64,000 nucleotides of DNA from Armatimonadetes bacterium UBA5352 (lineage in GTDB: Bacteria > Armatimonadota > Zipacnadia > Zipacnadales > UBA5352), in assembly GCA_002411015.1 (NCBI GenBank), contig DHPY01000075.1:28307-92306 (forward strand), written 5' to 3'. The notes under the pieces were generated by a model that was not told the DNA's origin, ran no database searches, and worked only from the letters and a program-made list of their open reading frames with translations. How positions within the stretch are numbered: position 1 is the first letter of the stretch; every line of letters begins with the position of its first letter. The position numbers and the translations under genes are program-made. Below, piece after piece: positions 1-64,000 of the stretch.

Positions 1-1512
1 GCCGATCGCGAGCTTGAGCGGCTGGAGACGATGAACCCGGCCGCGGCCGAGTATAACGTCACGCGGACCTACCTCGAGTGGCTGGTGGATGTCCCGTGGC
101 TTGAGGCGTCGGACGCGACCATTGACGTGAAGCAGGCGCAGCAGGTGCTCGATGAGGATCACTATGATCTTGAGGACGTGAAGGACCGGATCATCGAGTA
201 CCTTGCGGTCCGCAAGCTGCGCGAGGAGATCAAGGGCCCGATCCTCTGCTTCGTGGGCCCGCCCGGAGTCGGAAAGACCTCGCTTGGCAAGTCCGTCGCG
301 CGGGCGACCGGGCGCAAGTTCCACCGCATCTCACTCGGTGGTGTGCGGGATGAGGCGGAGGTGCGGGGCCACAGGCGCACATACGTGGGCGCGCTGCCGG
401 GCCGGATCATCCAGGGGCTCCGGCGCGTGGGGGTGAACAACCCGGTCTTCATGCTCGATGAGATCGACAAGCTCGGCAGGGGCGGCGCGTTCCAGGGCGA
501 TCCCTCCTCGGCGATGCTGGAGGTGCTCGACCCGGAGCAGAACGACACCTTCAGCGATCACTACCTGGAGGTGCCCTTCGACCTCTCGAACGTGCTGTTC
601 ATCACGACCGCCAACGTGCTGGAGACGATCCCGGCGCCGCTGCTGGACCGCATGGAGGTCATCCGGCTGGCGGGCTACACGAAGAAGGACAAGCTGCACA
701 TCGCGCGCCGCTACCTCGTGCCGCGCCAGCGTGAGGAGCACGGGCTGAGCACCGAGCAGTTCAGCATCTCTGACAAGGCGCTGGAGGCGATCATTGACGG
801 CTACACGCGCGAGGCCGGCGTGCGCAACCTTGAACGGCAGATCGGCGCCGTTGCCCGCAAGATCGCTCGCAAGGTCTCGGAGGGTGAGACGCCGTCGAAT
901 GTGAGCCTGCGGAATCTTGAGAGCATCCTCGGGCCGCGACTGTTCTACTCTGAGGTGGCGGAGCGCACCGGACAGCCGGGCGTGGTCTGCGGCCTCGCAT
1001 GGACGCAGGCGGGCGGCGACATCCTGTTCATTGAGGCCTCGAAGATGCCCGGGGCAAGCCGCCTGACGCTCACGGGACAGCTTGGTGATGTGATGAAGGA
1101 GTCGGCGATGGCGGCCCTGAGCTGGGTGCGCGCGCATGCCGAGCAGTTCGGGATCGAGCCGGACTTCTACGAGAAGACGGAGATTCATCTGCACGTGCCG
1201 GCTGGCGCGGTGCCGAAGGACGGCCCGTCGGCGGGCGTCTCGATGGCGACGGCGATTGCGTCGCTGCTAACCAACCGCAAGGTGAAGCCGAATGTGGCGA
1301 TGACCGGTGAGATCACGCTGCGGGGCAAGGTGCTGCCGATCGGCGGCGTGAAGGAGAAGGTTGTGGCGGCGAAGTCGGCGGGGATCGACACGGTGATCCT
1401 CCCGCGGCGCAACCAGCCGCAGGTGGAGGAGGTCCCGAAGGACCTGACGGAGGGGATGACCTTCATCTTCGCGGATACGATCGAGGATGTGCTGAACGCG
1501 GCGCTGGAGTAG
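1..1512 (+). CDS. lon: Lon protease, C-terminal part (AAA+ ATPase module plus S16 proteolytic domain); reading frame is open to position 1, so the 5' end lies outside the window
   Basis: Walker [10 protein letters not shown]. Lon proteolytic domain with PKDGPSAGV (catalytic Ser) and downstream Lys in [11 protein letters not shown]. Frame continues upstream of the first ATG (31) to nt 1. Confidence 0.9.
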
Positions 1513-1520
1513 GCAGTACC

Positions 1521-1580
1521 GACAGGCCGGGAAGCCTGTCCCACATGACGATACGGCAACGGCCACCTGGGCCGTTGCCG
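1521..1580. terminator. Two consecutive GC-rich hairpins between convergent lon and the eRF1-like gene: GACAGGC-n6-GCCTGTC (1521-1540) and CGGCAACGGCC-acctg-GGCCGTTGCCG (1554-1580), followed by TTCCCCTTTC
   Basis: Perfect reverse-complement stems read directly. Location immediately 3' of lon and 3' of the minus-strand gene ending at 1619. Confidence 0.55.
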
Positions 1581-1614
1581 TTCCCCTTTCACCCTTCACC
1601 TCTCCCCCTTCACC
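1581..1614 (+). repeat. Copy 1 of an intergenic REP-like motif (CTTTCACCCTTCACCtCTCcCC)
   Basis: Shares the core TTCACCCTT(T)CACC with 26081-26110 and the reverse complement of 47041-47068. All three copies abut terminator hairpins at convergent-gene junctions. Confidence 0.5.
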
Positions 1615-1618
1615 GCCG

Positions 1619-2782
1619 TCAGTAGCGCAGGATGACGGCTGCGCCGCGGCCGTCGCCGGGGATCTCCTCGGCAGGAAGCATGTAGGTCGTCCCGCCGTTG
1701 CGCATCGTATTCACCGCCGCGTAGTCGATGAGGTCGTAGTCGCCCGCACGTGGCTCGGCACGAAGCTCCACCTCATCGCCGTCGTCCGGCACGCGCCCCC
1801 AGTAGTCGCTGTCTACCGCTCCGAAGAGCACGCCCGCGCGGCCATCGCGCGCCGCGATCACCGCCGCCTTCACGTCATCGGAGGCGCGCCCGTAGGCGCG
1901 TGCAAGCTCGAAGCTCTCCCGGGCCTCGTCAATGCGCCGGCGCAGGTGCGGATCGACGACCTCCCAGGCGGCCTCGCGGATCTCCTCCGGCCGGGCGCGC
2001 TCGAAGCTCCCCGTGAGCGGCGTCTCAAGCAGGTGATCGTAGGTGTTGGCGTCGCGGTAGCGATCGAAGAGCCACTCCACACCGGCAAAGACGAGCGGTG
2101 ACTCGCCATCCAGGTACTTCACCAGCCCGGTGCTCACGTCGCGGAAGAAGCGGAAGACCTGGTGCGCCTCCATCCTCTCGCCCTTGCCCTGCCCGTGATA
2201 CACCACGGCCTGGTCATCGCGGCCCTGGCCGCGCGCGCCAACGCTGTGATACTGCAGCAACTTCTGAGGCTCGACGTCCGGGATCACCTCAAGGATATGC
2301 TGCGGCACGTCTCTTCGCGGCAGGGGCTGCTCGACCTGCGCGTGGCGGGTGCAGACAAGGAGCCGCACGTCATGGCGGCTGATCGCGAGCACGTAGAAGC
2401 GCGCGTTGTCGGTGAGCACCGGCAGCAGCGGCTTGAGGTGGAAGCGGTCGCTCACGAAGGTCCTCCCCGCCGAGACCTGCACCGGCGAGAACATGATCTG
2501 ACTGTACTGCTCCGAGAGGAACGCGCAGAGCGTGCCTGCTCCGTAGTCGTTGTTGGGCGCGAGGGCCTCGAGGAACTCGTATCCCGGGGCGAGCATGCCG
2601 TCCACCATCGACCGGTCGGCGCCCTGCTCCACCAGCATCTCGGCGGCCTCACGAAGCGCGTTCTTCAGCCAGATCGGGTCACCCACCGCCTCCGGACCGG
2701 AGTCGTGGGTCGGCGAGTAGATTGACACGCACAGTCCCTGCCGCGGCTGTGAGAGTTGCTCGAATATCTCCTGCGTCAGCAT
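1619..2782 (-). CDS. eRF1/Pelota(Dom34)-like protein (bacterial archaeo-eukaryotic release-factor-like, baeRF-type); function unknown
   Basis: 387 aa. Central HGQGKG motif in a context resembling eRF1 domain 2 (HGRGGQS). C-terminus ...GDGRGAAVILRY resembles the eRF1/Pelota domain-3 tail (GGIGGILRY). RBS GGAGG 8 nt upstream of ATG at 2782. Confidence 0.45.
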   Translation of the reverse strand: MLTQEIFEQLSQPRQGLCVSIYSPTHDSGPEAVGDPIWLKNALREAAEMLVEQGADRSMVDGMLAPGYEFLEALAPNNDYGAGTLCAFLSEQYSQIMFSPVQVSAGRTFVSDRFHLKPLLPVLTDNARFYVLAISRHDVRLLVCTRHAQVEQPLPRRDVPQHILEVIPDVEPQKLLQYHSVGARGQGRDDQAVVYHGQGKGERMEAHQVFRFFRDVSTGLVKYLDGESPLVFAGVEWLFDRYRDANTYDHLLETPLTGSFERARPEEIREAAWEVVDPHLRRRIDEARESFELARAYGRASDDVKAAVIAARDGRAGVLFGAVDSDYWGRVPDDGDEVELRAEPRAGDYDLIDYAAVNTMRNGGTTYMLPAEEIPGDGRGAAVILRY

Positions 2783-2913
2783 TCCATCTGCCTCCTCATG
2801 CCCCTCGACAAACGCGGCACATCATGACCTCTCGCTAACACGATTCGCTGCAGGCGAGCGCAGTGCCTGCCTAAGTTACGGGCCATGTCGGACCACCGTC
2901 GCTGAGGGTGAAG

Positions 2914-2942
2914 TTGCACTCAACCGGATCGGCGGGTATAAT
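2914..2942 (+). promoter_or_regulatory. Sigma70-like promoter: TTGCAC (2914-2919), 17-nt spacer, TATAAT (2937-2942), upstream of the ABC exporter
   Basis: Hexamers and spacing read directly from sequence. Lies in the divergent intergenic region 2783-2969. Confidence 0.5.
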
Positions 2943-2969
2943 GGTTGTGTCCGCAACGATCCAGGTGCA

Positions 2970-4937
2970 TTGAGTAGAGACGGTCGTGGAGTGAGCGAGT
3001 GTATGATGCGAGGCGGCTGGTCAGGCCCGGAGAGGACGATTGGTGGCATGGGACGCGGCTTTGGGCTGCATCATGGCCACCACTTCCACTTCGATGAGGA
3101 TGACATGCCGGAAACGCCGATGACGCGCGAGCAGATCAGGCGCGTGCTGAAGTACTTCACCCCGTACTGGGCGCAGTGGCTCGTGATCCTGCTGTGCATC
3201 GCGGCGTCCTCAGGACTCGGCGTTCTGCCGCCACTCCTGGTGAAGGGGATCCTCGATGACGCGATCCCAAACGCGAACCCGAGCCTGCTGCACCTTCTCG
3301 TGGGCGGGATCGTGGGCCTGACGATCGTCACCGGCCTGATCGGCGTGCTGCAGAACTGGCTGAGCTCGAAGGTCGGCCAGAACATAATGCACGACCTGCG
3401 GGAGGCGCTGTATCGGCACCTGCAGGCGCAGTCACTCGGCTTCTACACCACCGAGCGCGCCGGTGAGATCGTCTCGCGCGTGAACAACGATGTCGGCGCC
3501 GTTCAGCAGGTGGCATCGGGGACGATCGTGGACATCGCGCGCAACCTGTTCACGCTCATCGCCACCCTGATTGCGATGATCGCTCTGGACCCGTGGCTGA
3601 CGCTGCTGGCGGTCATTGTGGTGCCGACGTTCTACCTTCCGACGCGCATTGTCGGGCGCATCCGACACAGGCTCTCGCGGCAGACGCAGGAGCAGTACGC
3701 CGAGATGGTGGCGTTCATGCAGGAGCGCCTGAACATCGGCGGGATGCTGCTCTCGAAGATCTTCGGCCAGGTGGAGCCGGACGCGGCGCAGTTTGCAGAA
3801 CGCAGTAACCAGGTGGCCGAGTTGAACGTGAAGCAGGCGATGGCCGGGCGTTGGCTGTTCATGGTGCTCTCGGTCTTCAGCGTCGCCGGGCCGGCCCTGA
3901 TCTACCTGCTTGGTGGCCACCAGGCGATCCGCGGCGCGCTCACGATCGGTACTCTCATCGCCTTCGTCGCCTACCTGACGGACCTCTACCGGCCGATGGG
4001 CCAGATCGCGAGCTTCTACGTGAACCTGCAGGGCGCTATGGCGGTCTTCGAGCGCATCTTCGACTACCTCGACCGCGAGCCTGAAGTGCGCGACAGCGAT
4101 GATGCGGTAGAGCTGGTGAAGGTTCACGGCGATATCGCCCTGGAGCACGTCAGCTTCCGCTACCCGCGGCCTCACTACCTCAACCTGCGCAAGAAGGGCG
4201 ATGAGGTCGCGCCTGACGAGAGCCGCCAGGCGCTGACGGATGTATCCTTCGGGATCGGCGCGGGCGAACGCGTTGCGCTGGTCGGCCCCTCGGGCGCCGG
4301 CAAGACCACCGTCACCTACCTGCTACCGCGCTTCTACGATCCAACGGAGGGGCGGATCCTCCTCGACGGCCATGACCTGCGCGAGATCACGCAGGAGTCG
4401 CTGCGCAGGCACTTCGGCGTGGTCACGCAGGACACGTTCCTCTTCCATACGAGCGTGCGCGAGAACCTGTTGTACGCGCGCCCGGAGGCAACCGAGGATG
4501 AGATCTACGCCGCGGCGCAGTCGGCGAACATCCACGAGTTCATCACCGGGCTTCCCGAGGGCTACGAGACGATCGTAGGCGAGCGGGGCTTCCGCCTGTC
4601 CGGCGGCGAGAAGCAGCGGCTGGCGATCGCGCGCGCGCTGCTCAAGGACCCGGACATCCTGATCCTCGACGAGGCCACAAGCCACCTCGACGCGACGAGC
4701 GAGCACCTGATCCAGGAGGCGCTGGAGGTGCTGCTGAAGGGCCGCACGAGCGTGATCATCGCCCACCGGCTCTCGACGATCCTCACCGCCGACAAGATCG
4801 TGGTGCTGGATCGCGGCCGGCTGGTCGAGGTCGGCACGCACGCTGAACTGCTTCGCGGAGGCGGGCTCTACGCGGAGTTGTTCGATCGGCAGTTTGGCGA
4901 GGCGATAGACCAGGCGCGGGCGGCCGCGGGCGGGTAG
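2970..4937 (+). CDS. ABC transporter, fused permease/ATP-binding exporter (MsbA/ABCB-like). Start ambiguous: TTG at 2970, or ATG at 3105 or 3120 preceding TM1
   Basis: Six-TM exporter-type N-terminal half. Walker A GPSGAGKTT. ABC signature LSGGEKQRLAIARAL. Walker B ILILDEATSHLD. H-loop IIAHRL. Confidence 0.9.
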   Translation: MSRDGRGVSECMMRGGWSGPERTIGGMGRGFGLHHGHHFHFDEDDMPETPMTREQIRRVLKYFTPYWAQWLVILLCIAASSGLGVLPPLLVKGILDDAIPNANPSLLHLLVGGIVGLTIVTGLIGVLQNWLSSKVGQNIMHDLREALYRHLQAQSLGFYTTERAGEIVSRVNNDVGAVQQVASGTIVDIARNLFTLIATLIAMIALDPWLTLLAVIVVPTFYLPTRIVGRIRHRLSRQTQEQYAEMVAFMQERLNIGGMLLSKIFGQVEPDAAQFAERSNQVAELNVKQAMAGRWLFMVLSVFSVAGPALIYLLGGHQAIRGALTIGTLIAFVAYLTDLYRPMGQIASFYVNLQGAMAVFERIFDYLDREPEVRDSDDAVELVKVHGDIALEHVSFRYPRPHYLNLRKKGDEVAPDESRQALTDVSFGIGAGERVALVGPSGAGKTTVTYLLPRFYDPTEGRILLDGHDLREITQESLRRHFGVVTQDTFLFHTSVRENLLYARPEATEDEIYAAAQSANIHEFITGLPEGYETIVGERGFRLSGGEKQRLAIARALLKDPDILILDEATSHLDATSEHLIQEALEVLLKGRTSVIIAHRLSTILTADKIVVLDRGRLVEVGTHAELLRGGGLYAELFDRQFGEAIDQARAAAGG

Positions 4938-5018
4938 CGGAACAACGCCGAAGGTTTCGGACTCCCATGCGGGGAATAGGCGCTGTGATGCGCGCATTCT
5001 CCCCCGGGAGCACTCGAG

Positions 5019-7007
5019 ATGGCTGCTGAAGTCGGCGTGGAGCAGGACCAGAAGCTGGATCGCTCTGAGATGATGGGGCTGACGGTGAGGGCCGTCATCA
5101 TCTCAATCATCTTCTGCCTCATCTCGGCCCTGTGGATCTCGCAGTCCGAGGTCGTGACGCGTTTCTGCCAGATCACGGAGGCCGTTCCGGCCGTCCCCGC
5201 GGTGGCGTTTCTGATCCTCCTGGTCGTGCTGAACCCGTTCGTGCGCCGCATCAGCAGGTGGCTTGCCCTGGACCGCCGCGAGGTCCTGATGGTCTACGTG
5301 TTCCTCACCGTCGCGACCTCGATGGCGGGCTGCGGGATCGCCCGCTTCTTCATCAACACCATCCCGGTCCCGTTCTACTTCAACACCACTGAGAACCAAC
5401 TGGATGAGATCCAACCGCTGATTCCGCAGTGGTTCGTGCCGCACGATTCCGAGACAATCCGCCTCCTCTATGAGGCCTCCGATACGGGCGCGGTGCCGTG
5501 GCGGGCGTGGTCGGGGCCGCTGGCAGCGTGGGGCATCTTCTTCCTGGCGCTCTGGGTGACGATGCTCGCGATGATGGTCATCATGCGCAGGCAGTGGTCG
5601 GAGAAAGAGAAGCTGACCTACCCGCTGCTCTATCTGCCCGTGGAACTGACGGAGGATGTAAACACGTCCGCGCTCGTCTCAGGCTTCTTCCGCAACCCCA
5701 TCATGTGGACCGGGTTCGCCATCGCGGCTTTGTATAACATCGCCAACATCATCAACGCCTACAACCCCGGCTTCACCGCGATGGGCAAGTTCTATGACAT
5801 TGGCGCGCTCTTTACGGAGCGGCCGTGGGCGGATATCAAGCCGCTGCAGATCCACTACAGGCCCGAGATGGTCGGCTTCGGCTACCTCGTCAGCACCGAG
5901 GTGGCGCTGAGCATCTGGGTGTTCTACCTGATCATGCGTCTCGAAGCGGTGGCCGCCGCGGCCGGCGGGCTCGATGTCGCCGGCTTCCCGTTCGTGCAGG
6001 AGCAGGGCCTCGGGGCATACCTCGCGATGGCGATCCTGCTGCTGTGGATCGCGCGCCATCACATCGCTGACGTCCTCGGGAAAGCCGTGGGTACACGGCC
6101 GCATGTTGATGACTCCGATGAACCGATGAGCTACCGCGGGGCGCTGATCGCCTTCGTGGTCGGCCTTGCGGTGACGCTCGCGTGGGTGAAGGCGGCGGGC
6201 ATGGCGCTGTGGCTGGCGGTGCTCTACTTCGCGCTGCTGCTGGCGGTAGCGCTGGTCTACGCCCGTATCCGCGCGGAGGTGGGCGTGCCGCTGATCTGGA
6301 TGTTCCCCTACTTCCAGCACTTCAAGGCGATCAAGTACACGCTCGGGACCGCGCCGCTGCAGAAGTACGGTGGCCTGGAGTCGCTGACCGCCTTCACCTC
6401 GCTGGTCTTCCTCTCACGCGGCTACTACCCGGCGCTGATCGGCTACCAGGCGGAGGGATTCCGTATCGCGCGTGACACGCAGATCCGACAGAAGTCGATG
6501 AGCTGGCTGCTCATCATTGCGCTGGTCGTGGGCCTGTACGTGAGCGTGGCGCTGCACCTGCGCGACTACTACGAATACGGCTCCGGTGGCCTCAACGCCC
6601 AGGGCGGCTGGGGCTATCAGATCGCCCTCACGGAGTATGAGGCCATCACCACCTACCAGAAGGGCCACGCGCCGCCGGACTACTGGCGCATCGGCGCGAC
6701 CTCCGGCGGCTTCATCATCACCACCGTGCTGATGATCCTGCGCATGATCTTCCTGCGCTTCCCGCTGCACCCGCTGGCGTTCGGGATGGCCGGCTCCTAC
6801 GGCAGCCTGATCTGGGGCAGCTTCTTCATCGTGTGGGTGGTGAAGAGCATCATCTTCAAGCTCGGGGGGATGTCTGGCTACCGGCGGCTCATCCCAGGGT
6901 TCCTGGGACTGGCGCTGGGACACTACTTCACCGCCGGGATCGTCTGGGGCATCATCGGGATGGGCCTCGGTGAGACCGTCAACACCTACTACGTCTTCTT
7001 CGGATAG
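5019..7007 (+). CDS. Large polytopic integral membrane protein of unknown function (662 aa), co-directional with the ABC exporter
   Basis: Many hydrophobic segments throughout. No recognisable catalytic motif. Long uninterrupted ORF with host-like codon usage. Confidence 0.6.
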   Translation: MAAEVGVEQDQKLDRSEMMGLTVRAVIISIIFCLISALWISQSEVVTRFCQITEAVPAVPAVAFLILLVVLNPFVRRISRWLALDRREVLMVYVFLTVATSMAGCGIARFFINTIPVPFYFNTTENQLDEIQPLIPQWFVPHDSETIRLLYEASDTGAVPWRAWSGPLAAWGIFFLALWVTMLAMMVIMRRQWSEKEKLTYPLLYLPVELTEDVNTSALVSGFFRNPIMWTGFAIAALYNIANIINAYNPGFTAMGKFYDIGALFTERPWADIKPLQIHYRPEMVGFGYLVSTEVALSIWVFYLIMRLEAVAAAAGGLDVAGFPFVQEQGLGAYLAMAILLLWIARHHIADVLGKAVGTRPHVDDSDEPMSYRGALIAFVVGLAVTLAWVKAAGMALWLAVLYFALLLAVALVYARIRAEVGVPLIWMFPYFQHFKAIKYTLGTAPLQKYGGLESLTAFTSLVFLSRGYYPALIGYQAEGFRIARDTQIRQKSMSWLLIIALVVGLYVSVALHLRDYYEYGSGGLNAQGGWGYQIALTEYEAITTYQKGHAPPDYWRIGATSGGFIITTVLMILRMIFLRFPLHPLAFGMAGSYGSLIWGSFFIVWVVKSIIFKLGGMSGYRRLIPGFLGLALGHYFTAGIVWGIIGMGLGETVNTYYVFFG

Positions 7008-7028
7008 CAGCAACACGGAGCTGAGATC

Positions 7029-7808
7029 ATGCGGGTCGGACTGATCGCCGGAAGCGGCGTGGAGGGCCTCTACAACGGAGCCCCTACCCGTGTAGAGAGC
7101 GTCGCCACGGACTACGGCGGCGTCGGGGCATTCGTGCTGGAGGTAGCTGAGGACCACGAGGTGGTCTTCCTGCCGCGCCACGGGAAAGGCCACTCGATCC
7201 CGCCGCACATGATCAACTACCGCGCGAACATCCGTGCGCTGGAGCAGCTCGGCTGCACCTGCGTAATCGCCACGAACGCGGTCGGCTCGATGAACGAGCA
7301 GATGCAGCCGGGTGACCTTGTGGTCTGCGACCAACTCCTCGACTTCACGAAGCAGCGGCCGCTCACGTTCTACGATGGCGAGGATGGCATCGTGCGCCAT
7401 GTGGATGTCACGCAGCCCTACTGCGCCCGCGTGCGCAGGGCGCTGCGCGAGGGCTGCAGGGTCGCCCTCGGCGAGGAGCTGCACCCGAGCGGCGTCTACG
7501 TCTGCGCCGAGGGACCGCGCTTCGAGACGGCGGCGGAGATCAGGATGTACCGGCAACTTGGCGGCGACGTGGTGGGCATGACCGGCGTGCCAGAGGCGGT
7601 GCTGGCGCGCGAGGCGGGCCTGTGCTACGCGACGGTGTGTGTGATCAGCAACTGGGCAGCGGGAATAAGGGCAGAGCGCGTCTCGCATGCAGAGGTCATC
7701 GAGATCATGGAACGCCGCCAGGCAGACCTGCGGTGCATGCTGCGCGAGGCGATCGCCCGCGTGACGGATGATCCGAAGTGCGCTTGCAGGCGGCCGTTCG
7801 CGCCGTGA
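7029..7808 (+). CDS. mtnP: S-methyl-5'-thioadenosine (MTA) phosphorylase / purine nucleoside phosphorylase family
   Basis: PNP_UDP_1-type motifs: LPRHGKGHSIPPHMINYRANIRAL, VCAEGPRFET, GMTGVPEAVLAREAGLCYA. Confidence 0.8.
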   Translation: MRVGLIAGSGVEGLYNGAPTRVESVATDYGGVGAFVLEVAEDHEVVFLPRHGKGHSIPPHMINYRANIRALEQLGCTCVIATNAVGSMNEQMQPGDLVVCDQLLDFTKQRPLTFYDGEDGIVRHVDVTQPYCARVRRALREGCRVALGEELHPSGVYVCAEGPRFETAAEIRMYRQLGGDVVGMTGVPEAVLAREAGLCYATVCVISNWAAGIRAERVSHAEVIEIMERRQADLRCMLREAIARVTDDPKCACRRPFAP

Positions 7809-7837
7809 CGGGGTCACTGCCACAGGAGGTCGCAGAC

Positions 7838-8094
7838 ATGACCGAGCATGTGAAGCTCGCCGCGCATCCATACGGCTACACCGCAGTCGTCGCTGAGGGC
7901 GACCTCTACCGCGCAGCCGAGCAGATCTTCAGCGACCTCGGCATCGGGTGCAGCTTGCGAAGTTCATCAATGAGATGCACTTCCGGGGCTGGATCGGGGT
8001 CGAGCTTGCCTTCCGGCCGGAGCACCCGGTGACGCGCTCGATGGGCCAGAACTACGCGCTGTGCCTGGATTCCCTGAGGAAGACGCTGGCCTGA
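7838..8094 (+). pseudogene. Small ORF with apparent -1 frameshift (frame 2 to frame 1 near 7945-7955). Combined product about 85 aa, possibly a remnant of a sugar-phosphate-isomerase-like N-terminus
   Basis: RBS AGGAGG 9 nt before ATG 7838. Protein-like text MTEHVKLAAHPYGYTAVVAEGDLYRAAEQIFSDLGIG continues in another frame as VQLAKFINEMHFRGWIGVELAFRPEHPVTRSMGQNYALCLDSLRKTLA (stop 8092-8094). The original frame degenerates into low-complexity S/R/G text. Confidence 0.3.
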
Positions 8095-8136
8095 CCTCTC
8101 CCCCACGCTAACGACACTCGAAACGGAGCGCAATCA

Positions 8137-8910
8137 TTGAAGCAATACGACGGCTACCTGTTTGACCTTGACGGAACGATCTATCTTGGTGATGAGTTGA
8201 TCCCTGGCGCAGACCGGACGGTTGCGAAGCTGCGGGAGCGCGGGGCGCGGGTGCAGTTCCTCTCGAACAAGCCGATTGCGCGGCGTGAGACCTACGCGAC
8301 GAAGCTGACGAAGCTCGGCATCCCCTGCACGCCGCAGGATGTCGTGAACTCGCCGCTGGCGAGCGCGCGATACCTTGCGAGCGAGCACCCGGGCAAGCGC
8401 GTGATGGTGATGGGCGAGGCGCCGCTGCGGCAGGAGCTGCTGGATGCGGGCGTCATCCTCACCGATCGCGTGGATGAGACCGACATCCTCCTCGTCTCCT
8501 GGGACCGCGAGATCTGCTGGCCGCAGATGGACGCGGCGCACCAGGCGCTGCGGCAGGGCGCGCGGTTCTTCGGAACGAACCCGGATACCGTCTGCCCCGT
8601 GGAGGGCGGACGGACGGTTCCGGATGCAGGTGCGATGATCGCCTACCTTGAGGCCTCGACGGACAGGAGGCTCGAGGTGATGGTCGGCAAGCCCTCGCCA
8701 ATCATCACCGAGATGGCCCTGGCGGAGGTCGGACTGGCGCCGGAGCAGTGCCTGATGATCGGCGACCGCCTCGGCACGGACATCGCGATGGGCGCGACCG
8801 CCGGCCTTGACACCGCGCTGGTGCTGACGGGTGTGACGAGCCGGGAGATGCTGGATGCCTCAAGCGCGAAGCCGACGTGGGTGCTGGGGTCGGTGGCGGA
8901 GATCGAGTAG
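8137..8910 (+). CDS. HAD-superfamily hydrolase, subfamily IIA (NagD/p-nitrophenyl-phosphatase-like); TTG start
   Basis: FDLDGT motif I. LSNKP. C-terminal GDRLGTDI. GGAG RBS 8 nt upstream of TTG at 8137. Confidence 0.8.
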   Translation: MKQYDGYLFDLDGTIYLGDELIPGADRTVAKLRERGARVQFLSNKPIARRETYATKLTKLGIPCTPQDVVNSPLASARYLASEHPGKRVMVMGEAPLRQELLDAGVILTDRVDETDILLVSWDREICWPQMDAAHQALRQGARFFGTNPDTVCPVEGGRTVPDAGAMIAYLEASTDRRLEVMVGKPSPIITEMALAEVGLAPEQCLMIGDRLGTDIAMGATAGLDTALVLTGVTSREMLDASSAKPTWVLGSVAEIE

Positions 8911-8953
8911 CCGGTGCGGGTAGTGCCGGGCGCTGGACAGGGCGGGCGCCGCG

Positions 8954-8970
8954 TACTATACTCCGTAGTA
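8954..8970. promoter_or_regulatory. Inverted repeat TACTA-N7-TAGTA, candidate operator upstream of the BlaI-like repressor gene
   Basis: Perfect 5-bp arms separated by 7 nt, 18 bp upstream of the ATG at 8988. BlaI/CopY-family operators are short palindromes of this style. Confidence 0.35.
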
Positions 8971-8987
8971 GGACGGCAGATCCGGGC

Positions 8988-9479
8988 ATGGTAGAGGCGG
9001 TGGAGCCGATGGACGGTGCTGAGCGGGCATTGCGGGGCGAGTGCGAGCCGGAGCTCTCGGTGTTCAAGTTCGACCGGGTGGGGATAGAGCAGGCGCTCGG
9101 GACGCTGGAGGCGCAGGTGATGGAGGCCGTTTGGGATGCACCCGGCCCCGTCTGCGTGGAGGACGTGCGCGCGCGCCTCGAGGAGCACGGCAAGGAAGCC
9201 GCCTACACCACGGTTATGACGACGCTCAGCCGCCTCTTCGACAAGGACCTGCTGGTCCGCGAGCAGCGTGGCCGCGCGTACTACTACCAGGCCGCGCTCA
9301 GCCGCGGTGAGCTCGGCCAGAGCGTCACGCGCCAGGTCATTGACGGGCTGCTCAGCAGCTTCGCAGAGCCCGCGATCTCCTACTTCGTGGAGGCCGTGGG
9401 CGATCGCGATCCCGACAGCCTGGAGATGCTGGCCGAGGTGGTTGAGGAGCAGCGCCGCCGCAGGCGCGCCAGCCCCTAG
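8988..9479 (+). CDS. BlaI/MecI/CopY-family winged-helix transcriptional repressor (orphan: no BlaR1-like sensor adjacent)
   Basis: LGTLEAQVMEAVWDAPGPVCVEDVRARLEEHGKEAAYTTVMTTLSRLFDKDLLVREQRGRAYYYQA matches the penicillinase-repressor fold pattern. First in-frame ATG at 8877 gives a G/A-rich leader, so 8988 was chosen. Confidence 0.7.
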   Translation: MVEAVEPMDGAERALRGECEPELSVFKFDRVGIEQALGTLEAQVMEAVWDAPGPVCVEDVRARLEEHGKEAAYTTVMTTLSRLFDKDLLVREQRGRAYYYQAALSRGELGQSVTRQVIDGLLSSFAEPAISYFVEAVGDRDPDSLEMLAEVVEEQRRRRRASP

Positions 9480-9537
9480 GCCTGGCGGCGACCACGGTGC
9501 TCGCCGCAGCCGCCGCCAGAGGCCGCTGATAGACCGG

Positions 9538-10452
9538 TTAGATCGCGATCTCGATGCCGCCCTGCTCGCGTGAGCGGCGGGCGGCGTCAATCACCGCGAT
9601 GACCTCGACCATCTCGTCGCCGCTGATGGGCATCTCCCCGCACTCCGCCATCGCCAGGAAGGCCTCCATCATCGGGTGGTAGAGCGCACCAAGCTGGGTG
9701 ATCGTGTGCCAGCCGTCCTTGCCGCAGGCGGTGAACATCTGCCCGCCGCGCATGACGCCGCTCCAGAACATGTTCAGCACGATCTGCGCCCCGTCGCTGC
9801 GCTTCATACGAATGATGTCGCGGTCCTCGGAGCCCACGTTGATGACCGAGGTGACGCCGGGGCCGAGGATCCCGAAGGCGAACTCCGTCGGGTGGATCGC
9901 GTAGATGTGGAACTTGCCCTGGCCGCTGACGCCGTTCAGCAGCTCGATCTGGCCGAGGCCTCCGAGCTGCGCGCGCATCTCCATCGCGCCATCGCACCAC
10001 CGAAAGCTCGAGCAGGACATCAGCGGCGCATTATGCGCGGCGGCTATGTCCACGATCTGCTGCGCCACATCCGGGCTCTCCGCGAGCGGCTTGTCGATGA
10101 AGGTCGGCAGGCCTGCCTCAAGCGCAGGCACCACGAGCTGCCACTTGTCATACTCGCCGCTATCGGCGGCGATGACCGCGTCCACGCCCTCGGTCAGCTC
10201 CTCGGGCGAATCGCAGACCTCATCGATACCGTAGATCTGCTGCATCATCTCCGCGCCCTCACGGTCTTCGTCGTAGATCTTCACGACGCGCGCGCCCTCG
10301 AGGCGCTGGTCTGTGGCGCCGCCGGTCCTGAAGCCAAGCTCCTGCGCCTTCTCCTTGTCCCATCCATTGAACATCGAGGAGTAGGCGTTCCCGTGGTTGC
10401 AGCCGCGCTGGCCCTCGAACCTCACCGCAGCCGTGATCCCGATGCGAATCAT
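9538..10452 (-). CDS. Gfo/Idh/MocA-family NAD(P)-dependent oxidoreductase
   Basis: N-terminal Rossmann segment MIRIGI..., conserved FIDKPLA (EKP-like) motif. RBS AAGGTG upstream of ATG at 10452. The ORF-track start at 10773 adds a low-complexity extension. Confidence 0.6.
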   Translation of the reverse strand: MIRIGITAAVRFEGQRGCNHGNAYSSMFNGWDKEKAQELGFRTGGATDQRLEGARVVKIYDEDREGAEMMQQIYGIDEVCDSPEELTEGVDAVIAADSGEYDKWQLVVPALEAGLPTFIDKPLAESPDVAQQIVDIAAAHNAPLMSCSSFRWCDGAMEMRAQLGGLGQIELLNGVSGQGKFHIYAIHPTEFAFGILGPGVTSVINVGSEDRDIIRMKRSDGAQIVLNMFWSGVMRGGQMFTACGKDGWHTITQLGALYHPMMEAFLAMAECGEMPISGDEMVEVIAVIDAARRSREQGGIEIAI

Positions 10453-10621
10453 CGCGCACAGCACCTTTCGTGGGCCGAATGCCCGGGTGTGTCGAATTTG
10501 CGGTGCGGCCTTTCGGCGCCGGGCGCGAGACTCCTCCGCCCTGGCGCCGATGGAGGTTCGCCACCCGATATGCCGAAGACACACCTTCAGTGCCTGAGTT
10601 GCGCATGGACTGCAGGAGGAC

Positions 10622-13600
10622 GTGGCGATGAAGCGATGGCTGGTGGCGATGGTGGCTGCGATGACTCTGGGGGCGCTTCCGCTGCTGCTGGGGGCAGATG
10701 GCGATGGCCCGGTGGCCGCGTGGACGTTCAACGGCCAGCTCCGCCGCCTGAGCCGCGATGTCGCCGCCGACAAGCATCACGCCATCGCGCATGACGACTA
10801 CGCAAGTGTCGAGGCACCGGGCCTGCTGGCGCTGGAGTTCGATGGCGTGGATGACTTCCTCACGGTCCCGAACGATCCGGCGATCACAATGACCGATCGC
10901 CTGACGGTGGACCTGTGGGTGCGCGTTGAGGAGACGGGCGGGATCCACTGCATCATGGACAAGCGCGGCGAGCGCTACCGCATCCAGGTCTCGCCCGATG
11001 GCGTGCCGATGCTCGGGCTGAAGGCAGGCGGTGACCGCCTCGATCTCACCGGCGGGCGCATCACCTTCGGCCAGTGGCACCGCATCACCGGCACCTTCAA
11101 CCGCCCCGACGCGCGCCTCTACCTCGACGGCCAGCAGGTGGCGCAGGCGACGTGGGATCACGCGGTAGACGCCGGGGGCGACCTGATCATCGGCTCGAAG
11201 TCGGGCGTGGACTACTTCTTCGCAGGCGCGCTTGATGAGTTGCGCATCTACAACTACGCGCGACCGCCGCTGGCCGATGATGCGCCATCAGTCGAACCGA
11301 CGGGAGCGGAGGCCATGGTGAACGCGAAGCTGAGTGTGCAGGAGCTGCCGGACGGCGTGCGCGTGGACACGGGCGCTGCGGTGTATGAGCTGACGGATGT
11401 CGGCGGGCTGCGCTCGCTGATGATCGGTGGCGAGCGGGTGATCGCCGACAACGATCGGCCGCTGCTGACGGCCTCGGCCTTCGCCTCGGAGGAGTATGAC
11501 GGCTGGACCGACCACGCCGCCGGGGGCGTCGTGGAGGCGCAGTGGCGGCCGGACCAGCATCGCTATGAAAGCAATGAGGAGCGGTTCCAGGCCGCTTATA
11601 CCGGGACGCTCGACTTCGGCGGCGGCGACACGATCGAGTGCCAGCTTCTCCTCGAGGCGCGTCGCGGAAGCCCGTTCCTGACAGCCTACACGACACTCCA
11701 GCCAGAGGGCGAGTTCGAGGGCCGCTTCATCCGCGACCTGTCGCTGCGGCTGCCGCTCGCGCTGAACATGCGCAAGCGCGTCGTGCAGGGCTGCGACCGC
11801 GGCGTCCAGTGGAATACGCGGCACTTCTACCAGTTCCACGTGAGCCCGACGAGCCGCCTGATGGCGGAGCCCGACCACAATATCTGGCGGCGCTTCGCGA
11901 TCGACCAGGACTCCCCCACCGACTACCACGCGTGGAAGGCCGAGAGCTACGCCACTCCGCCGCTGACGATGCAGCGTGGCGAGCAGGCGCCGGGGTGGAT
12001 GGCTGCCTACGACGAGCGCGCGGGGCTGATATTTGCCTACCGTGGCCTCGCGGAGGCAGCACCGAAGGCCCTGCGCGTGGAGGCCGAGGGCACGGGCGAG
12101 GCGCGGGTCTGCCTGTGGCATGACAGCCTCCCCGCACTCGCGATCGGATCTCCGCAGGCGAGCACGGTCTTCGGCCGGCCGCACGTGATCGACCTCGCGC
12201 CCTTCGATGACGAGTTCAGCTTCGCCCAGCCGGATACGGCGCTCGCAGCGCTGTGGGAGGTCGAGGGCCTGGCGAGCGACCCACCGAGCCGGAACGAACT
12301 GCCGCTCGGCGGGCTTGAGCCGCTGGCGGAGGAGAGCGCGGAGGGCGAGGCGCCGCTGGTCACCGGCGGCGTGCCGCTCCCGCGCGGGGCGGTGAGCGAT
12401 CCGGCGAATGTGCGCCTGCAGCGCGGTGGCGCGGACGTGCCTCTGCAGACGACGCCGGTCGGATACTGGCCGGATGGCTCGATCATGTGGCTGCTGCTGA
12501 CCTTCCCGCCCGAGGGCGGAGCGGTCACCGCCGCTGCAGGGACCGGCGATGCGCTGGAGTTCGAGGTGACGCGTCGCGATGGCTCGCGTGAGGACTACAC
12601 GCTTCTCTACGGCGGCGACTGCGCGGCGGGCACACCCGCTGAGGCGCTCGCGGTGGGCGAGCTTGATGGCGCTGTACGCATCAACACCGGGCCGCTGCAG
12701 CTTGAGCTTGCGGCGGAGGAGGGCTGGCTGCGGCAGGCGACGCTCAACGGGCAGGAGATGCTCTCCGCGCCCGCGGGCAGCTTCGTGGACTTCCTCCGGA
12801 CGGATGAGCCCTATGCCTCGATGACCACGCAGCCGGACGGGACGCTCGATCCGGGGGCGTTCGTGCCGGAGACGATCGAGCTTGAGGAGGCCGGGCCGCT
12901 GCGGGCGGTGGTGAAGCTCACCGGCATGACCACCGCGCAGGACTCGCCGCGGATTGTGCTGCGCGTGGAGGCATACGCGGGTCGCAGTTGCGCGCGCGTG
13001 GAGCAGAGCGTGGAGTTCCTGACGCCCGACCCGCGCGTGGCCTTTGTGCGGCGGATGGGGCTGGAACTTCCGCTGGCGGATGCGAGCGGCGCGGTCACCG
13101 CCGGCGGGCAGGATGGGCCGGTGGAGCTTGCCGGCGGGCGTCGCGCGGGCCTGCGCCAGCACAGCCACCTCGGCTACACCGCCTGGAGCCAGCGCGAGGG
13201 GGAGGCCTTCGTCCGGCCGGATGAGGCGAAGAGCCGCTCGCGTGGGTGGCTGGACGTTGCCGGCGCGAACGGTGGCGTGGCGATGGTCATGCGCGACATG
13301 TGGCAGAGCTTCCCGAATGAGCTGGTGCTCGACGCTGAGCGTGGCGCGATGACCGCCTACTTCTGGCCGGAGAGCGCGCGGCTGATGGATGTTCGGCGCT
13401 ACTCGAACTACCCGCACCGGTCGCAGGGCGAGTCGGTTCCCGCAAGCTCCGATTGGGTTGAGGAGACCTACTACGGGCGCAACGATCCCTTCACCGGGAT
13501 CACGAAGACCCACGAACTGCTGATCGAGTTCCACGAGCCCGAGGTCTCGCCCGCGACGGTTGATGCGCTCGCGGGCGACTTCCAGCGCAGGCCGCTGATC

Positions 13601-14941
13601 TACTGCGGCTTCGACTGGTATGCGCAGACCGAGACCATCCCGCCGCAGCCCTCGCCGGACGCGCCGGAGTTCGAGCGCATGTCGGCGAACTACGCGCACT
13701 ACGCGGGCTTCTGGATGCGCCATCAGAGGCTCTGGGGCTGGTATGGCCTGTGGGATTACGGCGACGTGCAGCACTACTACAAGGGCGGCTATGGCTCGAT
13801 CGTGCCGCCGGACACGCTCGCCGGGCTGCTCGCCGATCCGCCCGAGGACCTCGAGACGATTGACGTGAGCGGGGTGCGTGTCGGCGACTACGCGCCCGGC
13901 GCGGAGTGGGCCTATGACAACGGCCGCTGGGGCTGGACGAACACCGAGGGCCTGCCGGGGCTGCTGATGCAGATCCACTACCTGCGCACCGGCGACCGCG
14001 ACACGTTCTTCTTCGCGGAGGCGATGGCGCGGCATGTGCGCGATGTGGACATGCGCCACGCGGGCATCTGGCTCGGCATGGGCACGCGCCACGGCGTACA
14101 GCACTGGAGCGATGGCAACCATGAGGAGCGCCAGACGACGCACTCGGAGTTCCGCCACCACTACTTCCTCACCGGCGAGCCGCGCTCGAAAGACTTCGCG
14201 CAGTTGCTTTACGAGCAGATCTACTCGCAGCGTGATGTGAGTGTCCACGCCGCCCACAGCGGTCGCACGCAGGGCCTGCTGACGTGGTGGCTGATGACCG
14301 GGAGCGACGAGGCGGCCTCGATCCTCGAGCGCTACATCCCGTGCTTCGTGATCCCCGAGGGCATCTGCATCTCGCCGGACGTGCGCTTTTCGGAGGTCGA
14401 GTGCGCATCGCAGGAGCGCGACCGCAACGGCGGCAGCATGTTCTTCTGGGTGTTCGGCGCCGGGCACGCGCTGGTGGACTACTACGCGCTGACCGGCAAC
14501 GAGAGCCTGCGCCAGGGGCTGATCGGCGCCGCCGACTACGCCATGCAGCAGGGCCCCGATCCGGGCATGTATCTCAAGGCGGTAGTCTTCGCAGCGCGCC
14601 ATGCCGATGACCCGACGCCATACCGCGAGTACCTCGAGCGCTACTCCGAGACCGATGCGATGAACTGGCAGGTCGTCCCGCACAACCCGGAGGTCTACGG
14701 CGCCTCCCGGGGAATGCTGCGTGGCGGCGTCTCGGGCTCGCTCTTCGGGATGAACGAGCAACTCTACCTGATGAGCGCGCTCAATGGCGACCCGGAGCTG
14801 AGCCCGGAGCAGTGGGCGGAGGTCGCGCGGGTGGACGCCGAGGGCGGTCCGCCCTACACGCCGCCGCTGCTGAGCTGGCAGTCGGAGTATGACCGGCCGG
14901 AGCTGGAGGAGTACCTGCGCATCAAGCATCCGCAACCGTGA
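10622..14941 (+). CDS. Giant secreted protein (1439 aa) with N-terminal signal peptide and LamG/concanavalin-A-like lectin domain; probable polysaccharide-acting enzyme of unassigned family
   Basis: Signal peptide MAMKRWLVAMVAAMTLGALPLLLGA. LamG-like block LEFDGVDDFLTVPND...LWVRVEE...GQWHRITGTF...LYLDGQQV...GALDELRIYNYA. AGGAGG RBS 9 nt upstream. TGA stop overlaps the downstream GTG (GTGA). Confidence 0.6.
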   Translation: MAMKRWLVAMVAAMTLGALPLLLGADGDGPVAAWTFNGQLRRLSRDVAADKHHAIAHDDYASVEAPGLLALEFDGVDDFLTVPNDPAITMTDRLTVDLWVRVEETGGIHCIMDKRGERYRIQVSPDGVPMLGLKAGGDRLDLTGGRITFGQWHRITGTFNRPDARLYLDGQQVAQATWDHAVDAGGDLIIGSKSGVDYFFAGALDELRIYNYARPPLADDAPSVEPTGAEAMVNAKLSVQELPDGVRVDTGAAVYELTDVGGLRSLMIGGERVIADNDRPLLTASAFASEEYDGWTDHAAGGVVEAQWRPDQHRYESNEERFQAAYTGTLDFGGGDTIECQLLLEARRGSPFLTAYTTLQPEGEFEGRFIRDLSLRLPLALNMRKRVVQGCDRGVQWNTRHFYQFHVSPTSRLMAEPDHNIWRRFAIDQDSPTDYHAWKAESYATPPLTMQRGEQAPGWMAAYDERAGLIFAYRGLAEAAPKALRVEAEGTGEARVCLWHDSLPALAIGSPQASTVFGRPHVIDLAPFDDEFSFAQPDTALAALWEVEGLASDPPSRNELPLGGLEPLAEESAEGEAPLVTGGVPLPRGAVSDPANVRLQRGGADVPLQTTPVGYWPDGSIMWLLLTFPPEGGAVTAAAGTGDALEFEVTRRDGSREDYTLLYGGDCAAGTPAEALAVGELDGAVRINTGPLQLELAAEEGWLRQATLNGQEMLSAPAGSFVDFLRTDEPYASMTTQPDGTLDPGAFVPETIELEEAGPLRAVVKLTGMTTAQDSPRIVLRVEAYAGRSCARVEQSVEFLTPDPRVAFVRRMGLELPLADASGAVTAGGQDGPVELAGGRRAGLRQHSHLGYTAWSQREGEAFVRPDEAKSRSRGWLDVAGANGGVAMVMRDMWQSFPNELVLDAERGAMTAYFWPESARLMDVRRYSNYPHRSQGESVPASSDWVEETYYGRNDPFTGITKTHELLIEFHEPEVSPATVDALAGDFQRRPLIYCGFDWYAQTETIPPQPSPDAPEFERMSANYAHYAGFWMRHQRLWGWYGLWDYGDVQHYYKGGYGSIVPPDTLAGLLADPPEDLETIDVSGVRVGDYAPGAEWAYDNGRWGWTNTEGLPGLLMQIHYLRTGDRDTFFFAEAMARHVRDVDMRHAGIWLGMGTRHGVQHWSDGNHEERQTTHSEFRHHYFLTGEPRSKDFAQLLYEQIYSQRDVSVHAAHSGRTQGLLTWWLMTGSDEAASILERYIPCFVIPEGICISPDVRFSEVECASQERDRNGGSMFFWVFGAGHALVDYYALTGNESLRQGLIGAADYAMQQGPDPGMYLKAVVFAARHADDPTPYREYLERYSETDAMNWQVVPHNPEVYGASRGMLRGGVSGSLFGMNEQLYLMSALNGDPELSPEQWAEVARVDAEGGPPYTPPLLSWQSEYDRPELEEYLRIKHPQP

Positions 14942-14952
14942 GAGGAACCGCG

Positions 14953-15945
14953 ATGGTCACTGCCGAGCGGGTCAAGGAGGTCGCGCTCACGTGCGGCGCG
15001 GATATCGTCGGCATCGGCGATATGCAGCGCTTTGAGGGCGCGCCGCTGCAGAACGATCCGCGCTACATCTTCCCCGAGGCGAAGGCCATCATCGGCCTGG
15101 GCTTCCGCGTCCATCGCGGGCTGCTGCGCGGGATTGAGGAGGGCACCTACTTCGCGGGCTACCCGGCGATGGGCTACGCGAACATCAACGACGTGCACGC
15201 GCCGATGGTCATGCGGGAGCTTGGCGACTTCCTCGAGGACAACCGCTACGAGGCGGTGCTCTACCAGAACACCTCGATCCGCATCGGCTGCGGCGTCGGG
15301 ACGCCGGTGCATGAGGGCTACCCGAAGCCGGATGTGTTCCTGCACTTCCGGATCGCCGCGTATCTGTGCGGGATGGGCGAGATCGGCTGGAGCAAGGTCT
15401 TCCTGACACCGCGCTTCGGGCCGCGCCAGCGCTTCGCGTTCATCATCACCGACGCACCGCTGGAGCCCGATCCGCTGGTCGAGCCGGGGACGCTCTGCGA
15501 CCGCTGCATGCGCTGCGTCGCGGAGTGCCCGGGGAACGCGCTCAGCGCGGAGAAGTCGGTCAAGGTGACGCTTGGCGGGCAGGATGTCGAGTGGGGCGCG
15601 CTCGACGAGGACCGCTGCGCGGCGGTCTACCAGGTCGGCACCCGCGAGTACAGCCCGTTCCTGCCCGAGCACGTGGCTGAGTACATCGACACGCTGATGG
15701 CCGAGGAGAAGGGCGCGGAGCGCAGCCAGATGCTCTCGTATGCGGGCTCGGGCCCGTTCAGCTACGCGAACAAGGAAGTCCCGTGCTCGGCGAAGGCATG
15801 GGAGAGCTACCACCACCCCTCGGCGGTCTGCGGCAGCCGTGGCTGCATGCGCGCATGCATGATCCACCTCGAGGAACGCGGCGCGGTCGAGAACACCTTC
15901 GAGAACCGCTTCCGCATCCGCAAACCGTGGAAGCTCGACAGGTGA
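14953..15945 (+). CDS. Epoxyqueuosine-reductase (QueG)-like 4Fe-4S protein
   Basis: QueG-like N-terminus (VKEVALTCGADIVGIG). Ferredoxin motif CDRCMRCVAECPGNAL. RBS GAGAGGA before ATG 14953. Immediately follows the upstream stop. Confidence 0.5.
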   Translation: MVTAERVKEVALTCGADIVGIGDMQRFEGAPLQNDPRYIFPEAKAIIGLGFRVHRGLLRGIEEGTYFAGYPAMGYANINDVHAPMVMRELGDFLEDNRYEAVLYQNTSIRIGCGVGTPVHEGYPKPDVFLHFRIAAYLCGMGEIGWSKVFLTPRFGPRQRFAFIITDAPLEPDPLVEPGTLCDRCMRCVAECPGNALSAEKSVKVTLGGQDVEWGALDEDRCAAVYQVGTREYSPFLPEHVAEYIDTLMAEEKGAERSQMLSYAGSGPFSYANKEVPCSAKAWESYHHPSAVCGSRGCMRACMIHLEERGAVENTFENRFRIRKPWKLDR

Positions 15946-16023
15946 CGCGGTTGGTGCTTATTCCACTGGGGCGGCGCGCGATAGGATCGGGGGACTCAGG
16001 GGTGGAAGTCAGGTTCAGCGCAT

Positions 16024-16380
16024 CTACACGTCGCAGAGCGCGCTGATGTTCGAGTACCACCGGTTTCTTGCCTTGGCGACATCCGCCTCGGTGATCTGTG
16101 TCCCGGCTTCGTAGCGAGCCTGACGAGCCAACTGCTCCAGCGCGAGATACTCCCGGAGGATTAGGTTGAGATGCTGCGCAACCGCTTTTCTGCGCGCAGC
16201 GTGATCCGGGGGGTGAACGCCATGGTTTGCGAGTTTGGCATCCACTAAGTGCAGTGCGGCATAGTAGACTGCAATGGCTTCCCAGTCACAGAAATCCGCA
16301 GCATTCAGTGTATCCCGCACATGCCTGCTGAAAGCCTCGTCATGCTCTGCCTTCTGCGCGTGCTGGTTCCGGGTCGGCAT
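16024..16380 (-). CDS. HEPN-like domain protein (118 aa), third gene of the islet cassette
   Basis: All-helical pattern. Rx5H motif RKAVAQH near the C-terminal half, as in HEPN RNase motifs (Rx4-6H). Start 10 nt after the upstream gene stop. Confidence 0.4.
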   Translation of the reverse strand: MPTRNQHAQKAEHDEAFSRHVRDTLNAADFCDWEAIAVYYAALHLVDAKLANHGVHPPDHAARRKAVAQHLNLILREYLALEQLARQARYEAGTQITEADVAKARNRWYSNISALCDV

Positions 16381-16390
16381 CGGTTGCCCC

Positions 16391-16963
16391 CTATGATGAC
16401 TGCAGCCTGAAACTGGTGCCCCTCTGGCCCACAGTCACCTGTCGCGCCTCAGGGTCACCCTCGTGGGCAATGACAAACTCGGCGCGGAGGTCAGGGAAAA
16501 TGTCATAGAGAGCTGCGGCCCGACCGAACACATCCTCCCAGAGATCGAGGTCCCGCTCCTCGATCACAACAACTATCCGGACTTGACCTCCGTCGTCGAA
16601 CGCGCCCCCCCCAACCACTCGTGGCAGCCCGCCAAGCAGTCGCATCAGGTGCCCGGCGACGAGGCTGGGACTGGGATTACTGATCGTGCGGGGCACGAAG
16701 CTCGGCCATTGACTGCAGAGGTCAAGTTCGCTGTCTGCCGGGAACTCCAACGGAACGCACGGCGCGATGCGTTGGAGGGCAGACCAGCAGTCCGCCAAGT
16801 CCAAAGCCTGCTCCATGTCGTCCTCGTAGAACGCGGTCGCCCGTGGTGCACTGCCAGCCCGCTGTTCCGCGAGTGTGCAGAATACCATCTCCTTAGGCAA
16901 CCGAAGGGCATCTTGGAGGAAATCCAGCACGAGCGTCTCGTCCATGCGGTCAGCTATGTTCAT
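16391..16963 (-). CDS. Hypothetical protein B (190 aa), middle gene of the islet cassette; start ATG overlaps the upstream stop (ATGA)
   Basis: Minus-strand ATGA at plus 16960-16963 couples it to gene A. No recognisable motifs (G-rich stretch VVGGGAFDDGGQVRIVVVIEERDLD). The ORF track offers a longer version to 17029. Confidence 0.4.
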   Translation of the reverse strand: MNIADRMDETLVLDFLQDALRLPKEMVFCTLAEQRAGSAPRATAFYEDDMEQALDLADCWSALQRIAPCVPLEFPADSELDLCSQWPSFVPRTISNPSPSLVAGHLMRLLGGLPRVVGGGAFDDGGQVRIVVVIEERDLDLWEDVFGRAAALYDIFPDLRAEFVIAHEGDPEARQVTVGQRGTSFRLQSS

Positions 16964-17631
16964 CTTCCATGCGCTCCCTCTACCAGAGATCTCGCGACCT
17001 CTTCGGAAAACTCCCAGGTTCCGCGCCAACCAGCCAACGCCTCCACGACATCGGCCCGAGCGTTCTCACTGCCTGGAACGTGATGGAAGTTAAACTGACA
17101 CTGCAGAGCAGTCGTTGGTCCGTCACCATCCGTGTCCTGCTGGGGCTTGATCGTCAGATGGACGCGGAAGACACCAAATTCCCTCTCGACATAGCTGCCG
17201 AAAGCCGAGGAGGCGTCGGGGAAATGGGCGACGAGTGGTGACCCTTCAGGCAGGAACAGCGAGCGCAGGATGTCGGGGCTGAAGGCTTCTCCACCCTCCA
17301 TCCCGCATTCCCACACGCTGTTGATACCGGCACTAGTCGGGTTCACGTCCTGGGGCAGGGCCTTCACGAGAGCGCTCCCGATGGCCATCGCTCGGTCAAC
17401 CGCTGGCTCGCTTGCGTCGCGCGCCGTAACCTGCAGTCGGTCGTCCGTGACGAAGAGACTGATGAGATCTGTGCGAAGTGCAGCGACCACGGGGGCGAAG
17501 ATTTTGTTCTCCGCCTCCGCCAGTTCCGCAGGCGAAAACAGACCGTTTGACGCCAGCCAGAGGGCATCCAGACGAGCGGGGCGGAAGTCATTCGCCCTCA
17601 CCACGACGTTCGCGGACTTTGGCGCCAACAT
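16960..17631 (-). CDS. Hypothetical protein A (223 aa), first gene of the islet cassette
   Basis: Strong RBS GGGAGGA 7 nt upstream of ATG at 17631 (MLAPKSANVVV...). The longer ORF-track version starts at a TTG at 17682. No recognisable domain. Confidence 0.4.
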   Translation of the reverse strand: MLAPKSANVVVRANDFRPARLDALWLASNGLFSPAELAEAENKIFAPVVAALRTDLISLFVTDDRLQVTARDASEPAVDRAMAIGSALVKALPQDVNPTSAGINSVWECGMEGGEAFSPDILRSLFLPEGSPLVAHFPDASSAFGSYVEREFGVFRVHLTIKPQQDTDGDGPTTALQCQFNFHHVPGSENARADVVEALAGWRGTWEFSEEVARSLVEGAHGR

Positions 17632-17885
17632 CTCGGATCCTCCCGTTACACGTTCAGACGGACTGGATGCCGCCCGCACCAAGCGAGCGAGTGGTCTCTA
17701 TATCGGCGTCTTGAGCAGGGACTTCACTTGCGCTATCATTCGCGTTGTTCCTCGTGGAGTCCTCCACCGCAGCGTCATTATACGGAATGCGCCGACAGGA
17801 GCACAAGTCCATGGAGGCATTCGCCTGGGGCAAAGTGATAGTGTCCGCTTGCAGCAAAGTAGAGGTGTCCTCCTCTGAGCCCGCC

Positions 17886-20800
17886 TCACTCCAGCCCGAA
17901 GAGCTCCACCTCCCGCACCCACATCAGGTTCGGGCGGTCCGCTGAGCCGCCTCCGGCGGGCTGGGAGAGGCGGAAGCGATCGGAGGTCACCGGCTGGTCG
18001 AGGCGGAGCTCGCTTCGGGCCTCAGGCTCCTCGGGCCGCAGCGTGGTGATACTCCACCAGCCCTCGTCCACCGCCGCCTCCAGCGTCACCTCGCGTGAGG
18101 TGTGCGGCATCCCCCCGTCGAGGCTCCACCAGATCGCCGCGCTGCCGATCGTCACCGGGCGCTCGAAGCGTAGCTCGATCCAGTGCGGTGCGGCCGCATC
18201 CGCCGAAGCCCACGCCTCATCCGTCCAGTGCGCGTCCGCGGCAGGATACGCGATGCCATCGTTGATCGGCTCGGCGTCGTAGCCGCTGTAGGAGGAGTCG
18301 ACACTGACAGCCGCCTCGCGCGCGAGGTTGCCCTGCCGCCGCGGGTCCTCCATCACCGCCACGTCATCAAACCAGACGGTTCCCGCGCGATCGCGCAGCA
18401 GCAGGTAGACGTTCACGTTGCGGATCGGCTTCTCCGGCTCGATGATCAACTCGCCGATCTGCCACTGGTCGGTGTCGGTGGCGAGCTGATGGATACGCCC
18501 GTAGAGCGGCGTCCCGTCGGTGTAGTAGATGTCCACGTAGAGCGACCAGCCGCGATCCGGCGGCCCGGCGACCTCGCCCCTGCTGGCGGCACGAACGAGG
18601 ATCGGCGTCGGCCGCTCCTGGTTGAGCGTGATCGTCTGCGAGACCTCGCTTCTCTGCGCCCGGCTCTCGTTGCGCATGCGCACGGACGCCTCCCCGCCAT
18701 GCGCCACCTGCGTATCACGCTCGACCTGCCCGGTCGCGCTGGAGCCCCATGCGGTCAGTTCTTCCTCGAAGCCCGGGTTGCGCAGCAGGTTCGCCTCGGC
18801 CGGTATGAACAGCATCTGCGCGCTGTCGGTCGCGGTCGCATCCCCGGCGGTAGCGTTCGCGGTGATGGCCACCGATCCGGCCTCGGGGGTGCCCTCCGGC
18901 GCGACGAGCACGCTCAGGCGCTCCTCAGCGCCGGCGGCGAGGCTGACCTCGCGCGGTTCGGGCGCGGCCCAGCCATCGGGCGCATCGAGGCTGACCGTGG
19001 CCTCCACCGGGCGCGCGCGATGGTTGCGTACGCGCACCTCCACGCGGAACGCGCCGGTTGCGTCGTCGGTGCCTGCGGAGGCAAGCTGCAGCTCAAGCGG
19101 CGCCACGACCTCGACCTCGCGCGTCACGCGGATGGGCACTGCGGCATCGCGACCGCCGAGCAGCACCTCGCCCGTCAGCGCCAGCCTCTCGCCCACCGGC
19201 ACATCGGCAGGGACACGGAGCACGTAGGCGTCATCGACGCGCTGGACGGCCGCCGCCCCGGTTACGGTGACCGTGCTGCGCACCGGAAGCCCGCCCGTGT
19301 CGCCGACAGAGATGGCCACGGTCGCCTCGTCGCCGGCCGCGATGGTCGTGGGCGCGGTGAGCGTTGGCGCACCGATACCGAGGCGCGCCAGCAGTGCCTG
19401 CGCGACGTGCGCCTCCACGGCGTCGAGGTCGCGCAGCATCCGGCGCGCGGGGTTCTCCGCATCGGTCTCGGCGATCCACTCGCGGGTGGCCCCTGCGCGG
19501 GCGCCGATAGCCAGCAGCGCGTCGGGAGACCTGGACTGCTGCGCGGTGTCGATGGCGGCCAGGAGGCTGGCGGTCTCAGCGGTGAGCCGCACACGCTGCT
19601 CATCGCTCAGCGGATCGTACCAGCGCGCGAAGTCCGCGTTCTCCACGTAGTCGCTGCCGAATTCGTCCTCGATGGTGATCGAGGCGATCTTCAGCCGGCC
19701 GCTCACGCCGGCCTCCATCTCGGGCCGGAGGTTGATCGCCCGGAGCGGCTGTTCGGGCTCGAGCGTGAACTCAAGCTCCTGCCAGTCATACGTTCCCTTC
19801 GGCAGATCGAAGTTCGTGGTCTCGTAGTGCGTGAAGCTCTGGCTGACCCACGCGTGCCGGGCGGCGAGGCGCACGAAGCCATCGCCCTCCACGCCCTCGG
19901 CCGAAACGCGCACGCGTATCGTCACCGGCGCGGCCTGCGGCTGGAAGAGCATCGCCCACTGCCACGCGGCCTGCGTGCCGCGATCGATGCCATCGAGCAC
20001 CAGCGCCTGCCCCTCACGCGCGTAGCCCTCGGCGTCGCTGTGCCACGCGTAGGCGATCGCGGGGCGGCCCGTCTGCGCGTCGGCGTCGCGCATCACCTGG
20101 CCGAGCCGGACGATCTCAGCAGCCTGCGCCAGCCGCCACGCTGCCGCCTGCGCCGGTGCTGTCACCTGCAGCATCATGACGCCATCCGCCTCGACCTCAA
20201 TCTGCGCGGTAAGCTGCCCGTTCCGGCGCGCAAGCTCGATCGCGCTTCCTGAGAGCACATCCATGCAGCGAACATCGCGGCTGAGGCCGAGCGCGCGAGC
20301 ATCGATAGTGAGCGTCGTCGCATGGGGCTGCGCGTCCTCATTCAGGAGCGTCAGCCAGAGCACGCCATCCTCCCCCGGCCCGAAGCGCTCGACGAAGACG
20401 CTGTCGCTCGACGAGCGCGCCCACGTCAGAGGCTCCCAGCCCGCGGCGGCGAGGGTCTGCACGAGCGGCTGGTAGGTGAAGATCTCGCGGTCGCGCTCGT
20501 AGTACTCCGGATGGTCCCAGTAGCGCCCGCCGGGCCCGAGGCCGCTCGGCGGCCAGTCGAAGAAGCCCGGGAAGATGCCGTAGGCGAGGCAGCGCTTGTG
20601 GAAGAGCAGGATCTGCTCGTGGCCCATCTGCTGCTCGTAGTTGCCCTTCAGGAGAGTGAGGATCGGCTTGTGATGGGCGGTGCTGCGCAGGTAGTTCATC
20701 TGCTCGCGCGGGATGCGCAGGCTGGTCTCGCCGCCGAAGACGTCCAGCCACGGGGCCACGTAGAAGCTCGAGCCGAATGCGCCGTTCATCATCGTGATCT

Positions 20801-22199
20801 GCCCCTGCGGCCGGAGCTTCTCAGCCGCGGCGCGGGCGAACTCGCAGGAGGAGAAGAAGTTGTTGAGCACCGGCTTCTCCGCGATCGGGTCCCACATCGG
20901 GGGCGCGTCGGCCGTCGCGAAGTGCTCGGTGCGGTAGTTCAGGCCGGTCGAGAGACCGTCGTAGTAGAAGCCGTCGAGGCGGCCGCCGGTCTGCTCGAGG
21001 ATGCTCGCCGTGCGGCGGTCGGCCTCATCGAGCGTCCATGCGCCGTAGGCAAGCTCAGGATCGAGGTTGAACTGCGCGATAATGTGGCCGTAGACGCGCG
21101 CCGGGAGGATGTTGTAGAGGCCCTCCGGGGTGAAGAGGCCGACCGCTTCATAGACCCCCTCCTGCCGGGTGCGCGTGCGGAAGCTCTCGATCATCACCTC
21201 AAGCAGCCGCTCGTAGCGCGGCAGAGGGTCCACCTCAGGGTCGTGGCCGGGGATGTTCGCGAACTGCCCGGCATGCGTGAGGTAGATCGTGTCGAGCACC
21301 TCGATGAGATCGTCGTAGGCGACCTCAGGCGCGCCCTCCTGCAGCCCGAAACGGAACTCGTTCGCGTTGTCTATCTGCGAGAGCTTGCTGAAGGCCATCC
21401 ACTGCCCCGGCTGCGGCACGTAGACCTCGAAAAACTCGGGGTGAAGCTCGTAGTATCGCTGCACGGCGCTGCGGAAGCCCCAGTCGGCGTCGCAGGCATA
21501 CAGCTCGCACTCGAAGGTCCACTCGTTCGGCGGGACGGTGTCGGGCGAGAGCGCGAGGTCGTAGACGATCTGCAGCTGGCGCGTGTCGGGGTCGTATGCG
21601 GTGCGGAAGATGCATGGGCGGTCCATCGGCACCGCGAGACAGAGGCCGACGGGCCCGGTGAGGACCGTGCAGAAGTTGCGGTTCGAGGCGCCCACGCGCA
21701 GGGAGGGCTTGTCCGTCCACTCCGGGAGGTCCGGCCACTCACTCAGCTCGCGCACGTTCTCGTAGACGGTGCCGAGGCCGATCTCGCGGGCGGTCTGCAT
21801 GTCGTCATGCCAGCGCCAGCCGACCGCATCCACAGGGAGGTTCAGGCGCAGCAGCAGGCCCCGCGCGGGCAGATCTGCCTGACCCTGCAGGTGCGTGGTG
21901 ATGCGCAGGCGGCCGCCGACCTGCTCCACCGCGACCGCGGCTGAGGCATCGAGGCCGGGGAAGCTGTACGCGCCATCCGCCGCGAGCACTCCCGCGACGA
22001 ACTCACGGTCGCCGGTGACATCGGCAAGCTCCACCAGCGGACAGGCCTCGGCGGCGCCGATGACGCTCTGCCCGGCGACGGAGAGACCGGTGACGGTGCC
22101 GTCTGCACTGAGAGCCAACTCAATGGCGGACTCCTGCGCCCCGGCAGAAGCAGCGATGAAAAGCGAGAGCATCGCGACTGTGGTGAGCGATCTGAACAT
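17886..22199 (-). CDS. Giant secreted multi-domain carbohydrate-active protein (1437 aa): catalytic-like core plus CBM4/9-type module and C-terminal F5/8-type-C/discoidin-like module
   Basis: Signal peptide MFRSLTTVAMLSLFIAASAGAQ. CBM4_9-like NLLRNPGFEEELTAW...VWFDDVAV. C-terminal galactose-binding-like block. Long uninterrupted ORF. Confidence 0.5.
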   Translation of the reverse strand: MFRSLTTVAMLSLFIAASAGAQESAIELALSADGTVTGLSVAGQSVIGAAEACPLVELADVTGDREFVAGVLAADGAYSFPGLDASAAVAVEQVGGRLRITTHLQGQADLPARGLLLRLNLPVDAVGWRWHDDMQTAREIGLGTVYENVRELSEWPDLPEWTDKPSLRVGASNRNFCTVLTGPVGLCLAVPMDRPCIFRTAYDPDTRQLQIVYDLALSPDTVPPNEWTFECELYACDADWGFRSAVQRYYELHPEFFEVYVPQPGQWMAFSKLSQIDNANEFRFGLQEGAPEVAYDDLIEVLDTIYLTHAGQFANIPGHDPEVDPLPRYERLLEVMIESFRTRTRQEGVYEAVGLFTPEGLYNILPARVYGHIIAQFNLDPELAYGAWTLDEADRRTASILEQTGGRLDGFYYDGLSTGLNYRTEHFATADAPPMWDPIAEKPVLNNFFSSCEFARAAAEKLRPQGQITMMNGAFGSSFYVAPWLDVFGGETSLRIPREQMNYLRSTAHHKPILTLLKGNYEQQMGHEQILLFHKRCLAYGIFPGFFDWPPSGLGPGGRYWDHPEYYERDREIFTYQPLVQTLAAAGWEPLTWARSSSDSVFVERFGPGEDGVLWLTLLNEDAQPHATTLTIDARALGLSRDVRCMDVLSGSAIELARRNGQLTAQIEVEADGVMMLQVTAPAQAAAWRLAQAAEIVRLGQVMRDADAQTGRPAIAYAWHSDAEGYAREGQALVLDGIDRGTQAAWQWAMLFQPQAAPVTIRVRVSAEGVEGDGFVRLAARHAWVSQSFTHYETTNFDLPKGTYDWQELEFTLEPEQPLRAINLRPEMEAGVSGRLKIASITIEDEFGSDYVENADFARWYDPLSDEQRVRLTAETASLLAAIDTAQQSRSPDALLAIGARAGATREWIAETDAENPARRMLRDLDAVEAHVAQALLARLGIGAPTLTAPTTIAAGDEATVAISVGDTGGLPVRSTVTVTGAAAVQRVDDAYVLRVPADVPVGERLALTGEVLLGGRDAAVPIRVTREVEVVAPLELQLASAGTDDATGAFRVEVRVRNHRARPVEATVSLDAPDGWAAPEPREVSLAAGAEERLSVLVAPEGTPEAGSVAITANATAGDATATDSAQMLFIPAEANLLRNPGFEEELTAWGSSATGQVERDTQVAHGGEASVRMRNESRAQRSEVSQTITLNQERPTPILVRAASRGEVAGPPDRGWSLYVDIYYTDGTPLYGRIHQLATDTDQWQIGELIIEPEKPIRNVNVYLLLRDRAGTVWFDDVAVMEDPRRQGNLAREAAVSVDSSYSGYDAEPINDGIAYPAADAHWTDEAWASADAAAPHWIELRFERPVTIGSAAIWWSLDGGMPHTSREVTLEAAVDEGWWSITTLRPEEPEARSELRLDQPVTSDRFRLSQPAGGGSADRPNLMWVREVELFGLE

Positions 22200-22256
22200 G
22201 GCCGCACCCCTCTACGTCGGCAGTCACTCCTGCGGGTGAGTTCGTCGCGCGGGCGG

Positions 22257-22267
22257 CAATCCCTTGA
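22257..22267 (+). repeat. Direct repeat copy 1, CAATCCCTTGA (contains a TTGAC -35-like element)
   Basis: Identical 11-mer recurs exactly 100 bp downstream, in the divergent promoter region between the giant CAZyme gene and the aldolase gene. Confidence 0.4.
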
Positions 22268-22356
22268 CGACCGTGGCGCGCCTCTGCACTTCTGAGGAGG
22301 GGCCGCACGAGCGGCATTCGCGCAGCGGATGTCGCGAGGTCGGCCCATCAGGATGC

Positions 22357-22367
22357 CAATCCCTTGA
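22357..22367 (+). repeat. Direct repeat copy 2, CAATCCCTTGA
   Basis: GCCAATCCCTTGAgG here versus GgCAATCCCTTGAcG at 22255. Confidence 0.4.
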
Positions 22368-22447
22368 GGCGGGCAGGTCCGCGGGCCGTTGGCAGCGAAA
22401 CTCAGGGCCTCTTCACAACACTAATGTAGAGTGGGAAGTGGCGGCAG

Positions 22448-23197
22448 ATGCTGACGAACAGGCCCCTGGAGAAGTTGCGCGCGGGAGAGCCGGCTTTCGG
22501 CCTCGCGATGGCGTCGAGTGATCCGCTGATCGCGGAGGTTATGGGCCGCGCGGGCGCGGACTGGGTCTGGATGGACGAGCAGCACGGCTCCTGGGATCGC
22601 GCGGCGATGTATCGCGCCATCCAGATCATCCAGCTTGCTGGTGCGACGGTCATCGTGCGCCCGGGCTCGAACGAGTTCTTCCGCATCGGCCGCGCTCTGG
22701 ACGCAGGCGCCCTGGGCGTGATCATCCCGATGGTGAACTCCGCAGAACACGCGAAGGCCGCCGTCTTCGCGGCGAAGTACCCGCCGCGCGGCGGGCGCTC
22801 TTCCGGTGGCGTTCGCCTGCGCTTCATGGGCAGCGATTACGCCTCCGCCGCGAACGACAACACCCTCGTGGCGGTGATGGTCGAGACGGCTGAGGCGCTC
22901 GGACGGGTGCCGGAGATCGCGGGCGTCGAGGGCGTGGACGCGATCTTCGTGGGCCCCGGCGACCTCAGCGTCTCCATGGGCGTCCCGCAGGGCTCCGACG
23001 AGCACGAGGAGGCGCTCCTGAAGATCCTCCGCGAGGCGAACGGTGTGGGGACGCCCGCAGGCATCGCCTGCGGCAATCCTGAGGATGCGCGCAAGCGGGC
23101 CGATCAGGGCTTCCAGCTCGTCACCGCGGGTTCCGAGAGCGGTATGATCTTCGCCGGAATCGCACACATGATGAAGACCGTCGGCCTGGCCGACTGA
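22448..23197 (+). CDS. HpcH/HpaI-family 2-keto-3-deoxy-sugar-acid aldolase
   Basis: Class II aldolase pattern: FGLAMASSDPLIAEVMGRAGADWVWMDEQHG, VIVRPGSNE, AVMVETAEAL, DAIFVGPGDLSVSMG. Confidence 0.75.
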   Translation: MLTNRPLEKLRAGEPAFGLAMASSDPLIAEVMGRAGADWVWMDEQHGSWDRAAMYRAIQIIQLAGATVIVRPGSNEFFRIGRALDAGALGVIIPMVNSAEHAKAAVFAAKYPPRGGRSSGGVRLRFMGSDYASAANDNTLVAVMVETAEALGRVPEIAGVEGVDAIFVGPGDLSVSMGVPQGSDEHEEALLKILREANGVGTPAGIACGNPEDARKRADQGFQLVTAGSESGMIFAGIAHMMKTVGLAD

Positions 23198-23211
23198 GAA
23201 AGGCGACGCGC

Positions 23212-24585
23212 GTGAACAGACCGAACATCCTGCTGATCGTGCTGGACTCAGCGCGAGCAGACAGATTCTCCTGCTACGGCTACACGAAGACCACCTCGCC
23301 GAACATCGACGCCATCGCCGAGACGGGCGCGGTCTTTGAGCGCTGCCAGAGCGAGGCGCCGTGGACGGTGCCCGCGAGCGTCTCGATGCTCACCGGCCTC
23401 GCGCCGCGCGAGCACGGCGCGGGCGAGCACCGGCAGCTCCCGGAGGGGATGCCTTCGCTGCAGGAGGCGCTCAGCGCGGGGGGCTACACGACGATCCTCG
23501 CGGGCGCGAACGGCTTCATCGGCCCGGTCACCGGCCTCGATCGGGGCTTCCAGGTGGTCAGCAACCCGCTGCATGTGAAGAACCTCTCGAAGCCGCTGAC
23601 GGTCTTCATCACGCGGCCGATGGGGTGGCAGGACAGCTTCGGCGGGGCGATCACCCACAGGCTCATCCGGGAGATCGAGCGCGCGCAGGCACCGTGGTTC
23701 GCGACGATCTGGTATAACGAGACGCACCACCCGTACATGGGCCGCGAACCCTTCAGCACGAGGTTCGCGGAGCGGCCGATGTCGCTCGCGCGGCGCTGGC
23801 GCCTCATGTCGCGGATGCGGCACATGAACGAACTCGCCGCCACGGCCGACACCGAGGAATGGCGCGACGTCCACGCGCTCTACGACGGCGCGCTCGGCTA
23901 CAACGACCACCTCATCGGCCGGTTGCAGTCGGCGCTGAGCGCGATAGGGGCGTGGGAGAACACGATAGTCGTCATCACCGGTGACCACGGCGACCTCCTC
24001 GGGGAGCACGGTCTCGCAGGGCATCGCTGGGCGGTCGGGCTCTACCGGGAGGTCACGCATGTGCCGCTGATCGTGCGCCTGCCGGGGGGCGAGCTTGCGG
24101 GCGCGCGTTCCGACGCGCTGGTGCAGCTTGGAGACATCCCGCACACCCTCGCGGCGATCTGCGGATGCTCCGAGGCACTCGCCCACACGGCCGCGACCCC
24201 GGTGGATCTGCGCGAGGCGGCCGGCGGCTCCGGGCGGGAGTTCGCGGTCTCTGAGCGTGAGGTGATCGACCCCCAGCGCCTGGCGCGCGAGAAGCGCAAG
24301 AACCCGAGCTTCGACTACGCGCCGCACATGGGCTCGATGGCGCTCATCAACGACGGCGCGTGGGAGTACATCCGCTGGGAGACCGCGCGCGACGAGCTGT
24401 TCAGCGCCGACGACCGGCAGCAGGCGACAAACCTGATTGATGAGCGGCCGGAGATCGCCCGGCGGCTGAGCGCGGCCCTCGATGACTGGCAGGCTCGCGT
24501 GCGGCCACACTCCTCCACCACCGGCGTGGAGCTGGAGGAGGACGAGGAGACGCGCAAGCGCCTCGAAGGCCTCGGCTACTTCTAA
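23212..24585 (+). CDS. Sulfatase-family (alkaline-phosphatase superfamily) protein lacking the canonical formylglycine C/S-x-P-x-R motif; W-T-V-P-A-S at that position; GTG start
   Basis: ILLIVLDSARADRF N-terminal metal-binding Asp. GDHGD motif (VVITGDHGDLLGEHG). Motif position reads SEAPWTVPASVSMLTG instead of C/S-x-P-x-R. Confidence 0.7.
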   Translation: MNRPNILLIVLDSARADRFSCYGYTKTTSPNIDAIAETGAVFERCQSEAPWTVPASVSMLTGLAPREHGAGEHRQLPEGMPSLQEALSAGGYTTILAGANGFIGPVTGLDRGFQVVSNPLHVKNLSKPLTVFITRPMGWQDSFGGAITHRLIREIERAQAPWFATIWYNETHHPYMGREPFSTRFAERPMSLARRWRLMSRMRHMNELAATADTEEWRDVHALYDGALGYNDHLIGRLQSALSAIGAWENTIVVITGDHGDLLGEHGLAGHRWAVGLYREVTHVPLIVRLPGGELAGARSDALVQLGDIPHTLAAICGCSEALAHTAATPVDLREAAGGSGREFAVSEREVIDPQRLAREKRKNPSFDYAPHMGSMALINDGAWEYIRWETARDELFSADDRQQATNLIDERPEIARRLSAALDDWQARVRPHSSTTGVELEEDEETRKRLEGLGYF

Positions 24586-24602
24586 CCACTGGAGGCAACA
24601 TA

Positions 24603-25976
24603 TTGGACGCGCCGAACATCCTGCTGGTCGTGCTCGATTCGGCTCGGGCCGACCGGTTTTCGTGCTACGGCTATCAGAAGCCGACCACGCCGAACATCGA
24701 CCGCATGGCGGATGAGGGCGCCCTGTTCACGCAGTGCTGGAGCGAGTCGAACTGGACGCTGCCGGTCAGCTACACGCTGATGACCGGCCTCGCGCCACGC
24801 GAGCACCGCTCAGAGGCCTACCGCGACCTCCCCGGCGGCCTGCCGACGCTGCCGCGCGCGCTGGAGACGAGCGAGTGGTTCACGGTCCTCGCCTCCGCGA
24901 ACGCGTTCCTCGGCATGGCAACGGGGATGCACCACGCATTCGACGCGTTCGAGCTGCCGCGCTTCGACCACCCGCTGCTCAAGCCGATCATGAAGTACGT
25001 GCTCCTGCGCCTCGCGCTCGTGGACAAGGGTGGCGCGGACCTCAACCGCGCGATGCTCAGGCAGATCGCGCGCCAAGAGACGCCGTGGTTCGGCGTCATC
25101 TGGACGGACGATGTGCATCACCCGTGGGTCGGAAAGGGCGAGTTTGCCTCGAAGTTCGCCGACCGCCCGATCTCGCTGGCGCGGCGCTGGAGCGTGCTCG
25201 AGCGCGCGCGGCGGCTGCAGGAGTTCGTCGCGACCGGCTCGGAGCGGGACCTGCAGGACCTCAACGCCCTCTACGACGGCTGCGTGGGCTACGCGGACCA
25301 CCTCGTGGGGGAGCTGCGGTCTGTGCTGGAGGCGACGGGGCGCTGGGAGGACACGCTGCTGATCATCGCGGCCGATCACGGTGACATGCTCGGCGAGCAC
25401 CGCCTCGCCGGCCACGGACAGCCCGCCGGTATGTACCGCCAGCTCATCCGCGTGCCGCTGATCGTGCATGGGCCGGGCTTCCCCTCGGGCGTGCGCAGTG
25501 ATGCTACCGTGCAGCTTGCTGATGTGACGCAGACGGTCGGTGAGATCACCGGCGCCCTTCCGCGCCTTGCGCCGACGGCGGCGCGGCGGGTGGACCTGCG
25601 CGATGCAGCGACGGGGGCGGGGCGGGAGTTCGCGATCTGCGAGCGGGCGGCATGGCCCGCGAATCGGCTTAAGAAGGCGCAAAAGCAGAACCCGAGTTTC
25701 GATTACTCGCCGATGGTGGGCGAGATCCGGTCATGCTATCGCGATGGCTGGCACCTGATAGACGCTGCGACGGGCAGGCGCGAACTCTTCGACACGCTTA
25801 GCGACCCCGAGGAGATGAGCAACCTCCTCGCGCAGGAGCCGGAGGTTGCGCGCGAGCTGCTGGCGATCCTCGACGACTGGCGCGCGAAGGCCCGCCCGCA
25901 TCCGGCGACCGATGGCCTCATCGAGCGCGAGGACCCGGAGGTCGAGGCGCGCCTGCGCGGTATGGGCTATTTCTGA
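24603..25976 (+). CDS. Sulfatase-family paralog (tandem duplicate of 23212-24585), also lacking C/S-x-P-x-R (NWTLPVSYTLMTG); TTG start
   Basis: Same length (457 aa). Colinear similarity to the upstream paralog, e.g. NILLVVLDSARADRFSCYGY, AADHGDMLGEHRLAGHG, C-terminal ...GMGYF. GGAGG RBS 8 nt upstream of TTG. Confidence 0.7.
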   Translation: MDAPNILLVVLDSARADRFSCYGYQKPTTPNIDRMADEGALFTQCWSESNWTLPVSYTLMTGLAPREHRSEAYRDLPGGLPTLPRALETSEWFTVLASANAFLGMATGMHHAFDAFELPRFDHPLLKPIMKYVLLRLALVDKGGADLNRAMLRQIARQETPWFGVIWTDDVHHPWVGKGEFASKFADRPISLARRWSVLERARRLQEFVATGSERDLQDLNALYDGCVGYADHLVGELRSVLEATGRWEDTLLIIAADHGDMLGEHRLAGHGQPAGMYRQLIRVPLIVHGPGFPSGVRSDATVQLADVTQTVGEITGALPRLAPTAARRVDLRDAATGAGREFAICERAAWPANRLKKAQKQNPSFDYSPMVGEIRSCYRDGWHLIDAATGRRELFDTLSDPEEMSNLLAQEPEVARELLAILDDWRAKARPHPATDGLIEREDPEVEARLRGMGYF

Positions 25977-26007
25977 GCGGCGGGGCATGGGGCATAGTCA
26001 TCCGTGG

Positions 26008-26069
26008 GGCAGGCATCCTGCCTGCCGCCGTCGCCGTAGCCGTTTGTGGCGACGGGCTTCCAGCCCGTC
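26008..26069. terminator. Two hairpins between convergent sulfatase-like gene and GH42-like gene: GGCAGG-cat-CCTGCC (26008-26022) and GACGGGC-ttcca-GCCCGTC (26051-26069)
   Basis: Perfect stems read directly. Lie in the 120-nt convergent intergenic region, followed by the REP-like motif. Confidence 0.5.
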
Positions 26070-26080
26070 TGCCTTCCGCC

Positions 26081-26110
26081 GTCCCCCATTCACCCTTCAC
26101 CCCTCACCAT
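26081..26110 (+). repeat. Copy 2 of REP-like motif (CATTCACCCTTCACCCCTCACC)
   Basis: Core TTCACCCTTCACC identical to the copy at 1588-1600. Confidence 0.5.
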
Positions 26111-29069
26111 CCACAGGTATCCTCAGGTCCTCCGGCCGCAGCGCCAGGTAGCCGTAGAAGCCATCCTCGAAGTAGAGGCTCGCATCCGAGCCGAAGGTCC
26201 CCCAGGTCCGCTCAGGGGCCATCGTGTACTCGATCCGCCAGATGCCCTCCGCGCCCTCGACAACCGGGATGTCCAGTTCCATGTAGATCGCGCCAGGCAG
26301 CTTCGGCTCGGTGTCCATGCGCAGATCGGGATCGTAGACGAGCGCGCCCGTCTCGCCCTGCAGGTCCACCACCAGCTCGCCCCGCGCGTCCCAGACGCGG
26401 CAGACACAGCCCTTGTCGCGCGTTTGCAGCCGCAGCGGCACGCTCTCGGTGCCCTCTGGCACGTGGAAGTACATCGGCGGCGTACTGCCGGCGAAGTGCA
26501 GGCGCTGGCCGTTGTGTGCGGGGATCAGCAGCGCCGCACCATCGGCCTCGATGGTGAAGCACTCCCCGCCCGCGTCCACTCCGACCGCGGTCATGCCCGG
26601 GTCGGTCAGCGTCAGGCTCGCAGGCGTGCCATCCGCGCCGGTGGCTGCCGGGTCGAGCAGCCGTCCGGTTACGGGCGCAGCGGCCCAGAGGAGTGCCTGC
26701 TTCCCTTCGCCCAGCCACGGCACGACCTTAGCGGTCACGGTAGCCGTCTGCCCCGGCTCAATGATCGCTCCGAAGTGGTGGCTGTAGCGCAGCACGAGCG
26801 GCGTCGCGCTGGCAGGCGCCTCCGCCATCGGCCCCTCCACTGGCGCCAACGCGACCTCCTCCATGGCATAGACAGGCAGGGTGCTCTCCCCGGCGGTGAG
26901 CGCTGCGCGCGCCTCTGCCATCGGGGGCCCCTCAGCGGCGCCATTTGCCAGAGCGAGCCGCACGATCGAGAGCATCTGGACCTCCGGCAGCGTGAAGCGG
27001 ACGCCGCCGTCCATCGGAGCGACCTCCAGTGCCTGCCCGGACTCATCGCCGGGCGCGATCCACTCGGCCGAGACGGCGTGCGTGCCATCAGGCACAGGGC
27101 AGATCACCTCGACATCGCGCTGCGTATGCACCTGGCCCTCGCTCGCGATTCGGTAGGCCCTCCCGTCGTCCTCGATCGTGAAGTCCACGTTGTAGTTGAT
27201 GAGGTTCACCAGCATTTCGTCACCGGCGGTGCGACGCGCGCTGATGACGACCCCCGGCGCGTTGATGCAGCCGAAGCGCTCGAGCGCCAGCGGGTCGCTC
27301 TCGGTCGCCGCCAGCACGTCATACAGGGGGCCCTTGTACTTGCCGCCGTACATCATCGAGAGCGCGGGCTTGAAGTAGCTCTGGGTGAACTCCCCGGCCA
27401 TCTCGGCCCCGAAGAGCGGCGCCTCGCGCAGAGTGCCGGCTCCGGTCATATCGCCGGAGGGGCCGGTCACGATGAGCCTGCCACCGGCATCGGCATATGC
27501 GCGCAGCAGCGCCGCCTGCTCATCGGTGATGATCCGCGGCGAGGGCAGGATGATCGTGTCATAGCGCGCCAGGCGTTCGGGCGTGCAGTTCGCGGAGATG
27601 ACGTAGTCGTGCAGCACCCCGCGGCTCTGGAGGGCGCGGCGGGCGGTCTCAAACTCTCGCACGCTGTCGGCGACTTGACTGTAATCGAGGTAGAGGTCGT
27701 CATACTGCACGAAGAGGGCGACGTCGGCGATACTCTCGCCGGTGCGGGTCCAGTCGCGGTGCGTGCGCAGCCAGCCAAAGAGCCGCTCGCGCGCGGGGTT
27801 GCGGCGCATCACGTTGATATCCGCGCCATCAATGAAAACTCCATCGAGCGCCAGCGCCTGGCAGAACGCAAGCTCATACTGCTTCTGGTGGTGCGGGCGG
27901 GAGATCGAGTCGGGGCGCACGCCCGGCCAGGTGACGGCATCGAGCGCGTGGACCATCTTGTGATCGGTCACCTGCTCGTCCATGGAGTTCCACGAGACGC
28001 CGGGCAGGATCGGCATCTGCCAGTTTCCGACGTAGTGGTAGCGCTTCTCCATGAAGGTGATGTCCTGCCCGTTCTCCGCCCATGGGACGAGCCCGAGCCC
28101 GACATCGGTCGGCTTGAAGACGCTCCAGGTGCCGTTCGCGCAGAGGAAGAAGTTGCCCTCACCGCGCGCCTGCTCGCCACCGTCCTTGATCGCGCCGAGG
28201 AACGCGCCCACGCTCTCAGCGCGGAAGCGCCTCGTGTCGAAGGCCCACTTCGCGTCCTCAAGCACACACTCAGCGTAGTCGTTCACGCCGAAGTACGCTC
28301 GCAGGTCGTCAGGCGTGTACCGCTCGCGCAGGTAGCGCTGCCACTCGCGCTGGCAGTCGGGGCAGGTGCATGAGTTGCCGGGGTTGTCAACGAAGATGCC
28401 GGTATAGCCCTCCATCGCGCAGTAGTTGGCCAGAGCGCGGTGATAGGTGCGCCAGGCGGGGTCGTTCACGCAGCCCGCGTAGACCTGGTTGCCGAAGGCA
28501 TCCACGCCCCAGTACGAGCCCAGGTACTTCTTCCCGCCGCGTAGCTGGATCCAGTCCCACGGCTCCTCCGCGGGCTTCTCACCGAGCAGCGGCATGATCC
28601 CGCGGAACTCGTCCCAGTTGTCGTAGAGGGTGTACATCCCTGAGCGATTCTCGGGGGTGAGCGCGAGCTTCACCGCGCAGACGTAGCGGCAGTACTCGTT
28701 GATGCCGAGGTCGCGCCACGACTGCAGCTGTGCCGTGACCTTCGGGCGGTAGTCATTGAGTATCTCGGCGGTGATGCGCTGATCCTGCGTCCAGCCCCAG
28801 TTGTGGCTGAGCGGGGCCTGATCGTAGGCGCGGTAGTTGATATCGGGGACGGCGGCGCCAAGGGCCTCCATGTAGCCCGGCCAGCCCTCGGCGGCGCCCG
28901 CCTCGTTGAACGGGTGAGGCGGGTCCACCTGCGCGGCAACCCAGGCGTCATCATCCTCAGGGTGGTGCACGTACATGAAGACGAAGGTCCTCGGGGGCTC
29001 ATCGAGGTCGGCAAAGACGGGGGCGATGCCGGCGGACAGGAGCAGGAGGATGGCGATCAGCCTGCGCAT
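26097..29069 (-). CDS. Secreted putative glycoside hydrolase (990 aa) with GH42-type beta-galactosidase trimerisation (class-I glutamine-amidotransferase-like) domain
   Basis: Signal peptide MRRLIAILLLLSAGIAPVFA. Block RYDTIILPSPRIITDEQAALLRAYADAGGRLIVTGP typical of the GH42 A4 middle domain. RBS GGAGG 7 nt upstream of ATG at 29069. Confidence 0.5.
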   Translation of the reverse strand: MRRLIAILLLLSAGIAPVFADLDEPPRTFVFMYVHHPEDDDAWVAAQVDPPHPFNEAGAAEGWPGYMEALGAAVPDINYRAYDQAPLSHNWGWTQDQRITAEILNDYRPKVTAQLQSWRDLGINEYCRYVCAVKLALTPENRSGMYTLYDNWDEFRGIMPLLGEKPAEEPWDWIQLRGGKKYLGSYWGVDAFGNQVYAGCVNDPAWRTYHRALANYCAMEGYTGIFVDNPGNSCTCPDCQREWQRYLRERYTPDDLRAYFGVNDYAECVLEDAKWAFDTRRFRAESVGAFLGAIKDGGEQARGEGNFFLCANGTWSVFKPTDVGLGLVPWAENGQDITFMEKRYHYVGNWQMPILPGVSWNSMDEQVTDHKMVHALDAVTWPGVRPDSISRPHHQKQYELAFCQALALDGVFIDGADINVMRRNPARERLFGWLRTHRDWTRTGESIADVALFVQYDDLYLDYSQVADSVREFETARRALQSRGVLHDYVISANCTPERLARYDTIILPSPRIITDEQAALLRAYADAGGRLIVTGPSGDMTGAGTLREAPLFGAEMAGEFTQSYFKPALSMMYGGKYKGPLYDVLAATESDPLALERFGCINAPGVVISARRTAGDEMLVNLINYNVDFTIEDDGRAYRIASEGQVHTQRDVEVICPVPDGTHAVSAEWIAPGDESGQALEVAPMDGGVRFTLPEVQMLSIVRLALANGAAEGPPMAEARAALTAGESTLPVYAMEEVALAPVEGPMAEAPASATPLVLRYSHHFGAIIEPGQTATVTAKVVPWLGEGKQALLWAAAPVTGRLLDPAATGADGTPASLTLTDPGMTAVGVDAGGECFTIEADGAALLIPAHNGQRLHFAGSTPPMYFHVPEGTESVPLRLQTRDKGCVCRVWDARGELVVDLQGETGALVYDPDLRMDTEPKLPGAIYMELDIPVVEGAEGIWRIEYTMAPERTWGTFGSDASLYFEDGFYGYLALRPEDLRIPVDGEG

Positions 29070-29073
29070 GGCG

Positions 29074-29125
29074 GTGCCTCCACGCGGAAGATAGTGCGCG
29101 ACAGCGCCTTCCGCAATGGAGGCAC
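29074..29125 (-). promoter_or_regulatory. Imperfect 17-18-bp inverted repeat (GTGCCTCCACGCGGAAG ... CTTCCGCAATGGAGGCAC) whose downstream arm contains the GH42-like gene's Shine-Dalgarno sequence; candidate RBS-sequestering hairpin or operator
   Basis: Arms 29074-29090 and 29108-29125 pair over all positions except a 2-3 nt internal mismatch (CGTGG vs CAATGG), with a 17-nt loop. In the minus-strand mRNA the GGAGG of the RBS would pair with CCUCC of the other arm. Confidence 0.45.
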
Positions 29126-29134
29126 GGGGACCTG

Positions 29135-30436
29135 CTACTTCGCCGCGATTGGCTCCTCGTCGGCGTCTTCGGACGTCCGTTCAACCTCCAGGTGCCCCTT
29201 CGGGCGCACGAAGAGCGCAATGAGCAGAGCGCAGATGAGCTGGAGGATGCCCATGACAATGAACGGGAGCCGCATGCCCATCCCGGAGGCCATGAAGCCG
29301 CCGACGAGAGGGCCGAGGGCGAATCCGAGGCACATTGCGGATGTCGTGATGCCGAAGGTGCGCCCGAGAGTGTCCGGGGAGACGCTTGCGCCGATCATCG
29401 CGTTCATTGCGGGCCCGCCGCCGCCGGCGATCAGGCCCCAGCCGACCCGCAGGCCGAAGAGCTGCCCGATGCTCTGCGCGAAGGCATGCGGGATGCTGAA
29501 GAACGCCGAGCCCGCGTTGGCGACGACAAGCACCCGCCGATGGCCGATGCGGTCGGCGAGCCGCCCGACGACGATGCAGGCAAGGCCCGAGGCAATGCCG
29601 CCGACAGCCATGAGCTGACCGGTGACTGTGGCAGCGCGATCGGTCTGCGCGATCTGCTCCACGAAAAGCGGGAAGATCGGACCGACGAACGTGACCGCGA
29701 ACGCGGAGAGGAAGAATGCGCTCAGCAGGGCCGCCAGCCCGCCTCTGCCGAAGACCTCGCGCAGGCCGTGGTTGCCGTTGCCGCGCTCCTCCGGCCGCAC
29801 ACGCTGCTCGGTCGTGAAGAAGAGCACAACGAAGCCGGAGATAGCCCAGAGGGCGCCGCAGACGAAGAAGGGGATACGGTAGCCGTAGGTATCAGCGACG
29901 ACGCCGCCCATCCACGGCCCGGCGGCGTTACCCACGATCAGGCCGGTCTGCAGCAGCCCCATGGCGGCTCCAAGGTGCTTGCGCGGCGTGACCGAGGCGA
30001 CCATCGTATTGCAGGCCGAGCCGGTGCCGGTGAGGGCGCCCTGCATGAACCGGAAGATCACAAGCTGCCAGATGGTCTGGGAGAAGCCCATGAGGGCGAT
30101 GGTGATCGCGCCGCCGAACATTGCGCGCTGGAGCATCAGCTTGCGCCCGTAGCGGTCTGCGAGACTCCCCCAGATCGGCTGGAAGATCGTGAGGCTCATC
30201 CCGGCGGCGAACATTGCCACTCCGGAGTAGGAGCTGACCATACGCTCGTCGGCAACGCCGAGATCGCGCACGAAGAGGGGCAGAAAGGGCATCACAAATG
30301 AGAAGCCGACAGCAGCCAGCAGGTTCGCGAACCAGACCGCCCAAAGGGTACGACGCCAGTGGGGATCGATGACTTCATCAGCCTGTCCGCAGGCCGGTGG
30401 CTGTGATGTCTGCTGCAAGTGTTCGGTCGCCATCAC
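29135..30436 (-). CDS. MFS transporter (DHA1/Bcr-like 12-TM family)
   Basis: MFS signature region GSLADRYGRK, 12 hydrophobic segments, typical length (433 aa). Confidence 0.85.
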   Translation of the reverse strand: MMATEHLQQTSQPPACGQADEVIDPHWRRTLWAVWFANLLAAVGFSFVMPFLPLFVRDLGVADERMVSSYSGVAMFAAGMSLTIFQPIWGSLADRYGRKLMLQRAMFGGAITIALMGFSQTIWQLVIFRFMQGALTGTGSACNTMVASVTPRKHLGAAMGLLQTGLIVGNAAGPWMGGVVADTYGYRIPFFVCGALWAISGFVVLFFTTEQRVRPEERGNGNHGLREVFGRGGLAALLSAFFLSAFAVTFVGPIFPLFVEQIAQTDRAATVTGQLMAVGGIASGLACIVVGRLADRIGHRRVLVVANAGSAFFSIPHAFAQSIGQLFGLRVGWGLIAGGGGPAMNAMIGASVSPDTLGRTFGITTSAMCLGFALGPLVGGFMASGMGMRLPFIVMGILQLICALLIALFVRPKGHLEVERTSEDADEEPIAAK

Positions 30437-30443
30437 GCCTCAA

Positions 30444-30773
30444 CTACCGGCAGGAAGAGGGGCCGCGTGCACGCAGCCCGATGAGTTCACGCTCTGAAAC
30501 ATGATACTCCAGCCGCTGGAGAAGGGCAAGTCCGCTCTCCACGCCATCCAAGGCGCCGTAGTAGATCAGCCAGCCATCCTCCGTGCGCACCGCGCTTGGC
30601 GCGTGGGTGTTCCGGAACGGCCCCTCGAGCGGCTCGAGTAGTGGCGCCCGCACATCACAGGTGAGGTTGAGCGTGCCCGCCTCCCACCACTGCGGCTGGA
30701 ACTCGCGGGCCGCCACGCCGGTGATCTGCACGCAGCCATCCGGAGCGACACCCGCGACAGGCTCCATCGTCAC
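30444..30773 (-). CDS. Hypothetical small protein (109 aa), possibly a gene fragment
   Basis: ORF only. Fragment WLIYYGALDG resembles beta-propeller glycosidase strands, but no full domain is present. Confidence 0.25.
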   Translation of the reverse strand: MTMEPVAGVAPDGCVQITGVAAREFQPQWWEAGTLNLTCDVRAPLLEPLEGPFRNTHAPSAVRTEDGWLIYYGALDGVESGLALLQRLEYHVSERELIGLRARGPSSCR

Positions 30774-30848
30774 CTGCGCAGTGCCGGGACTGCGGCGAGC
30801 GGCAGCACTCCGCCCATCAGCATGTGACGCGTGTCGGACCGCCTCCGC

Positions 30849-32060
30849 TCAGATGCCCTCGAGCCAGCCGTCCACGAGGTAGGCGCCGTAGACCTGCGGT
30901 AGGCCGTTGCGGCGCGCGGTGAAGATCACCCACCTGTTGTCGGCGGTCATGTATGGATGCGCGTGCGCCCACTGCTGGCCGTCGTACTCAGTGCGGCTGA
31001 AGGCCAGACGCTTGCAGCGGCCGGTCTCGAGGTTGCCGATGTAGATCGGCACGCCCTCCTCGCCAGTGTCGCCGATCCAGAAGCGCCCATCGGCGGTGAC
31101 GCTGACGTGGCCGACGCGGGTGCCGGGGTTCGGCACAACCGTGGGCCCCTCATCGCCAACTGCGCCCACGTAGATGTTCGCGCCGGTATCGGGATCAACC
31201 GCGGTTGAGAAGAAGATGCCGCTCTTATCCCCCACCCACGCCTCGTGGCCGGTCGGTCGGAGGGTATGCGGGAGATCAGCGGGGAAGAGCTCCATCTCGC
31301 CGCTGAGGTCGATCTCGCCGAGCAGCACCTGCTTCACGTCGGGCATCTGGTTGAGCTGGATGAGCACCTTGTTCCGCCCATCGCGCGAGAACTGCTCGTG
31401 CTTAGCGAGGTAGCCGGGCTTGTCGAGGAGCACGCGCCACTCGCCGCTCTCGATGTCGAGCAGGTCAACGCGCGTGACCTCCGCGCCCTCGGGACGCACC
31501 GCGACCGCGAACCAGCGGTGATCGGGCGAGACGGTGCCGTAGGAGTAGCTGCCGCGCTCCGGCGGCAGCGGCGCGATGTTCTCGATCTCGAGGGTGGTGT
31601 AGTTGCAGCGCCGCAGCATCGGCACTCCGTCCACGGTCTGGCGGTAGTAGAGCCAGTCGCTCCACGGGTGGAAGGCCGGGAAGGGCGGCTTGCCCGAGAG
31701 AATCTCGTGGCGGGAGCCGTCGTAGAGGTCGAAGATCTCGATCCCGCCGCGCAGATCGCCCTGCGAGTAGTAGCGGATTGCGATCCGCCGCGAGGCCGGA
31801 TCGGAGTAGGGTTGCTCGCCGTAGATGTTGTCTGCCGGCCGCTCATCCGCACCGAGCAGGTAGACCTTCGCGCCGCTCTCCTCGTCAACCTCGACCGGTT
31901 CTCCGAGCATCGGGGCACCTCCGTCTTGCGCGCCGACCATACAGGCGGCGGTCAACAGCAGCAGGCCGATCAGCCTGCGTAGAGTGACTACTCTCGTGCG
32001 CTGCAATGCGCTCATCCTCACATTGAGTGGTTCAACGCGAGGTCTCTTTCCTCGCACCAT
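30849..32060 (-). CDS. Oligogalacturonate lyase (PL22)-like beta-propeller protein with N-terminal signal peptide
   Basis: C-terminal region YIGNLETGRCKRLAFSRTEYDGQQWAHAHPYMTADNRWVIFTARRNGLPQVYGAYL is colinear with the Ogl C-terminus (...NLKTGK...HPHPSFTPDDKQVLFTSD..GKPALYL). GGAGG RBS 9 nt upstream of ATG 32060. Confidence 0.6.
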   Translation of the reverse strand: MVRGKRPRVEPLNVRMSALQRTRVVTLRRLIGLLLLTAACMVGAQDGGAPMLGEPVEVDEESGAKVYLLGADERPADNIYGEQPYSDPASRRIAIRYYSQGDLRGGIEIFDLYDGSRHEILSGKPPFPAFHPWSDWLYYRQTVDGVPMLRRCNYTTLEIENIAPLPPERGSYSYGTVSPDHRWFAVAVRPEGAEVTRVDLLDIESGEWRVLLDKPGYLAKHEQFSRDGRNKVLIQLNQMPDVKQVLLGEIDLSGEMELFPADLPHTLRPTGHEAWVGDKSGIFFSTAVDPDTGANIYVGAVGDEGPTVVPNPGTRVGHVSVTADGRFWIGDTGEEGVPIYIGNLETGRCKRLAFSRTEYDGQQWAHAHPYMTADNRWVIFTARRNGLPQVYGAYLVDGWLEGI

Positions 32061-32164
32061 GGAGCCAATCCTCCACCACCGGAGCGTCGGTGAGCGAAGG
32101 AGTCCGCCGTGCCGGTGCTGAACTCTCAGGACGATCCAGGTTCGCCACCAGTTCGGAGGTTCCC

Positions 32165-33358
32165 ATGGGCGCCATCAGCATCCGCGAGTTCCAGCCCGAC
32201 GACATCGAGAGCTTCCACGCGCTGCACGATGCGGTCTTCCCGCCTGTCCCGTTCGAGGAGATGCGGCGATGGATGGCGCGCGATGATGTCACCGCCGGGG
32301 TGGCCGTGCAGGACGGACGCATCGTTGGCGAGATCCCGCTGCACATCCGGCGCTTCGTGCTGCGCCCAGGGGTCTCCGTGCGCGTGGCCTTCGAGCATTC
32401 GGTCTGCGTGGATGAATCCATGCGCGGCGAGGGCGTTGGCAGTCGCATCCAGGATGCTATGAAGCAGTTCATTCGCGACCGGGTCGAGGCGCTGACGGTC
32501 TACCGCGGTGGTGAGCGCACTGCGGCGTACAATCACTACGACAAGAACGGGCTGACCGACTGCTGCTACATGCGCGGCTGGGTGAACAGCGCACCCGAGT
32601 CAGTCGCGGAGGCCATCGGCGAGCCGCTCGACGCGCCCGCCATCATCGAGCGCGAGCAGCAGTTCGCGGCGAGCTTCGCCTCGGCCAACGCTCATGCGGG
32701 AGGCTATCAGCAGCGCGATCCGGGCTTCTACGAGATCGCCTTCATGCAGCTTGAGGCCGTGGAGCTTGGCGGGGAGTACGCGGCGCTGGCGGTCGAGGAG
32801 GAGGGCCGGCCGCTCGGGCACTGCATCGTGCGGCTGATCGAGGGGCAGGCAGTGCGCGTGCTGGAGCTCGCGCCGCGCGGGCGTGACCTCGCGATGGCGG
32901 CGCGGCTGCTGCGGGGCGTCTGCGCCCTGGCGACCGATCGTCGAGTCGCGGTCTCGGTGGAGCTGCACGATGGCGGCGCATATACACCGGTCTTCGAGGC
33001 GCTGGGCTTCCGGCCGCAGCCGCGCGGGAACATGATCATGGCCTGCCCGCTCGACTGGGAGCGGCTCGCGAACATCGTCTGGGCGCCGCAGAGTGAGCTT
33101 TCGACGGTACGGGTGCGCGTCTGGACGCCGCAGGAGGAGTTCGTGGCACACGAGCCGGGCGGCGAGCCAACGCGCGAGATCACGGTCGAGATGAAGCACC
33201 ACCAGGCGGTGCGCTGGCTGATGTGCCGGCTGAATCTGGCGCCGCTGGTGGCGCAGGAGATCGTGATGATCCGCGGCGCTCGGCCCGGCGATCTGGAGGC
33301 GCTGAGCCGAGCAATCCCGTTCAGCGCCTGGGAGTACCAGGGCATAGACCACATCTGA
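32165..33358 (+). CDS. GNAT-family N-acetyltransferase with extended C-terminal region (Eis-like architecture)
   Basis: N-terminal GNAT block ISIREFQPDDIESFHALHDAVF...VDESMRGEGVGSRI. GGAGG RBS before ATG 32165. The ORF-track start 32027 adds a non-protein-like leader. Confidence 0.6.
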   Translation: MGAISIREFQPDDIESFHALHDAVFPPVPFEEMRRWMARDDVTAGVAVQDGRIVGEIPLHIRRFVLRPGVSVRVAFEHSVCVDESMRGEGVGSRIQDAMKQFIRDRVEALTVYRGGERTAAYNHYDKNGLTDCCYMRGWVNSAPESVAEAIGEPLDAPAIIEREQQFAASFASANAHAGGYQQRDPGFYEIAFMQLEAVELGGEYAALAVEEEGRPLGHCIVRLIEGQAVRVLELAPRGRDLAMAARLLRGVCALATDRRVAVSVELHDGGAYTPVFEALGFRPQPRGNMIMACPLDWERLANIVWAPQSELSTVRVRVWTPQEEFVAHEPGGEPTREITVEMKHHQAVRWLMCRLNLAPLVAQEIVMIRGARPGDLEALSRAIPFSAWEYQGIDHI

Positions 33359-33370
33359 AGGAGCGCGTGG

Positions 33371-33982
33371 ATGACTGCTTCCGAGATAGTCGTCGCCATC
33401 GGAGAGACCTCGCTTGCGCTCTTTATCATCATAGACCCGATCGCCGGCCTGCCGATCATCTCGAGCCTGTTCCGCCAGTTCTCGCCGGAGGAACAGCGGC
33501 GCTCCATAGACACCTCGATCCTCGTGAGTGCCGGAGTCTTGCTGGGCTTCGGGGCCCTGGGGCTGCAGCTCATGCGCATCCTCGGCGTGAGCTTCAGCGA
33601 GATGCTGATCGCAGGCGGGCTGCTCTTCCTGGTGCTCGGGATGGACATGCTCTTCGGGCTACTCCCGAACGCGCAGTGCGACCCGCGCACTGTCTGCATT
33701 GTGCCGGTCGCCTCGCCCCTGCTGGCGGGGCCGGGCGCGATCACGACCACTCTCGTGGCCGTCCAGCGATTCCCGTTCCCGACCGGCTATCTCATCGCGG
33801 CGGCCGCCGTGGTCGTCGCGCTGTTCGCGAGCTGGCTGATCCTCCGGCGCGTGGATGAGCTCACGCGCCTGCTCGGCGAGCGCGGCGCGCTGATCATCGG
33901 CAAGCTGATGGGGATCGTGGTCACCTCAATCGCGGTGAGCTTCGTGGTCCGCGGCGTGGAGGGGATCATCGCGGGGCAGTAG
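33371..33982 (+). CDS. MarC-family (UPF0056) integral membrane protein
   Basis: About 200 aa, six hydrophobic segments, MarC-like pattern IIIDPIAGLPIISSLF. Confidence 0.7.
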   Translation: MTASEIVVAIGETSLALFIIIDPIAGLPIISSLFRQFSPEEQRRSIDTSILVSAGVLLGFGALGLQLMRILGVSFSEMLIAGGLLFLVLGMDMLFGLLPNAQCDPRTVCIVPVASPLLAGPGAITTTLVAVQRFPFPTGYLIAAAAVVVALFASWLILRRVDELTRLLGERGALIIGKLMGIVVTSIAVSFVVRGVEGIIAGQ

Positions 33983-34057
33983 CGGATCGCCAGCTTGCTT
34001 GTTCAACTATGTACAATCTAGGCACCGAAAACCTGATAGATCTTCGACAGAGTAGTT

Positions 34058-35533
34058 GTGATGAGGAGCGTCCCCATGGGTATCGCCGAAGTCATGCCAA
34101 CGCCGAAGCAGATGGATCTCTCCACGGAGCAGACGGTGCTGGTGGATCACTCCTGGCGCGTGGCCGATGAGTCGGACGCGATCGACATCGGGACGAAGTT
34201 CGCCGAGGCGTTCTGCATCGGCATGAACGATGCGCCGAACGAGGTCGCGCTTCGGCGTGACAGCAGCCTCGGCGCCGAGGAGTACCGGCTGGAGATCGCG
34301 CCGGGGCGGATCGAGGTCGCGGCGGCCCATCGGCCGGGCTTCATGCACGCGCTGGCGACGATCTCGCAGCTACGCAACGGGCCGCTGCTGCCGGTCGGCA
34401 CCATCAGCGACCGCCCGCGGCTGCCTCTGCGCGGCCTGCAGCTCATGGTCGAGAAGATCTACCAGTTCAACGAGGAGCAGATCCTCTCCCTCATCCGCTC
34501 AGCGGCCCGGCACAAGCTCAACGCGCTGCTGATCGAGTTCGGCGACCGCTTCCCGTTCGAGGCGCCGCACGAGGCCGTCGCGTCGCCGTCGGCGCTGACC
34601 CGGCAGCAACTGCGGCGGATCGTTGACGAGGCGCGCGATCTCGGGCTGGAGATCATCCCGCTGGTGCAGTGCATCGGGCACCTCGAGTGGTTGCTGCAGC
34701 ACGAGGAGTACGCGGATCTGCGCGAGGAGAACGAGGCGCGCGCACAGTTCTGCCCGCTCAACGAGCGCGCAGTGACCGTTTGGGGTGAACTGACTGAGCA
34801 GGTGGTGGAGTCTATCGGCGGTGGCGAGCGCGTGCACGTCGGCGGAGACGAGACGCGGCAGCTTGGCGTCTGCCCGAAGTGCGCAGCGCGGGTCGCGGAA
34901 GCCGGGAAGGGACGGCTCTATGCCGACCACGTCAACCGCGTCTGCGAGTGGCTCGACCAGCGTGGCATGGCGCCGATCATCTGGGATGACATCCTCTGCG
35001 CCCACCCGGAGACGATGGGCTACCTGCATGAGGCCGCGCAGGTCATGTACTGGGACTACTGGACGACGCAGAACCCGAGCCCGCTGCTGGTGGCGCGCGG
35101 GAGCAACGCCGGCGCCGTGGTCTACGACGAGCGCTGGAACTCGGAGTGGGCAGGGGAGCTGCCGGAGATCACCCGCCGGACCCTCGACCGCTTCGCCCGG
35201 CCGGCGAACCTCGAGAGCGATCTGGGCGAGGCCTACCTCGACACATACCGGGAATATCTCGGCGATCAGTTCCCGAGGCATGTCCCGGCGATGCCCTACA
35301 TCGAGTACTATCAGGCGCGCGGGCGTGTCGTCTACGGCGCGCCGACATGCTCAGGCAACCACAGCTTCTGGCACACGCTGCCGGATCTCCAGCGGCATGT
35401 GGAGAACATCAAGACCTTTGCGGATCGGTGCATTGAGACACGCGCCGCCGGCATGATCACGAGCGCGTGGTATAATCGCAGTCCGGAGTTGCTGCACCTT
35501 GGTATCGTGGCGACGGCTGAGTTCAGCTGGTGA
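34058..35533 (+). CDS. GH20-like beta-N-acetylhexosaminidase-family protein (cytoplasmic)
   Basis: RPRLPLRGLQLMVEKIY...ARHKLNALLIEF block (GH20 R-x-x-x-D/NVLHLH-like region) and VHVGGDE (GH20 H-x-G-G-D-E catalytic motif). Confidence 0.5.
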   Translation: MMRSVPMGIAEVMPTPKQMDLSTEQTVLVDHSWRVADESDAIDIGTKFAEAFCIGMNDAPNEVALRRDSSLGAEEYRLEIAPGRIEVAAAHRPGFMHALATISQLRNGPLLPVGTISDRPRLPLRGLQLMVEKIYQFNEEQILSLIRSAARHKLNALLIEFGDRFPFEAPHEAVASPSALTRQQLRRIVDEARDLGLEIIPLVQCIGHLEWLLQHEEYADLREENEARAQFCPLNERAVTVWGELTEQVVESIGGGERVHVGGDETRQLGVCPKCAARVAEAGKGRLYADHVNRVCEWLDQRGMAPIIWDDILCAHPETMGYLHEAAQVMYWDYWTTQNPSPLLVARGSNAGAVVYDERWNSEWAGELPEITRRTLDRFARPANLESDLGEAYLDTYREYLGDQFPRHVPAMPYIEYYQARGRVVYGAPTCSGNHSFWHTLPDLQRHVENIKTFADRCIETRAAGMITSAWYNRSPELLHLGIVATAEFSW

Positions 35534-35545
35534 GCGGTGAGAGTC

Positions 35546-36139
35546 ATGAGCGAACGGGAGCAGCCGAAACTGCCGCTACTGACTGAGCGACTGGAGTTAC
35601 GTGATTTCGGAGAGGCTGACGTCGAGTGGGTGCAGGCATGGGCCTGCGACCCTGCGGTCGTGCGCTTCATGCCATGGGGCCCGAACACGCCGGAGCAGAC
35701 GCGTGAGTTCCTCCAGCGAAAGTTCGCAGAGCGCACGGGGGTGCCTCGCCGCACATGGGACCTCGCCGTGGTCAACCACGGAACCGGCCGCCTGATCGGC
35801 TCCGCCGGCCTGCGCCTCGATGAGACGCTGCAGCAGGCATACATTGGCTACTGCTTCCACCGAGACGCGTGGGGCCACGGCTTCGCGACTGAGGCGGCGC
35901 GCGTGTTGCTGCGCTTCGGCTTCGAGCAGCTTGGACTGCACCGCATCCACGCGACGGTGGACAGCCGCAACGGTGCCTCGATCCGCGTCCTCGACAAGAT
36001 CGGCATGCGCCAGGAGGGGCGACTGCGCGAGCACCTGATGCAGCGGGGCGAGTGGCGGGATTCCTTCCTGTACGCCATCCTGCGGCGCGAATGGGATGCG
36101 ACCGCGGGAGCTGCCAGGCCGAACCCGGACACTGAATGA
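35546..36139 (+). CDS. GNAT-family N-acetyltransferase (RimJ/RimL-like, Acetyltransf_3)
   Basis: ERLELRDFGEADVEWVQAW..., AYIGYCFHRDAWGHGFATEAARVLLRFGFEQLGLHRIHATVDSRNGASIRVLDKIGM. Confidence 0.75.
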   Translation: MSEREQPKLPLLTERLELRDFGEADVEWVQAWACDPAVVRFMPWGPNTPEQTREFLQRKFAERTGVPRRTWDLAVVNHGTGRLIGSAGLRLDETLQQAYIGYCFHRDAWGHGFATEAARVLLRFGFEQLGLHRIHATVDSRNGASIRVLDKIGMRQEGRLREHLMQRGEWRDSFLYAILRREWDATAGAARPNPDTE

Positions 36140-36193
36140 ACGTCTGACGAGATGATGCCGCACAGCCACGCTTCTGTCGCGAAGGGGATTGGA

Positions 36194-37594
36194 ATGAAGA
36201 AGAAGGTCTGGTTACGAGGCATTCTGTTCGTCTTAGTAGCGGGCAGCGCCCTGGCCATGCTGTTCACGTCAGGCGGACCAACATGCGCCCAGGACGCACC
36301 GGCAGTCGAGCCGATCGTGCCGCTGCCGGCGCTTCAGGCTGCAGATCGGCCGAAGAACGTGATCGTGATGATCGCCGACGGCTGCGGCTTCAACCACATG
36401 ACTGCCGCGCGCTACTACGAGCACGGCGATCAGCCGGACCCGCTCTATGAAGCATTCCCGGTAGCGATGGCGGTGCGCACCTGTGCGTCTGGTGGCTCGT
36501 ACGATCCGGCGCAGGTGGCCGCTGACTTCGATTACGTCGCCGGCGGCGCCACCGACTCGGCCGCCGCCGCAACGGCCATGGCGACCGGACAGAAGACCTA
36601 CGCGGGCGCGATCGGCGTTGACGCCGAGAGGCAGCGGGTGGAGAACCTCGTGGAGGCGGCGGAGGCTACCGGCCGAGCGACTGGCGTCGTGACTTCAGTG
36701 CAGTTCGCGCACGCCACGCCGGCGGGCTTCGTGGCGCACTCCGAGGGCCGCAGCAGCTACGCGGAGATCGCCAAGCAGATGATCCACGAGAGTTCAGCGG
36801 ATGTCATCATGGGCGCGGGACACCCGGAGTACGACGACGCCGCCCAGGCGGTTGAGGGCGATCGCGACTACCGGTACGTCGGCGGTGAGGAGAGTTGGGC
36901 CGCCCTTAGAGCAGGCACGGCAGGCGGCGACGCCGATGCGGACGGCGACCCCGACCGGTGGGTGCTGGTGGATGACCTCTCGGAGTTCGAGGCGCTGACA
37001 GCGGGCGATGCCCCTGATCGGGTGCTCGGCGTGCCGCGGGTCCACACCACATTGCAGCAACGCAGGCCCGGCGATGCCGGGGCCGACGCATACGCGGTCC
37101 CGTTCAACGAAGGTGTGCCCGATCTCGCCACGATGGCGCGCGGCGCGCTGAATGTGCTCGGCAACGACCCCGACGGTCTCTTCCTGATGATCGAGGGCGG
37201 TGCGGTGGACTGGGCCGCGCACTCCAACCAGTGCGGGCGGATGATCGAGGAGCAGATCGCCTTCAACCGCGCGGTCGCGGCGGTGGTCGAGTGGATCGAG
37301 GCGAACAGCAACTGGGACGAGACGCTGCTGATCGTGACCGCCGATCATGAGACCGGCTACCTCACGGGCCCCGGGGCAGGGGAGGCATGCACCGCCCCGG
37401 TCTGCCTCGGTCAGGGCGCGATGCCGACGGTGGAGTGGCATAGCGGCAGCCACACGAACTCCCTGGTGCCCTTCTTCGCGCGCGGCGCCGGGGCCGAGGT
37501 CTTCGAGCAGATCCCGCTGGGGACAGATCCGCTGCGTGGGGCCTACATAGACAACACCGACATCGGACGCGTGATCAAGGCGGCTCTGCAGTAG
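36194..37594 (+). CDS. Alkaline phosphatase (PhoA family), exported
   Basis: Signal/TM segment after MKKKVWLRGILFVLVAGSALA. Active-site region ATDSAAAATAMATGQKTY (D-S-A nucleophile Ser). Metal-binding DHETGY / HSGSHTN. Confidence 0.85.
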   Translation: MKKKVWLRGILFVLVAGSALAMLFTSGGPTCAQDAPAVEPIVPLPALQAADRPKNVIVMIADGCGFNHMTAARYYEHGDQPDPLYEAFPVAMAVRTCASGGSYDPAQVAADFDYVAGGATDSAAAATAMATGQKTYAGAIGVDAERQRVENLVEAAEATGRATGVVTSVQFAHATPAGFVAHSEGRSSYAEIAKQMIHESSADVIMGAGHPEYDDAAQAVEGDRDYRYVGGEESWAALRAGTAGGDADADGDPDRWVLVDDLSEFEALTAGDAPDRVLGVPRVHTTLQQRRPGDAGADAYAVPFNEGVPDLATMARGALNVLGNDPDGLFLMIEGGAVDWAAHSNQCGRMIEEQIAFNRAVAAVVEWIEANSNWDETLLIVTADHETGYLTGPGAGEACTAPVCLGQGAMPTVEWHSGSHTNSLVPFFARGAGAEVFEQIPLGTDPLRGAYIDNTDIGRVIKAALQ

Positions 37595-37620
37595 ACAAGT
37601 GTCATTCACGGCGGCAAGAA

Positions 37621-37649
37621 GGAAGGGAGCCCTCACCGGGCTCCTTTCC
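37621..37649. terminator. Bidirectional hairpin GGAAGGGAGCCC-tcacc-GGGCTCCTTTCC between convergent alkaline-phosphatase and zinc-ribbon genes
   Basis: 12-bp stem with one mismatch. Located 27 nt after the phoA-like stop and 43 nt after the minus-strand gene stop. Confidence 0.5.
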
Positions 37650-37691
37650 GTTGCACGAGGTTCTCTGGCTTTCCGCCTGCCTTCCGGGGCC

Positions 37692-38084
37692 CTAGTAGCT
37701 GGCGGCCCGGGCTACGCCGCTAGGCGCGCACTTCTCACACAGCAGCAGCGAGCGGTTCCAGCATCGGTCGCAGATCCATTCGCCGCACTGCGGGCACTGA
37801 TGGAAGTGCTCCCCCACCTGGGTTGACGCCGCCCGCAGCGCTGCATCGTGCTCGAACTGCGCGGCATCATCGGCAGGCTCAGAATCGCCATCCGTCGCCT
37901 CGCGCAGGATCTGGCCCACGCTGTCGATGAAGCCGTTCGCGTCCTCATGCAGCCGGGGCTGACAGTCGCTCTCGTAGGCGCTGTCGCAGCGCTCGCAGTA
38001 GAACCTGAAGCGGAAGCTCTTCTCGTCACTCACGTCCTCGTAACCGCCGAACTCGATCGCGACCAACGTGTCCGCCAAGGTCAT
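37692..38084 (-). CDS. Double-zinc-ribbon-like small protein (130 aa), paralog of 39220-39846; last gene of a three-gene operon
   Basis: Shared N-domain with the paralog: F-[RK]-F-[RK]-FYCERC...HFHQC-[PS]-[QR]-CGEW-[IL]-CD-[RV]-CWN-x-S-x-x-LCE-[KR]-CAP. Cys spacing C-x2-C-x4-C-x2-C-x7-C-x2-C. Confidence 0.5.
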   Translation of the reverse strand: MTLADTLVAIEFGGYEDVSDEKSFRFRFYCERCDSAYESDCQPRLHEDANGFIDSVGQILREATDGDSEPADDAAQFEHDAALRAASTQVGEHFHQCPQCGEWICDRCWNRSLLLCEKCAPSGVARAASY

Positions 38085-38156
38085 CTCTCCTCCATCTCAG
38101 GCCTGCGTAATCGTCATCTCGTGCCCCGCCCGCCAGCGTCCTCGCGTCCTCATGAA

Positions 38157-39236
38157 CTACCCGAACAACTCCTCGGCCCACCGGTCGGGTCTGTCGTGGA
38201 TGACCCGAGCGCGCAAGCCGCTCCGCGCCTCCCGCAGGGAAGGCAGGACCTTCGCAAGCGCCACCGCAGGATCCCTGTCGATCTCCTCGCCTCCGAAGAT
38301 CGGCTCCCGGCGGAAGCCAACCTCCGTCCATGCCCGAACCACCTGCCCTGCATCCTCGAAGACGAAGCTCGCATGATCGGTTTCTGAGAGATTCTCGTAC
38401 AGCTCTCCCTGTCGGGCCGGGCAGAGCGCGACGAGCCGCAGTCCATCATTCAGAGGGTTCAGCACGAGCCGCTCGATCGTGTTCGTCATCCTCTTCCAGT
38501 ATTCCCGGCGTTCGTCACAGATAATCTCCGTTCGCTCAATCTCAGCAACGTGGTCTGGAGTGGCCACAAAGGGCACACACGCGTGGATCATCCCGGCCTG
38601 AGCTTCGTTTCGCCAGGGGAGGCCCGCCGCTTCGAGAGTATCCGCAAAGTGTGAACGCGCGTCCTCGCTCCGGCGCGAGGTCTCGGACGCAAGCTCACGT
38701 GTGACTCGCCTGAGCCCGCCGATCCGCGTCTCGCCGAAGGGCCCGCTGAGCACAAGCTCGTAGCTGCCCGGATCGAACTGCGCGCCGGTCAGCTCCGCGT
38801 ACAGGCGCGCGCAGCAGTCCCCGTCATCGGGCACCCAGCGGAGGGCGTCATCGTAGCGGTAGAGTAGCCCGGGGCACTCGCCTGCGCCCTCGAAGCTGTC
38901 CATCGGCCCCTTGCCCGGAGGCGCCATCAGCGTGGCGAGCGCGTCGGCCCTCGCTCGGCGCAGCGCGATCTCAAGCTCGTCGGTGCGCCGGGCGAAGCGG
39001 CGGAGGGCGATGATGCTGCCATCGAAGGCGTTCACGACGCGGATGACGTAGCCCTCGCGGATTACCTGGCCGATCTCATGCGCCGGCCACGCCAGCAGGG
39101 CACCTGCAGTCCCTGTGGCGCGGAGGCCCTCCAGGCCGACGGTCAGATCGCAGGAGACCGCGCCGGGGAGGGCGGCGGATGGCGGCTCGATCTCGCCCGG
39201 CGCGGCGAAGCGGCACTCCTCAGCCAAGCTTCTCAC
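38157..39236 (-). CDS. Hypothetical protein (about 359 aa; start GTG 39236 or TTG 39227 overlapping upstream stop), sandwiched between two zinc-ribbon paralogs
   Basis: Long protein-like ORF. No ATG until far downstream. The ORF-track N-terminal 90 aa (to 39506) is low-complexity R/S-rich and overlaps the upstream gene, so was trimmed. No recognisable motifs. Confidence 0.4.
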   Translation of the reverse strand: MRSLAEECRFAAPGEIEPPSAALPGAVSCDLTVGLEGLRATGTAGALLAWPAHEIGQVIREGYVIRVVNAFDGSIIALRRFARRTDELEIALRRARADALATLMAPPGKGPMDSFEGAGECPGLLYRYDDALRWVPDDGDCCARLYAELTGAQFDPGSYELVLSGPFGETRIGGLRRVTRELASETSRRSEDARSHFADTLEAAGLPWRNEAQAGMIHACVPFVATPDHVAEIERTEIICDERREYWKRMTNTIERLVLNPLNDGLRLVALCPARQGELYENLSETDHASFVFEDAGQVVRAWTEVGFRREPIFGGEEIDRDPAVALAKVLPSLREARSGLRARVIHDRPDRWAEELFG

Positions 39237-39846
39237 CGCACTCGGAGCAGAAGCGCGCGCCCGCCTGGTTCTCGGAGCCGCACTTCGGGCACTCGAGCGA
39301 TGCACTGAGCGGCTTCCCGCACTCATTGCAGAACTTTCCGCCTGCAGCCTTGGCGCCGCAGTGCGGGCAGAGGACCACCGCGTCATCCTTAACGTTGATC
39401 TGCGATGTGTAGTCGGTGTTATTGATGCGCTCGCGGAGCTGCTCGATGCGCGCCTCCTGCTGCATCGCGGCGATCTCCTCGGTGGTGTCGGGAGCGCAGC
39501 GCTCACAGAGCCCCACGCTCTCGTTCCAGCAGACGTCGCAGAGCCACTCGCCGCAGCGGGAGCACTGGTGGAAGTGCGGCTTCACCTCCGCAACCGCCGT
39601 CTTCAGCGCGTTGTCATGCGCGGGGCCGCCAATGGCGCGCTGTACCTCATAGGCGCTCTGAGCGATGCCGTATCCGCGGCCGACGAGGTCGCTGACGGCG
39701 CGCAGCAGGCCTGCCGCGCGGCCCGCACCGTAGGGATGGAATTCGCTCATGTAGCCGTTGCCGCAACGTTCGCAGTAGAACTTGAACTGGAAGCCGACGT
39801 CGGTGCTCAAGTCCTCGTAGTTATCGGTGAACTGAATCAGTGCCAT
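39220..39846 (-). CDS. Double-zinc-ribbon protein (208 aa): N-domain paralogous to 37692-38084 plus C-terminal tandem CxxC ribbons; first gene of operon
   Basis: MALIQFTDNYEDLSTDVGFQFKFYCERC...HFHQCSRCGEWLCDVCWNESVGLCERCAP, then CPHCGAKAAGGKFCNECGKPL and CPKCGSENQAGARFCSECGEKL (DZR-like). RBS GGAGG about 10 nt upstream of ATG 39846. Confidence 0.55.
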   Translation of the reverse strand: MALIQFTDNYEDLSTDVGFQFKFYCERCGNGYMSEFHPYGAGRAAGLLRAVSDLVGRGYGIAQSAYEVQRAIGGPAHDNALKTAVAEVKPHFHQCSRCGEWLCDVCWNESVGLCERCAPDTTEEIAAMQQEARIEQLRERINNTDYTSQINVKDDAVVLCPHCGAKAAGGKFCNECGKPLSASLECPKCGSENQAGARFCSECGEKLG

Positions 39847-39954
39847 CTTGCGCACCCCTCCTGCAGTCATACCCGCGACGATGGAGGGCTCTTCCGCACG
39901 CGCACGGAATGTCCTGCATCGCCGGTCAATAACGTGCGCAAAGGACGGGTCAGG

Positions 39955-41625
39955 ATGTCCGCGATACAGATGCCTGAGATCTGGGGCGACGGGAAGCTCC
40001 TCACTTTCTCCGGGCTGGACGGTGCGACAAGCTGGTCGAACACACTCGTGGGCGGCGCGACCTCCGACCCGCTGGGGATCGTGCTGCACCTCAGGCCGGA
40101 CGTGCAGGTGATCTTCGGCGGAAAGCTGCAGGAGCAGAGCGGCCTCGTGCTGGGCGACGCGGTAGATGCGTCGGTCACTACCTCTGACGGTTCAGGCGAC
40201 CTCAGGTTCGCCTTCCGCGATTGCTGGACGATCGTTGGCGAGGTCACCGGCAACCTGACTGTCCGCCTGGATGGGCTGTCAGAGGCTGAGGCGGGCTTCG
40301 TCACGCTACTGAGCGAGCAGACCCTTGACGGCACGCGCTGGTGCATCGCGCTTTCGGCGGATTCGGCTGAGGGAGCCGCACAGCGCGCCGCAGACGCGAT
40401 CGGAGCCGACCTGGACGCGCTGATCGAGGCGCGCAGCAGCTTCGCCCGGAGCGTAGAGCCTGCTGGCGACGAGCGCACCTACCGCAAGTGCGCGGAGGTG
40501 CTCAAGCTCAACGCTCGTGCGCCGGAGGGGCGGATCGGGCGCCGCTGGACCACGCCCGACGTCTGGCCGCACCGGCACATGTGGCTGTGGGACTCGGCTT
40601 TCCACGCCATCGGCTGGCGTGAGCTTGACGGGGAGATGGCGCAGGACACGGTCCTCGCGGTGATTGAGCTGCAGGAGGCTGACGGGAAGATCCACCTGTG
40701 CGATGCGCCGCAGCGGCAGAACCAGCGGCACACGCAGCCGCCGGTCCTCGCCTGGAGCGCATGGCGCGTCTTCGAGGCCACGCGCGACGAGCAGTTCCTG
40801 CGCGCGTGCTACGGCCCGCTCGGGCGGTTCATGGACTGGCTCTTCGCGAACCGCGACGTCAACGGCAACGGGCTGCTGGAGTGGCTGAAGGAGTTCCATG
40901 TCGAGCGCTGCCGCTGCGGCGAGTCCGGCTGGGACAACTCCCCCCGCTTCGATCGCGAGATCATTGACGATCATGTGGACATCAACGCGATGGTTGTGCG
41001 GGAGATGCAGTTCCTCGCGCAGATGGCTGAGGTGCTGGGCGAGCGGAGCGACTGGCAGCAGCGCGCCGATGATCTCGCGGGGCTCGTCAACGAGCGCCTG
41101 TGGCACGAGGAGATCGGTCTGTACTTCGACCGCGGCCCCGGTGAGGACCCGTCGGAGTGGATGACGATGAAGTCGGGCGCGTGCCTCCTGCCGATGATCG
41201 CCGGGATCCCGAGCGAGGAGCAGGCGCGGCGGATGGTCGAGCAGCATCTCACGAACGAGAGCGAGTTCTGGGGCGCGACGCCGGTGCCGACGGTGGCCTT
41301 CGACGAGCCGCAGTATGATGACGACATGTGGCGCGGGCCAACATGGATGAACATCAACTTCCTGATCTGGGAGGGCCTCCGACGCTACGGCTTCGACGAC
41401 GTGGCGACCGAGCTGCGGAAGCGCTCGATGGAGGCGATCGAGCACTGGTACACGGGTGTGGGCGCGCCGCTGGGCGGGATCTTCGAGTACTACGACCCCG
41501 CGCGTGAGACGCACCCGTTCTGGCTGCACCGCAAGGGCGGCCAGTGCGGCGTAGGCGGAATCTCGGTCATCCGCGACTACGGCTGGACCGCCGCGACGTA
41601 TATCGGGTGGGCGAAGGGAAAGTAG
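39955..41625 (+). CDS. (alpha/alpha)6-barrel glycoside hydrolase, GH63-like (mannosyl-oligosaccharide glucosidase / YgjK / MGH family)
   Basis: WLWDSAFHAIG motif, LLEWLKE..., FWGATPVPTVAFDEPQYDDDMWRGPTWMNINFLI, typical of the GH63/GH37 six-hairpin fold. The ORF-track start 39115 overlaps opposite-strand genes, so ATG 39955 was chosen. Confidence 0.55.
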   Translation: MSAIQMPEIWGDGKLLTFSGLDGATSWSNTLVGGATSDPLGIVLHLRPDVQVIFGGKLQEQSGLVLGDAVDASVTTSDGSGDLRFAFRDCWTIVGEVTGNLTVRLDGLSEAEAGFVTLLSEQTLDGTRWCIALSADSAEGAAQRAADAIGADLDALIEARSSFARSVEPAGDERTYRKCAEVLKLNARAPEGRIGRRWTTPDVWPHRHMWLWDSAFHAIGWRELDGEMAQDTVLAVIELQEADGKIHLCDAPQRQNQRHTQPPVLAWSAWRVFEATRDEQFLRACYGPLGRFMDWLFANRDVNGNGLLEWLKEFHVERCRCGESGWDNSPRFDREIIDDHVDINAMVVREMQFLAQMAEVLGERSDWQQRADDLAGLVNERLWHEEIGLYFDRGPGEDPSEWMTMKSGACLLPMIAGIPSEEQARRMVEQHLTNESEFWGATPVPTVAFDEPQYDDDMWRGPTWMNINFLIWEGLRRYGFDDVATELRKRSMEAIEHWYTGVGAPLGGIFEYYDPARETHPFWLHRKGGQCGVGGISVIRDYGWTAATYIGWAKGK

Positions 41626-41638
41626 CGGCAGGAGGACT

Positions 41639-41700
41639 TGTTGCGGAAAAGCACAATGTTGCGCATATGAGCAACATGGGGTATAGTGGCAACATGAGAC
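41639..41700. repeat. Palindromic repeat cluster (ATGTTGC-n8-GCAACAT; additional GCAACAT copy) at 5' flank of frameshifted gene
   Basis: caATGTTGCgcatatgaGCAACATggggtatagtgGCAACATgag read directly. Related to the cluster at 42293-42355. Confidence 0.45.
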
Positions 41701-42295
41701 ACAAGCAGGCGCTCTCTCAGGTGCGACGGGTGCTGGAAGAGGTCCTGCGGACCTCAGTCAGGGAGATCTCGCCAGCACGAATCGACGGGTGTGAACCGGA
41801 CGCTCTGTTCCAGGCGTCGGGCCGCGAGTTTGTGGTCGAATACGAAGTGGACGCCTCGGCGGATCTGGTGGGTAGAGCCGCCTCGCTACTGCGGCATGTT
41901 CGGCGTGAGCGGCCTGACGCGGTACCCCTGGTCGTCGTTCCCTTTATGGGTGAGGTTGGTAAACGACTGTGCGAGGAAGCGGGCATCTCCTGGCTCGATC
42001 TGTCTGGCAACGCCAGCATTCGCGCCGCTGGTCTAGAAGTACGGATCGAGGGGTCGCCTAACGCCTACGCCCGCCCGGGGCGTCCCAAGAGCCTCTTCTC
42101 ACAGAGGCCCTGCGCCCGCTACTGGACGATCCGGATGCGTGCGAAGCGATGCGATGGCTTGAGGAGGATTACGCCACCATCGATAGCATAGGGCCGATGC
42201 GTCTGGCGGACTTTCAATCCAGAGCGGCCGATGACGAAGCACAGGGCGAGGCTTGGGCTCTCGTCCGCGAGCTTCTGCGTCGCCTCGAGATCTGA
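41667..42295 (+). pseudogene. Hypothetical protein gene (about 209 aa) with a -1 frameshift in a C/G homopolymer region (about 42062-42100), in a lower-GC islet
   Basis: Frame-2 ORF MSNMGYSGNMRHKQ...GSPNAYARPG... ends at 42191. Protein-like text continues in frame 1 (...PLLTEALRPLLDDPDACEAMRWLEEDYATIDSIGPMRLADFQSRAADDEAQGEAWALVRELLRRLEI, stop 42293-42295). Shift point near ccgcccgggg. Confidence 0.4.
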
Positions 42296-42355
42296 ATTGT
42301 TGCGCGAATCCCCATGCTGCGCATACGCGCAACATAGTGGATTTCAGCAACAGAG
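42293..42355. repeat. Palindromic repeat cluster (TTGTTGCGCG-n19-CGCGCAACAT) at 3' flank of frameshifted gene
   Basis: gaaTTGTTGCGCGaatccccatgctgcgcataCGCGCAACATagtgg. Shares TGCGCATA...GCAACAT...AGTGG...CAACA with the 5' flank. Confidence 0.45.
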
Positions 42356-42356
42356 G

Positions 42357-45275
42357 CTATTCTCCCACCGCCACCAGCTCCACGTCATCCACCCACACGG
42401 TGCCGGTGCCGTGCATGAGGTTCAGGTAGATGTGGAGCTGGTCGGCGGTCGGGTGGATGTCCTCCAGAACCAGCTCCCGCCACAGCCCCTCGGTGTTCGG
42501 CATGTTCAGCGCCATCGTCGGCTCCTGGCCGCCCTTCAGCCAAACCGCGAGCGTGCCCGCGAAGTCGTCGGTCGTGCGCGCCCAGAGCCGCAGCCGGTAT
42601 GTCTTCGCCTGATCGACCGGCCCTATCTCGCGATGCCATCTCCCCCACGCCCGGGTGGCGTATGCCTGCTCATCCTCCGCCGGCCCGAGCGCGCTGCAGG
42701 TCATCATCGCACAGGCATTTGCGGTGCGCGCGCCCTCAGTCGTGATCTCGAACTCGAAGTCGCCGATCTGCCGGTGCGGCAGCCAGGCCCCGGCGCCCTC
42801 CTCGAAGCCGCCGTCCGGGATGAGGTTCGCGCCCTGCTCCGCCTCGGGCTCTGGTACTGCGATCCACACCGGGCGCCAGATTCCGCCCGCGCCGGCGCTG
42901 TCCTCGACGCGCACGGCGAGCACGTTGGCCTCGCCCGGCCTGGCGACGTCCGTGATGTCCACCTCGAACGGCTTCTTCCACGACTCCGTATCGCCCTCAA
43001 ACGGGTAGGGCCGATCGAGCAGCCTCGTGCCGTTGACCCAGACCGTGCAGGCCTCGTCCACCGCGCCGAAGATCAGCCGCACGCGCCCGGCGCCCTCCGG
43101 CACCGTGAAGCTCGTGCGATACCACGCGAGGCCGTCGTAGTCGGTGGCATGCTCCTCACGCCACTGCCGCCCGGCCGCCAGTTCCTCCCACGAAGCGCTG
43201 ACCTCGGTCTCCGCCCAGCCGCCATCGCCGAACTCCTCCGCGAACCACTGCTGCTCCTCCCCCACACCGTCGGGGTCGAAGGCGAAGCACCACGGCCCGG
43301 GAAGCTGCTCGCCCGGCTGCGCGATGAGCTTCAGTAACTCGCGGTCCCACGTGTACCTCTCGCTCCAGGCGAGGTAGGCCATGTTGCAGACGAACTCGTC
43401 CTCGATGGAGGCGCGGAAGTCATCAAGCGCGGTGAGCGCATCGCGATACGGCGCGATGGCTCCGCTCTGGCGGTAGGCCTCGTAGACGCGCTGCACCTCA
43501 AGCGACATGCGCGCGTTCTGCAGGCCCTTGCGCAGCCACTGCACGCGCGCGAGCGCCACCGCGTCGTCAGCCGCGGCCGCCTCGGCGCTCGCGAGGAGCG
43601 CATCGCCTCGCGCGAATGCCTCCGGGGTGAAGATGACATCGCACTCGCGGTAGAAGTAGGACCAGTGCATCCCCGCCGGCCGCTCTGTGACCACATCGCA
43701 GACGGCGTCCCAGTGGTCGAAGTAGGCGCGCACCTCCTCGGCCGCCGGGCCGAAGGCGCTGTAGAACTCCCCGAGGACCTCCTCGACCGTGAGGTCCGGG
43801 CGCGCCGTCAGCCGCGCGAGCACGTAGAGATTCGGACCCTGCGTAGCGCACTGCCCGGTGAGCGAGTCGAAGTCAGTGGCGATCATCCCGTTCCCCGCGC
43901 AGTGGCGCATGTGCGCGCCGATCGTGTCCGCTGCGTACATTGGCATGGTGTGGCCGTCGAGCATGTAGTTCGGCCGCAGCATCATCTTTGCGCCGGTCGC
44001 AGCCCAGCCATCCCATTGGTCGAGCATCTCCTCGAGTTCGCCAGGGCCGCCGATGAGCCATCCGCCGGGCACGATGCCGATGTAGATGTGATCGTTCAGC
44101 TTCGTCTCGCGCGGCGGGAAGCGGTAGTTGCTGTAGGCGTAGCCGGTCACGACCGCCTCGGGATCGTGCTTTCGCGCCTCGGCCTGCACGGCGAGGAAGA
44201 AGCGCGCGTAGCGGTCGGAAAGGCTGCCGAGGAAGCGTATCCAGTCGCGATCGCCCGCCTCAAAGGCTGCGCGCGCGTGCTCCAGTCGCTCCTCCCACGG
44301 AACCTCGACGGCCGGATCCGGCACATCCCACGACAGGCAGCGCTCGCAGGTGCATTTCCCGGGAGTGTCGTTCTCGCTCGCATCAATGAAGGGGTCATCC
44401 GGAGTGCGCCTCGCCAGCCAGTCCTCGACGATCGCCTGATGGAAGGCAGGCTCGGAGACATCCATCGCCACGAGGTGCGCGGCACCTCCGTGGTAGGTGG
44501 GGTCGGAGCGGCGCGTGCCATCGGGAAGCAGGTTGAAGTACTCGGGGTGATCGGCGGAATAGCGATCCCACCATCCGGTGAAGGCGTGCGCCATGTCCAT
44601 GTTCACGCCGAGACCGAAGCGGTGCCTGCGCAGCCACCGCCCCTGCTCGGCAATCCAGCGGCTGCGGTTCTCCGGGTCGGCCCAGCCCTCGGTGCCTGCC
44701 ACCGTCGCTCCGCCATCCCGCCAGCGAGCGTGCACGAACGCCGGCTTGCCCGTGACGTCACGCGCGTCGAAGCTGATCTCCGCTCGCTGAGGCACGTCCT
44801 CCCCCAGCGGCCCCGGCCACAGCCAGCGCACACCAAGCTCGCGGTCGAGCAGGTCATACACCGCGAAGAGGGTGCCGACCTTCGTGCGGTTGGCGTGCTG
44901 GATGCCGCCCGGCTCGCCCTCGCTGTCGGTGCCGAGCAGGAAGAGGCGCTCCGCGTCTGCGCGGATGATGAAGCCGTTCGGCGACAGACCCTCTGTGCTG
45001 AGGCCCTCCTCCGCGGCAGCGCGTGCGGCGCCGATGTACACGCGCTGGCCATCGGCGGGCGCCTCCGCCTCGCGCACGACCGGAAGCTCTGCCCCGGTCG
45101 CGAGCCGCACGTGGTATGCAAGCTCATCGGCCGCCAACTGCTCGACCGGCAGGGGCTCGTCCGGCAGCACAATCGTGGCGACCGGCTGATGGTCCCGTAC
45201 AAGCTCCACGGCATCCGCGCCGAGCGCTGCCACGGTGATCGTCATGATAATCAGGCCGCTCCGCACACCACGCAC
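42357..45275 (-). CDS. Secreted multi-domain CAZyme-like protein (972 aa): DUF4838/GH20b-like N-region, GH2-N-type sugar-binding jelly roll, C-terminal CBM4_9-like module
   Basis: Signal peptide MRGVRSGLIIMTITVAALGADA. N-region YIGAARAAAEEGL...NGFIIRADAERLFLLGTDSEG. WYRTSFTVPEGAGRVRLIFGAVDEACTVWVNGTRL (Glyco_hydro_2_N-like). ANLIPDGGFEEGAGAW (CBM4_9-like). Confidence 0.5.
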   Translation of the reverse strand: MRGVRSGLIIMTITVAALGADAVELVRDHQPVATIVLPDEPLPVEQLAADELAYHVRLATGAELPVVREAEAPADGQRVYIGAARAAAEEGLSTEGLSPNGFIIRADAERLFLLGTDSEGEPGGIQHANRTKVGTLFAVYDLLDRELGVRWLWPGPLGEDVPQRAEISFDARDVTGKPAFVHARWRDGGATVAGTEGWADPENRSRWIAEQGRWLRRHRFGLGVNMDMAHAFTGWWDRYSADHPEYFNLLPDGTRRSDPTYHGGAAHLVAMDVSEPAFHQAIVEDWLARRTPDDPFIDASENDTPGKCTCERCLSWDVPDPAVEVPWEERLEHARAAFEAGDRDWIRFLGSLSDRYARFFLAVQAEARKHDPEAVVTGYAYSNYRFPPRETKLNDHIYIGIVPGGWLIGGPGELEEMLDQWDGWAATGAKMMLRPNYMLDGHTMPMYAADTIGAHMRHCAGNGMIATDFDSLTGQCATQGPNLYVLARLTARPDLTVEEVLGEFYSAFGPAAEEVRAYFDHWDAVCDVVTERPAGMHWSYFYRECDVIFTPEAFARGDALLASAEAAAADDAVALARVQWLRKGLQNARMSLEVQRVYEAYRQSGAIAPYRDALTALDDFRASIEDEFVCNMAYLAWSERYTWDRELLKLIAQPGEQLPGPWCFAFDPDGVGEEQQWFAEEFGDGGWAETEVSASWEELAAGRQWREEHATDYDGLAWYRTSFTVPEGAGRVRLIFGAVDEACTVWVNGTRLLDRPYPFEGDTESWKKPFEVDITDVARPGEANVLAVRVEDSAGAGGIWRPVWIAVPEPEAEQGANLIPDGGFEEGAGAWLPHRQIGDFEFEITTEGARTANACAMMTCSALGPAEDEQAYATRAWGRWHREIGPVDQAKTYRLRLWARTTDDFAGTLAVWLKGGQEPTMALNMPNTEGLWRELVLEDIHPTADQLHIYLNLMHGTGTVWVDDVELVAVGE

Positions 45276-45489
45276 AGCCGCTCACCTCACATGCACTCTG
45301 TGATTGCGCGGCGGAATTCGCCATGTACGGCACTCATGCCTCCACGTGAAGGTGCGGACGGGGCGGAGGCGAAACCACGCAGTGCGTACCGCATGAGGTT
45401 GACAGGCGACGACACCTGTCCTGCATCTGTTGATAGGCGAGGACGCCGGTTCTACATCTGATCCGGAGTATGCTTGCAGGGAGGGCGTA

Positions 45490-47052
45490 ATGATGACCGA
45501 ACAAGAGGTTCGAGCGCTGGTTGCTGAGGTAGTGGTGCTGCGCAACTCCGGGCAGTGGCGTGAGGATGACAATGCGCTGATCGAGAGCGGCGCCGCGCTC
45601 AGTTCGCAGGTGGGGCGCGAGGAGGTCCGGGAGCGCTCTGAGGAGCTGCGCGCACTCTCACCGGGGCAGCTCATCCTGCAGACGGACATGGAGACCGGGA
45701 GCTACTTCGCGCCCGACGGCACCGCGATCCCGCCGCTGATGGCGCTCGGGGCCTCGGACAGCGAGGAGCTCGCGGAGGCATGGGGGCACGCTGTCGGCCT
45801 TGAGGGCCGGAGGCTCGGCGTGGATGTAACGTGGAGCCCGGTGCTCGACGTGAACACAAACCCGGGCAACCCGATCATCAACGTGCGCGCGTTCGGCGAG
45901 GATGCCGAGCAGGTCGGGCGCCTCGGTGCGGCGATGACCCGCGGCTTCATCCGCTCAGGCCTGCATCCGTGTGCGAAGCACTGGCCGGGCCACGGCGATG
46001 TCGCAGTGGACAGCCACATCTCCCTCCCGACCGTGACGAAGTCGCGCGAGGAACTGGAGGCGGTGGACTGGCTGCCCTACCGGATGGCGCGCAAGGCTGG
46101 CCTCGAGAGCGCCATGACCGCACACCTGCTGCTGCCGCAGATCGACCCGGAGAACTGCGCGACCGTCAGCCACGCGCTCATCACCGGCATCCTGCGCGAA
46201 CACCTCGGCTACGAAGGCTGCCTCTTCACCGACTCGCTCGGGATGGAGGGCCTGCGGACCACGATCGACTCCGCGGAGGCCGCCTGGATGGCGCTCGCGG
46301 CGGGGCATGACCAGGTGCTCGTGGACTACAAGCGCCCTCCCGGCGAGAGCGTTGAGGCGATGGTGGCGGCGTGCATGGACGGCCGGGTGCCGGAGGCGCG
46401 GCTGCGTGACGCGGTCGGGCGGGTGCGAGCGCTCAAGGCGCGTTTGCGCGAGCTTCCGGCGCTTCCGCCCGAGGAGGAGATCCGCGCGAACATCGCGGAT
46501 GTCGGCCGGCGCGTGGCGGAGGCGGCAGTGACGCTGGTCGGCAAGCTGCCTGAGGGCGGCGTGAAGGCCGGCTCGCGGCCGCTGCTGGTGATCTTCGACG
46601 ACCTCAAGCGCCACGGCGTGGGCGTCGCGGAGGAGGGCGTCTCGGGCGGCCTCGAGGGCACCCATCCGCTCGCGCAGATCGCGCGGGAGATGCTCGACTG
46701 CGACATCATCGTGGCCTCCGAGGACCCGAGCGCGGAGGAGGTCCAGCGCATCGAGAGCCGCGCGCAATACGCGAGCGGTGTCATCGGCGCGACCGTGGCG
46801 CACATCCAGTCATACAAGGGCGAGGGCGTGCGGCTGCCCGCGAAGCAGCGCGAGCTTGCGCAGCGCGGCGCATCGGAAGGGCTGCTGCGCGGCCTGATGC
46901 TCTTCGAATCGCCCTACGCGCTCAAGGACCTGCCGAAGGGCATCCCGGCGGTCGTGGGCTACGGCGCCGATCGCTTCAGCCTGCGGGCGTCGCTGGAGGC
47001 GCTGCTCGGTAAGCGCGCCTGCCCGGGAAGGCTGCCAGTGACGGTGGGGTGA
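45490..47052 (+). CDS. Glycoside hydrolase family 3 N-terminal-domain protein (NagZ/BglX-like)
   Basis: GH3 motif KHWPGHGDVAVDSHISLP. Catalytic region FTDSLGMEG. RBS GGGAGGG before ATG 45490. Confidence 0.7.
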   Translation: MMTEQEVRALVAEVVVLRNSGQWREDDNALIESGAALSSQVGREEVRERSEELRALSPGQLILQTDMETGSYFAPDGTAIPPLMALGASDSEELAEAWGHAVGLEGRRLGVDVTWSPVLDVNTNPGNPIINVRAFGEDAEQVGRLGAAMTRGFIRSGLHPCAKHWPGHGDVAVDSHISLPTVTKSREELEAVDWLPYRMARKAGLESAMTAHLLLPQIDPENCATVSHALITGILREHLGYEGCLFTDSLGMEGLRTTIDSAEAAWMALAAGHDQVLVDYKRPPGESVEAMVAACMDGRVPEARLRDAVGRVRALKARLRELPALPPEEEIRANIADVGRRVAEAAVTLVGKLPEGGVKAGSRPLLVIFDDLKRHGVGVAEEGVSGGLEGTHPLAQIAREMLDCDIIVASEDPSAEEVQRIESRAQYASGVIGATVAHIQSYKGEGVRLPAKQRELAQRGASEGLLRGLMLFESPYALKDLPKGIPAVVGYGADRFSLRASLEALLGKRACPGRLPVTVG

Positions 47053-47068
47053 AAGGGTGAAAGGTGAG
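47041..47068 (-). repeat. Copy 3 (reverse orientation) of REP-like motif: reverse complement reads CCTCACCTTTCACCCTTTCACCCCACC
   Basis: Core TTCACCCTTTCACC. Overlaps the last codons of the GH3 gene and abuts the terminator hairpin. Confidence 0.45.
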
Positions 47069-47098
47069 GGGGGAACGGCGCGTTTGTGCCGTTCCCCC
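47069..47098. terminator. Perfect 11-bp hairpin GGGGGAACGGC-gcgtttgt-GCCGTTCCCCC between convergent GH3 and nuclease genes
   Basis: Stems are exact reverse complements. 16 nt after the GH3 stop and 9 nt after the minus-strand gene stop. Confidence 0.6.
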
Positions 47099-47106
47099 AC
47101 TTCCTC

Positions 47107-47910
47107 TCAGTCGTCGCCAGCCGCCGCGATGGCCTCCTCATCTTCCCTGCATTCAGCCTTCGCCGGTCGCCGCCTCAGCTGACGCGCCCCAGCTTTGCAG
47201 ACCCGACGACGTGCGTTCTCGGCCTCATCCCCCTCAAGGGTCTCACGCCGTAGCACTTCCTGAACGAGCTTCTCTCGTATCTCGTCGGTGTCCACCTTCA
47301 CGTCCGGGTTTACACGGCGCATCTCCCGCCGAATTGCCTTCAGTACTTCATCCGAGACAACAATGGCGGCAATCAGGTGACGGCTCGTCGCCTCATGATG
47401 GCAGACGAAGTCGTCGAGCACGTTCTTCTCGATGCCCTCGCGTGTCAACAGATAAAGAAGCTCCTGACAACCGCTCTGATTGGCAGAGATCTCCAACAGA
47501 TCAATCTCAGCTACCTGTCGAGCCTCAATCGGCTTCCCGAAAATCACCTGATAGACGCGCCACTTGACCCCGTTTGTCAGAATGACCCACTCGACGCCCT
47601 GGTTGGCTGCGTAGTCCAGCGCCTGCCTTATGTGGGTGTCTCTGAAGTCAGTGCCGATGGCTTTGATCTCGATGACGATGCGGATGACATCGGCAATCTT
47701 AATGACCAAATCGCAGTAGGTACCCCGAATTGAGTACTCTGAGGTGATCTCGGTGTACTTGTCGTACCCGAAGAGGTCGGCCAGCACGTCGGTCACTATC
47801 ACCACGGTATCCGACTCGTTGCAGTCCCGGGCGCGAGCGGAGTTCAGGATGGGCTGGTACTGCTTCAACGCCGCTGTCATGCGCTGTGCGACTCTTGCAG
47901 GTATCGCCAT
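47107..47910 (-). CDS. Standalone restriction-endonuclease-fold (PD-(D/E)xK) protein resembling the type I restriction HsdR N-terminal nuclease domain (HSDR_N-like); lower-GC islet gene
   Basis: ITSEYSIRGTYCDLVIKIADVIRIVIEIKAIG carries the D...E-x-K catalytic pattern. Strong RBS GGGAGGG 7 nt upstream of ATG 47910. Visibly lower GC (about 52-55%). Charged C-terminal tail. Confidence 0.5.
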   Translation of the reverse strand: MAIPARVAQRMTAALKQYQPILNSARARDCNESDTVVIVTDVLADLFGYDKYTEITSEYSIRGTYCDLVIKIADVIRIVIEIKAIGTDFRDTHIRQALDYAANQGVEWVILTNGVKWRVYQVIFGKPIEARQVAEIDLLEISANQSGCQELLYLLTREGIEKNVLDDFVCHHEATSRHLIAAIVVSDEVLKAIRREMRRVNPDVKVDTDEIREKLVQEVLRRETLEGDEAENARRRVCKAGARQLRRRPAKAECREDEEAIAAAGDD

Positions 47911-48025
47911 GGAATGACCCTCCCGCAGCATGCGTCTGTACGTTCGTACGACGCAAGTCAGCGGAGGGTTCCCATTCTTGTCGTATATACCTCCATTGTG
48001 TTCCGCCCCCCGCCCAAAAAAGAAC

Positions 48026-48871
48026 CTACCACAACCCCGCGACCGCCGGGACTTCCGCGCGCTCCCTGAGGGTGATCGCGCCATTGCTGCAGGCGCTGCG
48101 GCAGACGCCGCAGCCGTAGCAGGCGCGCTGGTCCACCTCCACCTTCCGGTCCGCGGGAGTGAAGGTCAGCGCGCCAAACTGGCAGAGCCGCATACAGGAG
48201 CGGCAGCCCGTGCAGAGGTCCGGGTCCACCTCCGCCACATACTCCGCCCGCCACATGACCTTCAGGTCATGCACGACCGTAGACTGCATCGCGAGGCAGC
48301 TCTGCCGATCGCAGTTGCAGATGCCGCCGATGTAGGGCGTCCTGAAGGTCCAGACCGTGTGGCAGAGGCCATCCTTCTCATGCTCGGCGAAGGCGGCGGT
48401 CGCCTCCTCCGCGGTCAGTTCGTCATACTCATGCGTGTCCGGCCCGTGGAGGAAGCTCGAGTCTATCTCCTCCATCAGCTTCCCCGCCTCGCCGAGGTGA
48501 GGGGCCATCGAGATCGCGTAGCAGTAGCCGACGTCGCGCCCGAGGGTGCCGCGCCGGCAGATGCAGGCGATCCTGGCGATCGAGTTCAGGAAGCCGAAGA
48601 TCGTCTCGATCTCCTCCAGCGGCACCACCTGCCCGTAGTGCTGCTTCTTCATCCGCCGCGTGATGGCGGCCTTCGCCATCCGCTGGATGAAGCCCGGCGT
48701 GCGGTCAAGCTTCTCCATCATCGGGATGGCTCGCCCGGTCTCCTCCGGCTTTCCGAGAAAGCCCTCGATGAATCTGCGCCGCCGCAGGTCGCTCATGAGG
48801 TTCTCGGAGTAGTTCTTCGCCTGCAGATACCACTTCTTCCCGTCACCGTGCTGCGCGCAGAACTGGCACAT
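48026..48871 (-). CDS. Multi-cluster iron-sulfur protein with C-terminal 2x[4Fe-4S] ferredoxin domain; function unknown
   Basis: CTGCRSCMRLC and CYGCGVCRSAC ferredoxin motifs, plus additional Cys clusters (MCQFCAQHG, CICRRG...C, CNCDRQSC). Confidence 0.5.
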   Translation of the reverse strand: MCQFCAQHGDGKKWYLQAKNYSENLMSDLRRRRFIEGFLGKPEETGRAIPMMEKLDRTPGFIQRMAKAAITRRMKKQHYGQVVPLEEIETIFGFLNSIARIACICRRGTLGRDVGYCYAISMAPHLGEAGKLMEEIDSSFLHGPDTHEYDELTAEEATAAFAEHEKDGLCHTVWTFRTPYIGGICNCDRQSCLAMQSTVVHDLKVMWRAEYVAEVDPDLCTGCRSCMRLCQFGALTFTPADRKVEVDQRACYGCGVCRSACSNGAITLRERAEVPAVAGLW

Positions 48872-48945
48872 CGCACACGCCTCCTTCGCGATACAGACGC
48901 GTACGCTGGCGATCTCGCGGCCCCCTGCTCTTGTCTCTCTGGCGG

Positions 48946-50205
48946 CTATGCCAGGTACATCTCGACCACCGGGATCTCCACATTCGGCTTCACGATCGGC
49001 ACCTGAAGCAACAGGTCATCGCCCTGCTCGGTGAAGCGCACCTCCGATGCGTCGTGCAGAAGCTGCGCGTACTCGATCTTCCCGGCCATCCCCGGCAGGT
49101 GCAGGGTCCGCATCGGCCAGCTCAGTATGTGGCAGTAGAGCCTCCCGGTGTCGAAGTTCTGCGTGTAGCGGCAGTCGGTGGGGGCCTTGAGGTCCGACAT
49201 CGTGCAGCCGTAGATCGAGCGGCCGTTGTACTTCATCCACTCCCCCATGCCCCGCAGGCGCTCCTGCGCGCGATCATCAAAGCAGCCGCGCGCCGTCGGG
49301 CCCACGTTCAGCAGCAGGTTACCCCCCTTCGCCACACCGTCAATCAGCATCTGCAGCAGCATCGACGCGGACTTCCAGGTCATCTCATCGCGATGGTAGC
49401 CCCATGAGCCGCTGAAGGTCTGGCAGGCCTCCCACAGCACCGGCTGGCCATCCACCTCATACCAGCCCTCCGGCTGCACCTGCTCGGGCGTCCAGTAGTC
49501 CTGCGGCGTATCGGTGCGGTTGTTAATGAGGATGCCCGGCTGCAGTTCGCGCACCATCGGCACGAGCGTCTCCGACTGCCAGTCCGCCCGGCCCTTGCCA
49601 TGCGAGAGCAGGCCGCTCGCCTCGCGCTGCGGGTAACTGAAGTCGAAGAAGATCAGGTCGATCTGGCCGTAGCCGGTCAGAAGCTCGCGCACCTGCGCGC
49701 GCAGATACTCGGCGTACTTGCTCACGTCGCGGTCCTGGTGAGCCTTCAGGAACTCCTCGTCATCGGCCTGGGGGTGGACGCCGTCCACAGGGAACTCCGG
49801 GTGGTGCCAGTCGATCAGCGAGTGGTAGAAGCCCACGCGCAGGCCCTCGTTGCGGAAGGCCTCGACCATCGGCGCGATGAGGTCCTGGCCCCAGGGGGTG
49901 TTGGTGACCTTGTAGTCGGTCTGCTGCGTATCCCAGAGGCAGAAGCCGTCGTGGTGCTTGGTGGTGATGACGAAGTACTTCATGCCCGCGTCGGCGGCCA
50001 TCTTCGCCCACTCGGTCGGGTCGTAGAGGTCGGGGTAGAAGTGGTCGAAGTACTTCTGGTACTGCGCGTCGGTCATCTTCTCATACTTCTTCACCCACTC
50101 ATGGCGCGCGGCGAGCGCGTAGATCCCCCAGTGGATGAACATCCCGAAGCGGTCGCGGACGAACCAGTCGCTGTCTCCGATCGACGGTCGTGGCTGGACA
50201 GGCAT
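48946..50205 (-). CDS. Alpha-L-fucosidase, GH29 family (no signal peptide)
   Basis: DWFVRDRFGMFIHWGIYA..., FVITTKHHDGFCLWDT..., GFYHSLIDWHHPEF. Strong RBS GGGAGGG 7 nt upstream of ATG 50205 (ORF-track start 50313 trimmed). Confidence 0.85.
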   Translation of the reverse strand: MPVQPRPSIGDSDWFVRDRFGMFIHWGIYALAARHEWVKKYEKMTDAQYQKYFDHFYPDLYDPTEWAKMAADAGMKYFVITTKHHDGFCLWDTQQTDYKVTNTPWGQDLIAPMVEAFRNEGLRVGFYHSLIDWHHPEFPVDGVHPQADDEEFLKAHQDRDVSKYAEYLRAQVRELLTGYGQIDLIFFDFSYPQREASGLLSHGKGRADWQSETLVPMVRELQPGILINNRTDTPQDYWTPEQVQPEGWYEVDGQPVLWEACQTFSGSWGYHRDEMTWKSASMLLQMLIDGVAKGGNLLLNVGPTARGCFDDRAQERLRGMGEWMKYNGRSIYGCTMSDLKAPTDCRYTQNFDTGRLYCHILSWPMRTLHLPGMAGKIEYAQLLHDASEVRFTEQGDDLLLQVPIVKPNVEIPVVEMYLA

Positions 50206-50361
50206 TGGGTTGCCCTCCCGATCTGCCATAGCGTGCGAGCGTCGCCTCCCGGTTCGCCAGGCGGGCGGCGTTACCTGCCGGTGTGTTCGCACAGGAACCG
50301 GTTGCGGGCGCACCGAAGGCTTGGTTGCAGGTCATGACTGGATGACAGGGGTTGGTCGTAC

Positions 50362-50769
50362 ATGAACGAATTTGCCAGCAGGGCCGCCAGTGCCCTGGGA
50401 GTGGACACGGACACGGCGGAGTCGGCTACGGGCGCGTTGCTGAAGGTGGCGCGTGATCAACTCAGCGGCGAAGAGTACTCGAAGGTCGCCGCCAACGTCG
50501 AGGAGTCGGATCGGCTGATTGAGAGGGCCCCTCAGGAGCGGGAATCTGGCGCCGGTGCGAGGCAGGCGGCACAGGGGCTGCTCGGGCGAGCCATGGAGGC
50601 TGTCGGCGCCGAGAAGGGCGGCTCGGTGGGGATCGGCGCTCTCCCCGGGACCGCCGGCCTCAAGCCCGGGCAGACGCCGCGGTTCGTCGAGATGTTCATC
50701 GAGTGCATGCGCGGCAGAGCCGGCGCGGACGTTGCCGAAAGCCTGCTCTCGAAGGCGGCTCGGGCCTAA
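50362..50769 (+). CDS. DUF2780-like small protein (135 aa)
   Basis: Pattern ALGVDTDTAESATGALLKVARDQLSGEEYSKVAANV...GL...FVEMF resembles the DUF2780 family profile. No catalytic motif. Confidence 0.4.
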   Translation: MNEFASRAASALGVDTDTAESATGALLKVARDQLSGEEYSKVAANVEESDRLIERAPQERESGAGARQAAQGLLGRAMEAVGAEKGGSVGIGALPGTAGLKPGQTPRFVEMFIECMRGRAGADVAESLLSKAARA

Positions 50770-53700
50770 GGCTGCCGCACCAGCAGCAGGTAGTCGAGGT
50801 TCATCCCGGTCCCGTCTGTGTTCATCATCCGGAAGCGGTGCTCGCCCGCCGTCAGATCGAGCACGAGCGGCTCTCCGTTCCCAGTTCGCAGCACCTCATG
50901 CGCCCAATCACTCGTGCTTGAGCTGAAGCCGCCGGTCCCGGGGAAGGCGCACTCGCCCCTGTCCTCACCATCGCTCCAGACGGCGCGCCACACACCCTCC
51001 ATGGCGCAGTAGCGCGCGACTACCTGGTACTGCCCTGCCTCCGGGGCATTCAGCGTCCACTCCAGCCAGTGCCCTGGCGCGTCCCAGTGCGAGAAGCAGG
51101 TCCCGTCGGCGCCGACCTTGTCCTCGCGCAGCATCACCTCGCCGCCGCCCTGCGCACTGAAGGCCTCAGCCTGGACGCGCGGCAGGTCAGTCAGGGGGAG
51201 GTCGAGCGGCTGGAGGGCAAGCGCCGCCTCCATCGGCTCGTCGGCGTCAAGCTGCGCGCGTACCTCGGACGACCGCCGCTCGAACAGCTCGCCATCAGCA
51301 ATCAGCCTCGCTGTGAGCGGGTACCGCCGCATCTCCCCCGCCGGCACCGCGACCTCGACCTGCGAGGCCGCGAGTGCGACGCCCTCGTCCGCCTCCAGCC
51401 TCACGGTGCCACCAATCGCGCGCTCCGCGGGCGCGGTGACGACCACCTCGAGCGTGGTCTCCTCGCCCAGCGGCAGCCAGCCCTGCGGCGCGACCAGCGA
51501 GAGGTTCGCCTGACCCGCCGCGGGGCAGTAGGAGAGCATAGGGCACTGCGTGTAGCCCATCGCCTGGATGCAGACATCACCGCGGTAGATCGGATCCTGC
51601 ATCAGGCAGACGCGCCGATCGGCGGCGGGGATGGTGGTAGTGTAGACGCGCAGTTCGCCGGCGACGCTCGTGATGAGTTCCTCGCGCCAGTCGCCGAGGA
51701 TGTCCGCAAAGCCGACGATGCTGCCCTCGATGCCGGAGGTCACCACGCCGCCGCCAAAGTCCTGGATGCGCGAGCCGCGCGCGAGTTCGTGCTGCAGGTC
51801 CGCGTCCCAGTAGACCGTGCGGGGGCTGAGGCCGAGGCCCTCGGTGAGCTCGATCCGCTCACCCTTCGCCGACCAGAGCCAGCGCTTCTCGGGGAGGTCG
51901 CGCTCGCCGGAGTAGCATTCAAGCCCCGGGTAGCGCGCATCGATGTCGGCGCACATCCCGGTTGAATGAACGTGCTGAGTGGGCTCATCGAGCCCCCAGA
52001 GCCACTCGCCCGTGCGCGCATCCACGAGGTTGCAGCCATCGGCGGCGCTGCGTGGCTCGATCCCGTAGTAGACCTCAAGTCCCGGGCGCGCCGGGTCGAT
52101 GTCGCCGACGTAGTGGTGGTCGGGGTGGCCCATCCCGGTTGACCAGAGTTCGACTCCGTTGTCATCGAGCACGGACGAGCCCAGGAATACCTCATCACGG
52201 CCATCGCCATCGACGTCCACTGCGTGCATCGAGTGCGCGCCCTGGCCGCGATAGATGCCGGAGAGCCCCTCGTTGCTCCACGCCCACAGCTCCTCGAGCT
52301 TCCCATCGCGAAGCTGCCACGCATGCACGCGCATGATCGCGTAGGTGCCGCGGTCCACCACGATGCAGGGCGTCTTCCCATCGAGGTACGCGATGCACAT
52401 GAGGTTGCGCGAGGCGAGGTTGTATGAGCGGTAGCCTTCGCGCGTGGGCCAGTCTGTGCGGGCGATCTCCTCGCCGGTGTAGCCATCGAGCACCGCCAGC
52501 CACTCCGGGCCGGTCTGCACCTTGCCCTCGGCATCGCGCAGGTCCTCGTCGGGCCCGAGCTTGAGGATGACCTCCGCGCGGCCGTCCCCATTGAGATCAT
52601 GCACCAGCATCGGCGAGTACCACGCGCCCCGCTCAATCGACCAGCCGAGGTTGCGCCGCCAGAGGAAGGTGCCATCGTTGAGGTAGGCCTCAACCGCGTA
52701 GGTGCCCTCGCTGGGCACCCAGTAGCCGTCGCCCGGGTCCACGTTCGCGTTCGGTTGCTTGATGACGAAGTCGTAGCTCCCGTTGCCGTCGAGGTCACCG
52801 ATGCCACACTTCTGGAAGGTATAGTCGCCCTGCAGCGGGATGGAGATGAAGCTCTCGCCCTCCTCCGATGGCGTCGCCTCGGCCTGTGTGGAGACTTCGC
52901 CGCCGACTCCAGAGACCACCGGCCTGACCACGTAGTAGTTCGGCTCGCCCCAGACTGGGAAGGCGTCCACGAAGTCGCAGGTCGTCAAGATCGGCTCTAG
53001 GGTCAGCCGCTCAGGCCGCTGCCGCCCTGTCCAGCGGTAGACGTGGAAGCCGACGTCCGCTGGATCATTGCGCAGGAGCCGCCAGCCGAGGTAGACGCGG
53101 CCACCCTCGATCGGCATCGCCACGAGGCCCCGATCAAGGGGCTCCTCCACGCGCTCCCTCGCCCAGCCCTGCACCGGGGGGCGCTGAGGCCGCTCAGCTA
53201 CGTCCGGCCAGCCGCGCTCAAGCACGACCTCATCGACCCACGCGCGGATCGGGCCGGTTCCGGTGAAGCGCACGTAGACCTCGTCTATGTTGCGCCGCAC
53301 CATCGCGCGCGCATCGAGCTTCCGCCAGTCACTGGCACCGCGCACGCTGTCGGAGCCGATATCCCACGCGACGACCTCGCCATCCCTGAGCGCCACGAAC
53401 GCCAGCGTGAGGCTGCCTTCGCCCTCGGTGCGCACCCATGCGGTCGCGTTCAGCCGATCGCGCTCCTCAACCGGGAGCCGTCCCCGATTGCTCAGCGCGA
53501 AGTCCTGCTCACCGGTGTGCTCGATGAGCACCGCGCGCTGGCCCTGATGCGCGTCGGCGGTGACGCTGAACGTCCCCGCGCCCTGCTCGCGCAGATACTG
53601 AGTCCAGCCGGGGATGGGGTCGCCGCCCTCCAGCGCGAACTCGAAGTCACCGTTCGAGACGCCATTGATCGCGGGGACGGTGGGCGCGAACTCGAGGTAG

Positions 53701-54182
53701 TCGAAGTAGGCCGGGCCCTGGTTGGTGTCTGCGGCGTAGCGGTCATCCACCCACAGCTCAAAGCGCCCGTTGGTGACGGTGACCATCCCGAGGCTGCGTG
53801 TGGTCAGCTTCCGCCAGCTCTCGCCATCGAGCGAGACGCCCAGAGGCCGGGAGACGCCGCCGACCGTGACCTCCCAGGTGCCGTCGGGGATGCCGGTGAC
53901 CACAGCGTGCAGCGGCGGCGCGCCATCCTCAGGCCGCTCGCGGTCCACCAGCACATCAGGCGACCGAAGCACAGTGCCCTCAGACCACTTCCGCTCGGCG
54001 TCCTGGTCGGTGGACCAGAGGTTCCAGAGGCTGTCGCTGTCTCGGTTGACCTGCCACGCCTCCGCGGGCCCGGCGATGTCTTCAGCCTCGAAGCGCAGCG
54101 CCTGCGGTTGCGCTGCGGCGAGCGCGCAGTACGCGAGCAGGATCAGGTGCGCGACAGCCATCCGCCGAATCGCGATGCACAT
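50766..54182 (-). CDS. Rhamnogalacturonan lyase, PL11 family (beta-propeller with Ca-binding D-x-D-G-D/N-G repeats) flanked by CBM6/35-like modules; secreted
   Basis: Repeats IGDLDGNGSYDFVIK, VHDLNGDGRAEVILK, AVDVDGDGRDEVFLGS, SNGDFEFALEGGDP. N- and C-terminal CBM-like blocks (LRFEAEDIAG...YFDYLEF; VQAEAFSAQGGGEV...). Signal peptide after M at 54182. RBS GGGAGG 8 nt upstream. Confidence 0.65.
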   Translation of the reverse strand: MCIAIRRMAVAHLILLAYCALAAAQPQALRFEAEDIAGPAEAWQVNRDSDSLWNLWSTDQDAERKWSEGTVLRSPDVLVDRERPEDGAPPLHAVVTGIPDGTWEVTVGGVSRPLGVSLDGESWRKLTTRSLGMVTVTNGRFELWVDDRYAADTNQGPAYFDYLEFAPTVPAINGVSNGDFEFALEGGDPIPGWTQYLREQGAGTFSVTADAHQGQRAVLIEHTGEQDFALSNRGRLPVEERDRLNATAWVRTEGEGSLTLAFVALRDGEVVAWDIGSDSVRGASDWRKLDARAMVRRNIDEVYVRFTGTGPIRAWVDEVVLERGWPDVAERPQRPPVQGWARERVEEPLDRGLVAMPIEGGRVYLGWRLLRNDPADVGFHVYRWTGRQRPERLTLEPILTTCDFVDAFPVWGEPNYYVVRPVVSGVGGEVSTQAEATPSEEGESFISIPLQGDYTFQKCGIGDLDGNGSYDFVIKQPNANVDPGDGYWVPSEGTYAVEAYLNDGTFLWRRNLGWSIERGAWYSPMLVHDLNGDGRAEVILKLGPDEDLRDAEGKVQTGPEWLAVLDGYTGEEIARTDWPTREGYRSYNLASRNLMCIAYLDGKTPCIVVDRGTYAIMRVHAWQLRDGKLEELWAWSNEGLSGIYRGQGAHSMHAVDVDGDGRDEVFLGSSVLDDNGVELWSTGMGHPDHHYVGDIDPARPGLEVYYGIEPRSAADGCNLVDARTGEWLWGLDEPTQHVHSTGMCADIDARYPGLECYSGERDLPEKRWLWSAKGERIELTEGLGLSPRTVYWDADLQHELARGSRIQDFGGGVVTSGIEGSIVGFADILGDWREELITSVAGELRVYTTTIPAADRRVCLMQDPIYRGDVCIQAMGYTQCPMLSYCPAAGQANLSLVAPQGWLPLGEETTLEVVVTAPAERAIGGTVRLEADEGVALAASQVEVAVPAGEMRRYPLTARLIADGELFERRSSEVRAQLDADEPMEAALALQPLDLPLTDLPRVQAEAFSAQGGGEVMLREDKVGADGTCFSHWDAPGHWLEWTLNAPEAGQYQVVARYCAMEGVWRAVWSDGEDRGECAFPGTGGFSSSTSDWAHEVLRTGNGEPLVLDLTAGEHRFRMMNTDGTGMNLDYLLLVRQP

Positions 54183-54220
54183 GGCTCGAACCTCCCGGGT
54201 GACGGGGCGCCTTAACCGAA

Positions 54221-54248
54221 GCCGCGCCGGCACGGTGGCCGGCGCGGC
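54221..54248 (-). terminator. 11-bp perfect hairpin GCCGCGCCGGC-acggtg-GCCGGCGCGGC between thioredoxin-like gene and PL11 gene (same strand)
   Basis: Stems exact reverse complements. Could act as terminator or attenuator separating the two minus-strand genes. Confidence 0.35.
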
Positions 54249-54299
54249 GGGTGACCTGTGATGCGGCCACTGCAGCCGCATATTCAGCATGAAGCGGGG

Positions 54300-54992
54300 C
54301 TATCCCTCCAACTCCTGGAGCCAGCCCATGATCATCTCGCGGGCGGCGTTGCCCTCGGCGGCAAGTTCGCCGTCGGGGCCGTAGATCTTGAAGTGCGGGA
54401 TGCTGCGCAGGCTGTACTGCTGCGCAACCGGAGACTGCCAGTCAATCCCCTGAATGCCCGGGCGGTTGATGTTCACGCTGACGAGCACCACATCGGCGCG
54501 CTCCGTCGCCAGCCGCTCTACGAGCGGGGCGAACTGCACGCATGGGCCGCAGTACTCGCTGAAGAAGTCGAAGATCACGTACTGCCCTGGCACGAGGTAG
54601 TCCTCCAGCGTGACCTGCTCGCCATGGCTGACCTCGCGGATGTCCTCGTAGGGGCAGAGCACATCGTTCGCGGCCGCGGTGGCCGCCTCGGCCCGCTCGC
54701 CCTCAAGGCCGGCTGCGACCGCGGCCTGGTAGAGCTTCGCCATCAGGTACTGGTGCGCGCGGCCGATATACCACAGCTCCTCAACCGAGCGCCCCTCCAT
54801 CTCCGTGCCGGCCGCGCCGAGGATCCGGGCGGCATGGAAGTATGCCTGCTCGAAGTTCCCCTCGCCCGCCGCCTGCTCCATCACGCCGCCCTCGTTGACG
54901 ATGTCGATGGGGGCGATCCCGTCCTGCGCCACGGCAACTCCCAGCGCGAACAGCAATGTGACCACCGTCAGCACTCCAGCTGCCCTGCCCAA
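54300..54992 (-). CDS. Thioredoxin-fold thiol-disulfide oxidoreductase (TlpA/ResA-like), exported
   Basis: Signal peptide MGRAAGVLTVVTLLFALGVAVA. Active site FFSEYCGPCVQF (C-G-P-C). Confidence 0.8.
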   Translation of the reverse strand: MGRAAGVLTVVTLLFALGVAVAQDGIAPIDIVNEGGVMEQAAGEGNFEQAYFHAARILGAAGTEMEGRSVEELWYIGRAHQYLMAKLYQAAVAAGLEGERAEAATAAANDVLCPYEDIREVSHGEQVTLEDYLVPGQYVIFDFFSEYCGPCVQFAPLVERLATERADVVLVSVNINRPGIQGIDWQSPVAQQYSLRSIPHFKIYGPDGELAAEGNAAREMIMGWLQELEG

Positions 54993-55045
54993 AGCTCATC
55001 TTCCCCTTTCGGCATGTGCCAACCTGATCTTGCTGAGATACAGCG

Positions 55046-55879
55046 CTACCCGCGCACCCCATCGAGGGCCTGGCGAAGATACGCCAGTCCCTGCCGAGTC
55101 GACTCGCAGTGGTCCAGCGGCCCCTCATACTCGAACGCGAGGGTGCCGTCGTAGCCGCCGCCAACGAGCGCGCTGAGGATCGCGCGATGGTCGAGCAGCC
55201 CCTGCCCGTGCAGGCCGCCGCGGATCCAGGTGCCGTCCGGCAGTTCGATGCGACCGCGGTTCGGGTCGATTTCCCAGTCCTTCAAGTGAGCATTAGCGAT
55301 CCGACCCGCGAATTCCTGCGCGGCTTTGGCCGGATCATCGCCGCCAACGACCCAGTTCCCGTTGTCGAAGGTCAACTGCAGCCCCGGAACGTTGTCCAGA
55401 AGGTAACGCACCTGCTCGATAGACGCGTACGGCGCGAGACGGTTCGGGAAATCTTCAATGCTGACCGTCACGCCCCGCTCCCTGGCGTACGCGACGGCCT
55501 GCGAGAGGCCCTCCACGATGCGATCCGCCGCCCGTGGCAGGTCCTCCTCGGAGGTGGCGTGGCCGGGGATAATCATGATAACCGGTGAGCCGACCGCCAC
55601 CGCCGCATCGGCGAGATCGCGCGCCTGCGCCAGACCCGCCTCGAACTCCGCGTCATCCTCCGCCGCGAGCGAGGCCGGGCCGTTGATGCACGAGATTGCC
55701 AGCCCGCGCGCATCGCAGATCGCGCGAATCTCCTCCGGCTCGCGCCCGACCAGGTCGCGCGAGGAGAGTTCCAGCGCCTCGAAGCCGACCTCGTGCGCGA
55801 AATCCGCCATCTCCTCGAGCGTCCGCAATCCGCCCGGCTGCCCGGCATTGACCGTGTATGTCATCAGTGACCAGCGCAT
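55046..55879 (-). CDS. Sugar phosphate isomerase/epimerase (xylose-isomerase-like TIM barrel)
   Basis: EVGFEALELS N-terminal motif; overall pattern of the AP_endonuc_2 / Xyl isomerase-like TIM-barrel family. RBS GGGAGG 6 nt before ATG 55879. Confidence 0.7.
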   Translation of the reverse strand: MRWSLMTYTVNAGQPGGLRTLEEMADFAHEVGFEALELSSRDLVGREPEEIRAICDARGLAISCINGPASLAAEDDAEFEAGLAQARDLADAAVAVGSPVIMIIPGHATSEEDLPRAADRIVEGLSQAVAYARERGVTVSIEDFPNRLAPYASIEQVRYLLDNVPGLQLTFDNGNWVVGGDDPAKAAQEFAGRIANAHLKDWEIDPNRGRIELPDGTWIRGGLHGQGLLDHRAILSALVGGGYDGTLAFEYEGPLDHCESTRQGLAYLRQALDGVRG

Positions 55880-55911
55880 CGTGAGCCTCCCGATCGTCAT
55901 CTGATTGCCTG

Positions 55912-56784
55912 CTACTTCCGTGCGCCCAACGCCTCCAGCAGCGCCCGCCGCATCGTCTCCACCTGCGGCTCCTGCCCCGTCCAGTACTGCAGCGAGATCG
56001 CGCCCTGGTGGACCAGCATCCCCGCGCCGTCAACCGTCTGCGCGCCCGCCGCGCGTGCCGCCTTCAGCAGCACCGTGTCGAGCGGGTTGTAGGTGAGGTC
56101 GGTCACGACCTGCCCCTCGCGCAGCCACTCCGCGGGCACCACAGGCTCCACGTTATGGCGCGGGTACATGCCCACCGAGGTGCAATCCACAATCACGTCC
56201 GCACCGGAGACCGCCTCGCGCGACTCCGGGCCCTCAAGCGCCACGGCAGTGACCTCACGCAGATCGGTCGTGCGCCGCACAAGCTCGGCCACGTCCTCCG
56301 CGCGCTCCACGGTGCGGTTGACGACCGCGATGCGTGACGCTCCCTCGCGCGCGCAGGCCCATGCGACCGAGCGCGCGGAGCCGCCCGCGCCGATCACCGT
56401 GACCGCGCGGCCTGCCACGCTGTGGCCGTGCTCCGCCAGAGAGCGCAGGAAGCCCGGGCCATCGGTGTTATGCCCTGCCAGCGTACCATCCTCGCGCCGC
56501 ACGATGGTATTCGCCACGCCCAGCGCCTGCACCGCCTCGTCGGTCTCGTCGAGGTGCTCGATCACCGCGCTCTTGTGCGGGATCGTCACGTTCAGCCCTA
56601 CGAGCCCGAGCCCGCGCACGCCCGCCAGCGCTTCACCGACCCGCTCAGGCTCCACGGCGAACGCGAGGTAGAGCCAGTTCAGGCCCATCTCTCGCAGCGC
56701 CGCGTTCTGCATCGCGGGCGAGAGGCTGTGCTCAATCGGCCAGCCGATCACTCCAACGAGGCGTGTCTGCGTATTCGGCTTCAT
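55912..56784 (-). CDS. aroE: Shikimate dehydrogenase
   Basis: VIGWPIEHSLSPAMQNAAL, GLNVTIPHK, Rossmann VIGAGGSARSV. Confidence 0.9.
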   Translation of the reverse strand: MKPNTQTRLVGVIGWPIEHSLSPAMQNAALREMGLNWLYLAFAVEPERVGEALAGVRGLGLVGLNVTIPHKSAVIEHLDETDEAVQALGVANTIVRREDGTLAGHNTDGPGFLRSLAEHGHSVAGRAVTVIGAGGSARSVAWACAREGASRIAVVNRTVERAEDVAELVRRTTDLREVTAVALEGPESREAVSGADVIVDCTSVGMYPRHNVEPVVPAEWLREGQVVTDLTYNPLDTVLLKAARAAGAQTVDGAGMLVHQGAISLQYWTGQEPQVETMRRALLEALGARK

Positions 56785-57332
56785 CTCTGGATGGCCTCCC
56801 CGCCATCTTTATGCTGATCGCGATCGAAGCCGAGCCTGCGGGCGACGAACTCCTCCATGCGGCGGTGGACCATGCGCGTGAAGAAGAATTCGTTCTCGCC
56901 GATGCGCTCGACCCAGATGGTGTAGAGGCCCGCGCGGTTGCCGGCCAGCACGTCGGTCATCACCTGGTCGCCGATCATCGCGGTGTTCTCCGGAGTGCTG
57001 CCGATGAGGCGCATCGCGCGGCGCAGGCCGCCGGTGAAGGGCTTGCGGTCCCAGTGCCAGACGGCCACGCAGGGGATGCCGAATGCATTCGCAAGGCGCC
57101 GCGCGCGCCTGCCGGTCATGGAGTTCGAGACGAGGGCGACGCGGAAGCGGCGGCAGGCTTGCTCAGCCCACGCCAGCCGCTCAGGCGCCAGGTCGGGCAG
57201 GCCGTATGCGAGGAGCGTGTTGTCCACGTCGATGAGCAGGCCTTCGATGCCGCGCGCGGCGAGGGCATCGAGGTCAATCTCATCCACGCTGCGCACGACC
57301 TCATCGGGGCGGAACACATCCAGCAGGCCCAT
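56781..57332 (-). CDS. YqeG-family HAD-IIIA phosphatase
   Basis: LLIDVDNTL, VALVSNS, MIGDQVMTDVLAGNRAG. Overlaps aroE start by 4 nt (ATGA), as in the conserved yqeG-aroE arrangement. Confidence 0.75.
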   Translation of the reverse strand: MGLLDVFRPDEVVRSVDEIDLDALAARGIEGLLIDVDNTLLAYGLPDLAPERLAWAEQACRRFRVALVSNSMTGRRARRLANAFGIPCVAVWHWDRKPFTGGLRRAMRLIGSTPENTAMIGDQVMTDVLAGNRAGLYTIWVERIGENEFFFTRMVHRRMEEFVARRLGFDRDQHKDGGEAIQR

Positions 57333-57335
57333 CCG

Positions 57336-58382
57336 CTATCGTCCCCTGATGCGGCTGATCGCGCCCTGATGCTCGGTGAAGGTGTGGGAGAAGATGTGCG
57401 TGCCGTCCGCGCGGGCCACGTAGAAGAACGCGTCGGTATTGGCCGGCCGGAGCGCCGCCATCAGCGCGGGCAGCCCCGGCGAGGCGATCGGCCCCGGCGG
57501 GAGCCCGGCGTGCAGGTAGGTGTTGTAGGGCGAATCCACCTTCAGGTCCTCAAAGAGCAGGCGCCCTTTGTGCTCGGGGAGGGCGTACTGCACTGTCGCG
57601 TCAATCTGCAGCCGCATCCCACGGTCGAGCCGGTTCTGGATGACGCCCGCGATGAGGGGCCGCTCGTGATCCACCCGGGCCTCGCGCTCGACCAGCGATG
57701 CGAGGGTGATGATCTCGTGCAGGCTCAGCCCGCGCGCCTCGATCTCCGCGCGATTCGGCGTGTAGAAGCGGTCCTCAAGCTCCTGAACCATGCGGATGAT
57801 CATCGGGTCGGGCTGGAGATCGCAGCAGAAGTCGTAGGTCTCGGGGAAGAGGTAGCCCTCGAGGCTGCCCTTCGGGAGCGGCATCGTGATCTCCGAGGCA
57901 ACGGTCTTGGCGACCGCTCGCTCCTCGAAGGTCGCGGCGTCGTCCACCAGGTCCGCCTCAGCCATGCGCTGCGCGATCTGCTCCAGCGTCAGGCCCTCGG
58001 GGATCGTCAGCCGCCGCATCGCGACCTTGCCTGATGCGATGTGCCGCGCGATCTCCTCGCCGTTCATCGAGCCGGAGATCTCGTAGGCGCCGGCCTTGAG
58101 CTTTCCGGACAGACCCTCCATGCGGAGCATCAGCTTGAAGGCCCGGGCGTCGCGGATGAGAGCCTCGTCGCGCAGTATCCTGGTGATGCCCTCGACGGAG
58201 GTACCCTCAGGGATGCGCACGATCTTCGGCTCACCCTCAGTGCTGACCGGCGCGAGTCCGGAGTGATACCAGTTCCAGGCGCCATAGCCGAATATGAGCG
58301 CGGTGAGCACCACGATCGCGCCGATGATGATGAGGACGCGCTTCACGAGGCCTCGCCCCCGGCCCGGCGGCGGTCCAGCCAT
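57336..58382 (-). CDS. mltG: Endolytic murein transglycosylase MltG (YceG-like)
   Basis: N-terminal TM segment VLIIIGAIVVLTALIFG. YceG domain motifs ...GAYEISGSMNGEEIA..., ...PYNTYLHAGLPPGPIASPG.... Confidence 0.85.
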   Translation of the reverse strand: MAGPPPGRGRGLVKRVLIIIGAIVVLTALIFGYGAWNWYHSGLAPVSTEGEPKIVRIPEGTSVEGITRILRDEALIRDARAFKLMLRMEGLSGKLKAGAYEISGSMNGEEIARHIASGKVAMRRLTIPEGLTLEQIAQRMAEADLVDDAATFEERAVAKTVASEITMPLPKGSLEGYLFPETYDFCCDLQPDPMIIRMVQELEDRFYTPNRAEIEARGLSLHEIITLASLVEREARVDHERPLIAGVIQNRLDRGMRLQIDATVQYALPEHKGRLLFEDLKVDSPYNTYLHAGLPPGPIASPGLPALMAALRPANTDAFFYVARADGTHIFSHTFTEHQGAISRIRGR

Positions 58383-58771
58383 GCCTGCAGGATCAGCGCC
58401 GCAGCCACCTTGTCCACCTGTCCGCGACGGTCGCGCTCCGTGAGACCCGCCTCCTGCATGCTGCGTGCGGCGACCGCCGAGGTCATGCGCTCATCAGATA
58501 CCTCCACAGGAAGCTCAGTGGCCGCCCGCAGGCGCTCGACGAACGCCGCCATCCGCTGCGCCGCTACGCCCTCTTCGCCGCGCAGGTCGATCGGCATCCC
58601 GACCACGATGCACTCCGCGCCGCTTGTTTGCGCGCGCTCGAGCACCAGCGCGGCCGGGTCATCGCCCTCACGCACCGCCACCACCTCCAGCGGCGAGGCG
58701 ATCAGGCCCGACGCATCGCTCAGCGCCAGCCCGATCCGCCTCTCACCCGCATCCACCCCGAGCACCCGCAT
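58343..58771 (-). CDS. ruvX: Putative pre-16S rRNA nuclease / Holliday-junction-resolvase-like YqgF
   Basis: MRVLGVDAGERRIGLALSD..., VVGMPIDLRGEEG, SDERMTS. Confidence 0.9.
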   Translation of the reverse strand: MRVLGVDAGERRIGLALSDASGLIASPLEVVAVREGDDPAALVLERAQTSGAECIVVGMPIDLRGEEGVAAQRMAAFVERLRAATELPVEVSDERMTSAVAARSMQEAGLTERDRRGQVDKVAAALILQAWLDRRRAGGEAS

Positions 58772-58773
58772 CG

Positions 58774-61410
58774 TCAGCCTCCAAGCTGCGCCGCAAGGAC
58801 CTCCGGCGCGGCCGCAACAGCATCGCTCAGCTTCGCCAGATCGCCGCCGCCCGCCTGGGCAAAGTGCGGCGCTCCGCCGCCTCCGCCGCCCGCACGCTGC
58901 GCGATCTCCTTGATGAGATTGCCGGCGTGGCCGCCGCGGCCGATGATGTCTTTCGACACCTTCGCCACCAGCGCAACGCCGCCCGCGTCTCCGCCGAGGA
59001 CCGCGACGCCGCTGCCAAGCCGCTCCACGATCTCGTCGGCGAGGCTCTTCAGCGCCTCGCGGTCGGCGCCGGCGATTGTGCTGGCGACCAGCTTCACGCC
59101 CGCAACCTCCACCGCGCCCGCGACGAGGTCGGGCACATTGATCGCCGCCGACATCTGCCGCGCCTGCTCGACCTCGCGCTCAAGCTCGCGAATGCGCTGC
59201 CGCTGCGCCTCGATGCGCTCGGCGATCTCCTCACCAGGGCAGTTCAGCTCCCGCGAGAGCGCCTGCAGCCGCTCATCGGCGTCACGCGAGTGACGCACCG
59301 CCGCGAGGCCCGCGACCGCCTCGATGCGGCGCGTCCCGGCGGCCACCGAACTCTCCGCCAGCACGCGCAGGGAGCCGATCTCGCCGGTGCGGCAGGCGTG
59401 GATGCCGCCGCACAGTTCGAAGCTCTCGCCGCCGACACGCACCGTGCGGACGGTCTGGCCATACTTCTCATCGAACAGCGCGACAGCGCCGGATTCCCGG
59501 GCCTCGTCGAGGTCCATGAACTGCACGTCCACCGGCAGATCCTCGAGGATCCAGCGGTTCACCTGCTCCTCGACCTGCACCAGCGCGTCGCGATCGATCG
59601 CCTGGTGGTGGGAGAAGTCGAAGCGCAGCCGCTCCGGGCCAACCAGCGATCCCGCCTGCTTCACATGGCCGCCGACGATCTGCCGGAGCGCCGCGTGCAG
59701 CAGGTGCGTGGCGGTGTGATGCCTCCGGGTCGCGTCGCGCCGGTCACTGTCCACGGAGGCGGTCACCGCGTCACCAATGTTCACCGTACCCTCAAGCAGC
59801 CGCCCCGTGTGCGCGACGGCCTCGCCCAGCGGCTGCGTGTCAGTCACCTCGAAGCGGAAGCCCTCGCCGGTGATGACGCCCTGGTCGCCGACCTGCCCGC
59901 CGCGCTCGGCGTAGAAGGGTGTGCGATCCAGCACCAATGCGCCCTCGGTGCCCTCGGAGAGGCTCTCGGCAAGCTCGCCCTCGACCACGATCGCCTGCAC
60001 GTTCGCGCGGATGACCGTCTCATCGTAGCCCGCGAACTCCGTCGGCTGGAGTTGCGTCGCCACCGTCGAGCCGCCATGGATGGAGAGGCCGGTCACGGCC
60101 GCTCGCGAGCGCTCCCGCTGCCGCGCCATCGCGGCCTCAAAGCCCTCCATGTCCACCGTCAGCCCGTGCTCCGAGGCGATCTCCACGGTCATCTCGCGCG
60201 GGAGGCCGAAGGTGTCGTAGAGCCTGAAGGCCTCATCGCCGGGGATCTCCGTCGAGCCCTTCGCCTGCAGGACCTCGATCATCCCGCCAATGCGCTCCAT
60301 GCCCTGCGCGAGGGTGGAGGCGAACTGCTCCTCCTCAGCCTTCACAACGCCGACGGAGAACTCCTGCCGGGTGTGCAGCTCAGGGTAGGCCTGCCCCATC
60401 ACATCCGCGACCGCGGGCAGCACCTTGTGCATGAACGGCCCATCGGCGCCGAGTTCCAGCCCGAAGCGGTAGGCCCGGCGCAGGAACCTGCGCAGGACGT
60501 AGCCCGCGCCCTCGTTGGTGGGCGCCACGCCATCCGCCGTGAGCATTGCGGCGCCACGGGCGTGATCGCAGATGACGCGCAGCGCGACGTCCGTCTCCGG
60601 ATCCTGCCCGTAGCTCAGTTCGCGGCCCCAGTCCGTCCGCGCGATCTGGATCGTGCGCTGGATGATCTGCCACATCTCGTCGGTCTCAGTGCTGTACTGC
60701 TTGCCCTGCAGGATCATCGCAAGGCGCTCGAAGCCCATGCCGGTATCCACACCGGGCGCGGGAAGCTCGCTGAGCGTCCCGTCAACGGCCTCGGTGTACA
60801 TCTGAAAGACCACGTTCCACAGCTCCACGAAGCGCGAGCAGTCGCAGGCCGGTGAGCAGTCCGGCCGGCCGCAGCCGACCTCCGGGCCGTTGTCGAGGTG
60901 TATCTCGGTGCACGGGCCGCAGGGGCCCTCCCAGCGCTCCTCCGGCCACCAGTTCTCGCCGCGGCCGAGGCGCACGATCCGCTCGATCGGCACGCCGATG
61001 TGCTTGTTCCAGATCGCCTCGGCCTGATCGTCATCGGTGTAGACCGTGATCCAGAGCCGGTCGGTCGGGATCTGCAGGACATCCACCACGTACTCCCAGG
61101 CGAACTCGATCGCCTCGCGCTTGAAGTAGTCGCCGAAGGAGAAGTTGCCGAGCATCTCAAAGAAGGTGTGATGCGTTGGGGAGCGGCCGACGCGCTCGAG
61201 GTCGCCCATGCGCGCGCACTTCTGATTGGTCGCCACGCGCGCGGCGGGCGGCCTCTCCTCGCCACGGAATGCGCCGATGAAGGGCTGCATCCCCGCCACG
61301 GTGAAGAGCGTGGTCGGATCGTCGGTCACAAGTGGCGCGGAGGGCAGGATCAGGTGCCCTCGCTCCTCAAAGTATCCCAGGAAGCTATCGCGGATCTGCT
61401 GGCACTTCAT
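58774..61410 (-). CDS. alaS: Alanine--tRNA ligase
   Basis: N-terminal class II core FTVAGMQPF. Editing-domain HxxxH (HTATHLLHAALRQ). C-terminal DHHA1-like GGGGGG region. Conserved alaS-ruvX-mltG order. Confidence 0.95.
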   Translation of the reverse strand: MKCQQIRDSFLGYFEERGHLILPSAPLVTDDPTTLFTVAGMQPFIGAFRGEERPPAARVATNQKCARMGDLERVGRSPTHHTFFEMLGNFSFGDYFKREAIEFAWEYVVDVLQIPTDRLWITVYTDDDQAEAIWNKHIGVPIERIVRLGRGENWWPEERWEGPCGPCTEIHLDNGPEVGCGRPDCSPACDCSRFVELWNVVFQMYTEAVDGTLSELPAPGVDTGMGFERLAMILQGKQYSTETDEMWQIIQRTIQIARTDWGRELSYGQDPETDVALRVICDHARGAAMLTADGVAPTNEGAGYVLRRFLRRAYRFGLELGADGPFMHKVLPAVADVMGQAYPELHTRQEFSVGVVKAEEEQFASTLAQGMERIGGMIEVLQAKGSTEIPGDEAFRLYDTFGLPREMTVEIASEHGLTVDMEGFEAAMARQRERSRAAVTGLSIHGGSTVATQLQPTEFAGYDETVIRANVQAIVVEGELAESLSEGTEGALVLDRTPFYAERGGQVGDQGVITGEGFRFEVTDTQPLGEAVAHTGRLLEGTVNIGDAVTASVDSDRRDATRRHHTATHLLHAALRQIVGGHVKQAGSLVGPERLRFDFSHHQAIDRDALVQVEEQVNRWILEDLPVDVQFMDLDEARESGAVALFDEKYGQTVRTVRVGGESFELCGGIHACRTGEIGSLRVLAESSVAAGTRRIEAVAGLAAVRHSRDADERLQALSRELNCPGEEIAERIEAQRQRIRELEREVEQARQMSAAINVPDLVAGAVEVAGVKLVASTIAGADREALKSLADEIVERLGSGVAVLGGDAGGVALVAKVSKDIIGRGGHAGNLIKEIAQRAGGGGGGAPHFAQAGGGDLAKLSDAVAAAPEVLAAQLGG

Positions 61411-61517
61411 CGTCGTGAACCTCTCCCGAGTGTGCGCTTGCTGATCGGAGTGCCTGAATATGTGCGGCCCGCGCCCGAAGGACGCGGGTCCATGATGGTC
61501 CCGTGCGGCGGCTCTCG

Positions 61518-62273
61518 CTACTTCGCCTGACCCCCGCTCATGATCTCCCGCAACTGCTCGATCGCCTTGCGTTGGAGGCGCGAGACGTGCATCTGCGAGA
61601 TCCCGAGGCGGTCGGCGACCTGCTGCTGCGACATGTCGTGGAAGTAGCGCAGGGCGATGATCACCCGCTGCCTCGGGGTGAGCTGCTCGAGCGCCCAGGA
61701 CAGCTCCCCACGGTCCTCCAGAAGCTCCAGTGCCGGATCCTCTTCACCCGTGCGATCCGCGACCGACGGCCCCTCGTCGTCGCCGGTGCTCTCCTGGAGG
61801 CTGGCGAGTTCATACTGGTTGGCGACTTCGACCGCCTCGATGACGGCTTCCTCTGAGACGCTCATTGAAGATGCGAGTTCGGAGTAGGTGGGCGAGCGAC
61901 CGAGGGTCCGCGTGAGGTCCTCACGCACCTCGCGCACCCGCAGACTCAACTCCTGCACCCGGCGCGGCACCCGCATCCCCCACGTGGCATCGCGGAAGTA
62001 GCGCCGCAGCTCGCCGCGGATGGTGGGCACCGCGAAGGTCGCGAACTTCGTGCCGCGCTCAGGGTCGAAGCGATCCACCGCGTTCACGAGGCCGATATGT
62101 CCCACCCCGATGAGGTCTCCGTAGGGGACGCCCGCGTCGCGGTAGGAGTTCGCGACGTGCCTGACCAGCCCCTCATGGCGCTCGATCAGGTGAGCCCGCA
62201 GCTCAGGATCGTTCGTCTTCCGGAGGAGGCGGAATAGCTCGTTTGTGGAAAGCGCGGCCCACCGCTCGCTCAT
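61518..62273 (-). CDS. RNA polymerase sigma-70-family factor, SigB/SigF-like (group 3)
   Basis: Region 2 GLVNAVDRFDPERGTKFATFAVPTIRGELRRYFRD. Region 4 QQQVADRLGISQMHVSRLQRKAIEQL. Confidence 0.85.
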   Translation of the reverse strand: MSERWAALSTNELFRLLRKTNDPELRAHLIERHEGLVRHVANSYRDAGVPYGDLIGVGHIGLVNAVDRFDPERGTKFATFAVPTIRGELRRYFRDATWGMRVPRRVQELSLRVREVREDLTRTLGRSPTYSELASSMSVSEEAVIEAVEVANQYELASLQESTGDDEGPSVADRTGEEDPALELLEDRGELSWALEQLTPRQRVIIALRYFHDMSQQQVADRLGISQMHVSRLQRKAIEQLREIMSGGQAK

Positions 62274-62277
62274 GCCC

Positions 62278-62712
62278 TCACCTGGTAGCGCGCTTGACCA
62301 TGATGACCCGGGTGCCGCTGCCCGGGGCGCTCTCCACGCGGAAGGAGTCGGTCAGTTCCTTCATCAGCCCGAAACCCAGGCCGCCCTCGCCGTCGAGGCT
62401 GTTGCGCTTCGAGCGCTCCAGCTCCTGGGGGTCGAAGCCGCGCCCCTGGTCCTCGACTTCGACAGTCATCTCGCCCTTCCCCGCGCTCATGCGCAGGTTG
62501 ATGACGCGGTCAGCCGGCCTCACGTCTTCCCCGAATGCGTGGTTGATGACGTTGGTGCAGGCCTCGGCCACCGCCACCTTCAAGTCCTCGATGTCATCCA
62601 CGGTCAGCTCCGCGCGAAGACCCACCCCGCTCGTGGCGAGGCGCGCGACCAGCAGGTACTCTGGCCTGCTCGGAAGCACGATCTTGACCGTCCCTGCGTC
62701 CCTATCTGGCAT
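62278..62712 (-). CDS. Anti-sigma factor, RsbW/SpoIIAB-like serine kinase (HATPase_c)
   Basis: EACTNVINHAF (N-box), DQGRGFD and GLGFGL (G-boxes). RBS GAGGAGG 9 nt before ATG 62712. Confidence 0.8.
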   Translation of the reverse strand: MPDRDAGTVKIVLPSRPEYLLVARLATSGVGLRAELTVDDIEDLKVAVAEACTNVINHAFGEDVRPADRVINLRMSAGKGEMTVEVEDQGRGFDPQELERSKRNSLDGEGGLGFGLMKELTDSFRVESAPGSGTRVIMVKRATR

Positions 62713-63115
62713 CTGAGGTCGCCTCCTCGCCGGAGTCGGCCGCGTGCGCTTCGCACAGCTCAGCCAGGCGCGCAGTAGCCGCCTCGACGTCGGCAACAAC
62801 GTTCAGGATCTCCTGCGTGCCCGAGATCTGGAAGATCCGCAGCAGGTTCTTCCGCGCGCAGGCAACGGAGAGGTCGCCACCAGCCTGGCGGCACTGCTTC
62901 GCGGTCCCGACCAGTATCCCCAGCCCGGTGCTGTCAAGATACGTGAGCTCGGTGAGGTCGGCGACTATCCATCGCCTGCCCTGCTCCACAAGAGCGGTGA
63001 GCGCATCGCGCAACTCGGGGGCCGTATAGGCGTCAAGCTCCCCTGACGCCCGGCAGATAGCCGTCTTCTCATCAACATCCCTGGTCTGGATCCTCACGCT
63101 CTCGCCCTCCTGCAT
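62702..63115 (-). CDS. Anti-sigma-factor antagonist (STAS domain, RsbV/SpoIIAA-like)
   Basis: LTYLDSTGLGILVG (phosphorylatable Ser region) STAS pattern. Overlaps the rsbW-like start by 11 nt. Confidence 0.8.
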   Translation of the reverse strand: MQEGESVRIQTRDVDEKTAICRASGELDAYTAPELRDALTALVEQGRRWIVADLTELTYLDSTGLGILVGTAKQCRQAGGDLSVACARKNLLRIFQISGTQEILNVVADVEAATARLAELCEAHAADSGEEATSDAR

Positions 63116-64000
63116 CGTTCTCAGCTCCCGGCCCGCCCGCCTCCGCTGCCTCGCCGCCACCTCTCAGCGCCCGCAACTCCTCCAGCCGCCCCGCAATCCG
63201 CCTCTCAAGAGGCGTCAGCCCCGGCTGGTAATACTCCCGCGGCTCCATTCCCGGCGGCCAGTAGCTCTGGCGCACCCATCCCCCCGGGTGATCGTGCGGA
63301 TAGAGGTACTTCGCACTCCGGTCGGCGCCCGGCCGCGGGCCGCCCGCCAGATGATCCGGCACGCCACGCCCGCCCTCCCGCCTGACATCCTCACGCGCAG
63401 CCGCGATCGCCTTGTACGCCCTGTTGCTCTTCGGCGCTACCGCGAGGTAGACCGTCGCCTCAGCCAGTGGAATCTGTCCCTCCGGCAATCCGACGTATTC
63501 TACCGCATCAGCGGCGGCCACGGCAAGTCTGAGCGCACTCGGGTCGGCGAGACCGATATCCTCCGCCGCGGCGATGACCAGCCGGCGCGCGATGAACCGC
63601 GGGTCCTCCCCGCCCTCCAGCATCCTCGCGAGCCAGTAGATCGCGGCGTCCGGATCGGAGCCGCGTATGCTCTTGATGAAGGCCGAGATCGTGTCGTAGT
63701 GCGCGTCGCCCGCGCGGTCGTAGGCCTGCACGGGCCGGTCCAGCGCCGCTTTCGCCTGCTCCATCGTCACAAGGCGCGCGCCGGATTCATCTTCAGGAGC
63801 GCTCTGCACCGCCACCTCGAGCGCGCTGAGGGCCAGGCGTGCGTCGCCGCCCGCCGACCGGGCGATGTACGCGACAACCTCATCCGGAGCCTCGGGCTGC
63901 AGCGCCGCCAGTCCACGCTGCTCATCGGCCAGCGCGCGGCGCACAAGCTCCTCCAGCGCCTGCGGAGTGAGTGGCTTGAGCGTCACGAGGCGGCAGCGCG
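63072..64000 (-). CDS. rarA: Replication-associated recombination protein A (RarA/MgsA), C-terminal part; reading frame continues past the window end
   Basis: MgsA_C region YDTISAFIKSIRGSDPDAAIYWLARMLEGGEDPRFIARRLVIAAAEDIGLADP. Frame open from 63986 up to nt 64000. Confidence 0.8.
   Translation of the reverse strand, partial: RCRLVTLKPLTPQALEELVRRALADEQRGLAALQPEAPDEVVAYIARSAGGDARLALSALEVAVQSAPEDESGARLVTMEQAKAALDRPVQAYDRAGDAHYDTISAFIKSIRGSDPDAAIYWLARMLEGGEDPRFIARRLVIAAAEDIGLADPSALRLAVAAADAVEYVGLPEGQIPLAEATVYLAVAPKSNRAYKAIAAAREDVRREGGRGVPDHLAGGPRPGADRSAKYLYPHDHPGGWVRQSYWPPGMEPREYYQPGLTPLERRIAGRLEELRALRGGGEAAEAGGPGAENDAGGREREDPDQGC

What the first reader, a model, noticed from the sequence alone, without database searches (positions are those of the whole stretch)
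1619..2782. Bacterial eRF1/Pelota-like (baeRF-type) protein with HGQG motif and AVILRY C-terminus next to lon
Seen: the 387-aa product contains VVYHGQGKGERMEAHQVFRFFRD. This region resembles the eRF1 domain-2 segment around the catalytic GGQ (KKHGRGGQSAxRFARLR) and keeps a G-Q dipeptide. The protein ends ...PGDGRGAAVILRY, strikingly like the eRF1/Pelota domain-3 terminus (...FGGIGGILRY / GGIAAILRF).
Established knowledge: several bacterial eRF1/Dom34-like (baeRF) families exist. They are poorly characterised and proposed to act in ribosome rescue or in conflict systems targeting translation.
Inference: this is one such protein. Its position convergent with lon, upstream of an ABC exporter, gives no obvious operon context, so its biological role here is open. 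A Gln-bearing motif would imply peptidyl-tRNA hydrolysis capability.
Basis: partly seen in the sequence, partly recalled or inferred. Interest (0 to 1): 0.6.

Follow-up and report, generated by a model that had tools for sequence, protein, structure and literature searches.

The report
Balon-family ribosome hibernation factor gene
This gene encodes a bacterial relative of the eukaryotic release factor eRF1 that belongs to the same family as Balon, a protein shown in 2024 to park in idle ribosomes during stress, so it is most likely a ribosome hibernation factor and not a peptide-releasing enzyme.

Summary

The C-terminal ...ILRY is a conserved family feature. The HGQG motif lies in the loop that is topologically equivalent to the GGQ loop, and [FY]-H-G-[QH]-G is strongly conserved in a large long-loop subfamily. 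The Gln itself alternates freely with His (44 Q / 36 H in 81 species) and is Arg in the short-loop branch. There is no GG dipeptide, and no profile alignment pairs it with eRF1 Q185. Peptidyl-tRNA hydrolysis is therefore not supported.

The gene is monocistronic. In Armatimonadota it is conserved convergent to an hsp20-lon stress operon. No defence-system signal was found.

Verdict: a new member of a known kind. The conserved HG[QH]G loop is the only open point.

The parts
1619..2782 (-). Complete gene for a 387-aa Balon-family (baeRF family 3) protein, stop codon included
2791..2797 (-). Shine-Dalgarno GAGGAGG, 8 nt upstream of the ATG
   Evidence: Read from the sequence. AGGAGG plus ATG is the only upstream element conserved among seven Armatimonadota/WS1 relatives.
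2408..2782 (-). N-terminal domain (about residues 1-125); no NIKS motif
   Evidence: AF2 secondary structure. 'NIKS' is absent. Aligns full length with the Balon N domain.
2690..2710 (-). Loop T25-H-D-S-G-P-E31 between strand 18-25 and helix 32-52. It aligns with the Balon segment T-H-R-E-H-P-A that carries the decoding-centre 'HP motif'
   Evidence: Alignments. Model. Role of the HP motif from PMC10901736.
2423..2446 (-). R113-FHLKPL-L120, the most conserved block of the family (N/M-domain junction); F114-H115 align with eRF1 F131-H132
   Evidence: Nearly invariant columns. hhalign. Used as the scan pattern.
1892..2407 (-). Middle (RNase-H-like, peptidyl-transferase-centre-facing) domain, about residues 126-297
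   Evidence: The Pfam baeRF_family3 match covers residues 128-315. Model.
2192..2302 (-). Long flexible loop (residues 161-197, pLDDT about 54-56). It is topologically equivalent to the eRF1 GGQ loop and the Balon lasso loop, but about 28 residues longer than in eRF1 and about 20 longer than in Balon
   Evidence: Per-block pLDDT and DSSP. Loop lengths 52 versus 34 residues in the long-loop and short-loop branches. Gap in Balon. Anchors from hhalign.
2246..2257 (-). L176-Q177-Y178-H179, first conserved block inside the loop (Q177 77/81, H179 55/81 or R)
2186..2197 (-).
   Evidence: H196 78/81, G197 79/81, position 198 Q44/H36, G199 73/81. Broader set. Helix start.
1619..1891 (-). C-terminal (Pelota/L7Ae-like) domain, about residues 298-387, plus the stop codon
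1757..1807 (-). Beta-hairpin insertion (residues 326-342; strands 328-330 and 339-341, W328-G329 invariant). Corresponds to Balon's EF-Tu-binding beta-loop and to the two-strand insert of baeRF-1 proteins
   Evidence: DSSP. G329 81/81. Ungapped alignment to Balon here. Descriptions in PMC10901736 and PMC6514570.
1622..1639 (-). C-terminal A-V-I-L-R-Y
   Evidence: R386 114/116 and Y387 102/116. Balon ends ...LVTRY and Msmeg1130 ...AVLRW. eRF1 GGILRY is aligned by hhalign.
1553..1581 (.). Perfect 12-bp inverted repeat (ACGGCAACGGCC / GGCCGTTGCCGT, 5-nt loop) between the convergent stop codons of lon and this gene. Probably a bidirectional terminator hairpin
   Evidence: the repeat finder. No canonical T-run terminator was found, so the function is inferred.
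31..1512 (+). 3' part of lon (AAA+ and Lon_C domains), convergent neighbour. On the full contig it is preceded by hsp20
   Evidence: Pfam. L001 gene table. The same arrangement occurs in L008, L009 and L011.

Best explanation
The gene encodes a Balon-type ribosome hibernation factor of an uncultured Armatimonadota bacterium.

Proposed mechanism, inferred by homology to three cryo-EM-characterised relatives:
1. Under stress or in stationary phase the three-domain, tRNA-shaped protein enters the ribosomal A site without needing an mRNA codon.
2. The N-domain loop (T25-P30) contacts the decoding centre.
3. [quoted passage not shown] There they bind rRNA (the A2602 region) and possibly the P-site tRNA CCA end or bL27.
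4. The C domain with its beta-hairpin faces the factor-binding site, where Balon binds EF-Tu-GDP.
5. Occupancy blocks tRNA and factor access, keeps the catalytic centre inert, and protects the active sites until growth resumes.

On this reading the conserved H-G-[Q/H]-G motif is an RNA-contact element of a longer 'lasso' loop that is specific to this subfamily. It is not a catalytic GGQ.

Shown here: family membership, fold, motif conservation pattern and gene context. Inferred: ribosome binding, the role of each loop, and stress regulation.
For: - Same Pfam family as the prototype: window protein baeRF_family3 112.9 bits; Balon rebuilt from PDB alignments baeRF_family3 105.6 bits.
- NCBIfam 'AOC03_06830 family ribosome hibernation factor' matches full length, E=3e-29.
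- The family profile hits Balon 8rd8_B at E=8e-48 over residues 7-382 and Msmeg1130 at 5e-12. No aeRF1 or Pelota chain appears at E<10.
- AF2 model: pLDDT 90.4, pTM 0.84.
- Foldseek: Balon E about 1e-21, TM about 0.7; eRF1/aRF1 TM 0.25-0.45.
- Bracketing: on the Balon model the window protein scores 103 bits, while Msmeg1130 scores only 36.5. Msmeg1130 is experimentally shown to bind the A site and inhibit translation.
- Shared Balon criteria: no NIKS and no GGQ string, a decoding loop aligned to the HP-motif segment, a beta-hairpin insertion with invariant W-G, and a length of 387 aa, within 360-420.
- Gln198 is replaced by His in 36/81 species and by Arg in the short-loop branch. Q/H/R is a pattern typical of nucleic-acid contacts.
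- Msmeg1130 carries 'AGQ' and falls in baeRF family 10, the family singled out as Gln-retaining. It still acts as a hibernation factor.
- A Synechocystis Balon homologue binds hibernating 70S ribosomes and contacts PTC rRNA through residues unlike those of Psychrobacter (preprint 10.64898/2026.07.03.736309).
- Context: convergent to an hsp20-lon operon, conserved in four Armatimonadota/WS1 genomes. Hsp20 is a listed Balon neighbour.
Against: - No experiment exists for this protein or, demonstrably, for any member of the long-loop HG[QH]G subfamily.
- It scores far below the NCBIfam equivalog cut-off (103 versus 330 bits).
- Sequence identity to Balon is only about 20%.
- The 'HP' dipeptide itself is G-P here.
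- The PTC-facing loop is about 20 residues longer than Balon's and carries a strongly conserved motif that Balon lacks, so its interaction at the PTC may differ.
- No HPF/RaiA gene was found next to it or in 80 related loci, although only E. coli seeds were used.
- hsp20-lon is on the opposite strand, so co-transcription is excluded and stress regulation is only suggested.
Confidence: 0.77

Rival explanations
1. It is a catalytically active release or rescue factor. The HG[QH]G loop enters the peptidyl-transferase centre and, like GGQ in eRF1/ArfB or GxxQ in Vms1, promotes hydrolysis of peptidyl-tRNA (or cleavage of the tRNA CCA end) on stalled ribosomes.
For: - The motif sits in the loop topologically equivalent to the GGQ loop, about 16-18 residues before the conserved R-x-V of the helix. 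In eRF1 the Q185-to-R203 distance is 18.
- The motif is strongly conserved across phyla: H196 78/81, G197 79/81, G199 73/81. This differs from the poorly conserved catalytic loops that Burroughs and Aravind report for most baeRF-1 families.
- Loop length is fairly constrained within the subfamily, at 45-58 residues.
Against: - The Gln is exchanged for His in about 45% of species, and for S/Y/G/T in some.
- There is no GG or G-x-small context in front of it.
- Profile alignments never pair Q198 with Q185.
- The nearest characterised relatives keep the PTC inert and preserve the nascent chain.
- Msmeg1130, with its AGQ, is a hibernation factor.
- The stop-codon recognition motifs NIKS and YxCxxxF are absent.
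Confidence: 0.08
2. It is a non-catalytic Pelota/Dom34-like rescue factor. It recognises stalled or empty-A-site ribosomes and promotes subunit splitting or recycling, instead of long-term storage.
For: - It lacks a catalytic Gln, like Dom34.
- Burroughs and Aravind proposed this option for the baeRF-1 clade.
- An Archease gene (the RtcB cofactor) is the divergent neighbour in one relative.
Against: - Bacteria lack ABCE1.
- Balon lacks Pelota's loop A, and its C-domain hairpin binds EF-Tu-GDP in a non-delivery mode. The same hairpin is conserved here.
Confidence: 0.1
3. It is a component of a conflict or anti-phage system that targets translation.
For: Burroughs and Aravind suggested that conflict-driven innovation and frequent lateral transfer shaped the baeRF-1 clade. 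A few homologues sit on plasmids (7 records).
Against: - No PADLOC model matches.
- No neighbour recurs in 80 loci; the largest cluster is an SDR in 14/80.
- The gene sits in chromosomal synteny with housekeeping and stress genes (cdaA-cdaR-glmS-hsp20-lon) that is conserved at 53-63% identity.
- No nuclease or toxin partner is present.
Confidence: 0.03

Closest known systems
Balon (AOC03_06830) of Psychrobacter urativorans, PDB 8rd8/8rdv/8rdw (Helena-Bueno et al., Nature 2024, PMC10901736)
   Same: - Same Pfam family (baeRF_family3).
- Full-length colinear homology (profile E=8e-48).
- Three domains, no NIKS, no GGQ.
- Conserved T-H...DPIxLKN decoding segment, RF motif at the N/M junction, beta-hairpin insert in the C domain, C-terminal R-Y.
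   Different: - Only about 20% identity.
- 103 bits against a 330-bit equivalog cut-off.
- G-P instead of H-P in the decoding loop.
- The M-domain loop is about 20 residues longer and carries the conserved LQxH and [FY]HG[QH]G blocks, where Balon has GDGGSDRS.
- No adjacent RaiA gene.
Mycobacterial Balon homologues Msmeg1130 (8v9j/8v9l) and Rv2629 (8v9k)
   Different: Different Pfam family for Msmeg1130 (family 10), larger C-domain insertion, AGQ in place of HGQG, and hypoxia-regulon context. They are more distant from Balon than the window protein is.
Synechocystis sp. PCC 6803 Balon homologue on LrtA-bound hibernating 70S ribosomes (preprint 10.64898/2026.07.03.736309)
   Same: It comes from a phylum where the long-loop HG[QH]G subfamily is abundant. 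It is reported to contact PTC and decoding-centre rRNA through residues unlike those of Psychrobacter Balon.
   Different: Its sequence could not be retrieved here, so membership of the same subfamily is untested. No EF-Tu contact and no binding to translating ribosomes were seen in that study.
aeRF1/eRF1 class-I release factors (e.g. 1dt9, 4af1)
   Different: No NIKS, YxCxxxF or GGQ. The loop is 28 residues longer. No significant sequence-profile match (E 0.08-0.41). It does not replace RF1/RF2 in bacteria.
Pelota/Dom34
   Same: Same fold, no catalytic Gln, codon-independent A-site binder.

Membership tests
baeRF-1 clade / Pfam PF18845 baeRF_family3 | Score above the Pfam gathering threshold on the middle domain | tested here: met
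   112.9 bits against a 31.5-bit cut-off, residues 128-315 covering profile positions 1-168/168. The prototype Balon gives 105.6 bits on the same model.
baeRF-1 clade / Pfam PF18845 baeRF_family3 | aeRF1-like three-domain architecture with a two-strand insert in the Pelota-like C domain | tested here: met
Balon-type ribosome hibernation factors (PMC10901736) | Full-length homology and structural similarity to P. urativorans Balon | tested here: met
Balon-type ribosome hibernation factors (PMC10901736) | Absence of the NIKS stop-codon motif | tested here: met
   There is no NIKS string. Of the YxCxxxF motif only the F-H is retained.
Balon-type ribosome hibernation factors (PMC10901736) | Absence of the catalytic GGQ motif | tested here: met
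   There is no GGQ string. The only candidate Gln (Q198) is H in 36/81 species and R in the short-loop branch.
Balon-type ribosome hibernation factors (PMC10901736) | Extended N-domain loop that binds the decoding centre ('HP motif' in Balon) | tested here: inconclusive
   The loop (residues 25-31) is present and aligns with Balon T-H-R-E-H-P, and T25-H26 and DPIxLKN are conserved. The H-P dipeptide is G-P here and is variable in the family.
Balon-type ribosome hibernation factors (PMC10901736) | Lasso loop around A2602 and a bL27 trap in the middle domain | not testable with these tools
   A flexible loop lies at the equivalent place, but it is about 20 residues longer and differs in sequence. 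Model coordinates could not be superposed on a ribosome complex.
Balon-type ribosome hibernation factors (PMC10901736) | Beta-hairpin insertion in the C domain (EF-Tu-GDP contact) | tested here: met
   Strands 328-330 and 339-341. W328-G329 invariant, 81/81 for G329. Ungapped alignment to Balon in this stretch.
Balon-type ribosome hibernation factors (PMC10901736) | Binds the ribosomal A site of idle ribosomes and inhibits translation | not testable with these tools
   This needs biochemistry or cryo-EM.
Balon-type ribosome hibernation factors (PMC10901736) | Stress-response gene context; a RaiA/HPF gene in the same genome | tested here: inconclusive
   The convergent hsp20-lon operon is conserved in four Armatimonadota/WS1 genomes, but it lies on the other strand. 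No HPF was detected in the window or in 89 loci with E. coli seeds. The whole genome was not available.
NCBIfam NF052287 'AOC03_06830 family ribosome hibernation factor' (equivalog) | Whole-protein score of at least 330 bits | tested here: not met
   102.7 bits. Calibration: Balon 506.7, a cyanobacterial subfamily member 136.5, Msmeg1130 36.5. The protein is a homologue outside the curated equivalog.
Class-I release factors / RF peptidyl hydrolases (aeRF1, VLRF-1) | Near-invariant catalytic Gln preceded by small residues (GGQ, GxuQ), with a narrowly constrained loop | tested here: not met
   Q/H alternation at position 198 with bulky H196 at -2 and F/Y at -3. hhalign places Q185 opposite G201 or D190.
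Pelota/Dom34 | Closest structural and sequence relationship to Pelota; loop A entering the mRNA channel | tested here: not met
Known anti-phage defence systems (PADLOC-DB 2.0) | Match to a defence-protein model, or a conserved effector neighbourhood | tested here: not met
   0 families for the protein. No neighbour cluster occurs in more than 14 of 80 loci.

The most novel reading that the evidence does not exclude
The long-loop subfamily, consensus LQxH...[FY]-H-G-[QH]-G, has more than 1700 50%-identity cluster representatives at E<=1e-30 across Cyanobacteria, Desulfobacterota, Chloroflexota, Bacillota, Armatimonadota and other phyla. It may use its extended and strongly conserved loop to act inside the peptidyl-transferase centre. 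Possibilities include gripping the P-site tRNA CCA end or A2602 in a way Balon does not, or catalysing peptidyl-tRNA hydrolysis or CCA-end processing before storage. That would make it a functionally distinct Balon variant that couples nascent-chain clearance to hibernation.
Probability: 0.1. Interest if true: 0.65.

Novelty: new member of a known kind. Interest (0 to 1): 0.3.

Why it matters
The finding turns an apparent orphan 'bacterial eRF1 with a GQ motif' into a confident functional prediction: a Balon-family hibernation factor in Armatimonadota, a phylum with very few cultured or studied members. It also shows that a literal G-Q dipeptide in the GGQ-loop position is not evidence of peptide-release activity. 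One point is of modest wider interest. A very large branch of the Balon family carries a strongly conserved H-G-[Q/H]-G motif in a lengthened PTC-facing loop that the structurally characterised Psychrobacter and mycobacterial Balons lack. How this branch engages the peptidyl-transferase centre is therefore an open and easily testable question.

Tried and rejected
1. Direct sequence evidence for eRF1/Pelota. Pfam eRF1_1/2/3 and Pelota models did not appear even at E<=10, and the family profile hit no aeRF1 or Pelota PDB chain. Homology to eRF1 therefore rests on the baeRF models and on the fold.
2. Fixing the GGQ register by profile-profile alignment. Both attempts were non-significant and disagreed in the loop: A1 against human eRF1 (E=0.41), and subfamily against a 91-sequence eRF1 profile (E=0.083). 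The eRF1 profile was all metazoan and low in diversity. Only the flanking anchors are reliable.
3. Retrieving the Synechocystis Balon sequence, to ask whether an experimentally visualised Balon carries HG[QH]G. The preprint gives no gene identifier or text supplement. The literature search, the plasmid tblastn and a cyanobacterial profile search (top 120 all other genera) all failed.
4. Conserved operon partner. Unbiased clustering of flanking ORFs in 80 genomes found none. E. coli HPF/RaiA seeds found nothing, though their sensitivity is low.
5. Conserved promoter or regulatory element upstream. Only the SD and ATG are conserved among seven relatives. There is no sigma-70-like promoter or canonical terminator, and no Rfam family or tRNA in the window.
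6. Defence-system membership. PADLOC was negative for the protein. The ABC exporter's 'mad3' hit is generic ABC-ATPase similarity.
7. A paralogue in the window. None was found.
Full report
**Observation**

The window holds an ATG-initiated ORF of 387 codons at 1619-2782 on the minus strand. A GAGGAGG ribosome-binding site lies 8 nt upstream of the start. The product contains ...VVYHGQGKGERMEAHQVFRFFRD...

- lon (31-1512, +; AAA+, Lon_lid and Lon_C domains) is convergent. A 106-nt spacer separates the two stop codons and holds a perfect 12-bp hairpin at 1553-1581.
- The ABC exporter (2970-4937, +) is divergent across a 187-nt spacer. The gene is therefore monocistronic and is not upstream of the exporter in an operon sense.

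**What the protein is**

Sequence evidence:
- Pfam assigns the middle domain to baeRF_family3 (E=2.6e-32, 112.9 bits), with weaker hits to families 7, 6, 8 and 11.
- NCBIfam gives a full-length match (E=3e-29) to 'AOC03_06830 family ribosome hibernation factor'. At 102.7 bits it is far below the 330-bit equivalog cut-off.
- phmmer against PDB sequences finds one real hit, 8rd8 chain B. The paper (PMC10901736) identifies this chain as AOC03_06830, renamed Balon, the hibernation factor found in the A site of cold-shocked Psychrobacter urativorans ribosomes.
- A profile of 116 homologues hits Balon at E=8e-48 over its whole length, the mycobacterial Balon Msmeg1130 at 5e-12, and Rv2629 weakly. 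It hits no aeRF1 or Pelota chain even at E<10.
- Balon rebuilt from those alignments has baeRF_family3 as its own best Pfam family (105.6 bits). Msmeg1130 is baeRF_family10.
- On the NCBIfam Balon model the scores are Balon 507, the window protein 103, a cyanobacterial relative 137 and Msmeg1130 only 36.5. [quoted passage not shown]

Structural evidence:
- An AlphaFold2 model built on the alignment is confident (pLDDT 90.4, pTM 0.84), except for a loop at about residues 161-197.
- Foldseek ranks the three Balon structures first (E about 1e-21, TM about 0.7). Msmeg1130 follows, then aRF1, Rv2629, eRF1 and Pelota/Dom34.
The precise address is the Balon family.

**Balon criteria**

The paper lists the features shared by Balon, Msmeg1130 and Rv2629: no NIKS plus an extended decoding-centre loop, no GGQ, and a beta-hairpin insertion in the C domain. 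The preprint version adds a length of 360-420 aa. In this protein:
- NIKS and GGQ are absent.
- The loop T25-HDSGP-E31 aligns with Balon's T-H-R-E-H-P. The H-P dipeptide itself is G-P here.
- The hairpin is modelled at 328-341 with an invariant W-G.
- The length is 387 aa.
- The lasso loop and bL27 trap cannot be assessed without superposition on a ribosome complex.

**The HGQG question**

Position:
- The motif lies in the same inter-anchor loop as GGQ. The anchors are D158-V-P160 with eRF1 D175-L-P177, and F212-F-R-D-V216 with Y201-V-R-K-V205.
- It sits at the N-terminus of the long M-domain helix 198-223. It lies 16 residues before R214; in eRF1, Q185 lies 18 residues before R203.

Conservation tells a different story:
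- In the 116-sequence set, G197 is conserved (102/116) but position 198 is R42/Q34/H29.
- In the long-loop branch (64 sequences) it is Q34/H23/S2/Y2/G2/T1. Among relatives that are at least 45% identical it is Q17/H11 plus S, Y and G.
- In an independent set of 81 species-representative genomes from many phyla, H196 is 78/81, G197 79/81 and G199 73/81. Position 198 is Q in 44 and H in 36, with one gap.
- The motif is therefore real and selected as [FY]-H-G-[QH]-G, but the Gln is freely exchanged for His. No GG or G-x-small context precedes it.

Register against eRF1:
- Two profile-profile alignments are individually non-significant.
- They place eRF1 Q185 opposite G201 or D190, never opposite Q198.

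Wider context:
- Burroughs and Aravind (PMC6514570) already concluded that most baeRF-1 families lack the catalytic Gln and are probably non-catalytic A-site binders linked to hibernation factors. They singled out family 10 as Gln-retaining.
- Msmeg1130 is family 10 and has 'AGQ'. It still proved to be a hibernation factor that lacks a functional GGQ.
- A Q/H/R substitution spectrum fits an RNA-contacting residue better than a release-factor catalytic Gln. The inference of hydrolytic capability is therefore not supported, although it is not formally excluded.

**The C-terminus**

...A-A-I-L-R-Y is one of the best conserved parts of the family: R386 in 114/116 and Y387 in 102/116, and 81/81 and 69/81 in the genome set. 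Balon ends ...LVTRY and Msmeg1130 ...AVLRW. hhalign aligns the terminus with eRF1 ...GGILRY.

**What is distinctive**

Relative to Balon and to the alphaproteobacterial short-loop branch, this protein belongs to a long-loop branch. The P160-to-F212 distance has a median of 52 residues against 34. The extra segment carries two conserved blocks, L-Q-x-H (Q177 77/81) and [FY]HG[QH]G. Balon has a gap and GDGGSDRS there.

The branch is very large and spans Armatimonadota, WS1, Cyanobacteria, Desulfobacterota, Chloroflexota, Bacillota, Synergistota, Acidobacteriota and Planctomycetota:
- at least 546 relatives in species-representative genomes
- 1719 cluster representatives at E<=1e-30
- 4484 proteins at E<=1e-20 with a cyanobacterial profile

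None of its members is in the PDB copy searched. A July 2026 preprint reports a Synechocystis Balon homologue on LrtA-bound hibernating ribosomes. [quoted passage not shown] I could not retrieve that sequence to test whether it carries the motif.

**Context**

The exact protein occurs on 18 public contigs. On the 95-kb one the order is cdaA - cdaR(YbbR) - glmS - hsp20 - lon, then the convergent Balon-like gene, then the divergent ABC exporter - DUF6785/6784 - PNP - HAD.
- The hsp20-lon convergent arrangement recurs in relatives at 53-63% identity: L008, L009 and L011.
- It is absent in P0015's genome, where the ABC side is kept instead and an IS element has inserted.
- Outside this clade no neighbour recurs. 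The largest cluster is a short-chain dehydrogenase in 14 of 80 loci.
- No HPF/RaiA was detected with E. coli seeds.
- Only the SD and start codon are conserved upstream.
- PADLOC finds nothing.
- The window has no Rfam family, tRNA or paralogue.

Hsp20 is among the neighbours listed for Balon genes. Because the strands are opposite, this is only a weak hint of stress linkage.

**Mechanism and verdict**

The best-supported reading (about 0.77) is a Balon-type hibernation factor. It would occupy the A site independently of mRNA. [quoted passage not shown] The result would be blocked translation and protected active sites during dormancy. Family, fold, motif pattern and context are shown here. 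Ribosome binding and the roles of the loops are inferred from the solved relatives.

The rivals are:
- a catalytic release or rescue factor, about 0.08
- a Pelota-like non-catalytic rescue factor, about 0.10
- a conflict-system component, about 0.03

This is a new member, in an understudied phylum, of a kind known since 2024, so overall interest is modest. The one open point is the function of the conserved HG[QH]G loop of the long-loop branch.

Noticed in passing
window 2970-8910 (+): An ABC exporter (ABC_membrane plus ABC_tran) is followed by a 662-aa polytopic DUF6785+DUF6784 protein, a PNP_UDP_1 phosphorylase and a HAD hydrolase. This order is conserved in relatives (L001, L009). In L005, where an IS (DDE_Tnp_1) has inserted, an 880-aa gene call fuses ABC_tran with DUF6785/6784. 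This hints that the DUF protein works with the ABC ATPase.
   Followed up: partly
window 1553-1581: A perfect 12-bp GC-rich inverted repeat with a 5-nt loop lies between the convergent stop codons of lon and the Balon-like gene. There is no T-run, so the consensus terminator scan missed it. It is probably a bidirectional terminator.
   Followed up: partly
L001 9271-16282 (sequence beyond the window's left edge): lon is preceded on the same strand by hsp20, glmS, a YbbR-domain protein (cdaR) and a diadenylate cyclase (cdaA). This block is conserved in L008 and L009.
   Followed up: partly
L008 6249-6671 and 4763-6158: In the genome of relative P0021, the gene divergent from the Balon-like gene is an Archease (cofactor of the RtcB RNA ligase), followed by an ECF sigma / anti-sigma pair. 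RtcB is among the neighbours reported for Balon genes.
   Followed up: no
window 2783-2800: An out-of-frame ATG (2786-2784; ATG GAA TGC TGA) lies between the Shine-Dalgarno sequence and the true start. It encodes only a 3-codon mini-ORF that overlaps the start codon. In relatives the ATG sits at the corresponding shorter spacing.
   Followed up: no
proteins P0388-P0507 (eRF1 homologues): Genuine eukaryotic eRF1s carry precomputed Pfam hits to PF18854 (baeRF_family10) and PF18859 alongside eRF1_1/2/3. The 'bacterial' family-10 model therefore cross-matches true release factors. Msmeg1130 belongs to that family.
   Followed up: no
window 1-64000: No tRNA gene and no Rfam family at gathering threshold anywhere in the 64-kb window.
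   Followed up: yes
plasmid records H1-H7: Homologues of the protein occur on seven large plasmids or secondary replicons (e.g. Rubrobacter radiotolerans at 39% identity, Nitrobacter hamburgensis, Spirosoma, Enterobacter hormaechei). All but one are annotated 'hypothetical protein'; one carries no annotation. This is consistent with the lateral mobility noted for the baeRF-1 clade.
   Followed up: no

Follow-up and report, generated by a model that had tools for sequence, protein, structure and literature searches.

HEPN ribonucleases are recurrent effectors of toxin-antitoxin, CRISPR-associated, and abortive-infection systems, and inactive HEPN domains also exist, as in sacsin, MtlR, and the substrate-binding domains of nucleotidyltransferases. 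To our knowledge, AMPylation by an adjacent nucleotidyltransferase (MNT) is the only well-understood control of the small stand-alone HEPN RNases. In MNT-HEPN dyads, the partner gene lies 5′ of the HEPN gene, and in HepT-type toxins the residue AMPylated by the MNT is a tyrosine (PMC3710099). The AF0298-type HEPN proteins show a different pattern of residues: the motif histidine is absent, the arginine is retained, and a second conserved histidine lies N-terminally, an arrangement for which Anantharaman et al. (2013, PMC3710099) proposed the role of an alternative RNase site. In the literature, we found no AF0298-type HEPN with demonstrated RNase activity.

The window analyzed here is a 64-kb stretch of DNA from Armatimonadetes bacterium UBA5352. 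It contains a cassette of three genes, A, B, and C (Table 1), the last of which encodes a protein with a HEPN fold. We consider it somewhat probable that the cassette is an acquired operon with a core made up of a HEPN toxin (C) and a nonenzymatic antitoxin (B), to which A is a lineage-specific addition.

Layout and composition of the cassette

Table 1. Features of the cassette and its borders (positions in the window)
Feature	Position	Strand	Description
Leader, 254 nt	17632..17885	-	Separates the start of A from the 1437-aa gene that ends upstream; GC 58.7%
Gene A, 223 aa	16960..17631	-	First gene of the cassette, lineage-specific
Gene B, 190 aa	16391..16963	-	Variable N-terminal half; conserved B domain in the last ~90 aa
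Gene C, 118 aa	16024..16380	-	HEPN-fold protein of AF0298/UPF0332 type; predicted effector
Spacer, 78 nt	15946..16023	.	Separates the stop codons of C and of a convergent 4Fe-4S (RDH/QueG-superfamily) gene

The sequence and the list of open reading frames (ORFs) bear out the three co-directional minus-strand genes described in the original prediction, together with the strong ribosome-binding site of A (GGGAGGA at 17644–17638, 6 nt 5′ of the ATG) and the ATGA in which the start of B (16963–16961) overlaps the stop of A (16962–16960). A and B are translationally coupled. The ATG of C, at 16380, follows 10 nt after the TAG of B (16393–16391). A promoter is presumed to lie in the leader, where neither a σ70-like site on the minus strand nor a terminator was found; a terminator-like hairpin was likewise not found in the spacer 3′ of C. 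This spacer forms the distal border of the low-GC islet. Neither an operator-like palindrome at the cassette nor a DNA-binding domain was detected, and the lack of these hallmarks of type II autoregulation counts against the proposed toxin-antitoxin role of the B-C pair.

The region 15950–17885 has a GC content of 60.95%, the lowest of 1,242 windows of the same length in the 64-kb stretch (mean 67.2%, SD 1.9%), and is flanked by sequence of 67.5% and 70.7% GC. The dip noticed originally is therefore real and significant, but its depth had been overstated: the claimed 55%–58% is reached only at the lowest spots, with 300-nt windows inside the region ranging from 56.7% to 65.7%. Codon usage follows the same trend, GC3 being 0.69–0.72 in A, B, and C versus 0.92, 0.89, and 0.88 in three neighboring genes, and with both measures as outliers the description of the cassette as compositionally foreign holds. 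All contigs with an identical copy of the neighboring 4Fe-4S protein also hold the cassette, and no related genome lacking it was found, so it is composition alone that points to A-B-C as a horizontally acquired insertion. No direct repeats were found flanking the islet, nor any tRNA or Rfam element at its boundaries. For this genome, the cassette would mark a small mobile insertion within a polysaccharide-degradation gene cluster.

Related modules occur in varied genomic contexts, in which transposases are the commonest flanking families. The neighbors of C-family loci are mostly housekeeping genes with some transposases, and no defense islands were seen among them. One homolog belongs to an ICE-like element of 26% GC, alongside genes for FtsK, a serine recombinase, and a relaxase-like product. 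Searches of plasmids, with P0002 or A as the query, gave no matches, and viral contigs scanned with the C family contained no relatives.

It was also considered whether the three ORFs are spurious, whether the plus strand carries the real genes, or whether the cassette is simply an ordinary part of a polysaccharide-utilization operon. Long plus-strand ORFs (16463–17083 and 17270–17878) do overlap the cassette, which also shares its direction with the upstream 1437-aa gene. However, A, B, and C all have homologs at 26%–47% identity in conserved order, whereas the alternative plus-strand ORFs have no such support. The minus-strand frames show the coding-like pattern GC1 > GC2 < GC3, which plus-strand ORF 17270–17878 does not; the fold of C is predicted with a pLDDT of 96; GC3 in the cassette is ∼20 points below that of the neighboring genes; and B-C pairs are housed in unrelated genomic contexts. 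This explanation is refuted to our satisfaction, and we give it virtually no credence.

Fold and conserved residues of C

The AlphaFold2 model of C (pLDDT 96.4) is an all-α bundle of up-down helices that superposes on solved HEPN domains; an earlier model built from a three-sequence alignment (pLDDT 55.6) was set aside. Its structural matches are HEPN throughout, HEPN proteins are also at the top in Foldseek, and the closest solved structures are 2hsb, 1wol, and 1ufb, although sequence identity to 2hsb is only 12%–13%. Against Pfam PF05168 (HEPN), C scores 16.9 bits (E = 0.0074), below the gathering threshold of 22 bits, whereas 35 of 93 relatives match Pfam HEPN at E ≤ 0.1 (best 3.8e-7) and five match YaaC. 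By these scores, the C family lies at the edge of the PF05168 model. JGI labels one of the relatives as a member of the UPF0332 family. The model, the Foldseek matches, the Pfam matches of the relatives, and this label together establish the HEPN fold of C.

The C family is large: clustering it at 50% identity leaves at least 1,555 clusters. A word-indexed homolog search had returned almost no matches, and C seemed an orphan before an exhaustive HMMER search. None of the three cassette proteins matched NCBIfam, PHROGs, or PADLOC (PADLOC-DB v2.0.0, E ≤ 1), and Pfam returned nothing for A and B and only the sub-threshold HEPN hit for C. At the sequence level, the PDB yielded no match for A, for B, or for the B profile, and a profile search with C yielded no meaningful one. 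No fusions of B and C were found among the longer C relatives. A match of the C-family profile to 6rzy (E = 0.0039 over 41 residues) raised a J-domain as a candidate; this identity was rejected because the structural matches of C are all HEPN, with no J-domain protein among them, and we take the match for a local resemblance that arose by chance or convergence.

In alignments of 93 and 140 members, Y40, H60, and Y90 are invariant, and conservation reaches at least 90% at H7, W33, H44, R63, Y78, L81, and R89; the family signature is DW..x..FYxALHxxD ... HPxxHxxR ... SRxARY. The string RKAVAQH, originally read as an Rx5H HEPN motif, is present in C (R64..H70) but is absent from the conserved columns of both alignments; the position of H70 is occupied by arginine in the L006 homolog and by lysine in P0002. 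This string is a chance occurrence, and what is conserved is H60/R63 and R89-Y90. No histidine lies 4–6 residues downstream of R89, and C thus lacks the conserved Rx4-6H motif of the HEPN superfamily. Its residue pattern is instead that of the AF0298/UPF0332-type HEPN-T proteins (arginine kept, motif histidine absent, N-terminal histidine), a correspondence inferred from the fold match and not from residue-level superposition. Where the helices begin and end in the model suggests that the pairs H60/R63 and R89/Y90 could be at opposite ends of the bundle, so that a single composite active site in C is only putative.

The partner gene B and the first gene A

A same-strand ORF abuts C on its upstream side in 99 of the 102 loci with enough upstream DNA, at gaps mostly between −17 and +18 nt, and an HMM of the ∼90-aa B domain matches 93 of the 101 genes that abut C homologs. 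Since one peptide pattern was used to retrieve all of these loci, they represent a part of the C family; within them, the linkage of B and C is near-obligatory. The hosts are patchily distributed and include, among others, Dehalococcoidia, Terriglobia, Clostridia, Bacteroidota, Nitrosopumilus, and DPANN archaea. In the B domain itself, no column is invariant or nearly so in an alignment of 28 sequences, and neither a conserved G-S nor a DxD was found. Because the alignment contains no conserved catalytic residues, B is predicted to be a nonenzymatic partner or antitoxin of C.

The first gene behaves differently. Homologs of A were found in only two other contigs (L006, 47% identity; L051, 26%), in each of which the homolog lies directly upstream of a B-C pair and overlaps B, so that the order A-B-C expected elsewhere was indeed recovered. 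A search of JGI metagenome contigs found no further relatives. At other loci, several unrelated families occupy the first-gene position, and many B-C pairs have no recognizable third gene. The idea of a three-gene unit therefore holds for three loci, but what is conserved as a unit comprises two genes, the B-C pair, present in about a hundred loci across many phyla. Comparison of the first-gene families by hhalign gave a single marginal link, between A and the L017/L081 family (P = 6.5e-4 in 15 comparisons, probability 27%). A resemblance of A to TIGR04255 proteins was considered and dropped after A, its two homologs, and the other first-gene families gave no NCBIfam match at E ≤ 1. By its distribution, A is an accessory, lineage-specific add-on to the B-C core.

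Proposed function and comparison with known systems

RNase activity and toxicity of C, an antitoxin role of B, and any biological role of the module, such as addiction or defense, are inferred. The B-C pair would be the functional core of the operon. C would act as a metal-independent endoribonuclease and toxic effector through a noncanonical site composed of R89, which is the arginine of the motif and has the invariant Y90 directly after it, and the conserved H60, together with R63, H44, and H7. B, which is upstream of C and read first, would neutralize it through direct binding, occupying the position of the MNT in classical MNT-HEPN modules but working without AMPylation. Candidate roles for A are those of a regulator, a sensor, or a stabilizer. 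If B does neutralize C by binding, this would be a second regulatory solution for this class of toxin and would provide a test case for the long-standing proposal of an alternative His/Arg site in AF0298-type proteins.

The cassette could instead be an ordinary HEPN/MNT member in disguise, with B a diverged nucleotidyltransferase fold that is either dead or still AMPylates Y90. B is placed exactly where an MNT would be, and the invariant tyrosine beside the motif arginine of C recalls the AMPylated tyrosine of HepT-type toxins. In one Pacearchaeota genome (L049), the partner of a C-family member is a canonical MNT (PF01909, E = 3.8e-11); a MAFFT alignment brings the strand-helix-strand core of this MNT into register with the B domain, and the only segment aligned by hhalign places the MNT DxD strand on the central strand of B. 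However, this is the only MNT among the 101 upstream partners, hhalign assigns a probability of 0.2% to the comparison of the B domain with a two-sequence MNT alignment, 30 of 31 partner proteins have no Pfam match, whether to NTP_transf_2/Polbeta or to any other family, and the B profile finds no MNT in the PDB even at E = 10. The original remark that B lacks a clean MNT motif was correct. As Pfam, the alignment, hhalign, and the PDB all fail to reveal an MNT signature, active AMPylation by B is very unlikely; a dead MNT fold is possible, and the disguised module as a whole we judge unlikely. A nontoxic pair, in which C is a ligand- or RNA-binding regulator or adaptor devoid of nuclease activity and works with B in a cellular process, is slightly more doubtful still. 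It would suit the missing canonical motif, the nearest solved structures, for which no activity has been demonstrated, the absence of PADLOC matches, and the many modules that sit amid housekeeping genes and not in defense islands. Yet in more than 100 diverse C sequences, three histidines, two arginines, and two tyrosines hardly vary, which is typical of a catalytic site and not of a binding surface. Features that mark selfish modules are present as well: a patchy spread over bacteria and archaea, the foreign composition of the cassette, and the transposases and ICE-like element with which related modules are associated.

A tripartite anti-phage abortive-infection system, in which the variable first gene senses infection and frees C from B, seems improbable to us. 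HEPN effectors are frequent in defense systems (PMC3710099), the first-gene position is held by unrelated families in different lineages, as with sensor or specificity modules, and A and B are translationally coupled in all three loci that contain A. Against this, neither the cassette proteins nor the 93 C relatives match a PADLOC model, the relatives giving only six scattered single matches at E > 1e-3; viral contigs and defense islands are not where the family was found; and a third gene is often missing. The defense role originally suggested thus has no direct evidence in its favor. A broader version of the proposal, to which we assign a small chance, would make B-C a class of HEPN conflict modules, both large and uncatalogued, in which a ∼90-aa nonenzymatic domain replaces the nucleotidyltransferase, A is an exchangeable sensor of a three-part abortive-infection system, and the alternative His/Arg site is genuine; if true, the AF0298-type site would be a second solution to HEPN RNase catalysis.

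Returning to the toxin and its nonenzymatic antitoxin, C most resembles the AF0298/UPF0332 HEPN-T proteins (PF05168, 2hsb), with which it shares a stand-alone size of ∼120 aa and the motif variation (R89 kept, motif histidine lost, N-terminal histidine at H60/H44). C differs from them in its low identity to 2hsb, its sub-threshold Pfam score, the signature of its own family, and its neighbor, a B-domain protein and not an MNT. AbiV, of lactococcal abortive infection, is also a small HEPN family without strictly conserved canonical Arg/His and is regulated by an upstream element, but its antitoxin is reportedly an RNA (abiV2), whereas B is a protein (bioRxiv 10.1101/2024.05.05.592566); neither sequence nor PADLOC linked AbiV to C. 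In layout, the closest parallel is MNT-HEPN (MntA-HepT, type VII; Shewanella SO_3165/SO_3166 and Aphanizomenon HEPN/MNT), a tightly abutting dyad with the partner 5′ and the small HEPN 3′, as in B-C, where B lies directly 5′ of C in one operon. Both kinds of module are mobile and patchily distributed. In contrast to this system, in which HepT is a DUF86 protein with RX4HXY, C neither belongs to DUF86 nor carries that motif, B has no Pol-β signature or other nucleotidyltransferase hallmark, so that neutralization by AMPylation is not expected, and a further gene, A, is added upstream. The prediction of an undescribed type thus holds for the partner, which lacks any match in Pfam, NCBIfam, PADLOC, or the PDB, but not for the overall logic, which is that of the known partner-then-HEPN dyad. 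The locus draws attention to a large HEPN subfamily that is almost always coupled to a different partner, one that has no conserved residues and is absent from these four resources at the sequence level, and the cassette seems to vary a known toxin-antitoxin theme in a new way.

Gene layout and recurrence of the cassette

The three head-to-tail minus-strand ORFs at 16024-17631 are just as described in the original prediction, as seen from both the ORF list and the sequence. The minus-strand frames of A, B and C have the coding pattern GC1 > GC2 < GC3.

Genes of the low-GC cassette
Gene	Position	Strand	Product and start
A	16960-17631	minus	223 aa; GGGAGGA at 17644-17638, six bases 5' of ATG
B	16391-16963	minus	190 aa; ATG overlaps TGA of A
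C	16024-16380	minus	118 aa; start 10 nt past TAG of B

All three are real genes, as the A-B-C order recurs in other DNA. L006, a 1.8-kb metagenomic contig, carries A, B and C homologues arranged alike (identity 47% for A, 34% for B and 44% for C), and a third trio lies on contig L051, where A is 26% identical to window A. The remaining contigs with these exact proteins belong to the same organism (99.9-100% DNA identity), and no cassette-free strain was found. In one low-coverage contig of that organism, L136, the sequence corresponding to B (1728-2363) contains a 63-nt in-frame tandem duplication that places GHLMRLLGGLPRVVGGGAFDD twice and gives a B of 211 aa; the duplication reflects either strain variation or an assembly error.

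Gene A gave no family match in the library scans and no PDB sequence match. Its two homologues each lie immediately upstream of a B-C pair, and translational coupling of A and B is kept at all three A-containing loci. Elsewhere among the surveyed loci the slot upstream of B is filled by other families. Among them are several of 207-264 aa and one with 20 members of 79-100 aa (e.g., MAKRTINLGGKQFSAEDIPFEAERESWNVYVLHDGTTLKIKTVLAEV...), which immediately precedes the B-like gene at L020, L022, L028, L054, L070, L073-L076, L080 and others; in some lineages the slot holds ordinary housekeeping neighbours. No NCBIfam or Pfam match was obtained for the first-gene families, and their 15 profile comparisons yielded a single marginal link, between A and the family at loci L017 and L081 (P 6.5e-4 before correction). 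Since A occurs in three loci and the slot is otherwise variable, A is best read as a lineage-specific extra gene beside a conserved core of two, B and C.

Base composition and genomic setting

The region 15950-17885 (1,936 nt) is 60.95% GC, the lowest among 1,242 windows of the same length over the 64 kb (mean 67.2%, sd 1.9%). The predicted dip is therefore real but shallower than the 55-58% first given, with 300-nt windows inside it ranging from 56.7% to 65.7%. The contrast is plainest in GC3, which is 0.69-0.72 in A, B and C compared with 0.92, 0.89 and 0.88 in three adjoining genes. The composition of the cassette is foreign. The second-lowest GC stretch of the 64 kb, 47000-49000 (∼61.5% over 1.9 kb), may be a further small foreign insertion; there, a stand-alone minus-strand gene (47107-47910) encodes a type I restriction enzyme R N-terminal / PD-(D/E)xK-like domain (PF13588, E 1.9e-7).

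The adjoining 1437-aa gene (17886-22199), initially called a giant CAZyme, has no recorded Pfam match. On the other side, a gene of similar size (1439 aa; 10622-14941) encodes PcRGLX (rhamnogalacturonan-lyase-like) and Laminin_G_3 domains. The gene labelled QueG-like does have partial matches to reductive-dehalogenase and QueG models, but far under their cut-offs.

Searches around the window cassette found neither a flanking repeat nor a tRNA, Rfam element, terminator or operator palindrome. A survey of 131 flanking ORFs from 38 loci revealed no conserved neighbour; DDE transposases and integrase-core domains were the most frequent families (2-4 hits each), and the other ORFs are unrelated housekeeping genes. 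At locus L001 (1842-2942), a 37%-identical C homologue with genes of 104 aa and 132 aa upstream lies within an element of 26% GC, beside genes for a large serine recombinase, RHH proteins, FtsK/SpoIIIE and a relaxase-like (Replic_Relax-like) protein; this element looks like an integrative conjugative element. A second C homologue adjoins an IS1-type transposase. No relatives were found in viral and plasmid collections. The cassette is taken to be horizontally acquired because it is a composition outlier and the module has a patchy, context-free distribution.

Family and fold of gene C

Library scans of window C returned nothing other than a Pfam HEPN match of 16.9 bits, below the cut-off of 22, and a word-indexed homologue search found two relatives. 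When a small C alignment was searched exhaustively with HMMER, 1,555 clusters were retrieved at E <= 1e-3 (152 at E <= 1e-10); among the best 150 of the 1,555, nearly all are stand-alone proteins of 110-135 aa. Pfam HEPN is matched by 35 of 93 relatives (best 3.8e-7) and YaaC (PF14175) by five, and one relative carries the JGI name "UPF0332 family". The AlphaFold2 model built from a 140-sequence alignment (pLDDT 96.4, pTM 0.90) has helices at 4-24, 27-51, 60-70, 72-90 and 98-116. Its structural matches include ST0689, the sacsin HEPN domain, TT1696, SsR10, 4nqf and HepT toxins, and Foldseek agrees (TM 0.81 to 2hsb, an AF0298-type structure).

C is a HEPN protein. Fold and family thus uphold the original assignment, but its basis, the Rx5H arrangement RKAVAQH, is not conserved: H70 gives way to R in L006 and to K in the homologue P0002. 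Alignments of 93 and of 140 members show Y40, H60 and Y90 to be invariant and H7, W33, H44, R63, Y78, L81 and R89 to be conserved at 90% or more. In AF0298-type HEPN-T proteins, the His of Rx4-6H is typically missing and the basic residue retained, and a second strongly conserved N-terminal His is a possible alternative active site (Anantharaman et al., 2013; PMC3710099). The C family is alike: its retained basic residue is R89, and H60/H44 are conserved histidines. Judging by where the helices start and stop, H7/H44/H60/R63 and D32/W33/R89/Y90 may lie at opposite ends of the bundle.

A C-family profile (alignment A7; window C residues ∼51-91) also matched the PDB J-domain 6rzy (E 0.0039, 41 residues) over 'HPxxH ... 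Y..L.D..R..Y', resembling the HPD loop and helix III. A J-domain identity was discounted because the fold matches are HEPN, without any J-domain, and the resemblance looks like local convergence.

The B partner and the proposed operon

Window B has no family match in library scans, and its sole close relative is the L006 protein. Linkage was surveyed at 114 loci with C relatives (34 GTDB species genomes and 80 JGI metagenomes); a C-type ORF was located in 108, with at least 400 nt upstream in 102. At 99 of these 102 loci, a partner ORF on the same strand, 70 aa or longer, ends only a few bases from where C starts, with gaps mostly of -17 to +18 nt; as a single peptide pattern was used to retrieve every locus, this statistic covers the part of the C family bearing that pattern. 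An HMM of the partners' C-terminal ∼90 aa (the B domain) matches 93 of 101 partner ORFs, and most of the eight missed are B-like by eye. The bacterial hosts include Dehalococcoidia, other Chloroflexota, Terriglobia, Clostridia, Nitrospirota, Rokubacteria, Armatimonadota, Actinomycetota, Bacteroidota and Planctomycetales, and there are archaeal hosts among Nitrosopumilaceae and DPANN.

We lean toward A-B-C being a mobile toxin-antitoxin-like operon, on the observed gene structure, composition, fold, conservation and B-C linkage; catalysis, toxicity, neutralisation and biological role are what we infer from them. As effector, C would be a metal-independent HEPN RNase, predicted to use an AF0298-type non-canonical site. 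B, translated first, would neutralise C through binding, and A would have a lineage-specific role alongside the pair.

That B is instead a dead or cryptic MNT is unlikely. One partner missed by the HMM, in a Pacearchaeota genome (L049 4208-5330), is a canonical MNT (FGS...SDIDLLVV; PF01909, 3.8e-11), the only one of 101 partners, and this pair may link the family to classical MNT-HEPN modules. MAFFT places the B domain in register with it, which is suggestive only; hhalign of the B domain against a small MNT alignment gave a probability of 0.2%. No column of the B domain alignment is invariant or nearly so, a Pfam match is absent in 30 of 31 members, and sequence searches of the PDB up to E 10 gave no match. 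Our reading is that B is the conserved, probably non-enzymatic partner of this HEPN subfamily. The B-C pair could also be nontoxic and regulatory, which we consider rather unlikely. A defence system with A as sensor is very improbable: PADLOC reported nothing for window A, B and C or for 93 C relatives, and the 131 flanking ORFs from 38 loci show no defence-island signature.

The module favoured here, a toxin-antitoxin-like operon, is well defined and could decide whether AF0298-type HEPN domains are active RNases. The cassette is not a categorically new system, as the logic of a partner gene followed by a small HEPN gene, and the HEPN subtype, are already known. What is new is the B partner family, uncatalogued in the libraries searched, its near-obligatory pairing with a large HEPN subfamily, and the third gene, A. 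Compared with classical MNT-HEPN modules, B occupies the position of the MNT.

Follow-up and report, generated by a model that had tools for sequence, protein, structure and literature searches.

Two adjacent genes of the Armatimonadetes bacterium UBA5352 are labeled "sulfatase" in databases, and one member of their clade already bears the NCBI name 'sulfatase-like hydrolase/transferase'. An earlier note on this DNA claimed that the encoded proteins carry threonine at the position at which sulfatases generate formylglycine (FGly), and that they are probably not canonical sulfatases, so that the name arylsulfatase would be wrong. The locus raises the question of what these proteins are and which chemical group they act on. 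We examined the genes within a window of 64,000 nucleotides (positions 28,307 to 92,306 of contig DHPY01000075.1), and all positions below refer to this window.

Paralog A (23212..24585, GTG start) and paralog B (24603..25976, TTG start) are co-directional on the forward strand and encode 457 aa each, exactly as had been described. They are 47% identical over their full length (BLASTP E = 2e-158), which bears out their description as duplicates. Both match PF00884 over the full length (E = 6.7e-42 and 1e-38 for the two paralogs); homologs are 455-462 aa long, and the N-termini are common to both genes and their homologs. A Shine-Dalgarno sequence, GAAAGG (23198..23203, forward strand), was read from the sequence 8 nt ahead of the GTG of paralog A, and GGAGG (24591..24595, forward strand) lies 7 nt ahead of the TTG of paralog B. 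Upstream on the same strand is a gene for a 249-aa HpcH/HpaI class II pyruvate aldolase (22448..23197), the stop codon of which precedes the start of paralog A by 14 nt. Because of these Shine-Dalgarno sequences and gaps of 14-17 nt, the aldolase gene, A, and B fit a single operon, with the aldolase gene probably in first place. The orthogroup of paralog A comprises P0001-P0009 (67-94% identical) and that of paralog B P0017-P0026 and P0031 (mean identity 77%), and the order A then B is kept in L001/L002 and L005. The two genes would stem from a lineage-specific duplication, and their products probably either pair as a heterodimer or each act on a position of their own.

The active-site residues were then compared with those of FGly enzymes. 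The sulfatase N-terminal block reported previously is present, with LDSARADR at residues 11-18. Residues 51-56 read WTVPAS in A (23362..23379, forward strand) and WTLPVS in B (24753..24770, forward strand), as the earlier note had it. In a HMMER alignment with the FGly enzyme 4uph, T52-V-P-A-S56 of paralog A falls exactly over FGly-S-P-A-R, which puts Thr52 at the FGly position and Ser56 at the Arg position; the assignment in B follows from the string itself and the clade alignment. Asp12 (23245..23247 in A, forward strand) is a predicted metal ligand that aligns with D20 of EfAS. His172, in H172-H-P174 (23725..23733 in A, forward strand), aligns with the leaving-group His of sulfatases and phosphonate monoester hydrolases (PMHs). 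The stretch from the predicted metal ligands D258-H259 through H271 spans 23983..24024 in A and 25374..25415 in B (both forward strand), the latter assigned from the clade alignment and the string. It reads DHGDLLGEHGLAGH in A and DHGDMLGEHRLAGH in B; the GDHGD/LGEHG strings reported for this site are present, except that B has LGEHR instead of LGEHG. His271 occupies the position of the sulfatase/PMH Lys. An hhalign comparison with Escherichia coli EptA (probability 95.9%, E = 6e-9) paired D12 with the metal Glu, H172 with the 'GSHGP' His, D258/H259 with DHG, and H271 with the 'YLHG' His, while the two nucleophile Thr were 5 residues out of register.

These positions are strongly conserved. 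In the clade alignment of 38 sequences, which are 39-94% identical, D12, S13, T52, P54, N100, H172, D258, H259, and H271 are invariant in every member, as is W51, whereas position 56 varies (S/A/G/C/M). The three cationic residues of sulfatases (Arg, Lys, and Lys) are absent from A and B, with the last Lys replaced by His271. In the clade columns, R65 of EfAS corresponds to S/A/G/C/M, K110/H112 to A/G and a variable residue, and K324 to the invariant His. Among relatives, approximately 100 sequences combine T52 with H271, and 11 combine C52 with both R56 and K271; these are two mutually exclusive active-site states. The Thr-type site of A and B is a coherent alternative active site rather than a product of decay.

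The residue pattern bears directly on two readings. The first is that A and B are canonical FGly sulfatases after all, with a Cys/Ser motif that is displaced or generated elsewhere. A C/S-x-P-x-R motif is absent from the whole of A and B, in agreement with the earlier note, and from the N-terminal 150 residues of every clade member, and all 38 sequences have Thr at the aligned position. The only [CS]-x-A-x-R strings, at S191 in both proteins and S70 in B, are far removed from the active-site register and were rejected as a displaced motif. The sulfate-binding Arg, Lys/His, and Lys are missing, and a search of the window ORFs for FGE, anSME, and radical-SAM genes, the first two of which the earlier note had proposed to look for, found none. 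Moreover, the oxidation of Thr would yield a ketone, not FGly (PMC5066984). We consider this reading to be scarcely tenable. The second is that A and B are former sulfatases that lost FGly and became inactive pseudoenzymes or binding proteins that only hold a ligand, similar to PbgA/YejM in its fold family. However, the four metal/nucleophile positions and both His are invariant in the 38 sequences and kept across thousands of relatives, and both A and B retain them, a conservation pattern that is typical of catalysis. A loss of activity is, therefore, very unlikely.

The alignment register, the invariance of T52, the T52/H271 covariation, and the EptA alignment all support the earlier inference that A and B are Thr-position enzymes of the alkaline phosphatase superfamily, not canonical FGly sulfatases. 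The same register, conservation, and covariation, together with the absence of FGE and anSME from the window, support the earlier view that 'arylsulfatase' is a mis-annotation.

The predicted fold and location of the proteins were also considered. The AF2 model of paralog A (pLDDT 89, pTM 0.91) has a fold closest to PMHs and S1 sulfatases, and the best Foldseek matches are PMHs. Signal peptides and membrane segments were sought in A and B and were not found; the domain begins at residue 4, and hydropathy over 19 residues peaks at 1.1. A and B are predicted to be soluble and cytoplasmic. Both proteins terminate in a conserved L-x-x-L-G-Y tail. Paralog A ends in G-L-G-Y-F (24568..24582, forward strand), the end of this tail, which is modeled as disordered (residues 443-457, pLDDT < 50) and of which L451, G455, and Y456 are invariant in the clade. 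Of 93 short representatives, 89 have the tail, whereas it ends none of the 11 CxPxR-type matches.

We defined the soluble Thr/His 'L-G-Y-tail' branch of PF00884 as a grouping in this analysis. The pair shows its features, namely, Thr/Ser52, His172/271, D-H, a length of approximately 460 aa, and the tail. The clade itself is confined to Armatimonadota, and a second metagenome scan added only one further clade locus, L091. Proteins in which two complete Thr-type domains are fused occur naturally, and a second gene of the superfamily is often found as a neighbor. Thr-type PF00884 proteins are a known phenomenon, of which the pair is an uncharacterized variant; Thr replaces Cys in 30 of the 59 Pfam seed sequences of PF00884 (PMC5066984). 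A literature search for a characterized soluble Thr-type PF00884 enzyme returned only a SulfAtlas remark and the paper on Agl30 and Agl31 discussed below.

The genomic neighborhood offers a context for the pair. The aldolase matches PF03328 (E = 1e-30); its best NCBIfam matches are HpaI, GarL, and RhmA, all under their cut-offs, and its PDB matches are HpaI, YfaU, and GarL (about 1e-33). In 8 of the 10 clade loci, an ortholog of the aldolase gene immediately precedes the sulfatase-like gene; the exceptions are L008 and L091, which lack the aldolase. The same aldolase island occurs without the sulfatase-like gene in L088 and L089/L090. These loci rule out that the two genes always travel together, and a shared pathway is, therefore, no more than a possibility. 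In the wider family, the aldolase linkage was found in none of 75 outgroup genome loci and among none of their immediate neighbors. The sulfatase-like gene is an accessory insertion directly behind the aldolase in an Armatimonadota gene island. Divergent from the aldolase gene is a gene for a secreted 1437-aa protein (17886..22199, reverse strand) with only a weak discoidin domain. Its orthologs adjoin the aldolase in L003, L004, L006, L007, L009, and L089/L090, and it is part of a conserved syntenic block. The conserved linkage of the sulfatase-like gene is with the HpcH/HpaI aldolase and with two uncharacterized proteins of approximately 1440 aa. The description of the surroundings as a rhamnogalacturonan/fucoside locus is accordingly loose: a PL11 lyase and a GH29 fucosidase are present in the window, but both lie 23-28 kb away. 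In L086, the aldolase adjoins AGE epimerases, and a Kdo/sialic-acid-type catabolic role prompted by this arrangement is speculation.

We favor, as the best explanation and with slightly better than even confidence, that A and B are active, soluble, cytoplasmic, metal-dependent enzymes of ester-group transfer. The geometry of the active site and the number of metals are deduced from alignments. With Asp12, Asp258, and His259 as its ligands, a divalent metal would activate the Thr52 hydroxyl for attack on a mono-anionic sugar ester at its S or P atom, which would give a covalent Thr-O-X intermediate. Protonation of the leaving group would fall to His172, and the transferred group would be held by His271, which stands where sulfatases have Lys. 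X would then pass to water or a sugar hydroxyl.

The nature of X is the point on which the evidence divides. If a choice is to be made, we guess that X is sulfate, transferred as by Agl30 and Agl31, and hold this with a little under even confidence; a substituted phosphate, with chemistry of the EptA/LtaS type, is nearly as likely. Sulfo-ester chemistry is plausible because the probable relatives Agl30 and Agl31 are sulfotransferases (PMC11980604). We count in its support the tails of Agl30 and Agl31, the haloarchaeal relatives in glycan clusters, and the glycosyltransferase flanks in L004, where the sulfatase-like gene has a GT2 on one side and a PMT_2 glycosyltransferase on the other; this is the only clade locus with such flanks. 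The hydrolysis of a sulfo-threonine intermediate is chemically unfavorable, and a Thr nucleophile is therefore harder to reconcile with a sulfatase than with a transferase.

The strongest competing explanation is that A and B hydrolyze phosphodiesters or phosphonate monoesters, or else transfer phospho-alcohols, by way of a Thr52 phospho-enzyme such as that of EptA/MCR-1, LtaS, OpgB, and NPP. Their substrate would be a soluble cytoplasmic sugar or sugar acid with a phospho decoration, on which they would act ahead of aldol cleavage. The catalytic set (D/E, Thr, D-H, His, and His) aligns with EptA, and PF01663, the NPP model, matches the N-terminal 60 residues (E = 3e-11). The PMHs found by Foldseek also favor phosphorus, and the loss of the Lys/His pair of FGly arylsulfatases continues a trend already seen in PMHs. 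In addition, Thr-based hydrolysis presents little chemical difficulty with phosphorus but is hard to achieve with sulfur, and, to our knowledge, every biochemically characterized Thr-type PF00884 enzyme transfers a phospho-alcohol. However, the Thr-type phosphotransferases known so far are anchored in the membrane, work outside the cytoplasm, and draw on lipid donors, whereas A and B are predicted to be soluble and cytoplasmic. The similarity to EptA is remote and partial at the E value given above, and haloarchaeal proteins of glycan-biosynthesis clusters, which have Thr/Ser and His271, resemble the window protein much more closely, with 26-31% identity among these relatives and, over the full length, about 30% at E values as low as 1e-36 to 1e-50. 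Furthermore, phosphate or phosphonate metabolism genes are absent from the operon. We regard the phosphorus-based explanation as a serious possibility, although one that falls distinctly short of even. Returning to sulfuryl transfer, we tentatively extend it to the whole soluble Thr/His L-G-Y-tail branch, the members of which may be FGly-independent enzymes with a metal-activated Thr and bacterial counterparts of Agl30 and Agl31; this extension is possible, but we hold it with less confidence than any of the foregoing assignments of X.

The identity of this branch matters beyond the present locus. PF00884 counts are used in genome and metagenome surveys as "sulfatases", from which the capacity to degrade sulfated glycans is inferred. 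The branch would inflate such counts because the best 148 representatives of 50% clusters are all of the Thr/Ser type, with no CxPxR, and because a clade-derived profile retrieves 33,369 representatives at E <= 1e-30. The branch comprises thousands of genes from bacteria and archaea that currently carry a sulfatase annotation. If the link to Agl30 and Agl31 is true, the survey reading would have to be reversed, as the branch would add sulfate rather than remove it. For tests of the chemistry, the Armatimonadota pair is a compact system: its proteins are predicted to be soluble, its operon partner is defined, and versions with one gene and with two genes occur in nature.

Other systems of the alkaline phosphatase superfamily resemble the pair to different extents. 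A and B have the Thr, the acidic and D-H metal site, and the two His that mark EptA/MCR-1, LtaS, and OpgB. However, EptA/MCR-1, EptC, LtaS/LtaP, OpgB, and GacH have an N-terminal multi-pass membrane domain, are extracytoplasmic, and use lipid donors, and the pair lacks that domain. A and B also have an extra C-terminal sulfatase/PMH subdomain that is not found in EptA-type transferases, and their nucleophile motif is W-T-x-P as opposed to G-T-x-T. The PMH/AS group (4uph, 4upi, 4upl, 2vqr, 2w8s, and EfAS 9koq) and choline sulfatase provide the best sequence and Foldseek matches. This group resembles the pair in its fold of two subdomains, in the D...D-H metal site, and in the leaving-group His; its enzymes are also oligomeric and, as predicted for A and B, soluble. 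In contrast, PMH/AS enzymes use FGly from C-x-P-x-R, the Arg, and a Lys 12 residues after the metal His, where A and B have Thr52, a variable position 56, and His271. S1 carbohydrate sulfatases (6hr5 of S1_25, 6hhm of S1_7, and others) are secreted or periplasmic and FGly-dependent with a sulfate-binding Lys/His, features that the pair lacks. The pair has the N-terminal D-x-x-R-x-D ... T-x-P ... T-G-x-x-P-x-x-H-G signature of NPP/PF01663, and the Thr nucleophile of NPP is predicted in the pair, which does not have the full-length PF01663 domain with its bimetallo site.

Agl30 (VNG1056C) and Agl31 (VNG1057C) of Halobacterium salinarum (UniProt Q9HQQ2/Q9HQQ3) are sulfatase-fold glycan sulfotransferases that were assigned through genetics and heterologous expression (PMC11980604). 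Among the probable relatives of the branch of the pair, they alone have been studied, and they attach sulfate to archaeal glycans rather than remove it. An exact search of metagenome contigs with the Agl30/31 primers and a search with a composite probe of primer-derived termini and motifs both gave no match. The Agl genes are archaeal and lie in the aglB N-glycosylation cluster, whereas the pair comes from Armatimonadota and lies behind an aldolase, in an operon (aldolase-A-B) without glycosyltransferase or PAPS-synthesis genes; location in a glycan-assembly cluster is seen in the haloarchaeal relatives, not in the window pair. Nevertheless, both systems belong to the alkaline phosphatase superfamily, have the sulfatase fold, and share 6HHM as a top structural match (PMC11980604). 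Each is an adjacent paralog pair, and Agl31 is soluble and cytosolic, as predicted for A and B. The C-termini of Agl30 and Agl31, HLEDLGYL and LEELGYT as derived from published primers, carry the same L-x-x-L-G-Y tail as the pair.

Paralogs A (23212-24585, plus strand) and B (24603-25976, plus strand) were adjacent 457-aa open reading frames with GTG and TTG starts, respectively, as the earlier note had read them. They were 47% identical over their full length (E = 2e-158), GC3 was approximately 0.9 in their reading frame, a Shine-Dalgarno sequence was located 7-8 nt 5' of each start, and their N-termini were common to homologs of 455-462 aa. PF00884 matched the full length of both proteins; the match of the NPP model PF01663 was limited to their first ~60 residues. 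The sulfatase C/S-x-P-x-R motif, which the earlier note had reported missing, was not found anywhere in A or B. In a HMMER alignment, T52-V-P-A-S56 fell exactly onto FGly-S-P-A-R of the formylglycine (FGly) enzyme 4uph, placing Thr52 in the FGly register.

A search of a 5.8-billion-protein collection delimited the A/B clade as a tight set of 37 clusters (39-94% identity, all ~457 aa), the named sources of which were Armatimonadota; beyond it, identity fell sharply to ~31%. In a 38-sequence alignment of the clade, D12, S13, R15, D17, W51, T52, P54, N100, H172, P174, D258, H259, E265, and H271 were invariant. As a reference we took the Enterococcus arylsulfatase EfAS, whose site has been validated by mutation (D20, Q21, C61, R65, K110, H112, H220, D311, H312, and K324; PMC12421950), and mapped the clade residues onto it. 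The clade retains the metal ligands and leaving-group His of EfAS. Its nucleophile position is Thr and all three cationic residues are absent: S, A, G, C, or M occupies position 56, A or G occupies position 99, and invariant His271 replaces the EfAS-type Lys 12 residues past the metal His. Among 118 aligned sequences (116 database hits plus A and B), 100 had Thr52 with His271 and 11 had Cys52 with Arg56 and Lys271; the two states were mutually exclusive. The conservation of Thr52, the metal ligands, and the His pair, together with the loss of the cationic residues, supports the interpretation in the earlier note that A and B are probably Thr-type enzymes and not canonical sulfatases. Two homologs, P0084 and P0096, look like intermediates between the states: both have Thr at the nucleophile position, yet retain the FGly-type Arg (+4) and Lys271, and P0096 additionally retains K-W-H.

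A profile search over 1.84 billion cluster representatives returned 160,805 matches at E <= 1e-3 and 33,369 at E <= 1e-30. The nucleophile position was Thr or Ser in all of the best 148 representatives, usually as T-x-P-x-H, and CxPxR occurred in none (0/148). Among these 148, the domain started <=12 residues from the N-terminus in 85/105, a C-terminal L-x-x-[LM]-G-Y was present in 89 of the 93 short representatives, and more than 12 were fusions of two complete Thr-type domains. Across ~60 outgroup genome loci, the gene immediately alongside was most often another superfamily member (10 PF01663 and 6 PF00884 hits), with TPR proteins and glycosyltransferases next in frequency. Pairing, in tandem or by fusion, is thus habitual in the Thr-type family, which fits A and B acting together. 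The fusions P0243-P0257, P0270, P0280, P0311, and P0383 comprised 900-1550 aa with two, sometimes more, complete Thr-type domains, and many had signal peptides.

A gene for an HpcH/HpaI class II pyruvate aldolase (22448-23197) ends 14 nt before A. Of 10 distinct clade loci, eight (the window, L001/L002, L003, L004, L005, L006, L007, and L009) had its ortholog directly 5' of the sulfatase-like gene and two, L008 and L091, lacked it; it was found in no outgroup locus examined. The linkage is operon-like. L001/L002 and L005 kept the order A then B. Other genomes had a single copy approximately equidistant from both. The aldolase clade outnumbers the sulfatase-like clade. Furthermore, L088 and L089/L090 contain an equivalent island (a PcRGLX-like ~1440-aa protein, a 330-aa Fe-S protein, a divergent secreted ~1440-aa protein, the aldolase, a convergent MFS transporter, a 400-aa protein, GNAT, and GH20) without any sulfatase-like gene. 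Therefore, the sulfatase-like gene is an accessory that was inserted between the aldolase and MFS genes; in L004, the insertion consists of GT2, the sulfatase-like gene, and PMT_2. No FGE, anSME, or CxPxR sulfatase was found within the window. The rhamnogalacturonan/fucoside context proposed in the earlier note is loose: the PL11 rhamnogalacturonan lyase and GH29 fucosidase are 23-28 kb from the pair.

In L086/L087 (7001-14744), a same-clade aldolase (55% identity) lies beside three N-acylglucosamine 2-epimerase family genes, resembling nanL-nanE-nanT sialic-acid catabolism, which hints at a 2-keto-3-deoxy sugar acid as the aldolase substrate. The conserved MFS transporter (29135-30436, minus strand) is closer to drug/H+ antiporter-type exporters (MdtG, Tet, and FslB) than to sugar importers, so the island is not clearly catabolic.

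Other genes surround the pair. A 335-aa protein with a 4Fe-4S dicluster (14938-15945), weakly similar to reductive dehalogenase and QueG, was always encoded directly 3' of the PcRGLX-like 1439-aa lyase-like protein (L002, L003, L005, and L089), its start overlapping the stop of that gene; polysaccharide lyases do not usually have such a partner. The following 1.9 kb (15945-17886) have a lower G+C content (0.615 vs ~0.68), contain three short ORFs on the minus strand, one of which matches HEPN weakly (E = 0.007), and are missing from L003, where the Fe-S and 1437-aa genes abut; this stretch may have been inserted as a small mobile or defence element. The secreted 1437-aa protein (17886-22199, minus strand), with a weak C-terminal discoidin domain as its sole Pfam match, was kept at 53-70% identity beside the aldolase in six loci. 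A secreted 990-aa protein (26097-29069, minus strand), whose sole domain match, to a GH42 trimerisation domain, was weak, had a counterpart in none of the related loci, which indicates a window-specific insertion adjoining the pair. The window also encodes a bacterial eRF1-like (baeRF family 3/7) protein (1619-2782, minus strand), a DUF6785/DUF6784 membrane protein after an ABC transporter (5019-7007, plus strand), a prokaryotic RING-finger family 2 ORF (37692-38084, minus strand), and an HSDR_N-like 325-aa ORF in a low-GC3 region (47107-48084, minus strand).

The extreme C-terminal tail L-x-x-[LM]-G-Y-[FYLIV] was conserved in A (24568-24582), B (25959-25973), and representatives P0237-P0384. 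It is predicted to be disordered, closes each domain of the fused two-domain proteins, and could serve in docking or oligomerisation. L-x-x-L-G-Y ended 56/100 Thr-type hits vs 0/11 CxPxR-type hits. The published cloning primers of Agl30 and Agl31, sulfatase-fold glycan sulfotransferases of Halobacterium salinarum (PMC11980604), encode the ends MAGNLRG...HLEDLGYL and MAESGSD...LEELGYT; therefore, both carry this tail. Haloarchaeal relatives of the window protein (26-31% identity) had Thr/Ser with His271 and tails of the form ...DLGY[LVI], and adjoined Wzx-type flippase, GT87, GT1/GT4, and GT2 genes and a second paralog. Based on the common tail and this glycan-gene neighbourhood, the A/B family is probably kin to Agl30/31, the Agl proteins being compared solely by their primer-encoded ends.

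The abundance of Thr-type sequences within PF00884 is already on record: SulfAtlas noted Thr in 30/59 seed sequences and cautioned against taking these for sulfatases (PMC5066984). One clade member is named "sulfatase-like hydrolase/transferase" by NCBI; the JGI label is "arylsulfatase A-like enzyme". The Thr substitution itself is not new; what is new is the subfamily, which is uncharacterised and possibly kin to sulfotransferases.

A and B, which have no signal peptide or membrane segment, are soluble and cytoplasmic. We propose that metal-activated Thr52 performs covalent catalysis, His172 acting as the general acid and His271 holding the group that is transferred. Because of Agl30/31, we lean slightly, at somewhat short of even chances, towards sulfate as that group. 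A substituted phosphate is nearly as likely: EptA, LtaS, NPP, and PMH provide precedent, and a Thr nucleophile lends itself more readily to phosphorus chemistry. The active site is an alternative design. In a profile-sequence alignment with Escherichia coli EptA (probability 95.9%, E = 6e-9), D12 fell on the metal Glu, H172 on the His of GSHGP, D258/H259 on DHG, and H271 on the His of YLHG. The EptA His residues matching H172 and H271 correspond to H395 and H478 of MCR-1. The alignment indicates that the catalytic constellation of A and B is that of Thr-type phospho-alcohol transferases.
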